This document shows positions 1 to 38,328 of a stretch of 38,328 nucleotides of DNA, piece after piece. The number at the start of each line of letters is the position of its first letter. Position 1 is the stretch's first letter. The DNA lies in assembly GCA_051382295.1 (NCBI GenBank), contig JBBCAW010000083.1, forward strand, positions 1-38,328, read 5' to 3'. The notes beneath the pieces are model-generated. The model was not told the origin of the DNA, searched no databases, and was given only the letters and a program-made list of their open reading frames with translations. This DNA comes from Bdellovibrionota bacterium FG-1 (GTDB taxonomy: Bacteria > Bdellovibrionota > UBA1018). The position numbers and the translations under genes are program-made.

Positions 1-96
1 GCAACGAAATCAGAACTGGAGAATCTGAACATTTTCAAGGACGCCTCTCTGCCGGATTGGAATTACACAATCAGGCCTCAGTAAAAATATCGCTAA

Positions 97-852
97 GTGC
101 ATGTGATTTTATTTTTACGCGGCCCCTTAGGAAGCTTTGGCCTGCGACTCGCCCTTTGCCTGCGAAGAAAGGAACCTCTAGACGCTCCTTTTGTGGCCCT
201 AGGGGTTGGATTTTTAGGACTTTGCTACTTTACCCAGGCCTTTGAATGGCTCGATGGAACGGGGCAAATGCTCACCCATTGGATTGAAAAGCTGGGTGAT
301 TCGCAGGGCCTCAAACATTGGATTTTGGAATCTTTGGAAAAAGCCTCTCATTCTGAAGGGCCCAAGGGATCAGAGATCAATCTCACGGGGGCTGTCGAAC
401 AGATTTTTCGAACCGGCGTGTGGGGTATTGTTTCAAGCTTGGCGGAATTTTTCTTTTTGCTTGCGGCACTTTTTTTGGAAGTCGGCAAAACCGTTCTTTG
501 GCAAATCACTGTTTTTTTATTTCCGCTCGCGTGTGGGCTAATCCCCGTTCTTCCTTCAATCGTTCAGAGCATGATTCGATATGCGGTCGAAATCGCACTT
601 TGGGGGCCAGTTTTGGCCCTCATTGAGATCACCACGAGCGCGGCTGCGCGTAAATATATGACCCAAGAAGGTTCTTGGGGGCTTTACACGGTGGCCGTCG
701 AGATCTTAGCCGTGCTTTTAATCCTGGGAATTCCAAGAGTCACTCACCAACTGGTTTCGGGAGCGGTCCATCCCGGAGGTGTGAGCGAAACCCTCGCACT
801 CATCCGGCAAGCGCGGAACCACTGGAAACCAAAGATGGGGGTTCATTCATGA
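97..852 (+). CDS. Polytopic membrane protein, VirB6/TrbL-like conjugal transfer protein
   Basis: 251 aa with several hydrophobic segments (e.g. VLWQITVFLFPLACGLIPVL, YAVEIALWGPVLALI); ATGA-coupled to the next gene in a conjugation operon. Start uncertain. Confidence 0.55.
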   Translation: MHVILFLRGPLGSFGLRLALCLRRKEPLDAPFVALGVGFLGLCYFTQAFEWLDGTGQMLTHWIEKLGDSQGLKHWILESLEKASHSEGPKGSEINLTGAVEQIFRTGVWGIVSSLAEFFFLLAALFLEVGKTVLWQITVFLFPLACGLIPVLPSIVQSMIRYAVEIALWGPVLALIEITTSAAARKYMTQEGSWGLYTVAVEILAVLLILGIPRVTHQLVSGAVHPGGVSETLALIRQARNHWKPKMGVHS

Positions 853-1187
853 TCATCCTGAGCTGGCTTTGGATTGTGAGTGCTTTTGCAGCGTCAAAGC
901 TCGAAGCCCCGATTTTGGTGTATCCGGGGTACCTCACTCGCATCAGGTGCCAAGGCAGGCTTCTTGCCTCGGCATCGGGCAACCCTTCGCTGATGACCCT
1001 TGAGCCACTCCCTAAGGAAATGGGCTGTGGTGTGTTGCTCCAATCCCATGAAAAACAAGGGCGCACGAATCTGATCTTGGAAACAACGACCGGAACGATC
1101 CATCAAATAGTTGAAATCCGGCCACTAGGAAAAACCCCGCCCAATCCTCAGGATCTAGAACGGGTCTTGGAAGGCGTGGATCGATGA
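849..1187 (+). CDS. Small secreted protein, TraK/VirB9-like (secretin N-terminal-like beta domain)
   Basis: ATG 849 overlaps upstream TGA; signal peptide MIILSWLWIVSAFA; GRTNLILETTTG motif; lies directly before the VirB10-like gene. Confidence 0.45.
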   Translation: MIILSWLWIVSAFAASKLEAPILVYPGYLTRIRCQGRLLASASGNPSLMTLEPLPKEMGCGVLLQSHEKQGRTNLILETTTGTIHQIVEIRPLGKTPPNPQDLERVLEGVDR

Positions 1188-1472
1188 AAAGGCGGGATTT
1201 TTACTTTTCAATGGCAGCAATTTTAATGGGTCCATTTGCGGTTGCCGCAACCTACTCCGAAGAAATTAACCGCATTCAGCAACGCGCGCAGCACATTGAC
1301 TGGGGACTTTCAAAAATCGGCGTTTCAACGAGGGAGGCCAATCCAATCGAGGGTGGGCCTGGCGATGTAAATAGTAAAACACGGGTCCTTCAGCTCTATC
1401 CTGCGGAAGCCGCGCTTCGAGCCCCCACAGGGAAGCTTTTGTTTGGCACCTTGTGGACGCGCTTAGTGGTGG

Positions 1473-3131
1473 CCCCAATTTGACCCACTTTTTATTGACT
1501 ACATTTTCTTAAAAGAGTTTTATCGACCATTTTTAGAATTTCTTCTTGTTTCTTTGTTAAAGCAACCAACCTGTCAATCTTGAAATTATTTTTGGGGTCT
1601 CTCAAATATATTCTATACAATCCATCCAACTCATTAAGAGCTGCTTGAAATGAAAGTCCAAGGGGTTTGACCTTCTCTTTAAGAATGGAAAGAAGCAGAC
1701 AGGACAGGTAACAGATAAATACGTGGGCCTCGACCCGATTGTAAAGCCAGTGACGAATGGGCCGGAGATTCACAACACCTTTTAACGATTGAAAGCATTT
1801 CTCCACTACATCCTTATCGAAGTAAGCTACGATGGCATCTGGGTCAGAATAGTTTGTAGTTGTAAATAGAAACGACATGCCGTCATATATTTTTTCAATC
1901 GCAATTTGCTTTTCATTGACGGAGCCGGTTTGGTTGAAAAACTTTTCTAGTTCTGGTTTAATGCTTTTGCCTTTATCGAGCCGAATCTTTGCGGCGGCAA
2001 TTTCGTCCTGACGGGATTCAGTGATTTCTACAGATTTTCTTGCGTTAAATATTGAGATCAAGCGCCCCGAGACTCCGCCATGGACAAACTTTTGAGATTT
2101 ATAGTAAAAAATTGTACTGCCCATTCGAAGTCTGTTTTTGGAAACACATAGAAGCTGAGGGTTGAAATCTGTTCCAAGATGTTTTCGGATATTGTTGTCA
2201 ATCTTGATGCCACAAAGCACCTTCCACATGTTTTTGCTCATAAAAGCAGTGTTTTCTGCAGAGGTAATTCCTCGATCAATAACCGCCACTCCGCTTGTAA
2301 TCCCAAATTCTGCAAGATCATTTGACACGTCTGAAAATGTTCTTGCGTCATGTATGTTACCTGGAAAAGTTTTATGATAGATTGGGATTCCTAGCTCTTG
2401 TGTTACGGCAAGCCCAATTTGAATCAGTTTGTTGCCTTTCCTTTTCTCTTTGTCATGTCCATATTTAGCCTTGGCGCATTTTTTTCCATGAAAGTAAGTA
2501 TTGGTCACGTCATAAACGATGCCCTTAGTTTTTATTTCGAGAGTTTTTTTAACCCTGCTAAAAATGATCTTCTGTTTTTCAGCAAACGCTTCACTCTCTA
2601 GAGCGTCCAAGGCATTTACCAGTCTCTTCTCGGTAAGTTTGTCTAAAGAGAGAAGTAGATTTAAGTCCGTCTTATTGTACCACCGACGCAGGTGGGTGAG
2701 ACTTTGATAATCTAAGCAATGCGCGTACACCATCGACAAAATCTCGTTCGAATATTCCCCCAAGATCTCTCCAAGTCCAATGCTCTCTGCGATGGAGTGG
2801 AGAACCATCAGGGGCCCCGACAGTCTGACTGATTCAATTGCCGCCTCTGAGATCGAAGTTGATAGGATGGTCTTCCCGTCGGATTCCTTTCCAATATATC
2901 TGATGTATTTATGGATTACCTTACCGTTAACCCTTTTGGATTCCACCTCTGCCAGATAAGTTTTTCCATTCTTCTTTATCTTTTTTATGAAACTCATGTA
3001 GTCAATATTTTATTGACTACAAAAAAATGCAAGCATATTCTCTCTTAAGAGAAAATTTAATTTTTGCGGTTATAAAATTGGGTTTTTAAAGATTTCTAGG
3101 TGTAGGCAATAAAAAGCGGGTCAAATTGGGG
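1473..3131 (-). mobile_element. IS1634-family insertion sequence, 1659 bp
   Basis: Terminal IRs CCCCAATTTGACCC(A/G)CTTTTTATTG(A/C)CTACA (1473-1503 / 3101-3131, 2 mismatches); 6-bp TSD TGGTGG at 1467-1472 and 3132-3137; visibly AT-richer than flanks. Confidence 0.93.
1492..2997 (-). CDS. IS1634-family DDE transposase
   Basis: 501 aa; YDVTNTYF, YGHDKE, PGNIHD, VIDRG, VEKCFQSLK, LRPIRHW...RVEAHVFICYLS motifs. Confidence 0.92.
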   Translation of the reverse strand: MSFIKKIKKNGKTYLAEVESKRVNGKVIHKYIRYIGKESDGKTILSTSISEAAIESVRLSGPLMVLHSIAESIGLGEILGEYSNEILSMVYAHCLDYQSLTHLRRWYNKTDLNLLLSLDKLTEKRLVNALDALESEAFAEKQKIIFSRVKKTLEIKTKGIVYDVTNTYFHGKKCAKAKYGHDKEKRKGNKLIQIGLAVTQELGIPIYHKTFPGNIHDARTFSDVSNDLAEFGITSGVAVIDRGITSAENTAFMSKNMWKVLCGIKIDNNIRKHLGTDFNPQLLCVSKNRLRMGSTIFYYKSQKFVHGGVSGRLISIFNARKSVEITESRQDEIAAAKIRLDKGKSIKPELEKFFNQTGSVNEKQIAIEKIYDGMSFLFTTTNYSDPDAIVAYFDKDVVEKCFQSLKGVVNLRPIRHWLYNRVEAHVFICYLSCLLLSILKEKVKPLGLSFQAALNELDGLYRIYLRDPKNNFKIDRLVALTKKQEEILKMVDKTLLRKCSQ

Positions 3132-3612
3132 TGGTGGGTTCAGAGGCAAGTCCGGCTATCATTGAGCTATCCCAAAATCAGGGGATCTTTTCGGGGCTCA
3201 GGATTTTAGGAAAGGCCCGACCTAGCGCTACTGCTGGCAGACTCCAAATTGACTTGAATCAGTTAGTCGCTCGCTCGGGCCGGACTTTCCCCGTCAAGGC
3301 CGTCGCACTGGATGATGCGGGAGCTCTCGGTCTGGAGGCTCAAGTGTTCTCGGGTAAAGCTCTGGCCTTAGCGGGAGCGATGGCCGCGAGTCTGGTTTCA
3401 GGAGTAGCCGCTTCTCAACAAACGCTCACCCCCACGGTGCTTGGTTTTGGCGAACCGAAACCCACGGGGCGAAATGCTCTCCTTCAGGGAGTGGCACAAA
3501 CCGCCGCCGATCAGTCCCACCGTTTCATTGAAGAAGCGACTCAGGAAAAACCGGTGTTACTTGTGGAACCGGGGGCATTGGTCGCGATCTATTTTGAAGA
3601 GGAGGTCCGCTT

Positions 3613-4134
3613 TTGAAAAAGCAAAAGTTGATCCCGCTCGTCGGGCTTGGGCTCTTTTTGACTCTGCTCTTCATCCTCATCACCCTGGGCTCTGGGTGCT
3701 CGACTGCTCGCGGACGATTCTTATTAGGCGCTGGCCTGGGTGGGGTGGTCACGGGCGCAACAGCGATGGCGCTTTCTCCTAACTCAGCCAGCGTTCCACT
3801 GAACGGCGTTGTCTTTGGTTTAGGAGGTGCTCTTGCCGGGGGGATTGGGGCTCTTTTGCTGATGGATGACAGCACCATTCCGAGCGCGCGGACTTCACTA
3901 AAAACCAAGGAACAAGCCACCGCATCCGAATACACGGCGCCCTATTCGGGAGCGTTCCCAGCCTTTGTTAAAGATCGCCTGCAACCCGTCGTCATTGAAG
4001 AAAACCTCGAGGCCGATTCCGTGAGCGAGGACGGAAGCCTTCATGAACCCCACAAGGTTTATCGCATCAAGCGTCCAGCCGAACTCTTTGCAAGGCCCAC
4101 AAAAACTGAAGCACAAAACAGGAGCACGCCATGA
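3613..4134 (+). CDS. Lipoprotein with glycine zipper and TraV-like C-terminus
   Basis: TTGA-coupled start; lipobox-like LGSGC; Gly-zipper; DGSLHEPHKVYRIKRP resembles the TraV DGxLHxPxxVY motif. Confidence 0.55.
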   Translation: MKKQKLIPLVGLGLFLTLLFILITLGSGCSTARGRFLLGAGLGGVVTGATAMALSPNSASVPLNGVVFGLGGALAGGIGALLLMDDSTIPSARTSLKTKEQATASEYTAPYSGAFPAFVKDRLQPVVIEENLEADSVSEDGSLHEPHKVYRIKRPAELFARPTKTEAQNRSTP

Positions 4135-4194
4135 GTAACAAAACTTTTTCGAGTGGGTGCATGAGGGGGCTCATCTATGCACCTGTTCGGGCAC

Positions 4195-4359
4195 CCACCC
4201 CCGCCCCAGTTTCTCCTTCTTTATTCACCAGTTGCCCCGGTGTCTCTTTGCTTCGCAGTTGCCGACCCCACCCCCGCAACGATGTGCGAGAGTGGGGTCG
4301 GCAACCCAGAGAACTATGGGGCAAATGTAACAAGTATTGGAGGACAGGGGCGGGGGTGG
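4195..4359. repeat. Long nested imperfect inverted repeat; candidate oriT
   Basis: Arms 4195-4207/4347-4359 (13 bp perfect), 4232-4238/4318-4324 (7 bp), 4243-4247/4308-4312, 4258-4271/4292-4305 (14 bp perfect); directly upstream of the relaxase. Confidence 0.75.
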
Positions 4360-4387
4360 TTTTGAAGGGGCAGGAAGGGAGAAGTCC

Positions 4388-5080
4388 ATGTTGAAGATCC
4401 AGAAAAGGGATCAGGAACTCTTGAAACTTTGCTATGAGCAGCAATTTTTATTGATTGAGCAAATCGAGGATTTCTTTTTCTCTCATTGTACGCGGCAGAA
4501 GGCACGGCAGCGAGTCAATGAGTTAGAACAATTCGGATACCTGCTTCATTTGAAAGATCCGATTTTTGGTCAGCGTAAAATTATTCGAATCACCCGGCGA
4601 GGTGAGGAGTTAGCCCGGAGTCAAAGTCATCTCGAAATCCCGCAGCTCAGACGACTCAACGCGGCCACCCTGATCCATGATTCCATCGTCACTTCTGTGC
4701 GGATGAGATTGGCCTCAGTTTGGCCCGAAGCGCATTTTGTTCCCGAGCGGGCGATCAAAAAGCTCGACCTTCCGCAAATTCCAGACGGAGTGTTTTACTT
4801 TCCTAGCGGGAACGGAATCGCCATCGAAGTTGAAAATTCAGCCAAGGGCAAAAAACGTTTTTGCACCCTGATGAAACGATGGAATGGCGTCCCTTCCATC
4901 ATTTTCGTGCTTTATATCGCTACGACACCAGGGCTGAACCGGTGCATCCAAACCTACCTGCCTTTTGCCCCTTTGGATCAACCCATGGGCACCGTCGATT
5001 GGTCTACCTTAAAAACCGCATTTCCTGAGGTGTGGACCCCGCAAGGTAACGTCCCGCTATTTGGCCGGAGGGATTACTAA
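4388..5080 (+). CDS. Replication-relaxation (Replic_Relax, MOB_C-type) relaxase
   Basis: 230 aa; N-terminal winged HTH (KRDQELLKL...RVNELEQFGYL...ITRRG), then LIHD, IPDG and IAIEVE PD-(D/E)xK motifs; SD-like AAGGGAG upstream. Confidence 0.82.
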   Translation: MLKIQKRDQELLKLCYEQQFLLIEQIEDFFFSHCTRQKARQRVNELEQFGYLLHLKDPIFGQRKIIRITRRGEELARSQSHLEIPQLRRLNAATLIHDSIVTSVRMRLASVWPEAHFVPERAIKKLDLPQIPDGVFYFPSGNGIAIEVENSAKGKKRFCTLMKRWNGVPSIIFVLYIATTPGLNRCIQTYLPFAPLDQPMGTVDWSTLKTAFPEVWTPQGNVPLFGRRDY

Positions 5081-8000
5081 TGTTTCGAGAGCAATGGGCT
5101 TTGGCCGGAATCACAGCGGGCGCGATGTCGGGGATCTTCCTTACGCGTCATTTTGACCTTTTCCGTAAACGCGGCTTGGGTATCCGGGTTGGGAGATCGT
5201 GGATTTCAGACGAGGCAAGGCTGAGACACACCCACATCGTCGGGGCCACGGGCACCGGCAAAACCGTATTGCTAGAGCAATTGATCTGTGAGGACATTAA
5301 GCGCGGTAATGGAGGGCTCATTATTGACCCCAAAGGAGATCGCGAACTCTATGAGCGGGTACGCGCGGAGTGCAAAAAACTGGGGCGCGAAGGGGACCTG
5401 CATTTGCTTTCGGCCACCCACCTGGATGAAAGCTCTGTCTGGAATCCCTGCGGACTAGGTAATGTTTCAGAACTTCAGAGCAAGTTCTTTAATTCCGCGA
5501 TTTATGAAGAACCCCATTACGCTAAATGGTGCGAACGCGCGCTCCTACAAGCCTTTAATGAACTCGTCCCCGAGTGGCCGCAAGGCTTCACCGTCGCCGA
5601 TCTCGTGAAACGCCTCGAAGATTTTGTGCAGTCTAAAAAAGGCCAGGACCAAAAGATGGAAGGGCTATTTTTGGATCTCTATAATCTGGCAAACGGGGAA
5701 TGGGGGCCGATTCTATGTTGTGGGAAATCGACGTTCCAAAAACCGGAAATTTCCCTTTTGGATATTACGCAACGCAATCAAATCTTATTCGTCGACCTTC
5801 CTACCGAGGCCAAGAAAGTTCAGAGCGCCCGAATCGGCCGGCTTCTCACTCAAGAACTCATGCTGATCTCGGGTCTAAGGAAGATTCACCCCGGGATCAA
5901 ATCAGAAAAACCTTTCTCCGTGTACATCGACGAATTTGACGCCTTCGCTACTGAAAGTTTTGCCACTTTTCTCAATAAAGGTCGCTCCAGCGGTTTCATG
6001 ATCCACATTGCTCATCAGACGTTGAGTGATCTCAATCAAGTAGGAGAGGACTTCGCAGGGCAGATTCTCGGAAATTGCAATGTTCGCTTCATCTTTCGCC
6101 AGGATGACCCAGATGATGCTGAACGTTGGTCGCGATTTATTGGAACGCGAAGATCGACTAAGCGAACCTATCAAACTCAAAACGGGGTTAAAACCGGAAT
6201 GTCCTCGAACCGAGAGGTTCAGGAGTTTGTTATTTCCCCGGATCGCATTAAAAATTTAAAAATCGGCCAGACTGTCTTGTCGGTCAAAACCAGCGGTATT
6301 TGTAAGGTCATTCGACTCAAATTTAAGCCAACGAAACTTGCCGGGGTAGAGGGTCCAAAAACTATCGACGCCCCCCTCAGCCGAGGCACCGGCCTTGAAG
6401 CGCGTCGCGATCTTTCACCCGAAAAATTTGGTCAGCCCCCAAAGGCGTCTCAAGGTCCAACGGCGAGCAAGTGGCAGCAAGTCAAAAAAATCAGTTCTGC
6501 AATTGTTCTCAGTCTTTTGTGCACCTCCTGTGCCTTTCACCCTTCGCCCACACCGGAACACCCGGAAGGTGAGCCGTCTCCCCAGGTTTCAAGTCAACCT
6601 GCAAGCGAATCTGCGGGCCACCCTACCGAGCAATCAACTCGAGAGTTGCCAGCGCAGCCTGCAGTCCCTTCACCTTCGATCACCCCCGTAACGTCTCCAT
6701 CCCCAAGTCCTTCACCTTCGGCGATTTTTCGGGACGGGGCGCTACTTTCTATTTCAGTGGGCTGGGAAGGCCAAGAAAAACTCATAGAGCTTTCGGCAAC
6801 GGAATTTACGAAAAAGGACTCCACTACCTATGGGAGGGAGCTCCCGATTAGCCTTCCGGCAAAGGTCCCCGAGGAGGTGACCTTCAAGATCCTGCTCAAC
6901 CAGGAGGTGCGTAAGCTGGAGAATCGGCGCATAGAGGCCTATTCCGTCGGCGGAAATGGACTGATGTCGCACTCGATTGGAGTTAAGCAAATCAGCGTGA
7001 CCTCTGGCGATCTTGGAACCACAATCAACGCCTGTCTTCAGGGGCTCCCGCTCCTTTTGTCCAACAAGGAGGAACAACGGGCTTTCATTTCCATTCGCAT
7101 TCTTTCAGAAAATAGAATTGAAATGGAGTTTAAAGCCCTTTTGGTGACCCCGCCTTCTCAATTGGTTCAAATCCCCCGGGATCAGTTTACCCCAAAACTG
7201 CCTGCCACCTTGAACAGTCAAGCCTTGGAACTGAAACAAATCGATCGAGTAGCCTTCCTGAATCGTTCATGGGCACCGATCAGTCTGAGCCTGCCCTTTA
7301 TCCAAAAGGCCAAATTTACAGCCCGGTTAATGCACTTTGAGATTTCAGAGGTTCCAACCGAACATGTGGCCCTTCACTATTCTATTCCGTCTATCCAAAC
7401 TCAGGTGCGGGAGTCAGAGCTTCTCGTCGTGCCCAATTTACCTGGGATTGAATCAAACTGGCCTCGCCTATCCAATGAGGATTACCGCAGGGTCACGATA
7501 CAGCCCGGGGAACAGTTAGAGATTGGTTTCTATGCACCCAAGGCAATAAGCGATTTTTTGGCGCCCTTACAGAAACTAACGTCTCATACCGTTCGCACGA
7601 CCATCGACAGCGCGGCTCGATGCCCCGATGGGTATCTTAACGACTTTCCGGTTTCAAAAGCTGGAGATGAGGGGCGTTGGTACTGCCTACAGCTCAACAG
7701 CGGAATGGGATATTCCTTCACCGACGAAGGCATTCAAGCTTGCTGTGATTCGGTCGTTCTCATGCGAAAATGCGTGGCATCGAATTGGGCACGAGAGCCC
7801 TGCAATGCCGCAGCCTTGGCCGACGACAAAGTAGACCGGCTTCGGGTTCCTCGGCCCGGAAGTACCATTCCATGGCCAAGTTGGTTGGGATGTCGCCGGG
7901 TGGAGAATACTACAGACGGTAGCCACCTTTACTTTATCCATAAGGCCTGGACTTGGGAGGCTGTTGAAGGAGATTTGCCCGAAGGCCTCCAATTTTTGGA

Positions 8001-8136
8001 CTCCCACGCTGAACTCATCGAAAACGATGCAGCTGAGGGTGTCATGCGCTTTGACCTCGGAAATCCGGCCGCAAACAGAGAGGGCCGGACCCTGCAGCTA
8101 TTTGGCAAAATTTTACCCATCAAAAACCGAGGATAA
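5080..8136 (+). CDS. VirD4/TraD-like type IV coupling protein with ~550-aa C-terminal lipoprotein-like extension
   Basis: Walker A GATGTGKT, IIDPKGD, Walker B VYIDEF, GRSSG..IAHQTLSDL in the first ~415 aa; then VKKISSAIVLSLLCTSC, a Pro/Ser-rich linker and a Cys-rich domain. Confidence 0.85.
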   Translation: MFREQWALAGITAGAMSGIFLTRHFDLFRKRGLGIRVGRSWISDEARLRHTHIVGATGTGKTVLLEQLICEDIKRGNGGLIIDPKGDRELYERVRAECKKLGREGDLHLLSATHLDESSVWNPCGLGNVSELQSKFFNSAIYEEPHYAKWCERALLQAFNELVPEWPQGFTVADLVKRLEDFVQSKKGQDQKMEGLFLDLYNLANGEWGPILCCGKSTFQKPEISLLDITQRNQILFVDLPTEAKKVQSARIGRLLTQELMLISGLRKIHPGIKSEKPFSVYIDEFDAFATESFATFLNKGRSSGFMIHIAHQTLSDLNQVGEDFAGQILGNCNVRFIFRQDDPDDAERWSRFIGTRRSTKRTYQTQNGVKTGMSSNREVQEFVISPDRIKNLKIGQTVLSVKTSGICKVIRLKFKPTKLAGVEGPKTIDAPLSRGTGLEARRDLSPEKFGQPPKASQGPTASKWQQVKKISSAIVLSLLCTSCAFHPSPTPEHPEGEPSPQVSSQPASESAGHPTEQSTRELPAQPAVPSPSITPVTSPSPSPSPSAIFRDGALLSISVGWEGQEKLIELSATEFTKKDSTTYGRELPISLPAKVPEEVTFKILLNQEVRKLENRRIEAYSVGGNGLMSHSIGVKQISVTSGDLGTTINACLQGLPLLLSNKEEQRAFISIRILSENRIEMEFKALLVTPPSQLVQIPRDQFTPKLPATLNSQALELKQIDRVAFLNRSWAPISLSLPFIQKAKFTARLMHFEISEVPTEHVALHYSIPSIQTQVRESELLVVPNLPGIESNWPRLSNEDYRRVTIQPGEQLEIGFYAPKAISDFLAPLQKLTSHTVRTTIDSAARCPDGYLNDFPVSKAGDEGRWYCLQLNSGMGYSFTDEGIQACCDSVVLMRKCVASNWAREPCNAAALADDKVDRLRVPRPGSTIPWPSWLGCRRVENTTDGSHLYFIHKAWTWEAVEGDLPEGLQFLDSHAELIENDAAEGVMRFDLGNPAANREGRTLQLFGKILPIKNRG

Positions 8137-8138
8137 TC

Positions 8139-8378
8139 ATGAAAATGGAAGAATTAATCGAAAAAGAACTCAATCAGACTTATCCTGATAAGGCATTCTT
8201 AACCATTCAAGAGGTGGCGGAGCTGATGCGTTGTAGTCCTGAAATCGTTTATAATTGGACAAAAAGGGCAGATGCCGCTCGCCGGCCTCCAAAGTTGTCC
8301 GTTGGAAAAGAGATTCGCTTTCCTAAGGTTCCATTCGCTCATTGGCTTGCCCAAGAAACGGGAGTTTCGCGCGAATGA
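8139..8378 (+). CDS. Excisionase-like helix-turn-helix protein
   Basis: 79 aa; FLTIQEVAELMRCSPEIVYNW...VGKEIRF; ATGA-coupled to the integrase. Confidence 0.85.
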   Translation: MKMEELIEKELNQTYPDKAFLTIQEVAELMRCSPEIVYNWTKRADAARRPPKLSVGKEIRFPKVPFAHWLAQETGVSRE

Positions 8379-9853
8379 TTTTAGTACGCACCAACATTTA
8401 CAAAAAGAAGGAGCGTAGCGGCCGCATCGTGTGGATGGTGAGGTGGAAGGATCCTAAAACCGGAAAGTGGCAGGCGGCTAAGGGTGGGGATGACGAGGCC
8501 GAGGCGGTCGCCTATGAAACCCGAGTGAGAGAATGTTTATTTCGAGGTGAGAACCCTATTTGGGAAGGAAAACCAGAAGAACCTCGACCAACAGTCCGGG
8601 CTGTCGCCGATCAACTTTATCAAAGCACCCGATTTCTCGGGGGTACCGAAGAATGGCAGGATGCTGTTCGTAGTAAAATTGAAGGGCAAATCATTCCGCA
8701 CCTGGGATCCGTGGTTTTTGAAGATCTTACCGAAGAACAAATTTTTAGTTTTTATCTTAAACTCAAAGCAGAAGGACGGACCCACACCACTCTTCATAAA
8801 TATCACATCGTCATGGCGCTGCTGGGAACGATCTATGAGGCTGGAACGGGTCGAACGCAAAATCCAGTGCGGTCTTGCCGTGATTTTCGAAAGCGTTTTC
8901 CACGTCAGGCCTCCAGCAGGGATATCAATTTTATTACGCCACAGGAGCTCACTCTTTTGTACGCCGCTGCTTCCAAGTCGAGAAATCGACTTCTTCTTCC
9001 TCTGATTCAGTTTCTTGCAAATACCGGCTTACGGCGAATGGAGGCCCTCGACCTCAAATGGACCGACGTTGACGAGAATTCCGGCTTTATTCATGTGCGT
9101 GACAGTAAGAATGGAAAGGCAAGAACGATACCGCTCGATGTTGATGCTCGCCTTGCGCTCAGGGGTCTCATCAAGAGATCCGACTATATTTTTGTGAATG
9201 AAAAGGGTGAGCGCTATTATCGGGACTCTTTTTTAAAACCCCTCCAAGGGGCTGCCCGACAAGCCGGGATTAATAAACGAGTCGACCTTCACAGCCTTCG
9301 ACACAGCTATGGATCGAATAAGATCCGAATGGGTTGGGGATTGAAAAAGGTGTCACGACTCCTGGGGCACTCCAGTATTGAAATCACCTCAAAAGTTTAC
9401 ACCCATCTATTGGATGGCGATCTTAAGGTAAGTGATGACGCGCGATTCGCCTTTGACAACAAACTTGAATCGGCTGATATTGATCAATCGGAAGGGGATA
9501 CTGCCAGCACTATGGCGAGCGCACTTGCAAAAATGCTTACCGAAAAGCTAACAGAAAGCCCGCTTGGCCGAGAGGCACTCCTGCAGATTCTTCAGACATT
9601 GCCCTCTAGCGACAAATCCCGAGACTTTCAGCAACTTCCTGCGACTTCTAGCCAGATCCAGCCCGATTTCCAAGAATCGGCCCAAACCGCCCCTCTTGCT
9701 ACGCTAATGCTACGCAAAAGCAAAAAGCGCCCCGGGGTGCCCCCAGCAGCGCTTGGTGTTGTCTCTGATTTCTCTTTGATTTCAGCTATTTCAAATGGCG
9801 GACCCGAGAGGGTTCGAACCTCTGACCTTCGCATCCGTAGTGCGACGCTCTAA
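8375..9853 (+). CDS. Tyrosine recombinase (integrase) with ~130-aa C-terminal extension ending inside the tRNA
   Basis: TGLRRME (R), SKNG (K), HSLRH, LLGH, KVYTH (Y) catalytic motifs; N-terminal arm-binding-like region; 492 aa. Confidence 0.93.
   Translation: MILVRTNIYKKKERSGRIVWMVRWKDPKTGKWQAAKGGDDEAEAVAYETRVRECLFRGENPIWEGKPEEPRPTVRAVADQLYQSTRFLGGTEEWQDAVRSKIEGQIIPHLGSVVFEDLTEEQIFSFYLKLKAEGRTHTTLHKYHIVMALLGTIYEAGTGRTQNPVRSCRDFRKRFPRQASSRDINFITPQELTLLYAAASKSRNRLLLPLIQFLANTGLRRMEALDLKWTDVDENSGFIHVRDSKNGKARTIPLDVDARLALRGLIKRSDYIFVNEKGERYYRDSFLKPLQGAARQAGINKRVDLHSLRHSYGSNKIRMGWGLKKVSRLLGHSSIEITSKVYTHLLDGDLKVSDDARFAFDNKLESADIDQSEGDTASTMASALAKMLTEKLTESPLGREALLQILQTLPSSDKSRDFQQLPATSSQIQPDFQESAQTAPLATLMLRKSKKRPGVPPAALGVVSDFSLISAISNGGPERVRTSDLRIRSATL
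9697..9715 (+). repeat. Tandem TGCTACGC direct repeats, candidate integrase arm-type sites
   Basis: TGCTACGC at 9697-9704 and 9708-9715 (11-bp period), ~80 bp from the tRNA 3' end. Confidence 0.45.
9722..9754 (-). terminator. Possible intrinsic terminator downstream of tRNA-Arg
   Basis: Stem AAGCGC/GCGCTT (9725-9730/9749-9754) with inner GGGG/CCCC, ending in a T run on the minus strand. Confidence 0.4.
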
Positions 9854-9873
9854 TCCAACTGAGCTACGGGTCC
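9796..9873 (-). tRNA. tRNA-Arg (anticodon ACG), CCA encoded
   Basis: Minus strand: GGACCCG acceptor stem, GCTC/GAGC D-arm, TCGCA-CTACGGA-TGCGA anticodon arm, AGAGG-TTCGAAC-CCTCT T-arm, CGGGTCC-G-CCA; 78 nt. Confidence 0.97.
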
Positions 9874-9965
9874 GCATACTTTGACTTCAAAGAGAGTGTT
9901 TGATTACACTACTTGGGTGTCCTGCGCAATAAGCGGATCAAAGCGGGCTAAGTTTTTTTACTATC

Positions 9966-9993
9966 TTGATAAAATTAAAATAAATCATATACT
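9966..9993 (+). promoter_or_regulatory. Putative sigma70 promoter
   Basis: TTGATA-N16-TATACT in an AT-rich intergenic region upstream of ATG 10022. Confidence 0.45.
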
Positions 9994-10021
9994 TAATGAG
10001 AGGGGAAGTAAGCACACGACT

Positions 10022-10489
10022 ATGATTGGCCACCCTTGCAGACATCAGCAGCTCGGTTTAGGGCTCGTTATCGCAATGAGTAGCTTGACGCTCGCATGTG
10101 GCAATAATCCGGGATCGGTCTCTCAGGAATCGCCCGCAGCCTCGGATACCTCCTGCGTGAGCGGGCAGGCCCAAATTGCGATTCGCGATGGGTTTCTTCA
10201 AAATCTTTGCGGATGCAACGAGTCGGCGGGACAATTGATCCCCACTCAACAGGGCACGTTGATCTGCACCGTTCCTTCGGGGGTGACGGTGTTTTTTCAT
10301 TATCTTGGCACTTCGCTCAAACATGAGATTGTGTCGACCGGGAGTCCTGCTTTTTTGTCCAGCCCGCCGAGCGACCCCAAAGCAATACTTTCTCTTCCAA
10401 CGCACGTCGTTCAATTTGCAAATCCGGGCACCTACAGCTTTGAGGACGCGTTCGACACGGGTCTACAGGGACAAATCATCGTCCACTGA
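10022..10489 (+). CDS. Lipoprotein with cupredoxin-like fold, copper ligands degenerate
   Basis: Lipobox LTLAC; HEIVS and FANPGTYSFEDAFDTGLQGQIIVH resemble a cupredoxin C-terminus lacking Cys/His/Met. Confidence 0.55.
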   Translation: MIGHPCRHQQLGLGLVIAMSSLTLACGNNPGSVSQESPAASDTSCVSGQAQIAIRDGFLQNLCGCNESAGQLIPTQQGTLICTVPSGVTVFFHYLGTSLKHEIVSTGSPAFLSSPPSDPKAILSLPTHVVQFANPGTYSFEDAFDTGLQGQIIVH

Positions 10490-10600
10490 TGGTTTCGTGC
10501 TTGAATCCTACCGACGGTGATGGTTTTTTATAAGGCATATCTGTCGTTATGCGATGGAGCCGGAGCTAAGGTTGGTTTCGGGCAAGCTAAAGGTAGGCTG

Positions 10601-13351
10601 ATGAAACGACATCTGGTTTGGTGTGTGGGGATGGGTCTGCTTGGCGCGGTGAGCGTTCAGGCCAAATCAACGGTTCCGCCAGCGCTGCAGTCGTTGCTGC
10701 GATTTCACCCCGGCTGGGTGACGCGCTCAGTGACTAGCCATGATCCATCGGGTGGGAACGGCGATGGTAATGGCAACGGCATTAAGGCCGAAGGAGATTA
10801 CCAGGTCTTATTTCACGCAAAAGGTGAGGGCCGAGTCACCCGGCTTTGGATGACTGCCCATTGGGATGAAGAAGTTCCAAAAGACTGGCAGGAACTCTGG
10901 ATCGTGATCGACGGACAGACCGCTTACCGTGGGAACCCCGCTGATTATTTTGCAGGACGCGGACCCTGGCAAGCCCCGCTGGTGATGGATTATCAACAGT
11001 CGTCAGGTGGCTATGTGAGCTATGTGCCCTTTGCATTTTCGCATGAGGCTAAAATCCTCTTTAAAGGGATACCCCACTATTTTCAGGTGAATTATCGTCA
11101 GGGTGCGGGTTCGGCGGAAGGACCATCGGCAAGTGAACTCTCGAGGCTGATGAGTGAACATTGGTGGGCCGCGACCGAAGCAAAGCCCCAACAACCGTTG
11201 CATGTGGCTCCCGGAGGAACCGTTTTGGCTGCGGGGCCCGTGACCGTTGAAGATCTGTCTATCACCATTGCGCCGCAGGATCTTTCTCGTCTGCAAATTA
11301 AAATCGGGGAGCAAAAACCAGTTCCGCTTTCTTTCTTTTTTGGTTTAGGAAGCACAGGTCTTGAGCCCCTGGATGGAGGATGGGGTGATGTGACGAGCAT
11401 CATTCATCACGTCGACGCTCAAACGCACCGTTTTTCGACGCGGTTGCCTATTCCTTTGCAGGCCGGAGAGCGATTGGTCATTGAAACCCGGGATCACCAA
11501 GATGCCGCTGTTCAATATCAGCTGGCCCAAACTCAAGCCCTATTTCCTGGCGTGCATTTAGTGGCCCAATACCGCGATCAAATGGGCTCGGGCTTGGAAA
11601 CCACTCTTCCTTTTTTTGAATCGCAGGGACCCACGCAGTTCGTTTCGTTGATTGAAGAAATTACGGATGGGCAAAAGGGCAGTCGTCAGTTTCTTGAGGG
11701 AGACGAGATGATCCGTACGGATCGGATGAGCTATCCTGTGCAACTTGGAACTGGAACCGAGGATTACTTTAATGGTGGGTGGTATTTCCTCAATGGCTTT
11801 AGTAATCCGATGTCGGGCCTCACTCGTTTTGTGGTCAACGATCCCGAAGACGACTGGGCTCATGCGCTTTATGAGCATTCGCTTTACCGCAATCATGTTG
11901 CTGATGTGATTGTCAGTCGGGGTCCGATGCGTTTTGGCTTCGAAGCCGGAGATCTGGGTGCCTATCAGCCCGTACGGTATCGCACTCTGGGGTTGGCTTA
12001 TTCCTTTGATCGATGGTCATCTTCTCTTCGCATGGATGTAGCGCTCGATCGAGTGACCACTCTCGGACGCTCAAGTGAGAGTTTGGTCAGCTCGGCTGTG
12101 GATGCGGAGCGGTTGCAGCCGATTCAGAATTTTAGGGTCCGAACGGGGTTGGGGCGCTCACAATTTAAAGTCGGTTGTCCGACTCATCAAACTCCGGCTG
12201 GATTGTTCTTAATGAGAACCTATGATGCAGCCCGCGGAGATCAAGAAGCCCGGTTGTCCGTCAATGGTCGAGCCGTGGGAACTTTGTTTGAGGCTTATGC
12301 CAATTCTGTTCGTCGTTTTGCGCAAGACGGGATTTGGGTAGACTTATTGCCCTTAGATTGTCCTAAAGGTGCAAACGGGGTCATGACATTTGAACTTGAC
12401 TCGAGCCATTCGGCTGCAGACTGGACCGAGGCGTCCTATGAGGTCACTTGGTATAATGACACAGGGGCAGCTGACGAAGGGACTCCGCTCAGACAGGGAG
12501 ATGCCTTTCAAATTTTAGATACCTCTTCAGTCGACGGTGGCCCGCATTATGTCAACGACCATAGCCTGGTTCAGGGCAAGGACGGCCGATGGCACCTCTA
12601 TGGTATTTATCATCAGGAGCCGTTTGATCCCGAACATGAGTTTGATTTTGTGCATGCGGCGTCTACGCAACCCACCGAGAATTTGAGTGCGGACCTCAGC
12701 ACAATGAAACTTTCGGTTGAGGGGATTGTGCTGACAAAAGACGCTTCCATTGGAGAGCATCATCTTTGGGCGCCGCATATTATTCAAGAGGGTGACCGCT
12801 ATCTGATGGCCTACCAGAGTGGGGGGATAGACAATGATCAGGCCCAAATTCGATTGGCGACCTCATCAGATCTAACTCATTGGGCACGTGTGGGGTCAGA
12901 ACCCTTATTTACGGATATCTGTGTCGCCCGCGATCCGATGATCAAAAAATGGGGTGATCTTTGGACCCTTTATTACACTCGGTGCGATGACATCCATTCG
13001 CGCCGAAGTGGCGTCGCCTATCGGACATCTCTGGATTTGATTCATTGGAGCGAGCCCAAAATGGCGCTGGTTTTGAGTGAAACTCCAGAAATGTTTAATT
13101 CGGGTTATACGGAGTCGCCCTTTGTCTTTGAAAAGGACGGTTGGTACTATCTTTCGGTGACGTCTTATCCGATCGAGTGGAATGCCACGATGGTTTATCG
13201 CTCACGATCTCCTTTTTCGTTTCCGGCTTCACTTTTTTCCCGTCTGGAAGCGCATGCCGCGGAGTGGCTTTCCGACCCAGATGGCGGACTTTGGATGACT
13301 TCGGCAGGGACGGGGCAGGGCGGTGTGTGGATGGCGAAGGTCTTTCGTTAG
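10601..13351 (+). CDS. Secreted bimodular glycoside hydrolase: DUF2961/GH172 plus C-terminal GH32/GH43-like five-bladed propeller
   Basis: 916 aa; signal peptide MKRHLVWC...VQA; LEGDE and GTGTEDYFNGGWYF (DUF2961); YVNDH, LWAPH, ARDP, TESP (furanosidase propeller). Confidence 0.8.
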   Translation: MKRHLVWCVGMGLLGAVSVQAKSTVPPALQSLLRFHPGWVTRSVTSHDPSGGNGDGNGNGIKAEGDYQVLFHAKGEGRVTRLWMTAHWDEEVPKDWQELWIVIDGQTAYRGNPADYFAGRGPWQAPLVMDYQQSSGGYVSYVPFAFSHEAKILFKGIPHYFQVNYRQGAGSAEGPSASELSRLMSEHWWAATEAKPQQPLHVAPGGTVLAAGPVTVEDLSITIAPQDLSRLQIKIGEQKPVPLSFFFGLGSTGLEPLDGGWGDVTSIIHHVDAQTHRFSTRLPIPLQAGERLVIETRDHQDAAVQYQLAQTQALFPGVHLVAQYRDQMGSGLETTLPFFESQGPTQFVSLIEEITDGQKGSRQFLEGDEMIRTDRMSYPVQLGTGTEDYFNGGWYFLNGFSNPMSGLTRFVVNDPEDDWAHALYEHSLYRNHVADVIVSRGPMRFGFEAGDLGAYQPVRYRTLGLAYSFDRWSSSLRMDVALDRVTTLGRSSESLVSSAVDAERLQPIQNFRVRTGLGRSQFKVGCPTHQTPAGLFLMRTYDAARGDQEARLSVNGRAVGTLFEAYANSVRRFAQDGIWVDLLPLDCPKGANGVMTFELDSSHSAADWTEASYEVTWYNDTGAADEGTPLRQGDAFQILDTSSVDGGPHYVNDHSLVQGKDGRWHLYGIYHQEPFDPEHEFDFVHAASTQPTENLSADLSTMKLSVEGIVLTKDASIGEHHLWAPHIIQEGDRYLMAYQSGGIDNDQAQIRLATSSDLTHWARVGSEPLFTDICVARDPMIKKWGDLWTLYYTRCDDIHSRRSGVAYRTSLDLIHWSEPKMALVLSETPEMFNSGYTESPFVFEKDGWYYLSVTSYPIEWNATMVYRSRSPFSFPASLFSRLEAHAAEWLSDPDGGLWMTSAGTGQGGVWMAKVFR

Positions 13352-13356
13352 CGGGG

Positions 13357-14538
13357 TTAGTACCCCTGCTCACGGCTCACACCAGCAAGCAAAAGTCTCA
13401 AGTCATCCGGATTATTCGAAGCTTTGACGGCGTCTTCAATCCGGATGGCGCCACTAGTCACCAAGCTTTCCAGGGCCTGATTCATCGAGCGCATTTGGTA
13501 GTAGTGGTTTGAGGTGGCGATCGCTTCGGGTATGCGGGCCAGCTCGTCATTCAAAATATATTGCTCAATGGCTGGGGATTTAACCATCACCTCGCTCACG
13601 CAAATTCGGCCCGTTCCGTCTGCTTTGACCAAAAGTTGTTGCGAAACCACCCCGATCAGCGCGGCGGACAACTGAATGCGCACTTGCGCCTGGCCATCCG
13701 AAGGAAAACCGTCGATGATTCTGTCAATCGTACTTCGCGCGTCGTTGGTGTGGAGCGTGGAAATCACGAGGTGCCCGGTTTCGGCGGCGGTGAGAGCGCC
13801 TTGAATCATTTCTTTGTCCCGAAGTTCTCCAATGACAATGACATCGGGGTCCTGTCTCAGGCCACCATAAAGCCCCTCATGGAGGGAGAGGACGTCTGAA
13901 CCGACTTCACGTTGACTGATCGTGGCCTTGAGATCTTTGTGCACAAATTCAATAGGATCTTCAATCGTCAAGATATGGGAATGGCTGGATTCGTTGATAT
14001 GTTGAACGATCGCCGCGAGGGTGGTTGATTTTCCGCTGCCGGTAGAGCCGGTAATCAAAAGAAGGCCGCGTTGACGAAAGCACAGTTCTTTTAGAACCTC
14101 GGGAACACCCAGTGAATCCAACCGGGGAACCGTCAAAGGCACCATGCGGATGGCCGCAGCAAGTTGTCCTTTTTGAAAATAAACATTGCATCGAAATCGG
14201 CCTAAATCTTCCACCCGAAAGGACAGGTCGACTTGTCGTTTTTCGTCGAGTTCTATTTTTTGGCGTTGCGAGAGGACTGCAAAAATAACGTGTTGAATTT
14301 GGCGTTCGTTGAGTTCCGCCATTTTTGCAGGCACCACTTTGCCGTTAATTCGATAAAGCGGGGGGCGGCCAGGCTTGAGATGGAGGTCCGAGGCATTGTA
14401 TTTGAGCAGTGCCCGAATCAAGTACTTGATGTCGATCCGTGGATCAATTTGGCCCACTTGGGGCTGCGTGGCTTTTTCGGCGTCCTTCTCAACGACTGCT
14501 AATGCGACACGAGTTCCGGGTGAGTGGGATTCATTCAT
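13357..14538 (-). CDS. PilT/PilU-family type IV pilus retraction ATPase
   Basis: ASDLH, GSTGSGKST, TIEDPIE, LRQDPDVIVIGELRD, AAETGHLVISTLH; canonical AIRNLIRE replaced by AIEQYILN. Confidence 0.93.
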   Translation of the reverse strand: MNESHSPGTRVALAVVEKDAEKATQPQVGQIDPRIDIKYLIRALLKYNASDLHLKPGRPPLYRINGKVVPAKMAELNERQIQHVIFAVLSQRQKIELDEKRQVDLSFRVEDLGRFRCNVYFQKGQLAAAIRMVPLTVPRLDSLGVPEVLKELCFRQRGLLLITGSTGSGKSTTLAAIVQHINESSHSHILTIEDPIEFVHKDLKATISQREVGSDVLSLHEGLYGGLRQDPDVIVIGELRDKEMIQGALTAAETGHLVISTLHTNDARSTIDRIIDGFPSDGQAQVRIQLSAALIGVVSQQLLVKADGTGRICVSEVMVKSPAIEQYILNDELARIPEAIATSNHYYQMRSMNQALESLVTSGAIRIEDAVKASNNPDDLRLLLAGVSREQGY

Positions 14539-14566
14539 GTGATGGGCTATCCATGTCCTTGTCTAA

Positions 14567-14594
14567 GTATCGGCAACATGTGAGAATACCTTGA
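14567..14594 (-). promoter_or_regulatory. Putative sigma28 (FliA) promoter for the PilT/PilU gene
   Basis: Minus strand TCAAG-N15-GCCGATAC, 28 nt upstream of the ATG. Confidence 0.6.
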
Positions 14595-14595
14595 G

Positions 14596-15063
14596 ATGAT
14601 GCAGACACAATCTGCCCTGATCGCCTTTACGGTATTGGTAACCTCAGCGTGGGCGTTGGGGGGCTGCGGTAATGTCACTTTGGGCGGCGGCGCAAGTCCG
14701 AATGACGCTGTTCCGTCAGGGGTGATCGTGTTCCAAGGCCAGTTTTTGGGTCAAAATGGCCGCACCGTGAGCGGTACCGTGAGCGTTTATAAAACCAATT
14801 GTGGTGCCTCAACTTGTGATTTTGTTTTGCGCCTTCAAAATTTATCTGCTCCAACCGACGCCGGTTTGACAGTCGTCGTTACGATCAATGGTGCTGTCTC
14901 GACCACGCAGCCGCCTTTGCGAGCCGCTACTGGTAATCAAAATTACAATTTTACAAGTGGGGTTGCGGGGGCCAGCTGGAACCAAGTGGCCATTCGGGTC
15001 GCCCCCACGGCAAATAATTATGACTATGGACTGGCAACACTCACTGCGGTCGCGGGCACTTAG
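14596..15063 (+). CDS. DM13-like domain lipoprotein
   Basis: Lipobox LGGC; GQFLG..VSGTVSV, LRLQNL, LRAATGNQNY, YGLATL pattern. Confidence 0.65.
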   Translation: MMQTQSALIAFTVLVTSAWALGGCGNVTLGGGASPNDAVPSGVIVFQGQFLGQNGRTVSGTVSVYKTNCGASTCDFVLRLQNLSAPTDAGLTVVVTINGAVSTTQPPLRAATGNQNYNFTSGVAGASWNQVAIRVAPTANNYDYGLATLTAVAGT

Positions 15064-15518
15064 GGGAGTGAAAGTTCGTTTTTGTATTCGACGAGTTCTT
15101 TGAGGTTGCGGACGTCGCTAATGAGCCATTTTCCGTTTTGGTGCACCATTTGGGCTAACTTTCGATTCGTAATTTTGGCTTCATTCGTCTGATAGGTCAG
15201 TTCATAGGTGATGTTGACCTCCTCCGCCGAAACGGATTTAAGCTCTTTAAAGGCTAATTTGATGAATTGCCGTTTCGATTCCACAAAAGCTTGCCGAAAC
15301 TGCTCGTCGCTCCAACTTTCAATCCGGACTTTGGATTCTCCGGTCAGAAAGGTCGCGAGTTCTTTTCGGTCTTGGGGTCCTTTTACGGCAAAACTCTGAG
15401 AAATATAGCTATTTAGGCGACCCTTGGGGTCTTCGGGCGATTCTGTTTTGTGAGTACAGGCGGCCGGTAAAAAGACCAAGGCCAGCGCAAACCAAGCGAC
15501 CGCTTTGTTAAAGATCAT
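15060..15518 (-). CDS. Hypothetical lipoprotein (NTF2-like fold possible)
   Basis: Lipobox LPAAC; ITYELTY...MVHQNGKWLISDV; SD-like GGTGAGG upstream. Confidence 0.65.
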   Translation of the reverse strand: MIFNKAVAWFALALVFLPAACTHKTESPEDPKGRLNSYISQSFAVKGPQDRKELATFLTGESKVRIESWSDEQFRQAFVESKRQFIKLAFKELKSVSAEEVNITYELTYQTNEAKITNRKLAQMVHQNGKWLISDVRNLKELVEYKNELSLP

Positions 15519-16239
15519 AACCCTCACCTTTCAAGGTTTCGATGAAATCACCGAGTTTTTTTTGTGTATCAGATGATACGTCTTTGAATTGAAATCCGAT
15601 TCCCCGATGACCATGGAGCGCGCGAATGGCTAAAGCGTGGCAGCTCACTGTGTGGTCCCGAAAGCTTAGGATGAGTTCTGACCGAGTTTTGGCTTGCACG
15701 GTGGAAAAGATCCCCTTTTGTTCCGTTTGAGGGTGCGAGCTGAACACAAAGGTTCCTTCGCGGTCGAGGCGGCTGACGCGGCAGTCTACCGCGTGGTCGT
15801 CCCAATGAACTTGGCAACTCACTCCGGGTAAGGGTCTAGGTAAGCCCTGATACCATTTGAGATGCGGGTCAAAAAAAGAGCGCCTCAGTTCAAAACGGGC
15901 CCAAAAAATCCAGGCACCAAAAATTCCAAGTAACAGAAGCGTAAAAAACCCCAACGAGGGGTTTCGGATCCGAAGGGCAGTCCCAGTATTGAGGATGATC
16001 CAAGCGGCTAAAAACCACTGAGCAAATCGAAAGCCCCAGGGGTTTCCTCGTGCGATCCAAACAGAAAGCGGCAGGCAAATAAGCGTCATGGCCAAAGACC
16101 AAATTCCGATACTCCGATAGGGCAGGTGCCACCAGTGGGCCTGGGTGATCAGAATGACTTCGAACGTAGCCAGCGGAATACAAAAAAATAAAAGAGCGGC
16201 GCATCGTCGTAATGGGGTGGGAATCAAAATGACTCTCAT
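15508..16239 (-). CDS. Membrane protein with C-terminal non-canonical PilZ-like domain
   Basis: Four hydrophobic segments, then CRVSRLDREGTFV...GIGFQF; RxxxR and DxSxxG motifs degenerate. Confidence 0.65.
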   Translation of the reverse strand: MRVILIPTPLRRCAALLFFCIPLATFEVILITQAHWWHLPYRSIGIWSLAMTLICLPLSVWIARGNPWGFRFAQWFLAAWIILNTGTALRIRNPSLGFFTLLLLGIFGAWIFWARFELRRSFFDPHLKWYQGLPRPLPGVSCQVHWDDHAVDCRVSRLDREGTFVFSSHPQTEQKGIFSTVQAKTRSELILSFRDHTVSCHALAIRALHGHRGIGFQFKDVSSDTQKKLGDFIETLKGEGYDL

Positions 16240-16246
16240 AGCTACC

Positions 16247-16275
16247 ATTATAGGGCCCCGATGTGTTATCCACAA
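16247..16275 (-). promoter_or_regulatory. Putative sigma70 promoter overlapping a perfect DnaA box
   Basis: Minus strand TTGTGG-N17-TATAAT-N7-ATG; TTATCCACA at 16266-16274 on the plus strand. Confidence 0.55.
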
Positions 16276-16279
16276 GGTG

Positions 16280-17443
16280 ATGCGCATATTGGGCGTAATG
16301 ACTGGAACTTCTTGCGATAGCCTCGATGCCGCATGCATTGAGGTGACGGCCCAGGGTTGGCAACCCCAATGGTCGGTCGCGGTTTCTTACCCTCCTGCTT
16401 TGCGAAAACGCGTTTTCGACGCGCAAAAGCCTGGTCGGGAGCTGGGGGTCGTGGACTGGCTCGTGTTGCATCGAGATTTGGGGGATTGGTACGCCTCTTC
16501 GTTGGGCCGGATCCTTCGAGGTAAACGCCGGGCATCGCGGCCTCAGGTCATTGCGGTTCACGGCCAGACGATTGGTCATTTTCCAGGCAAAAAAATGACG
16601 CTCCAACTGGGAGAACCCGCTCGAATCGTGCGAGAGACCGGGCTTACCGTTGTCACGGATTTTAGAAACGGTGATCTTGCGGCGGGTGGCAGGGGGGCGC
16701 CGTTGGTCCCGTTTTTTCATAGAATGATGGGTCGGATGATTGTGGACCAGGAGTTGGAGGGGCAGGGTCTTTCTATTCATAATATCGGAGGAATCAGCAA
16801 CCTCACGTACCTGGGCATGGGTCAACGAGTCATCGCTTTTGACACCGGGCCGGGGAATCTTTGGATTGACGCCGCGGCAGACTGGGTCTCCGGCGGTAAA
16901 CTTAAGCTTGATCGCAATGGCGTTCTCGCCCGTCGAGGACAGCCGGATCAAGATGCGATTGGCCAGATTTTACGGCATCCCTATTTTCGCAGGGCCGCAC
17001 CCAAGTCGACGGGACGGGATGAGTTTCCCTTCGAGCTTTTGCTGAAGCATACGCGGGCAAAAGGTGCCGATTTGGTCGCCACCGCGACCGCAATTACCGT
17101 CAAAACGATGGCGTTAGCTTATCAACGAGCTATCCTGGCCAAAAGGCTTCCACTCCACGCGATTTACCTTTGCGGGGGGGGTGCCGCCAATCCAGCTCTG
17201 ATTCAGGGGTTACAAAACGAGCTCACCCAAACCATCGTAAAAACCCTTGATCAAGTCGGGTTTGATAGTAAATTGGTTGAGGCTCAGGCTTTCGCCTATT
17301 ATGGCTTTTTGGCGCTCTGTGGAAAAGCATGTAGCGGCCCGTGGACTGGGGCTCGTGGTTTTGTCCCCCCCGCTCACATTATTCCGGGGCCAAATTGGGT
17401 TGAATTGGTGTCCACACTCCACGATAGCCGATTCCTTCGTTAA
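16280..17443 (+). CDS. anmK: Anhydro-N-acetylmuramic acid kinase
   Basis: GVMTGTSCDSLD, HGQT, TLQLG, DFR..DLAAGGRGAPLVP, NIGGISN, FDTGPGN, PKSTGRDEF, CGGGA.N, EAQAFA. Confidence 0.95.
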   Translation: MRILGVMTGTSCDSLDAACIEVTAQGWQPQWSVAVSYPPALRKRVFDAQKPGRELGVVDWLVLHRDLGDWYASSLGRILRGKRRASRPQVIAVHGQTIGHFPGKKMTLQLGEPARIVRETGLTVVTDFRNGDLAAGGRGAPLVPFFHRMMGRMIVDQELEGQGLSIHNIGGISNLTYLGMGQRVIAFDTGPGNLWIDAAADWVSGGKLKLDRNGVLARRGQPDQDAIGQILRHPYFRRAAPKSTGRDEFPFELLLKHTRAKGADLVATATAITVKTMALAYQRAILAKRLPLHAIYLCGGGAANPALIQGLQNELTQTIVKTLDQVGFDSKLVEAQAFAYYGFLALCGKACSGPWTGARGFVPPAHIIPGPNWVELVSTLHDSRFLR

Positions 17444-18392
17444 GCGAAGAGCCGATTCCCGTCGATGTTCCATATAAAACCGCCTGAGGGCCGAAGTTTT
17501 CTGGAGCGGTGGCTGTGGAGTCGCCCAACGAATTCCAATAAGCGGGTCCCACCCATTGGGAGGTTCGAAAGACTTTCGGCGAAACGTTTTTAGCGGCCCA
17601 GAGCTCGGAGGCAATTCTGCGATTGCTTTGCTCGATTCTGGCGCGCCAGGATCGACAAATCGTTCCCGTCTCGAGCCCTCGAATCAAAGCGACGTGAGCT
17701 TCGAGCCAAAGGGCAGGCGAGCCTACATCGTGCCACTGTCCCTGAGTGAAAAATACGCCGGCTTTTCGTGCCTTAATTGCGGGATTTAAAATAGAGGATA
17801 CGAACTCAGAAGGCCCTAAGGCAGGGACGTGCTGGAGCGCCTCCGGCTCAAGAACTGCGGCTCCCACAAAAAAAGGCTTCCCTAAGGTTTTCGGCCCTAG
17901 GCCTGTAATCAGTCCATCAGCGGGATTAAAAACAATTTCGCGGTAGGCCTCGCGCTGGAATCCTCCCGTGCAAATCGGTGGCGAGGGAAACACAGTCAAT
18001 GTCAACGTGACGCCCTGCTGCTCTTTGAGGCGCTGGTGGGCCCGCGCTAAGGCGTTGAGGTCGACATCGCAGAGGACATCGGCATTCAATAAAAAAAACG
18101 GTCGTGAGCCCAGTAAAGGCGTGGCGAACCTTTGGCCCCCTGCGCTTCCGAGAAGTTCTTTCGATTCATCGCTGATTAGAAGTTTGGCTCCCCCCCGGTC
18201 CAATAATTCAAGGCCGGCTTGAGCGCGGTCGGCGTGATGGTGAATATTTGCAACAACCCGTTCCACTCCGGCGGCGACTGCGGCATCCAGGCTAAATTGG
18301 GCCATAGGTACCCCCATGAGGGGTAGAAGTGCTTTGGGCTCCATTTCAGTAAACGGCCGCAGGCGCGTCCCGAGGCCCGCAGCCATTAACAT
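17379..18392 (-). CDS. murU: N-acetylmuramate alpha-1-phosphate uridylyltransferase-like nucleotidyltransferase
   Basis: MAAGLGTRLRP...PKAL, ELLGSAGG, LNADV, WHDVGSP; directly downstream of amgK. Confidence 0.75.
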   Translation of the reverse strand: MLMAAGLGTRLRPFTEMEPKALLPLMGVPMAQFSLDAAVAAGVERVVANIHHHADRAQAGLELLDRGGAKLLISDESKELLGSAGGQRFATPLLGSRPFFLLNADVLCDVDLNALARAHQRLKEQQGVTLTLTVFPSPPICTGGFQREAYREIVFNPADGLITGLGPKTLGKPFFVGAAVLEPEALQHVPALGPSEFVSSILNPAIKARKAGVFFTQGQWHDVGSPALWLEAHVALIRGLETGTICRSWRARIEQSNRRIASELWAAKNVSPKVFRTSQWVGPAYWNSLGDSTATAPENFGPQAVLYGTSTGIGSSLNEGIGYRGVWTPIQPNLAPE

Positions 18393-18405
18393 GACCTGCC
18401 GGATT

Positions 18406-19503
18406 TCAGAAGTAGTAGTAATGAAACAAAACCTCTCTGAGTTGTGAATACCTTGGATACTTGAGTAAGGTGCGGCGAATATTTTCGAAAGTATTGCCGA
18501 TGTATTTAAGATAGGTCGCGTTTCCGCGTCGATTCAGAAAAGAAGCAAAACTCCCGATGGCCTTGAAGTTGCGTTGCACGGCCATGAGGTCAAAGATCAT
18601 TTGAAAGCGTTCTTTATCTATTCCTTCGCCGTTCAGTGCTTCCCGGCGGGCAATGTAATAATTGAGGAGTCTTTGAATCTGCTCCTCTTCAAGCTGATAA
18701 TAACTATCTTTGAGCAAAGACGCTAAATCGTATTGGGGGGGGCCCATGCGAGCGTCTTGAAAATCAATCATCACTAATCTGGGTTTATCAAAGCTGCCCT
18801 GCTCGTCCAGAGTGACCATGATATTTCGGCTATGAAAATCTCGATGCGTCAACACCGTCGGCTCGTTAGCCAGAAGCGTGCAAATTTCGCCAAACCCCTC
18901 CTGAATGATCTTTCGGTCGCGTTCTTTGATTTCACGTTTGAGATAAGTGTCGTAAAAGTGCTCGAGGCAGAAGTTCACCTCCCACATCAGCTTTTCATGG
19001 TCGAATTTAAGCTGATAGGCTTCGATATGAGCGGGTTTGCACGGCGGCGAGGCTTTGACTTGAAGGATCACGAGTTGATCGAGCACCCTTTCGTAAAGGT
19101 GGCGTTCAACGTCGGAGTTGGAGACTTCCTGAAGCTGCCTGAGTAGTGTGACGTCTCCTAAATCCTCAAGTAGGATAAAGCCTCGGGACGCGTCGATATC
19201 CAAGACGGCGGGGACATCAATGCCTGCCGAGGCGAGATGTTTTTGGATGACTAGAAAGGGGAGATGGGTGTTTTGGGCGCTGAATTCCTCCATGCGCATC
19301 GCAATAAAGGTTTTTTCTCCCGATTTGATGCGATAATAACAGCGTGTACTGGCATCGCCGGGAAGTTTGGTGATGGAGTCAATAGTCTTAGAGGCTTTGA
19401 CCCAGTGGCTGAGTTCTTCGTCGCCGATTGGACCCATTGGGCCCGTCATCAGTTGATCCATCATCTGCCTGACCTCCTCCTTGAATGCGGCTTTGGTTCT
19501 CAA
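18406..19503 (-). CDS. amgK: N-acetylmuramate/N-acetylglucosamine kinase (APH family)
   Basis: LPGDASTRCYYR, LEDLGD, HRDFHSRNIM, IDFQDARMGP..YDLASLLKD. Confidence 0.87.
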   Translation of the reverse strand: MRTKAAFKEEVRQMMDQLMTGPMGPIGDEELSHWVKASKTIDSITKLPGDASTRCYYRIKSGEKTFIAMRMEEFSAQNTHLPFLVIQKHLASAGIDVPAVLDIDASRGFILLEDLGDVTLLRQLQEVSNSDVERHLYERVLDQLVILQVKASPPCKPAHIEAYQLKFDHEKLMWEVNFCLEHFYDTYLKREIKERDRKIIQEGFGEICTLLANEPTVLTHRDFHSRNIMVTLDEQGSFDKPRLVMIDFQDARMGPPQYDLASLLKDSYYQLEEEQIQRLLNYYIARREALNGEGIDKERFQMIFDLMAVQRNFKAIGSFASFLNRRGNATYLKYIGNTFENIRRTLLKYPRYSQLREVLFHYYYF

Positions 19504-20381
19504 AGTCTTTGAATCCTCTTTTGGACCCGCAAAAAAGCCTGGGACCGAACTATAGGATTACGCAAAGGCGAATACAGAGCAATCTCTCTTCGTGTTTTTT
19601 CTATCAATTTTTGTAAAAGTTCTTCGCTGAGGGGGGAATGATCGGGTTCTTCTAGGTACATTTGCCACATCGAGGCTAGACCGCGTGGATCGTATCCCGA
19701 GCGGTAAAGCAATTGGACGGCCTTAGTGACCGCCGCTAAATAGAAATCATCCGAAAAAGCAAAAACCCCCAGCGGCCCCAAGTATTCAACGGGACGATCA
19801 GAATGATGGCCCTCGCCCGGAAAGAGGCCCTCGATCTCGGGATAGTCGATCATTTGGGATCCCGCACCGGTGAGGGAGGCAGATGCGGGTTTGCCTTGGA
19901 CGCGGACGACCTCTTCTTGTAAACGCGTCAAAATGTGCCTTTCGGCGATATGAGCGAGCTCAAAGGCGATGGCACCCGCGATTTCGTTTTCAAAATGCAT
20001 CTCTTTAAGAAGGCTCGAAGAAAGGTAGATGCGATGGCCTGGTAAACCAAAATTTCGCCATGCTGTGTTTCGATCCTGAATGGTGAGGACTTCAACGCGC
20101 GCGCCTCCTAGATCAGCAGTGGCGTTACAAAGAGTTTGGCCCACGCCCGCCAGATAAACGGCAATCTCCTTGTCTTGATGGATCTTGAGTTGTGCGTCGA
20201 ATTGGCGCGCTATTTCCGTTCCGATGGCCTGATCGCGTTGAATTCGCTCTGCCGTCGTGAGGGGCAGCGCGGGGGGGGCTGTTGTGGCGCAACCTATCCC
20301 TAAACCCCCCAAAATGAACAGGGTCATTAAAATTACCGCTCTGCATACATGGTGTCTCATAAAAGCCGGTTGCATTTCCAC
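19500..20381 (-). CDS. M48-peptidase-like lipoprotein, zinc motif degenerate
   Basis: Lipobox-like GIGC; NFGLPGHRIY, ENEIAGAIAFELAH, LYRSGYDP; HExxH is FExxH. Start uncertain. Confidence 0.75.
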   Translation of the reverse strand: MEMQPAFMRHHVCRAVILMTLFILGGLGIGCATTAPPALPLTTAERIQRDQAIGTEIARQFDAQLKIHQDKEIAVYLAGVGQTLCNATADLGGARVEVLTIQDRNTAWRNFGLPGHRIYLSSSLLKEMHFENEIAGAIAFELAHIAERHILTRLQEEVVRVQGKPASASLTGAGSQMIDYPEIEGLFPGEGHHSDRPVEYLGPLGVFAFSDDFYLAAVTKAVQLLYRSGYDPRGLASMWQMYLEEPDHSPLSEELLQKLIEKTRREIALYSPLRNPIVRSQAFLRVQKRIQRL

Positions 20382-20450
20382 TTCCCTTGGATACTGTTGC
20401 CCCAGAACCCTGTTTTAACATCTTAACTTATATTAATGGAGATTCCGCCC

Positions 20451-21038
20451 ATGAAAAAGTTTTTGGCACTCTTTGGACTGTTTTTAGTAGCCATGAATCC
20501 CTCAGTTCGCGCGGATTCGGGTTTTTTGACCGGATCGTTCGATGATGTTCTTTTTAGCGCGCTAACGACCCAGGTTGTTACGCTGGATTTGATCAATTGG
20601 AAGGTCGGCGATTCTCAGCAGTTTGACGTTAAAGCCGGCTCTTTTGGTAAGTTGGGGACGATGGTTAAGTCGGTCACTCAAGATGACGGCGCCACCATCT
20701 GGATCACACAGAATATGGATCTCATGATTCAGAAGCAAAAAGTTGAAATGCAAATGAACAAAGCGGATGGCAAGATTCTTAAGATGATCGTCAACGGCAA
20801 GGAACAACAAATCCCTGATGACAAGGTGGAAATCATTTCTCAAGATTACGCCGATGTCACCGTGCCGGCCGGTACTTTTAAAGCGATCCACATTGTTGCC
20901 AAGACCGCGCAGGCTCCTCATATTGAGATTTGGGCCAATCCTCGCGACACAGTGATGGAAGGAACCCTCAAGCAAGCCATTACTACTCAGGGAATGGATA
21001 TTGTGATGGAATTAACTACCTTCAAGCGGATGCCTTAA
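20451..21038 (+). CDS. Secreted hypothetical protein with VTVPAGTF motif
   Basis: Signal peptide MKKFLALFGLFLVA; SD GGAG; beta-rich, VTVPAGTF motif seen in DUF3108-like proteins. Confidence 0.7.
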   Translation: MKKFLALFGLFLVAMNPSVRADSGFLTGSFDDVLFSALTTQVVTLDLINWKVGDSQQFDVKAGSFGKLGTMVKSVTQDDGATIWITQNMDLMIQKQKVEMQMNKADGKILKMIVNGKEQQIPDDKVEIISQDYADVTVPAGTFKAIHIVAKTAQAPHIEIWANPRDTVMEGTLKQAITTQGMDIVMELTTFKRMP

Positions 21039-21091
21039 TTTTTAACGAGAGTGTGGACTTGGGGTTTGAAAGCCCTGAGTCCACATTCAGT

Positions 21092-21931
21092 TCAGGGTGT
21101 GGCTGCGGGTGCCCGAGCCACGTCTCGTTTTGTATTATTCGCATTTTCTGGCAAAGCGCCTCCACCGGCAAGTGGATTGGGTTTTGTAGTATTTTCAGAC
21201 TGATAGTAGAGATAAAAGCCCGCAAAAATCCGATTAGGATCGTGGATCATTTGCCGGTTGTTTTCCCACAACGTTCGCCATTTCGAACGCGTTCCGTAGA
21301 CTTCTCCAGAAATTCCCCCCAGCGTATCTCCCGCTTTGATCAAATAGCGCTCGCCGTTCTTTTGGAGGGCAAATGAAGTGGCGGGCCTTTCTACTTTAAG
21401 CACTGTGCCGGCTGGAATTTGGTTCGGGTTTGGAATTTTATCGCGGTTGGCTTCCAAAACTGATTTCCAACGATAGAGGTCGCCATAAGTTTCAAACGCG
21501 ATCTTCATCAGAGTGTCGCCGCTTTGGACAGTGTAGTGACTGAACTGTTCACCGTCTGGGGCAGAAACGGGAGCGACGGGAGCTGAAGTTTGTGCTGCTG
21601 CCACGGGTTGAGGGGGCGCTGGCTCTGCCACGGCAACAGCTGGCGCGGGTGCTGGCTGTGCATCAGTAGGAAGTTCGGGCTGGGTCTGGGCTTCGGTTTT
21701 CGGTGGATCGACTGGAAGGGCGGCCTGACCATCGACTGGGGGCGGGGTGTCTGGGTTGGTTGGATCTGCAGCGGCCACTTCCGCACTGGGTGGAACCGCA
21801 TCAGTGGCTGCATCGCCTGGAGGAAGGTTGGGGTCTTGTCCTTCACTGCTCGCAGTAGGGGAAGACGAGCAGCCTTGGGTAAGTGCCCCCATGATGACAA
21901 TGACGAGCGCTAGAAATAGATTTTTGTTCAT
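21092..21931 (-). CDS. Lipoprotein with Pro/Ala-rich linker and two LysM domains
   Basis: Lipobox-like TQGC; YTVQSGDTLMKIAFETYG and YLIKAGDTLGGISGEVYG repeats. Confidence 0.9.
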   Translation of the reverse strand: MNKNLFLALVIVIMGALTQGCSSSPTASSEGQDPNLPPGDAATDAVPPSAEVAAADPTNPDTPPPVDGQAALPVDPPKTEAQTQPELPTDAQPAPAPAVAVAEPAPPQPVAAAQTSAPVAPVSAPDGEQFSHYTVQSGDTLMKIAFETYGDLYRWKSVLEANRDKIPNPNQIPAGTVLKVERPATSFALQKNGERYLIKAGDTLGGISGEVYGTRSKWRTLWENNRQMIHDPNRIFAGFYLYYQSENTTKPNPLAGGGALPENANNTKRDVARAPAATP

Positions 21932-21975
21932 AATATCAACCCCTTTGATTGGCAAAAGCCGAGTCTCTAGGGATT

Positions 21976-22003
21976 ACATCGGAACAAAAGCCGGCTTTCT
22001 TTA
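21976..22003 (-). promoter_or_regulatory. Putative sigma28 promoter for the LysM gene
   Basis: Minus strand TAAAG-N15-TCCGATGT, same spacing as the site upstream of PilT/PilU. Confidence 0.45.
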
Positions 22004-23245
22004 GGGTTTTAGGTAGGCATGGACATTCTTAATGCTCAGCGCTGTGCATTTAATTGATGAGGCTTGGCCCATGGAGTGAACTGCAACATGAATCATAGCC
22101 GTCGGCTGATCGTAAGCTGTCTGTAATGCTGAAGCTTCATTCAGCGTATCTAAGCCGAGCGTGAAAAATCCCGGAGTCCCAGACGCCAAGTTGATGTGAG
22201 TCGACCAAGTCAATGAGGCGCCCAGAAAAACATCAATAGCGATGCCAGCCCCTCCGTTTATGTCAGTTACTAAAGGATTAGCTGGAAAGCAGCTGGAGGG
22301 GGAGCCTGAAACCGCGCCGCCTGCTCCTGTTACATCGATTTGAACCGAGCCAAATTGAGCGAGAGGGTACATCGAAGCATCAAACACAAAATCCACGCGT
22401 TCATAACCCGATCCGAAATCAGCCATTATTATGGGAGTCATGTTGGTCGGATCCGTCAGCAACGCTAAATCGGCTCCTGTAATCGGCGATAGGCCAGGGG
22501 GCGTTTGGGTAGGAGGGCTGAGAGACTCAACAAAGTTCGCCGGACTTGAAGCGATGGTCCCATGATAAACGCCTACCAACAGCAAGGAAACAGGACTGGC
22601 ACTTGAAGGACTTGGAGTCGGACTTGGAGTCGCAGTCGGACTTGGGGTCGCACTCGAAGTAGGTGTAGTTTCGGGTATGGGAGTATAGGCAGGTGGTCTC
22701 GTATCACAGCCGAAGGGGTAAGGATTCCATGTGACCGTTGAATCGACGCCAAACGTGTTTTGAATTTCGACTTGGGAATCTCGAAACAGATCGGTCACGG
22801 TTCGGCCAAGTTCAGAGATGACATAGGGCTGGTAGGCGTTGGTGACTGATGGATATTTTGCCCACATCGCCTCTTCAAAGGATTGGATATTTGCATAGTT
22901 GCCGCAAGAAGCGCCCGGGGGCAATTGAATGCCGATCATCTGAATGGTCCGTTGGGATCCAGACGGTACCTTGAGCGAAATAGTGGTGGAGGACGAATCC
23001 ACAAGAGAGGACGTCATGCCCCGGTAGGGACAACCCGGCTGCATTGAATTTCCCTGTATTCCCGAGCCATAAACATTGACGGCAAAACAATTAAAATCAC
23101 TCAAAACCCTGGTCGAAGTCAGCCCCTGAATCTTGGCTGGAGACCGTTCGGGCATCGCAATATGGACCTGGATGTAATCGGGGTTAGGCGACAACGAACA
23201 GCCTAGCAAACAGCTCATTCCCACGGCCGCAATCAAGTTTTTCAT
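22001..23245 (-). CDS. Hypothetical lipoprotein, two domains joined by a (T/S)P-repeat linker
   Basis: Lipobox LLGC; ATGA-coupled to the FecR gene; TPSPTATPSPTPSPSS linker. Confidence 0.75.
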   Translation of the reverse strand: MKNLIAAVGMSCLLGCSLSPNPDYIQVHIAMPERSPAKIQGLTSTRVLSDFNCFAVNVYGSGIQGNSMQPGCPYRGMTSSLVDSSSTTISLKVPSGSQRTIQMIGIQLPPGASCGNYANIQSFEEAMWAKYPSVTNAYQPYVISELGRTVTDLFRDSQVEIQNTFGVDSTVTWNPYPFGCDTRPPAYTPIPETTPTSSATPSPTATPSPTPSPSSASPVSLLLVGVYHGTIASSPANFVESLSPPTQTPPGLSPITGADLALLTDPTNMTPIIMADFGSGYERVDFVFDASMYPLAQFGSVQIDVTGAGGAVSGSPSSCFPANPLVTDINGGAGIAIDVFLGASLTWSTHINLASGTPGFFTLGLDTLNEASALQTAYDQPTAMIHVAVHSMGQASSIKCTALSIKNVHAYLKP

Positions 23246-24249
23246 TTTTTGAATACCACCGTGAGGTTGATCGGCATTCCTGGCACGAGGGTGTTGGCGC
23301 CAGGGTTAGAAGAGGGCCCAAAAGTGCCAGGCGAACCGATTTGGCCGGCATTCGGTACGAAATCAGGAGTGGACGAGAGCGTGGAGCCCATGGCGGAAAG
23401 GGTCGAAATTCCAGAGGATGGGCCACTTTGAGAATTTTCTATCGTAATGGCTTGCTTAAATGTCTTGTCCTCAATTTTGGTCTCTTGAACGACCGTCTTC
23501 ATCTGTGCGACAGAAAGCTCCACGACTTTGGCCTCCGGAGCGGAGGCAGACTTTGCCACCGGCTTGTCGCCTACCACTTGCGAGACAGTCGTTAACTGTT
23601 CGCCCTTGTTCACCGCGATCGGAGCTTTCTTGGGTGCGGCCTTTTCACTGACCTCCACTTTACCCTCAATCACGGTAATTTGGGTTTTGACCGAGGTGCC
23701 CTTGGAACCACCAGAGGCCGCTTTGTTGCCAGAATGTCCGGCTCCCGCTTTCTCCTGAGGCTTGGGAGGTGCGATTTCGCCCAAATCCGAGGCAATAATA
23801 AATTCAGTGCCGCGTACGCCCATCGTCGCTGTTTTCGTGCGAATATTGTATTTGCCGTTGGCCCCCACGGGCGTATTGACCGCTGCGCGCACCTTGCCGT
23901 AGGACATTGTCATTCCAACATTTCGATCCGAGCCATTTTTTATTTGGTATTCGTCGACTCTAAAAAGAGTGGAACCACCCAAATCTAAAACGGAGCGGTC
24001 CGTGAATAAAAGTTTGGCCGAGGCTGAACTCGAGGTGTTGATCACGTCCCCTTTGTAGATTTCCTCGCCGGCTTTCAGTTTTCTCATTTTAGGGAGGCCG
24101 GTTTTCTCACCCTCGTCGTTGCGAATGAGTACCTCGCCCGCTGCGCTCACCGCTTTAGCGGCGACCACAGGAGTGGGGGCCGCAACCGAAAGACTGGTGC
24201 CCATGCTAAGAAATATGAGAACAGGCCAAACATTTGACAAAAGAATCAT
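23242..24249 (-). CDS. Secreted FecR-domain protein
   Basis: Signal peptide; GDVINT, LLFTDRSVLDLG, GKVRA, IRTKTATMGVRGTEF, VIEGKVEV. Confidence 0.88.
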   Translation of the reverse strand: MILLSNVWPVLIFLSMGTSLSVAAPTPVVAAKAVSAAGEVLIRNDEGEKTGLPKMRKLKAGEEIYKGDVINTSSSASAKLLFTDRSVLDLGGSTLFRVDEYQIKNGSDRNVGMTMSYGKVRAAVNTPVGANGKYNIRTKTATMGVRGTEFIIASDLGEIAPPKPQEKAGAGHSGNKAASGGSKGTSVKTQITVIEGKVEVSEKAAPKKAPIAVNKGEQLTTVSQVVGDKPVAKSASAPEAKVVELSVAQMKTVVQETKIEDKTFKQAITIENSQSGPSSGISTLSAMGSTLSSTPDFVPNAGQIGSPGTFGPSSNPGANTLVPGMPINLTVVFKK

Positions 24250-24257
24250 TGATTCAG

Positions 24258-24286
24258 AGTGTAGCTAGGTTATGATTTCGTGACAA
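24258..24286 (-). promoter_or_regulatory. Putative sigma70 promoter for the FecR operon
   Basis: Minus strand TTGTCA-N17-TACACT-N8-ATG; overlapping plus-strand TTGATT-N16-TATGAT (24249-24276). Confidence 0.5.
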
Positions 24287-24292
24287 GCGAGA

Positions 24293-25951
24293 ATGAACTT
24301 GAACCCTTTATTGAAATCATTGCGATCTCCTATTTTTTTGGTGACGCTCAGTTTGTCTTTGTGTCGTTTCGCGGCGGCTGAAATTCCTACCAAACTTGAG
24401 CCCATTTATGCCGAGGCCGTTCTGGCTTACAACGGTAAGGACTACAACAAGTCGTTGTCACTTTTGGATGAGCTTTTGCGTCAAAAGCCCAGCTTAACGG
24501 AGGCCCTAGAACTTAAGGCCCTCAATTTAAAGTTCCGACATGATGATGTAGCATCCGCCCAGGTTTATCAGGATCTCATTCGCGCTAAACTTGCGGATAA
24601 AAAGACCGAAAAAGAAGTCGCACCGTATCGTTATGAACTCGGCCTGATTCATTTTAGGTCCGGGCGGGTCAATGAGGGCCGTCGTGAACTCGAAGGAGCG
24701 CTCAAGGAGGACTTTAACGCCCCAGCCACCCATTTTTTTTTAGGTCTGATTGATTTTCGGGGCAATGCGCTCCACTCAGCCGAAGAGCACTTTAAAGAGG
24801 TTTCGTCTTCGGGGCTCGCCGATCTCAAGCCAGCGGCTGATTTTTATCTTGGGCAAATTTATTCGAAGTTAGGCCAGGCCTCAGGTGCGACTCAGCGGTT
24901 TTTTTTGGCTCGCAATGGAGCTAAGGAAGTTTTGGATGACGACCATGCTGAAGCCGAGGCTAAAAAAGTCGCAGGCCAAATTCGGGACGCCACTGAAGCG
25001 GCACTCAAGCCATTCGATCACAGCGGCCCTTTCGGAAATATCGGGTTATCCATCGGGTACGACACCAACGCGCTTTCGATCCCTTCTGCCCAAATTTCGG
25101 TGGACCCCACTTTGGGGGGTAACGCCCATACCGCTAAGACTAACTTAACTGGCGGGGTCGGCTATATGTCCTCGCCGTTGAATAAGTGGCAATTCGTTCC
25201 GAGCTATCGAGGGGCATTGAACTACAATCTGAACAGTGACGCCAAGACGAGCGAGTTTTTTAATAATGACTTTTCGCTCTATATCACTCGCAACGCGTTA
25301 GCTCGATTCAGTTGGGGGATGAAGCTCGAGGCTGTGTATATTTTTCAAAACACAGGCGACCCAACCACACGTTTTCATTTCGGAAGTTATAGTTTACTCG
25401 TTCCCCTTGGACCGTATTTCCGATATGAGCTCGGGCATCAGTTCGTTTTGAGTATCGACCTTACCGTGGCGCCAGGAAGTTATTTTTTGGATACTGACTC
25501 CGCGCCCACGCTGAAGCGGGGGGGGCTTGATTCGAATCTCAGAGTTTCAGTTCGTAACGAACGGGGGGATCGGTACTGGAATCCAACGTTCAGTGTGTTG
25601 TTGGATAGCAATTCAACCAACGGTCGATCCAATTCCATGACTTCCAATGGCGTGAGCGGGGCCGAGTTTTCTTCTACCAACGTTAATTTTGAGCTTTCTG
25701 ATGTGATGCGCCTCATGCCAGTGTTCACTGAAACCTTGACCATGGATATTGGGTTTCCTCGCTATGCCGACCGAGCGGATGGGCCTCGTCAAGACCGGGT
25801 TTACTCATTCGATGCGGCTTCAGCCTATCGGTTAACGCCCAAATACACGCTCATGGGTGATTTGGCGTATGTTTACAACGCTTCTAATGTCGACTCCCTC
25901 TACCAATTTACCCGGTTTATGATATCAGTAGGCGCAAGCTACTCGTTTTAG
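24293..25951 (+). CDS. TPR-repeat outer-membrane beta-barrel protein (Slam/DUF560-like architecture)
   Basis: Signal peptide; N-terminal TPR helices (YELGLIHF, HFFLGLI, FYLGQIY); GYDTN barrel start, amphipathic strands, C-terminal YSF. Confidence 0.72.
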   Translation: MNLNPLLKSLRSPIFLVTLSLSLCRFAAAEIPTKLEPIYAEAVLAYNGKDYNKSLSLLDELLRQKPSLTEALELKALNLKFRHDDVASAQVYQDLIRAKLADKKTEKEVAPYRYELGLIHFRSGRVNEGRRELEGALKEDFNAPATHFFLGLIDFRGNALHSAEEHFKEVSSSGLADLKPAADFYLGQIYSKLGQASGATQRFFLARNGAKEVLDDDHAEAEAKKVAGQIRDATEAALKPFDHSGPFGNIGLSIGYDTNALSIPSAQISVDPTLGGNAHTAKTNLTGGVGYMSSPLNKWQFVPSYRGALNYNLNSDAKTSEFFNNDFSLYITRNALARFSWGMKLEAVYIFQNTGDPTTRFHFGSYSLLVPLGPYFRYELGHQFVLSIDLTVAPGSYFLDTDSAPTLKRGGLDSNLRVSVRNERGDRYWNPTFSVLLDSNSTNGRSNSMTSNGVSGAEFSSTNVNFELSDVMRLMPVFTETLTMDIGFPRYADRADGPRQDRVYSFDAASAYRLTPKYTLMGDLAYVYNASNVDSLYQFTRFMISVGASYSF

Positions 25952-25982
25952 ATTGCTTCAATTTCATCGAGGGAGATCCCAC

Positions 25983-27620
25983 ATGTCTGATGCTATTTTT
26001 CGTGCCCCCACGCCGATCAACGAACCCGTTCGCGCCTATTCGCCTTTAGAGCCGACGGGTCAGGCCCAGCGCGCGAGCCTCAAGACTACTTTGGATCGCA
26101 TGGCTTCGGAGCGAATCGAAATCCCTTGTATGATCGGCGGTAAGGAAGTTCGGACGGGCAATAAACGCAAGTCCATCATGCCCCATGCTCACGGCGAAGT
26201 TTTAGCTGAGTTTCATATTGCAGGTGCCGCTGAAATGCAATTAGCCGTCGAGGCTGCTCTCAAGGCAAAGCCGCAATGGGAAGCGCTTCCTTGGCAGGAT
26301 CGGGCTGCGGTGTTTTTGAAGGCGGCGGATCTTTTGGCTGGCCCTTACCGCGATATCCTGAATGCCGCGACCATGTTGGGGCAGAGTAAAAATCTTTTCC
26401 AGGCCGAAATCGATGCCGCTTGTGAATTAATCGATTTTTTGCGGTTTAACGTTCATTTTTATGAACAAATCCTGCAACAGCAGCCCATGAGTTCACCCGG
26501 GGTTTGGAATCGCACTGAGTATCGCCCGCTCGAAGGCTTCGTTCTCGCGATTACGCCGTTTAACTTCACTGCGATTGCCGGTAATTTGTGTGCGGCCCCG
26601 GCGTTAGCGGGGAACGTCGTCGTTTGGAAACCTTCGAATACGCAGATGCTTTCGGCCTATTACATTATGAAGCTTTTCAAAGAAGCGGGCCTACCTGATG
26701 GCGTGATCAATATGATCCCTTCGGAAGGCGCCACAGTTGGAAAAGTCTTGGTTCCTCATCGAGATTTGGCCGGCGTGCACTTTACGGGCTCTACTGGGAT
26801 TTTTCAGGGAATTTGGAAAACTGCCGGAGAAAACATCGCCAACTATCGTTCGTATCCTAGGCTGGTGGGCGAAACGGGCGGCAAAGATTTTGTGTTTGCG
26901 CACCCTTCGGCCGATGTGGATGCTCTGGCCACCGCGCTGGTGCGGGGATCTTTTGAGTATCAGGGGCAGAAATGTTCCGCGGCCTCGCGCGCCTATCTCC
27001 CTAAGAGCCTTTGGAAGAAGGTCGAAGAGCGGATGAGTGCTGATCTCAAATCCATGAAAATGGGGGATGTTCGCGATTTTGGTAATTTCGTGAACGCCGT
27101 GATCGACGAGCGATCTTTCAAAAATATTTCCGGATATCTCCAGCATGCCAAGGAATCCGCTGATGCTAAAATCGTCATCGGTGGCAAGGCCGATAGCTCA
27201 AAAGGTTATTTTGTCGAGCCCACCGTGATCTTGGCTGAACGTCCGGGCTATAAGAGCATGGTCGAGGAGATCTTTGGTCCCGTGCTGAGTTGTTATGTGT
27301 ATGACGATAACAAACTTGAAGAGGCGCTGGGTATCTGCGACGAAAGCAGTCCCTATGCTTTGACCGGCGCTATTTTCTCGCAAGATCGGCAAGCGATCAC
27401 GATGATGAGCGCGCGGTTACGAAATGCCGCTGGCAATTTTTATATCAACGACAAGCCCACGGGCGCGGTCGTGGGGCAGCAGCCTTTCGGGGGGGCACGC
27501 GCAAGTGGCACCAACGACAAGGCCGGAAGCGCCCTTAATCTTTATCGCTGGGTCTCGGCACGCACGATCAAAGAAACGTTCGTACCTCCGAAGGATTATC
27601 GCTATCCGTATTTAGGGTAA
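25983..27620 (+). CDS. pruA: L-glutamate gamma-semialdehyde (P5C) dehydrogenase
   Basis: NEPV, EIDAACELIDFLRFN, TPFNFTAI, FTGST, GETGGK, EYQGQKCSA, EEIFGP, QPFGGARASGTNDKAG. Confidence 0.96.
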   Translation: MSDAIFRAPTPINEPVRAYSPLEPTGQAQRASLKTTLDRMASERIEIPCMIGGKEVRTGNKRKSIMPHAHGEVLAEFHIAGAAEMQLAVEAALKAKPQWEALPWQDRAAVFLKAADLLAGPYRDILNAATMLGQSKNLFQAEIDAACELIDFLRFNVHFYEQILQQQPMSSPGVWNRTEYRPLEGFVLAITPFNFTAIAGNLCAAPALAGNVVVWKPSNTQMLSAYYIMKLFKEAGLPDGVINMIPSEGATVGKVLVPHRDLAGVHFTGSTGIFQGIWKTAGENIANYRSYPRLVGETGGKDFVFAHPSADVDALATALVRGSFEYQGQKCSAASRAYLPKSLWKKVEERMSADLKSMKMGDVRDFGNFVNAVIDERSFKNISGYLQHAKESADAKIVIGGKADSSKGYFVEPTVILAERPGYKSMVEEIFGPVLSCYVYDDNKLEEALGICDESSPYALTGAIFSQDRQAITMMSARLRNAAGNFYINDKPTGAVVGQQPFGGARASGTNDKAGSALNLYRWVSARTIKETFVPPKDYRYPYLG

Positions 27621-27688
27621 ACGCGGCGGGAGAGTCCACATTTCGGTCGCACACGCTGAAATCGGGACAGCACCAATCGTAAAATCTC

Positions 27689-27748
27689 AAAAAAATGCCC
27701 GGTTCAGTGGCACCGACCTTGCTTTAGTCGATCCCGCCAAATCGGGCA
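27689..27748 (-). terminator. Hairpin plus T7 run: candidate terminator of a minus-strand (antisense) RNA
   Basis: TGCCCGGTT (27696-27704) pairs with AATCGGGCA (27740-27748), with inner TGGC/GCCA and CGAC/GTCG stems; A7 at 27689-27695. Confidence 0.45.
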
Positions 27749-27793
27749 GAGTAGACGGACTTATCTCCAATTCAACAGATTGGAGGTGATTCT

Positions 27794-27934
27794 ATGAAGC
27801 GTAAAAACACTCGCTATTACGCTTTTCGGCTCAAAGTAGAAAAAATGAAGCTAAAATCTTGGCGGCTCTATGTCTTTGCTAAGATTCTGGTTTTTCTACT
27901 GCAACTGCTTGCTGACTGCTTAAGACAAACGTGA
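27794..27934 (+). CDS. 46-aa basic/hydrophobic peptide, candidate type I toxin (absent from the supplied ORF track)
   Basis: MKRKNTRYYAFRLKVEKMKLKSWRLYVFAKILVFLLQLLADCLRQT; strong SD GGAGGTG (27782-27788) inside hairpin 27761-27789. Confidence 0.65.
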   Translation: MKRKNTRYYAFRLKVEKMKLKSWRLYVFAKILVFLLQLLADCLRQT

Positions 27935-28018
27935 GGGGTGCTCTGGGTATAGCATTAACCGGAGTTCTCACGGAAAGAGAGCTGCCCGATTTGGTTCTTT
28001 ATCGTTGTGGTTGCCCGG

Positions 28019-28447
28019 CTACTCGTTACTTACGCTTTCCAGCCATGCGACGTAATCGGCAACTGATACCGCCTCGACCTTGCCCTGAAGTGTTTTCGGA
28101 AAGTCTGCTAGATTCCCAGTGACGAGACATGCGCCCTGTTGAGCAGCGAGCGCGAGAAATACGGCATCGTCCCGGTCTGGAAGGTCTATGTAGTGGGAGA
28201 GTGGTGGATCTGATGGAACGTGTACTGCCTGGCGCAGAAACTCCTCAAACCAAAGTGGCGGAAAGTTCCAGCGCTTGAACTTGGGCCGAGCGAGGACCTC
28301 CCGATATTCCTGCACAATTGTCGGGCAAATGATGGGCGAGATATCTCCTCGTAACGCGTGGATAAGAATCCGCGCAGGCTTAGAGCCAGCTTTAAGTGCC
28401 GCGGAAACGAGAACATTTGTATCAATGACGACGCTTCGGTTGAGCAT
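28019..28447 (-). CDS. PIN-domain toxin (VapC-like), type II TA
   Basis: VVIDTNVLVSA, EYREVL.RPKF, DRDDAVFL, LVTGNLADF; overlaps the upstream antitoxin. Confidence 0.9.
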   Translation of the reverse strand: MLNRSVVIDTNVLVSAALKAGSKPARILIHALRGDISPIICPTIVQEYREVLARPKFKRWNFPPLWFEEFLRQAVHVPSDPPLSHYIDLPDRDDAVFLALAAQQGACLVTGNLADFPKTLQGKVEAVSVADYVAWLESVSNE

Positions 28448-28715
28448 GGGTACTCTTGCGGACGGCACGGACCTCGGCATTGATCTCCTCGTCTGTCATC
28501 CGGTCTAGGCCGGCCTCTCGGGCGAGTTTCCAAGTTTCGGATAGGCTCTCCAGAGCCAGCATTTTCTGAACTTCCTGTTGGATACGTGGGAGCGACTCGG
28601 ATGTAACAGGTATAAGCACACCGACCGGGCCCTTTCGGCTGGTCACAACGACCGGTTCATTGCCGATTGCCTTTCCGCCCTTCTGCTGGAGTTCACGTAA
28701 GCTCTTAGCATTCAT
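28422..28715 (-). CDS. Phd/YefM-like antitoxin
   Basis: SLRELQ...EPVVVTSRKGPVGVLIPV; C-terminal MTDEEINAEVRAVRK; upstream of the PIN gene. Confidence 0.8.
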   Translation of the reverse strand: MNAKSLRELQQKGGKAIGNEPVVVTSRKGPVGVLIPVTSESLPRIQQEVQKMLALESLSETWKLAREAGLDRMTDEEINAEVRAVRKSTHAQPKRRH

Positions 28716-28722
28716 ACGAACG

Positions 28723-28764
28723 ATTGTAAGCGTATTGTCTACATTTGTCAACGGTATGCTTACA
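28723..28764 (-). promoter_or_regulatory. sigma70 promoter and inverted-repeat operator of the Phd-PIN operon
   Basis: TTGACA-N17-TACAAT-N7-ATG; IR TGTAAGCGTA/TATGCTTACA (28725-28734/28755-28764, 9 of 10). Confidence 0.75.
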
Positions 28765-28875
28765 TAATCTTGAGGGGGTGTCCTTGAGAGAATCTTGCTT
28801 GTGATTGTGCTGAGGCTTGTATCGCCATACCTTGGGAAACCTATTTCTGGAATTGCAGGGGGCAGACGCCATAAG

Positions 28876-29484
28876 TTACTCCTTTAGTTTTTCGATCAGG
28901 TATCGAACACGTTCGAAGGCGTCCCGTTGAATAAATTCACGCTCGGCTGCGTCGGTAATTTCTTCAAAGTCAGCAACGAACTTTGGACCGACATGATCGG
29001 CAGAGGCGTCTTTCTCTTTCAGTCTGTCATGAAGGGCCATACCTTTCATGACGAAGAAGGGAACGATCGAAGCCACGCGAATCGAAACGGCGTCATGTCC
29101 GCCATCGGGGAGCGTTCCTTCGATTAGGATCTCTCGGAACATCTCAAATGCCAAATCGCAGCCCCGAGCTTTTCGGGGGCGCACGTCTTGGACCTTTTGG
29201 GTTCTATGGCTCTTTCCGGTGCCTTCGTACTCACCGGCCAAGAGATCAACCTCGACGCTGATTTCGCGACCGTTGACCTAAACCTTGCGGTGGTTCAGTG
29301 CGAGGTCAACGTCCATGCTACCAACATGGGGATCAACGGCGGGCGTGAAAAGGAGTTCTGGCACCCAGCCGCCGATCAGCACAATGTTGTCCCTGTATTG
29401 CCCAAGAACGTGTGTGAGTTCGATGAGCACGGACTTGGCCGCTGTAACAGCATCTTCGTTATAATCAGTTCGTTTAACTACCAT
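28876..29484 (-). pseudogene. AbiEii-like nucleotidyltransferase toxin, inactivated
   Basis: VLIGGW...GSMDVDL NTase motif; in-frame TAG at 29278-29280 with the frame continuing (VEVDLL...MKGMALHDRLKEKDA); the KDxxD motif is cut after KDA. Confidence 0.75.
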
Positions 29485-30533
29485 GACGGTTTGATGACCT
29501 CCGTGAGAATCTGGTAAGCAGCCTCCTCACCGCGACCTCGGAAACCAAGTAGGTCCAGGTAGAGTTGCACTTTGCTGACAACTCTGGGTTGGTCAGAAGC
29601 GCTTTTTCCAAAAAAAACGCCGGAGTCATAAGGGACCAATAGAGTGACGTTCGCCCCGCTCGGGACTTCTTTTAAGCCCAAGCGTGATATAACCTCTTCG
29701 ATTCCTCGCGAGTCGATGTAGGCCATCGCACGTTGATAGCGTCCAATGGACGCCATTCGTGCGGCACCAGAAAATCCAGTCAGGGCGTATGGAAAGTGCT
29801 TTTCTTCGCAAACAGCTGCGATAGCCGACTCGATTTCAGGGAGTGGCTTCATTGAGTAGAAGTCGCGAGCCTCGTTTCGCCGGAAGTTGTAGTTCTCAGA
29901 CCACTCTTTCAGAAGAGCGTCGGGATTCGTTAGCCAAAATCCTCCTGTCGTCGTTCGAATCCACTCGCGGTCGGAGAGAAGTTTCTTCACGTTATGAGCT
30001 TGGCCCAGGCTGATCTCTGCAGCCACCTTGAGCTCTTTGACCTTCCAGGTAAGCTTGGCCTGGTTCAAGAGCGCGCGAAGGGCTCTCTCGGCTTTGGGAG
30101 AGTAGAGCGAGCGCAGGTCGCGCTTTTCCGCGAATGGATTGGGATTGCCTTCTTTTTTGATGAACACCTTGTCGAAGTTGAACAGGCAGTTTCCAGCGAG
30201 ATCAAGATAGCCGATGCCGTGTTGGACGCAGAGTTCGGCTGCCTGCGGGGAGATGTACGGTGCGGCAAGGATCGCATAGCTCTCGGGCGAGTCTTTTAGA
30301 TAGACGAGGAGCTGATTGATCGCCTCTCTCGCAAGCTTTGGCTGACCGCTAGCCTTCGTTTCGATGACTAGCGTCTTTTCTTCTTTGCCGTTTTGGCATC
30401 TGATGACGAGATTCGGCTGCCAGCCGTTTCGCCTTACCGCGGCCTTGACCTTTCTGACTTTGAGAAATGGAATCCCCTCAAGGCAGGCTAGGAGCGCCTG
30501 CTCGGTCTGCCTTGTAACTTCATTCTCTTTCAT
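29478..30533 (-). CDS. Type IV toxin-antitoxin AbiEi-family antitoxin
   Basis: APYISP, GIGYLDLAGNC, HTH (ISLGQAHNVKKLL), YALTGFSGA, GANVTL, QLYLDL....RGEEAA. Confidence 0.85.
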   Translation of the reverse strand: MKENEVTRQTEQALLACLEGIPFLKVRKVKAAVRRNGWQPNLVIRCQNGKEEKTLVIETKASGQPKLAREAINQLLVYLKDSPESYAILAAPYISPQAAELCVQHGIGYLDLAGNCLFNFDKVFIKKEGNPNPFAEKRDLRSLYSPKAERALRALLNQAKLTWKVKELKVAAEISLGQAHNVKKLLSDREWIRTTTGGFWLTNPDALLKEWSENYNFRRNEARDFYSMKPLPEIESAIAAVCEEKHFPYALTGFSGAARMASIGRYQRAMAYIDSRGIEEVISRLGLKEVPSGANVTLLVPYDSGVFFGKSASDQPRVVSKVQLYLDLLGFRGRGEEAAYQILTEVIKPSW

Positions 30534-30544
30534 TCGATTGGCCT

Positions 30545-30636
30545 GTTTCAGCATATGTTGAAACCATGATACCCGCTTTAGTCTATCGGTGAAAGATGTT
30601 TCACTCTTTATGGTACTTTCAACAGATGTTGAAAGT
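30545..30636. promoter_or_regulatory. Paired palindromic operators upstream of AbiEi
   Basis: GTTTCAGCATATGTTGAAAC (30545-30564) and ACTTTCAACAGATGTTGAAAGT (30615-30636); GTGAAA-N4-TTTCAC (30589-30604) between them. Confidence 0.65.
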
Positions 30637-30799
30637 GGTTGTAATTAAGATATTTGCGTAAAATCAACGTGTTGAATCCGCTGTGTAGCGTGTGACTCTG
30701 CGAGTTAATAGTTGGCCCTATATTCGGTCTGACAAATAATGGACTCGTCAATCCACTCCATATCAGTTCTCCGTGTGTACCGGGAGCCACACGTCGAGG

Positions 30800-30824
30800 T
30801 GACACAAAGTTTTCGGGACACTCT
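30800..30824. mobile_element. Possible orphan IS256-family terminal inverted repeat
   Basis: GACACAAAGTTTTCGGGACACTCT resembles IS256-type right ends as I recall them; no partner IR or transposase seen. Confidence 0.3.
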
Positions 30825-30851
30825 ACGACGTAAGGATCAAGGGAAATTTGA

Positions 30852-31028
30852 AATCACCTAGATAAAGATTTAGGTAATACCTTGCGGGATGCGAAAATGC
30901 TTGAGTCCCTGGGTCTTGTTGAACTTAAAAAGCTTTCTGGGAAGCGCGGGGAAAAGCTAAAGCCCATCGCTCTTTATCAGCGGATCATTTTTGAGTGTGA
31001 GCCAAAGAAATTGAGGAAGTTTGGTTGA
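30852..31028 (+). pseudogene. C-terminal remnant of an HVO_A0114-like HTH antitoxin/regulator
   Basis: LDKDLGNTLRDAKMLESLGLVEL...KLKPIALYQRIIF..FG*; in-frame TGA at 30849-30851, N-terminal half missing. Confidence 0.5.
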
Positions 31029-31198
31029 GCCCCCAGCCCGACTTTGGCGAATCAGAAATTCGCAACTGTCCAAAGAATCGACAGCGCTGACGGTCATCCC
31101 GATACGCTTCACTATCATAAAGATCCAATATCAATGAATATCTTCAAGTTTACCGCGCGGCACGCCAGATGCACAGATTGTTACCTCGGGAGAAGCTG

Positions 31199-31906
31199 AT
31201 GATGAGAAGTATGAAAATTCAATTTGGTATTTTGCTCATGACTGGGTCGCTCGGCCTGGTTGCAATCGGGTCTTTTACCGCAGCAGATACTTTTGCCGAT
31301 GCACCATGTGATCCGCCTCAAGTTCGGATCATTGCAAAAGAACCCGATTTTTTCGCCATTGCTGACAAGTTGTCGGGCAAATCATCCATTGCCCCGGCGA
31401 TCCTGCAAGCCTGCCGGGTCGCCAAGGATCGCACACCGCTCCTGGTGATTGTGACACATCCAAATTTCTTGCAGGAATGCCAATCGGTCATGATGGTCTC
31501 TTTGAAGTCGTTGATAGAGAACGCCACACGACCGAATCCTCTCGATCCCATACCCCACGGCGTCCTGCAGGAATATAGCGATGCGGATCTCGATAGATCT
31601 GAGGTTGTGTTTAACTCGCTTAAAAGTCTGATCAAAAACAATGTGACTGAATACGCATTTCGTGAATTGTTCCCTCGCTATGAGTTGGCACCTGCCACGA
31701 CGCAAAATGTTGATCAACTTTTCACCGAACTTTGGGCTGAGCCAGCACCAGGTCTCCCTAAAGCACTCTCAAGCATGAGTCGGATCTATTGCGAGCATTT
31801 CGAGACGCAGACCACGAGTGCGGCGAAATTAGCCCGCTACGTGACCCTGGGAGTTCCCCTTTCGCATGGTCCCGTGCAGACCTTTTGCAGGGTCGAAATG
31901 CGGTAA
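31199..31906 (+). CDS. Secreted hypothetical protein
   Basis: Signal-peptide-like N-terminus, SD-like GGGAG; no recognised family; start could be 31211. Confidence 0.65.
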   Translation: MMRSMKIQFGILLMTGSLGLVAIGSFTAADTFADAPCDPPQVRIIAKEPDFFAIADKLSGKSSIAPAILQACRVAKDRTPLLVIVTHPNFLQECQSVMMVSLKSLIENATRPNPLDPIPHGVLQEYSDADLDRSEVVFNSLKSLIKNNVTEYAFRELFPRYELAPATTQNVDQLFTELWAEPAPGLPKALSSMSRIYCEHFETQTTSAAKLARYVTLGVPLSHGPVQTFCRVEMR

Positions 31907-32055
31907 AAAGCCGTCCAAGTGCGTCAGTAGTCGCTGAGCCACATTTTGGTTGACTCGTGTTAAACAGATATAATTACAAATGGTTGATTATATGCATAGC
32001 GTCATGATATATCACCCACGTCTTCAAAAAAACTATCCGATGGAAACTATCCGGC

Positions 32056-32748
32056 ATGAAATCAGTAATCGTTTTCCTCTCCGTAGCCTGCATGCTCCTG
32101 AGTTCGCTGTCGCAGGCCGCACCTGCGATCTCTTTGATTCCGCTCACCAAAGGTCTCATCGGGGCCCCTTCGGTGCGCGCGCTGCTTGCAAATGAGTCCG
32201 CGAAGGTGTCTGGACCGGATTTTTCGGCTACATCCCCGACCGCCCTACCCGACGCGGCGGCGGCTTTTGGCAATAATCTGCTTTTCTACGCCTTCTTTAA
32301 CACCTATCGCGATCCCGAAAGCGTTCGGGCCTATGCCATTCAGCGTATTCGTAAAACAGCGACGAGCTATCGTTCGGTCACCGATAGCCACCCGGTCGTG
32401 TCGATTGAATACCTAGTCGAGGTGTTCAAGACCCGCAACGGAGCTTTGAAACGCGCCGATGTCCACCATGGCACTTATCCGATTAGCGGATTTTTTAAGC
32501 GGACCGTGGTTAAGGAGCTTGAAGTCGGCACGGGCGAGATTCCTCTGATCGCCGTAGGCAATACCTGGCCTTTTGAACCCAACATTCTTTACAAATTGGT
32601 CCAGGATTATTCTGCCAACCGCGCCGCTTACGATTCCGTCCGTTTCGAGCGTTCCGTTGCGTGGCGGATCGATGCGGAATTCAGTTCAGATGGTCGCTAC
32701 GAAGTGCGTGCGCCTGAGCTTCAAGTCCAGCTCGGTTCCGGGCGCTAA
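32056..32748 (+). CDS. Secreted hypothetical protein
   Basis: Signal peptide MKSVIVFLSVACMLLSSLSQA; 230 aa; no recognised family. Confidence 0.7.
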   Translation: MKSVIVFLSVACMLLSSLSQAAPAISLIPLTKGLIGAPSVRALLANESAKVSGPDFSATSPTALPDAAAAFGNNLLFYAFFNTYRDPESVRAYAIQRIRKTATSYRSVTDSHPVVSIEYLVEVFKTRNGALKRADVHHGTYPISGFFKRTVVKELEVGTGEIPLIAVGNTWPFEPNILYKLVQDYSANRAAYDSVRFERSVAWRIDAEFSSDGRYEVRAPELQVQLGSGR

Positions 32749-32757
32749 CACCCGTTT

Positions 32758-33777
32758 TTACCGCCGCAGTTCTACCTTCCCTTGGCTCGCGAGCGTAAAG
32801 TCCGTGAGTTTATAAAGGAGTCGCGCGCCGACATTCGCGTCCCACTCGTTCTCGCCAGACGAAGCCGGTGCCACTTCGTTGAGGTCAAAACCGATGATGT
32901 TTCGGCCGGATTTGGCGAGCGTGCGGATCAGATAGACCGCTTCGGCAAAATCCAGCCCCCCCGGCACCGGCGTGCCGGTATGCGGACAAAACCGAGGGTC
33001 CAGCCCATCGATATCAAACGAAATCCAGACGTCTTGAGGAAGGTACGAAATGATTTCTTCAGCGGTTTTGCCCCAGTTTTGGCCTTCAAATTTGTGGTGT
33101 TGAAGGTCTCGATCAAAGAAAATTTCTACTCGGCGGCCTTGTGAGGCGCAGTACTCGATTTCTTGCTCACAAACATCGCGAATCCCCACTTGAACCAGTT
33201 TGGTAATCTGCGGAATCCGCGAAAGCGCATTATGCATGATTGAAGCGTGGGACCACTGAAAGCCCTCGTAGGCAATTCGAGTGTCGGAATGCGCATCAAA
33301 ATGCAAAATCCCAAAAGAGGGGTACTTTTCAGCCACCGCTTGAAAGGCCCCAAAGGGAACCGAGTGGTCACCGCCCACGATAGCTGCGATTTTGCCCTTT
33401 TTGAGAATCTTGCGAGTTTCTTCAAAGACAAACACATTGAGTTTTTCGCCCATCGAATTGACGACTTCAATCATTTTTCGAGCTTGGGCCTTGGCTTTGG
33501 CTTCCTCGCTGAGGACGCGAATTTCGGCCGACTCTTTGAGCATAAAGAGCCCCGGCTCATAGGGCTTGGTGACGTCGAGGTCAAAGAGGTCCACTTGCTT
33601 GCTTGCTTTTAAAATCGCAGACGGACCTTCGGAGGTTCCTCCGCCATACGAGGTTGTGGCCTCCCAAGGCACCGGAATAAACACGAGCGATGCCTCGTTT
33701 TCTGTGTGTGGGGCGATTTGAGGTAGGCCAAACACCCCGGAATCGGCATCCGCCGCTGCATTAGGGTCAAAAGTCAT
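32758..33777 (-). CDS. Agmatinase/arginase-family ureohydrolase
   Basis: GGDHS, HFDAHSD, SFDIDGLDP, TGTPVPGG, GFDLNEV. Confidence 0.92.
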   Translation of the reverse strand: MTFDPNAAADADSGVFGLPQIAPHTENEASLVFIPVPWEATTSYGGGTSEGPSAILKASKQVDLFDLDVTKPYEPGLFMLKESAEIRVLSEEAKAKAQARKMIEVVNSMGEKLNVFVFEETRKILKKGKIAAIVGGDHSVPFGAFQAVAEKYPSFGILHFDAHSDTRIAYEGFQWSHASIMHNALSRIPQITKLVQVGIRDVCEQEIEYCASQGRRVEIFFDRDLQHHKFEGQNWGKTAEEIISYLPQDVWISFDIDGLDPRFCPHTGTPVPGGLDFAEAVYLIRTLAKSGRNIIGFDLNEVAPASSGENEWDANVGARLLYKLTDFTLASQGKVELRR

Positions 33778-33827
33778 ACATTTCTGCCTCGATTTAAGTC
33801 CCTGTCTTCTGCTATGACTCCCTGCGT

Positions 33828-34760
33828 ATGCAAGTTCTTCATGGTAGAATGATCCTCGACTGCTCGGCGCTTTTGCCCGGGCCCAGAATCGGCAAAATTC
33901 TTGCACAAAAAGGGGCGCGCGTCCTTAAGCTCGAAAGCCCCTCCAAACCCGATCGCGCGAAGTCCATGGGGCCTTTTTACGATGATCTGAATAGTCTCAA
34001 GGAAATCATCCCGCTCGAATTCGCCCCCGGCGCCGACGGGCGCGCGCGGTTTGAGGAACTCGTTCGCGAGGCCCATGGCTTGATCGAAGGCTTCAGGCCT
34101 GAAACCAAACGCAAGTTGGGGTTGGATGCGGAGACCCTTCATCGTCTTAATCCCAAGCTCTGCATCGTGAGCCTGGTGGGCTATCCTGAAGACGGTCCTT
34201 GGCGTGATCGCGTGGGCCACGACATGAATTTTCAGGCACTGACGGGCTGTTTGTCGATGTTTAATGATCTTCCTGGGTTGCCACTTGCAGATCTTTTTGG
34301 CGCGCACGAGGGCGCTCTCGCCATGGTTTGCGCGATGGACGCGGTTTCACGTGGAGAACCCGGCCGGCGTGTTTGTGTGAGTCTTGCGGAAACGCTCAAA
34401 GAAGTGCAGAGCTCCTCGATTGCGGTCTATCGTGCCACCGGCGAGTCACCGCGCCCCGGAGAGACGTTGTTTTCTGGAAAATTTCCCTGTTACCGCGTCT
34501 ATCGAGCAGGATGTGGCCGGCGGGTTACCGTTGGCGCGATTGAGCCCAAGTTTTGGGAAAAAGTTTGCGAAATTTTAGGAGTTCCGGAACTGGTTTATTC
34601 GGGTTACGCCAGCGACGAAGAAGCCACTCATACGATCGAGGGCATTCAAACGGCATTGGGTGCCAAGCCCTGGTCCCACTGGGCTCCGTTTTTTGAACGC
34701 GCGAATTGTTGCGTTGAGCCCGTTTTAGATTACTCGGAGGCTTATCCCCGTGGCGTATAA
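33828..34760 (+). CDS. CaiB/BaiF CoA-transferase family III protein
   Basis: LLPGP, GARVLKLE, LIEGFRP, SLVGY..DGP, GHDMNFQALTG, GAIEPKFW. Confidence 0.9.
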   Translation: MQVLHGRMILDCSALLPGPRIGKILAQKGARVLKLESPSKPDRAKSMGPFYDDLNSLKEIIPLEFAPGADGRARFEELVREAHGLIEGFRPETKRKLGLDAETLHRLNPKLCIVSLVGYPEDGPWRDRVGHDMNFQALTGCLSMFNDLPGLPLADLFGAHEGALAMVCAMDAVSRGEPGRRVCVSLAETLKEVQSSSIAVYRATGESPRPGETLFSGKFPCYRVYRAGCGRRVTVGAIEPKFWEKVCEILGVPELVYSGYASDEEATHTIEGIQTALGAKPWSHWAPFFERANCCVEPVLDYSEAYPRGV

Positions 34761-35343
34761 CCCCCAAGATTATTATTTTAAGAAAGCAAAAAAAGAAAAT
34801 TACGCGGCCCGCGCGGTTTTTAAAATTCAAGAGATTGATGAAAAGTTCAAAATCTTCAAACCGGGTTACAAGGTCCTTGACCTAGGGGCCGCTCCGGGTT
34901 CATGGACGCAGTATGCCTCACAAAAAGTTCAAGCGCAGGGCCGGATTTTGGGTATTGATTTGGTGCCGATTAAGGTTACCCTTCCGAATGCTCTTTTTAT
35001 TGCGGCGGATATGCGGCAACTCGATTTAGCTGAAACGATGGCTGCCAACGGAATTACGCCTCCCTTTGACGTTGTGCTTTCGGATATGGCGCCCAAGACC
35101 ACGGGCATTCGCGTGACCGATCAAATGCGCTCGTTGGAGCTTTGTGAACTCGCCCTGGCGACTGCCGAGCGCTTCCTTAAGCCGCGCGGAAGTTTCGTGG
35201 CCAAGCTATTTCATAGTGATGAGTTTGAAGGGTTTCGCAATAAGCTGCGCGAACGGTTTGGGCGGGTGGAAGTGTTGAGGCCTCAGAGTACTCGTAAAGA
35301 GAGTAAGGAAATTTTCTTTATTGCCATGATGTACGGAAAATAA
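34750..35343 (+). CDS. rlmE: 23S rRNA Um2552 methyltransferase (RlmE/FtsJ)
   Basis: ARAVFKIQEID, LDLGAAPGSW, VLSDMAP, FVAK, STRKESKE. Confidence 0.94.
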   Translation: MAYNPQDYYFKKAKKENYAARAVFKIQEIDEKFKIFKPGYKVLDLGAAPGSWTQYASQKVQAQGRILGIDLVPIKVTLPNALFIAADMRQLDLAETMAANGITPPFDVVLSDMAPKTTGIRVTDQMRSLELCELALATAERFLKPRGSFVAKLFHSDEFEGFRNKLRERFGRVEVLRPQSTRKESKEIFFIAMMYGK

Positions 35344-35347
35344 GCCG

Positions 35348-36028
35348 GTGTTCATCTTTTCTAATTTGGCCACGAGTTTAGATGGAAAAATCGCCACTCA
35401 AAAACGAGAATTGTTTTATTTAGGGACCTCGGTTGACCGAAAAGAGATGCAACGATTGCGTGCTCAAGCCGATGTGGTGCTTTTTGGCGCCTCTTCGCTT
35501 CGGTCTTTTCGTAAGCCCTGTATCGTGTATGGAAAAGCTGCAGAGACTTTACGGCACCAACCGGCTAATGCGGTTTTGAGCTCATCGCTTGACAAGCTGT
35601 CTGTGAGCTGGCCGTTTTTTCAGCGGACGGGTTTTGATCGTTTTCTTTTTGTTGGCCCTCAGGCCCCGGCATGCAACTTAAAACGATTTGAGGCGTCTTC
35701 AGAAGTGATCGTTTTAAAAAAAGCGACACGACGTCTCCCTGTCGCCCTGCAGATTGTCAATGAACTCAAGAGCCGCGGTTTTAGCCGTTTGCTTGTCGAG
35801 GGCGGTGGACAGGTGATGTGGGAGTTTTGTCAGGAAAACCTGATTGACGAGTACCATGTCACGCTTACCCCCCGCATTTTAGGTGGCACCGAAGCACCCA
35901 CGTTGGTGGATGGCCCCGGTTTTCGAGCCGCTGCAACGCTTAAACTCAAGCTTGAAAGTTGCACCCGGCGAGGGGATGAGCTTTATCTTGTGTATCGCAA
36001 ACGGCGCCAAAAAAATAGCCGGGCTTAG
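35348..36028 (+). CDS. RibD C-terminal (DHFR-like) reductase family protein
   Basis: ATSLDGKIA, LLVEGGG, LIDE, PRILGG..APTL. Confidence 0.88.
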   Translation: MFIFSNLATSLDGKIATQKRELFYLGTSVDRKEMQRLRAQADVVLFGASSLRSFRKPCIVYGKAAETLRHQPANAVLSSSLDKLSVSWPFFQRTGFDRFLFVGPQAPACNLKRFEASSEVIVLKKATRRLPVALQIVNELKSRGFSRLLVEGGGQVMWEFCQENLIDEYHVTLTPRILGGTEAPTLVDGPGFRAAATLKLKLESCTRRGDELYLVYRKRRQKNSRA

Positions 36029-36246
36029 CGGAGCCTTCTGAGATCCGTCGGGCAACCGGGGCAAGCGGCCACAATATCCCGTGCAAAACCTGACCAAAGC
36101 GTAAAAAGTGTTTTACGAAAACCTACCCCGATCAGTGTGACAATCCCTACGGTGACGACTAACATTAAAACGTATTCAACGACAGCCTGACCTGCCTCGT
36201 TTGAATGGAGTCTGTTCCTCCCGAGAGTGACTAAGGGCTTTTGCAT
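36025..36246 (-). CDS. Flp/TadE-like prepilin
   Basis: Class III signal NEAG/QAVVEYVLMLVVTVGIV; C-terminal CPGC. Confidence 0.78.
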   Translation of the reverse strand: MQKPLVTLGRNRLHSNEAGQAVVEYVLMLVVTVGIVTLIGVGFRKTLFTLWSGFARDIVAACPGCPTDLRRLR

Positions 36247-36283
36247 ATTCCTTATTCTAAGGTAGTATCTCCAACAATGACAA
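36241..36283. promoter_or_regulatory. Overlapping divergent sigma70-like promoters
   Basis: Minus: TTGTCA-N18-TAGAAT-N7-ATG(36246); plus: TTGCAT-N16-TAGTAT-N8-ATG(36277). Confidence 0.45.
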
Positions 36284-36897
36284 CTCCCGTTACAACCCCT
36301 GGTAATCATGGTGTGAATTCTTTAATCAAAGTGCTCCTTCCAATTGGGATGATTATTGTTCTAGTGGTGGGGGGCCTTTATTGGGTGAAAGCTCAGGTGG
36401 CTCATAAGCAGGTGGCGCTTCAGAATGCTGCGGCATCCAGCGGGACGGTTGTTGAAGAGGTTCAAATTGAGGTGGGTCAAACGCTGCCGGATGTGGACCT
36501 TCATGTCTTTGGCGGTGACAAGGTCAAATTGTCGGGGCTTTCCTCTCGGGTGACCTTGGTTAATTTTTGGGCCACGTGGTGCGAAGCCTGTATGTTGGAA
36601 ATGCCGTCGATCGTGAAGTTAAGGAAAAGCTTTCTGGCCCAGGGTTTTGATGTTGCGGCGGTTAACGTCGATCACAACCCCGGCGCAGTGCTGCCTCGAG
36701 TTATGAATCGGTTAGGGATCGATTTTAGGGTCTTTTTTGACGAAGACCAAAAGCTTTCGGAGCTTTTTCATATCGAGGCCATTCCGTTGACCGTGATTAT
36801 CAATACAACTCGAAAAATATTGATGGTTGAAAATGGTGAACGCGACTGGAATGGCGCGGATATGCACGCGGCGGTTGAAAAGTGGCTGGCCGAATGA
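36277..36897 (+). CDS. TlpA-family membrane-anchored disulfide reductase
   Basis: N-terminal TM; VNFWATWCEACMLEMP; cis-Pro motif AIPLT. Confidence 0.9.
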   Translation: MTTPVTTPGNHGVNSLIKVLLPIGMIIVLVVGGLYWVKAQVAHKQVALQNAAASSGTVVEEVQIEVGQTLPDVDLHVFGGDKVKLSGLSSRVTLVNFWATWCEACMLEMPSIVKLRKSFLAQGFDVAAVNVDHNPGAVLPRVMNRLGIDFRVFFDEDQKLSELFHIEAIPLTVIINTTRKILMVENGERDWNGADMHAAVEKWLAE

Positions 36898-37586
36898 ATG
36901 TTAAATTAGTCATTCCGAGCGAAGTTCGTGCGCTTCCGCTCTTTGTGAGTCGTGGAAACAAGTGGCCCGCCGGGGTGGTGATGTATGGGATGGCCGCCGC
37001 CGTCTATCTGCTTTGCAATCACTTTCATCTGTTTCCACCGCAGGAGCTCACCCGATCTTGGCTCGATTTGACGATCCCGTTTTTTCCGCAATCCATTTGG
37101 ATCTATACGAGTGAGTACTTGTTTTTTGCCTCACTCTACTACTGCGCCAAAGATATTCTTAACCTCAACAAATACCTCTATTCTTTTCTTTGTCTCCAGT
37201 TCATGAGTTGTATGATTTTTTTGCTCTGGCCGACGACGTATCCGCGGCATCTTTTTCCTCTGCCGGACACTTTGGATTCGGCCACTCGCTTTGTTTTCGC
37301 TTCGTTGCGAACGGCTGATACGCCAGCGAGCTGTTGTCCGAGTCTTCATGTGAGCAGCGTTTATTTGTCGTCCTTTATTTTTTTGGATGAGCAAAGGCGG
37401 CTTTTTCCGGTTTTCTTTATTTGGAGTACCGCCATTGCGTTTTCAACGCTCACGACCAAACAGCATTACGTCTGGGATGTCGTGGCCGGCATGATGATGG
37501 CGATGTTCCATTATTGGTTTTTCCACCGACATATCCGATACCGAAAGGCCCGCATCTCTTTTGATTTTTATAAATATTTCAGGTAG
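36894..37586 (+). CDS. PAP2-superfamily membrane protein (inositol phosphorylceramide synthase-like)
   Basis: LDLTIPF, WPTTYPR, CCPSLHV, STLTTKQHYVWDV; ATGA-coupled. Confidence 0.85.
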   Translation: MNVKLVIPSEVRALPLFVSRGNKWPAGVVMYGMAAAVYLLCNHFHLFPPQELTRSWLDLTIPFFPQSIWIYTSEYLFFASLYYCAKDILNLNKYLYSFLCLQFMSCMIFLLWPTTYPRHLFPLPDTLDSATRFVFASLRTADTPASCCPSLHVSSVYLSSFIFLDEQRRLFPVFFIWSTAIAFSTLTTKQHYVWDVVAGMMMAMFHYWFFHRHIRYRKARISFDFYKYFR

Positions 37587-37619
37587 TTAGATTGTTTTGT
37601 GGTGGGGTTTTGAAATTGG

Positions 37620-37652
37620 TATACCTATTATATTAGGTATATTATAATAGGT
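37620..37652. promoter_or_regulatory. Overlapping palindromic operators and TATAAT upstream of the XRE regulator
   Basis: TATACCTA/TAGGTATA (37620-37627/37634-37641) and ACCTATTATA/TATAATAGGT (37623-37632/37643-37652). Confidence 0.65.
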
Positions 37653-37655
37653 GAC

Positions 37656-38195
37656 ATGAAGGAAGTTGAAGAGCTGGCGGCTCTGATTAGGTCCAGGCGT
37701 GGACTTCTTGGAATAACTCAATTCAGCCTGGCACAAAGCGCACAGGTGAGTTTACCGACCATTCAGAACTTGGAACACGGCAAGGGTAATCCGTGCTGGA
37801 GCGTGCTGGTTCCGGTTTGTCATGCGTTAGGCCTAACTTTGGCGGTTCAGTCCCAAACGGCGGATTGGGATTTGCTCATCGAGTGGGGAGTGCCGCTTTC
37901 TTTACCATTAGGTCAGCTTCAACGAAGCCTGGATCCTCGCCGTGGTGATCTTGAATCTTTTTTAACTCATCTCACCCTGGCAGCTCTTGAAGTTGGAGGG
38001 GTGGGAGAGGAGCGAAAACGTGAGGCCCTGTCCGCCTTTTTGTTTGCGCTTTCGTCACATTATCCTACATTTTATGCGAAACATTGTAGCCATGCGCGGG
38101 TGCTCAAGGCGATGACGCCTCATTCGAAGTCTTTGTCCGGGCATTTGATTAAACTCAAACGGCAGGCCCTTGCCCATTTGGCGGAACGACTATGA
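37656..38195 (+). CDS. XRE-family HTH regulator with C-terminal domain (possible antitoxin)
   Basis: IRSRR..LGITQFSLAQSAQVSLPTIQNLEHGKGNP; SD AGGTGA. Confidence 0.85.
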   Translation: MKEVEELAALIRSRRGLLGITQFSLAQSAQVSLPTIQNLEHGKGNPCWSVLVPVCHALGLTLAVQSQTADWDLLIEWGVPLSLPLGQLQRSLDPRRGDLESFLTHLTLAALEVGGVGEERKREALSAFLFALSSHYPTFYAKHCSHARVLKAMTPHSKSLSGHLIKLKRQALAHLAERL

Positions 38196-38212
38196 AAGTA
38201 ATGGATCAGGCA

Positions 38213-38328
38213 CTTTTGCGGAAAGGAATCATAAAGAGCCTTAAGGTGAGCGGACCAGTCCTTTGCATAATGAACCTCGTCCACCAAAATTCCTTCATAG
38301 CCTTGCATGAAAGCCGCCTCGCCCAGCT
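38213..38328 (-). pseudogene. AAA_14-type ATPase entering from the window edge, truncated shortly after Walker B
   Basis: LGEAAFMQGYEGILVDEVHYAKDWSAHLKALYDSFPQK, then no GSS motif; the frame continues antisense into the XRE gene and stops at 38120. Confidence 0.6.

Follow-up and report, generated by a model that had tools for sequence, protein, structure and literature searches.

The window analysed here is a stretch of 38,328 nucleotides of contig JBBCAW010000083.1, and its frame at 5080-8136 on the plus strand raises the question of whether a VirD4-like coupling protein (T4CP) and a lipoprotein are made here as one product. The ORF translation of the contig gives a single open frame of 1018 aa with no internal stop, as the initial annotation had observed. 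Judging by its sequence, this frame joins a T4CP to an entire lipoprotein precursor. We most probably see here a genuine gene fusion, of derived type, within a compact ICE of Bdellovibrionota. Its parts are as follows.

5080..6300, plus strand: T4CP, with Walker A (GATGTGKT) at aa 55, Walker B (YIDEFD) at aa ~282-287 and the core extending to aa ~404
aa ~7-25: putative N-terminal anchor of the T4CP, short and weakly hydrophobic (KD19 1.06)
6301..6480, plus strand: variable T4CP tail (aa ~408-467, by alignment), continuing into the lipoprotein with neither a stop or start codon nor a Shine-Dalgarno (SD) box in between
6481..6531, plus strand: candidate internal lipoprotein signal peptide with KK n-region, h-region and lipobox C-T-S-C484
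6532..6723, plus strand: Pro/Ser-rich tether (aa 485-548; the P/S-rich stretch of the translation is at aa ~488-548)
6724..7161, plus strand: predicted Ig-like beta-sandwich 1 (aa ~550-694)
7162..8133, plus strand: predicted Ig/PapD-like domain 2, discontinuous, its long beta-strand insertions forming the stalk that bears the tip
~7621-7944, plus strand: predicted cysteine-rich helical tip (aa ~848-955), carried by the stalk of domain 2

The first part resembles VirD4, TraD and TrwB (PF10412, PF12696, PF02534) in its Walker A/B ATPase core, its putative N-terminal membrane segment and the position of its gene between the relaxase and the integrase module. Pfam matches to TraG-D_C (1.7e-16) and TrwB_AAD_bind (1.6e-15) are above cut-off and stop at aa 394-405, and T404 is the last invariant column in an alignment of 11 T4CPs; this agrees with the end of the ATPase domain near aa 415 proposed initially. 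The identity to 10 Bdellovibrionota T4CPs is 53-72%, and no NCBIfam TraD/VirD4 model scores the fused protein above its cut-off. It is encoded alongside a MobC-type relaxase gene (directly upstream) and a TrbI-like gene, and virB4 and virB2 are found in relatives. According to PMC7431656, T4CPs carry a TMD at the N-terminus and, in some cases, a C-terminal domain that varies. Unlike VirD4, TraD and TrwB, the fused T4CP has one weak putative N-terminal helix instead of two, and its C-terminal extension is a complete lipoprotein following an internal signal and predicted to be exported.

The codons GTC AAA AAA ATC begin at 6481 (aa 468), where a lipoprotein-like signal had been suspected, and aa 468-486 is indeed the sole 19-residue stretch above Kyte-Doolittle 1.4 in the whole protein. 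The segment KK-ISSAIVLSLL-CTS-C484 has a basic n-region, an h-region (hydropathy 1.88) and a lipobox cysteine, whose motif aligns with that of the standalone family. The signal is internal in the fused frame and not at the N-terminus of its own gene; its position and motif match the N-terminal signals of standalone homologues, and the signal peptide at the start of the complete homologues closes with the C-A-F/W motif seen here. The -3 residue of the lipobox is Cys, not Leu, Val or Ile, both in the window and in standalone P0002. This departs from the consensus Leu given in PMC9360617. The Pro/Ser-rich stalk that had been noted exceeds the tether of most homologues in length. Cysteines occur at 481, 484 and 652, and the seven recognised earlier lie at 848-938, with 8 in the mature part.

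No in-frame ATG, GTG or TTG codons were observed between 6277 and 6517. The SD duplex at the window junction has -4.8 kcal/mol, as compared with -5.6 to -11.7 in 15/15 separate junctions, and 29% of in-frame positions score as low. In 15 relatives the T4CP and lipoprotein genes are spaced from -13 to +22 nt, with a 4-nt stop/start overlap in 10/15. We infer from these sequences that one short deletion spanning the SD box, start and stop may account for the absence of all three. It makes superfluous the hint of the initial annotation that GTC is one base from GTG, since a mutated GTG would need a point mutation, a frameshift and SD loss, that is, three changes. We also considered canonical -1 slippage on the A7 stretch and rejected it, as no X XXY YYZ pattern is in frame.

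The same build is found in P0022 (1006 aa) and P0023 (1296 aa), known here from protein sequences, in which internal GTG/TTG starts or assembly errors would not show; thus the fusion recurs, a point raised initially, and most relatives, not all, have two genes. The T4CPs of both are 53% identical to that of the window and are followed, after an internal lipobox, by the same lipoprotein family (BLASTP 2e-32; HHalign 99.6%). The internal h-region and lipobox are kept in all three fusions, with h-region hydropathy of 1.70-2.15, within the standalone range of 1.03-2.91. Both halves are intact: Walker A/B are present in 3/3 fusions, the conserved cysteines are retained, and the lipoprotein fold is predicted with pLDDT 92.7. 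The three fusions do not form one clade. The T4CP tree needs 3 changes, a single origin being rejected (AU p 8e-5), and the lipoprotein tree (FastTree, long branches) also needs 3.

Fusions are rare. Only one of the 46 T4CP matches from 116 genomes of the order is fused, and the lipoprotein was not found after 13 T4CPs with enough sequence to show it. Clusters P0001 and P0023 have one member each, and P0022 has four. A metagenome scan yielded six T4CP loci, 4 of them close and 2 distant; the complete close loci, which are in the comparison set, include no fusions. No match was observed in viral contigs, plasmids gave T4CP-domain matches only (29% at best), and a class-wide search with P0022 retrieved no other long frames. 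No literature on the fusion or these ICEs was found by title or abstract opening, in a search covering few subscription papers.

The surrounding mobile element contains the following features.

97..852, plus strand: VirB6-like membrane gene, a label suggested by position and hydrophobicity
849..1187, plus strand: g110, a conserved ~110-aa gene of the transfer operon
1184..1483, plus strand: 5' piece of a virB10/trbI-like gene, matching aa 22-103 of the L005 homologue
1473..3131, minus strand: IS1634-family element inside the virB10-like gene, with 31-bp inverted ends and a 6-bp target duplication
3131..3616, plus strand: 3' piece of the virB10/trbI-like gene (Pfam TrbI 6.7e-15)
3613..4134, plus strand: o173, a conserved lipoprotein-like gene of 173 aa that includes a glycine zipper
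4337..5080, plus strand: MobC-type (Replic_Relax) relaxase, both matches below the curated cut-off
8139..8378, plus strand: excisionase-like HTH_17 protein (8.5e-8)
8342..9853, plus strand: tyrosine integrase (Phage_integrase 7.8e-34)
9796..9873, minus strand: tRNA-Arg, the probable integration site, with att placed by position

The relaxase and T4CP genes share 1 nt, at the stop of the former and the start of the latter. The full ICE set (integrase and Xis at a tRNA, relaxase, T4CP, T4SS) is present in L043-L048 and L055; in the window ICE, the T4SS part is interrupted and partial. The IS1634 element splits the virB10-like gene, the 5' end of the VirB6-like gene lies in a repeat (its match to relatives starts at nt ~127-130, just past a 129-nt repeat at the contig start), and no close virB4 or virB2 was found in the assembly. 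Thus the element is damaged and this copy is decaying. A second att copy near a virB4 was not found.

The interrupted virB10-like gene and the missing 5' part of the operon are consistent with a tolerated lesion: overlapping operon genes would occasionally fuse, with no selected role and perhaps crippling one or both proteins, and the fusion would persist in elements that have ceased to transfer. Other operon junctions fuse too (virB6-like with g110 in 2/14 loci and virB4 with g230 in one, making three), each T4CP fusion is a single lineage without a close fused relative, and there is but one in the order. However, both halves, the relaxase, xis and int are all full length, the h-region and lipobox are retained at all three junctions, and the fused T4CPs share a weak-anchor pattern (see below), so that we consider a mere lesion rather unlikely. 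It is improbable that two genuine genes were joined into one frame by an assembly error at the junction, such as an indel or a collapsed stretch (the A7 run at 6484-6490 would be one candidate site). The assembly is MAG-like (158 contigs), the junction has no read cover, as the single listed run (share 0.05) is empty over 5601-7600, no RNA run is among those listed, and 16 of the 19 complete T4CP-lipoprotein neighbours are separate genes. However, lengthening or shortening the A run by one base would create an overlap of ~100 or 220 nt, far from the spacing in the 15 relatives, the GTG at 6471 has a poor SD box (-3.8), the loss of both start and SD is beyond one base error, and two other fusions exist.

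The remaining question is the fate of the internal segment. It could be a permanent TM helix by which the ATPase hexamer holds the periplasmic module of Ig domains, stalk and tip. A T4CP of this build would be new, and it might sense the channel or act as its scaffold. The single frame, the long Pro/Ser tether and the N-in/C-out topology of the window (5 K/R before the segment, 0 after) are compatible with this, and bitopic proteins with late TM segments such as RodZ are targeted by SecA (PMC9360617). Nevertheless, such an uncut tether seems unlikely, as the lipobox cysteine and its flanks are kept in 3/3 fusions, the h-regions are short and weak for a lasting TM segment (Hessa-scale sums 1.5-5.5), and the standalone form is, by its sequence, a lipoprotein in all complete homologues inspected.

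With roughly even odds, the fused protein would instead be a polyprotein cut by Lgt and signal peptidase II, with the signal left as an ATPase anchor. Release by signal peptidase II, which the initial annotation had suggested, would be the mechanism that fits best. In the ancestral step, a short deletion would have taken out the SD box, start and stop between the two genes. The ATPase part would fold in the cytoplasm, and the h-region, with basic residues ahead, would enter Sec as a signal-anchor, leading to export of the C-terminal module. Against this, the junction of P0022 has no net basic charge (3 K/R, 4 D/E). Lgt would lipidate Cys484, and signal peptidase II would cleave ahead of it. 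One product would be a normal mature lipoprotein with Ig base, stalk and exchangeable cysteine tip; the other, a T4CP with the remaining signal helix at its C-terminus, where it would serve as a further membrane anchor able to offset the weak N-terminal one. The extended form of this reading, in which such natural polyproteins arose at least three times, signal peptidase II frees an adhesin of a new type, the signal is reused as ATPase anchor, the N-terminal anchor decays, and motor and adhesin are made 1:1, is more tentative.

The N-terminal anchors of the three fusions (1.06, 1.13, 1.29) are the second to fourth weakest among 40 T4CPs. The rank test gives p 0.004 on two scales, but it is post hoc, with 3 cases and 37 controls that include near-copies. 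The weakest anchor overall (0.94) belongs to L001, an unfused sister. The window and P0023 have the two shortest complete N-termini (54 and 68 aa ahead of Walker A).

Hayashi et al. in 1985 reportedly observed that internalised lipoprotein signal sequences are still processed in engineered fusions. FbcH of Bradyrhizobium is a polyprotein whose respiratory subunits are separated by signal peptidase I. The fused T4CP shares with both an internal signal sequence, with processing predicted; unlike the engineered fusions it is natural and repeated, and unlike FbcH it is of the lipoprotein type and belongs to a conjugation system. If processed, it would be a natural example of a lipoprotein signal lying internally, 470 residues after the N-terminus, and would show that T4CPs can be anchored through the C-terminal end, with implications for the role of the T4CP membrane segment. 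Apart from the fusion, there remain an unnamed lipoprotein family and a ~12-kb ICE layout in relatives of predatory bacteria; should the fusion be no more than tolerated, it is a curiosity, and the family is still new.

The lipoprotein half belongs to this unnamed family of ~450-510 aa, present in 28 of the 116 genomes of the order. Its gene usually follows that of the T4CP in compact Bdellovibrionota ICEs and accompanies T4SS genes in a second layout; thus it is not random cargo, and the capture of a cargo gene considered initially needs this correction. HMMER with the C-terminal part found 18 homologues at E<=0.001, all of 109-533 aa; it missed the fused P0022, and so the absence of long matches is uninformative. 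A word-index search with this part alone gave no match. None of the 22 family members matched any Pfam model at E under 0.06, P0002 had no NCBIfam match, and a PDB sequence search with the family profile had a best E of 0.16.

The predicted fold combines a pair of Ig-like domains with a beta stalk and a tip that is hypervariable and contains cysteines; single-sequence prediction gave pLDDT 32.9. In the structural comparison proposed initially, no whole-protein match was found (Foldseek PDB/viral TM under 0.2; no usable match in ESM Atlas). The nearest known folds are Ig-like sandwiches of the RhoGDI/PDE6D/UNC119 and PapD/MSP/ASH types. TraN and fusexins are absent among the structure matches listed, a list dominated by domain 1. 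In fusexins (class II fusogens), domains I-II-III are followed by a C-terminal Ig domain and TM segment, whereas here the Ig domain and the anchor are N-terminal.

In PMC9246713, TraN of F-type plasmids is described as an elongated beta protein of the donor, rich in cysteine and variable at its tip, and at least 20 cysteines serve as a criterion. The lipoprotein family likewise combines a base that is conserved with a hypervariable tip predicted to be rich in disulphides, and it accompanies a T4SS. It differs in having 8 cysteines in the mature protein, a predicted lipid anchor instead of an amphipathic helix, and a predicted helical tip instead of a beta-sandwich. By analogy, the mature lipoprotein is most likely a cell-contact adhesin working like TraN, with no sequence match to the TraN family, and its exchangeable tip would be a direct candidate for the part that determines recipient specificity. 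In 44 sequences, the tip has 11-149 aa and a median of 6 Cys, with mean identity of 9% as compared with 14-18% in the Ig parts; paired relatives have 2-10 cysteines. Between the window and L001, the T4CPs are 68% identical and the lipoproteins 23% (local alignment of 172 aa).

The forward-strand frame at 5080-8136 encodes 1018 aa with no internal stop codons in the window, as the initial annotation had claimed of an ATPase joined to a lipoprotein-like part. The N-terminal part matches TraG-D_C (1.7e-16), TrwB_AAD_bind (1.6e-15) and T4SS-DNA_transf (3.1e-8), the matches ending at aa 394-405. This coupling ATPase (T4CP) has its Walker A motif at aa 55 and its Walker B motif near aa 282-287. The internal lipoprotein-type signal at 6481 and the seven-cysteine region, also claimed there, are borne out. 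Nucleotide 6481 is aa 468, with the sequence from there VKKISSAIVLSLLCTSC; this segment is the sole 19-residue window above 1.4 (Kyte-Doolittle) in the protein, and the cysteines fall within aa 848-938. GC and GC3 show no step across the junction. The protein belongs to the T4CP family and has a C-terminal build of a new kind, to which an adhesin-like lipoprotein of an unnamed family is attached. The fusion is very probably real. The assembly is 4.4 Mb in 158 contigs, the window being the entire contig C83. The neighbouring features are:

97-852: membrane gene, upstream of the fused frame
upstream, in the transfer operon: 110-aa gene
upstream: TrbI/VirB10-like gene
1473-3131: IS1634-family element (31-bp inverted ends, 6-bp target duplication) splitting the virB10/trbI-like gene
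upstream: 173-aa lipoprotein-like gene
upstream: MobC-type relaxase
downstream: HTH_17 excisionase
downstream: tyrosine integrase
downstream: tRNA-Arg, on the opposite strand to the integrase, overlapping its 3' end

A 171-bp stretch at the last of these (9697-9867, tRNA-Arg/integrase 3' end) is 75% alike on contig C78, and C140, which carries another virB4, has a 23-nt exact piece. All ten of the T4CPs nearest in sequence among genome contigs (53-72% identity) come from Bdellovibrionota records, so the host probably belongs to that phylum. The relatives' compact integrative conjugative element (ICE) of about 12 kb has the order virB2-like, virB4-like, g230, virB6-like, g110, virB10-like, o173, relaxase, T4CP, lipoprotein, xis, int, where several labels are sub-threshold Pfam hits or follow from position. 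This layout (loci L043-L048, L055, L001-L003) has about seven T4SS genes and no clear VirB8/VirB9; g230, g110 and o173 have no Pfam family above cut-off. In the window, the IS1634-family element is low in GC (41-45%). A 129-nt repeat at the contig start (1-129), adjoining the virB6-like gene, has exact copies at the ends of C155, C135 and C46; the assembly was probably broken here by a further insertion element, of which the repeat would be one end. Outside this contig, the best matches to virB4 reach only 29-40% over some 100-140 aa. The window's element is probably incapable of transfer by itself. Other, distant T4CP/virB4 genes of the genome (C81:3950-5107, C95:4-774; C140, C115, C24) might act in trans.

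The C-terminal module has 18 homologues of 109-533 aa (HMMER, 1.84 billion representatives), and the complete ones open with a signal peptide whose end reads x-G/S/A-C-A-F/W. Matches to the family profile occur in 28 of the order's 116 genomes and in 27 of 401 in a phylum sample. None of 22 members has a Pfam hit under E 0.06, and the family has no PDB sequence match. The lipoprotein gene commonly lies directly behind the T4CP gene: among 41 distinct T4CPs it is a separate next gene in 16 and fused in three, 14 have no such next gene despite adequate flank, six have too little flank and two no DNA. One of the 14 is half of a split T4CP with a lipoprotein behind; since the other 13 do without, the lipoprotein is dispensable there. 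The initial annotation had alternatively suggested capture of a cargo lipoprotein gene; the fusion stands, the random cargo does not, as the family is the usual next gene in relatives. In a second ICE layout (L052, L054, L056, L057) the lipoprotein comes first in the T4SS operon and is followed by an o173-like gene, virB2-like and virB4-like, and at L050:5758-8862 it lies directly behind o173, relaxase and T4CP being absent. Longer members (P0023, aa ~520-850, about 300 extra residues; L033:511-2772, 753 aa) possibly contain added Ig-like repeats lengthening the base.

Whether the fusion recurs or all relatives keep two separate genes had been left by the initial annotation as a check. A search of T4CP relatives spanning 559-1782 aa gave two close, long proteins of the same build, P0022 (1006 aa, 4 member sequences) and P0023 (1296 aa). 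The h-region and lipobox lie at aa 512 in P0022 and at aa 519 in P0023, and the same lipoprotein family follows in both. A second search, for proteins above 953 aa, returned these two and nothing further, and searches did not find their source DNA. Across the order's GTDB genomes, just one of 46 T4CP matches, the window's own, lies in a frame of roughly 1000 aa. In the T4CP tree (27 rows) the three fusions stand apart and the starred branches force three changes. The AU test (23 rows, without two outgroups and long branches L009 and L042) rejects a single clade of fusions with p 8e-5, and the lipoprotein tree (44 rows, FastTree, many long branches) agrees with separate fusions. One old fusion with many later splits is far less parsimonious.

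Of 15 separate T4CP/lipoprotein junctions read at the DNA level, ten have a 4-nt overlap, one a 1-nt and one a 13-nt overlap, and three are gapped by 10-22 nt; overlaps of this kind are associated with translational coupling (PMC6728339, PMC10666635). There is no in-frame ATG, GTG or TTG between 6277 and 6517 in the window. The Shine-Dalgarno (SD) duplex upstream of 6481, scored against an anti-SD motif, is -4.8 kcal/mol, unremarkable against the in-frame background (29% of positions as low); all 15 separate junctions are stronger (-5.6 to -11.7), and the T4CP's own start scores -11.0. Thus the lipoprotein can be made from the fused frame only. From a 4-nt overlap, one 3k+2-nt deletion over SD, start and stop would give the present junction. 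The distance from ATPase core end to lipobox Cys is 83 aa, while in sister L001 the T4CP tail is 83 aa and the signal 19 aa, and in sister L002 they are 74 and 15 aa, which fits a small deletion, although tail length ranges from about 54 to 101 aa. The first codon had been noted to be one base from GTG; mutation of a GTG alone would be insufficient, as a frameshift and SD loss would also be required.

We give a probability of about 0.5 to the fusion being a processed polyprotein. The fusion has one frame, intact motifs and a retained signal, and it recurs. Internalised prolipoprotein signals are reportedly still processed (Hayashi in 1985). K/R counts before/after the internal segment are 5/0 in the window, 3/2 in P0023 and 3/3 in P0022, the last with four acidic residues before; from the window's balance, N-in, C-out insertion would be expected. 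Cleavage would release a normal lipoprotein, and the T4CP would keep a C-terminal helix. Lgt and signal peptidase II read the h-region and lipobox within the membrane (PMC9360617). An uncut tether is unlikely. The N-terminal anchors of the three fused T4CPs (1.06, 1.13, 1.29) rank 2-4 of 40 (range 0.94-2.70; 5'-cut L092 left out), with p 0.004 on both the Kyte-Doolittle and a Hessa scale, in a post hoc rank test of three cases with related controls. A spare C-terminal anchor could matter, since the T4CP transmembrane domain is required for transfer in most tested systems (PMC7431656). Of all anchors the weakest is that of L001, an unfused sister; in the window's lineage a weak anchor may therefore be older than the fusion.

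The processed polyprotein competes with a tolerated lesion, in which the fusion merely survives; this is doubtful, if somewhat likelier than the tether. The T4CP fusions are each confined to a single lineage, the window's element is damaged, and adjacent genes have fused at other junctions too: among 14 loci, virB6-like is joined to g110 in two and virB4 to g230 in one. The former are at L002:2621-3721 and L049:11796-12944; the latter is at L043:4490, where the T4CP is also split. An assembly artefact at the junction is improbable. In run X1, pieces 95-99% alike occur elsewhere in the element, with zero cover at 5601-7600, junction included. Were there an error in the A7 run, the two genes would overlap by about 100 or 220 nt and the SD would be poor.

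A literature search by titles and abstract starts, largely of open-access papers, found no T4CP-lipoprotein fusion and nothing on these ICEs; the 'fused/fusion' passages of a 2025 T4SS review concern engineered relaxases (PMC12857230).

Elsewhere on the contig, a 944-aa protein (10517-13351) joins DUF2961 and GH43 domains. A row of FecR-domain, unknown 414-aa and LysM-domain genes lies at 21092-24249 on the reverse strand, with short Pro/Ser-type repeats near 22608-22655. A non-coding stretch of about 280 bp (27707-27997) has more than ten diverged copies (69-78%) on other contigs, in part tandem on C12 and C22. At 28019-30554, reverse strand, a PIN-domain gene is close to an AbiEi-type antitoxin gene.
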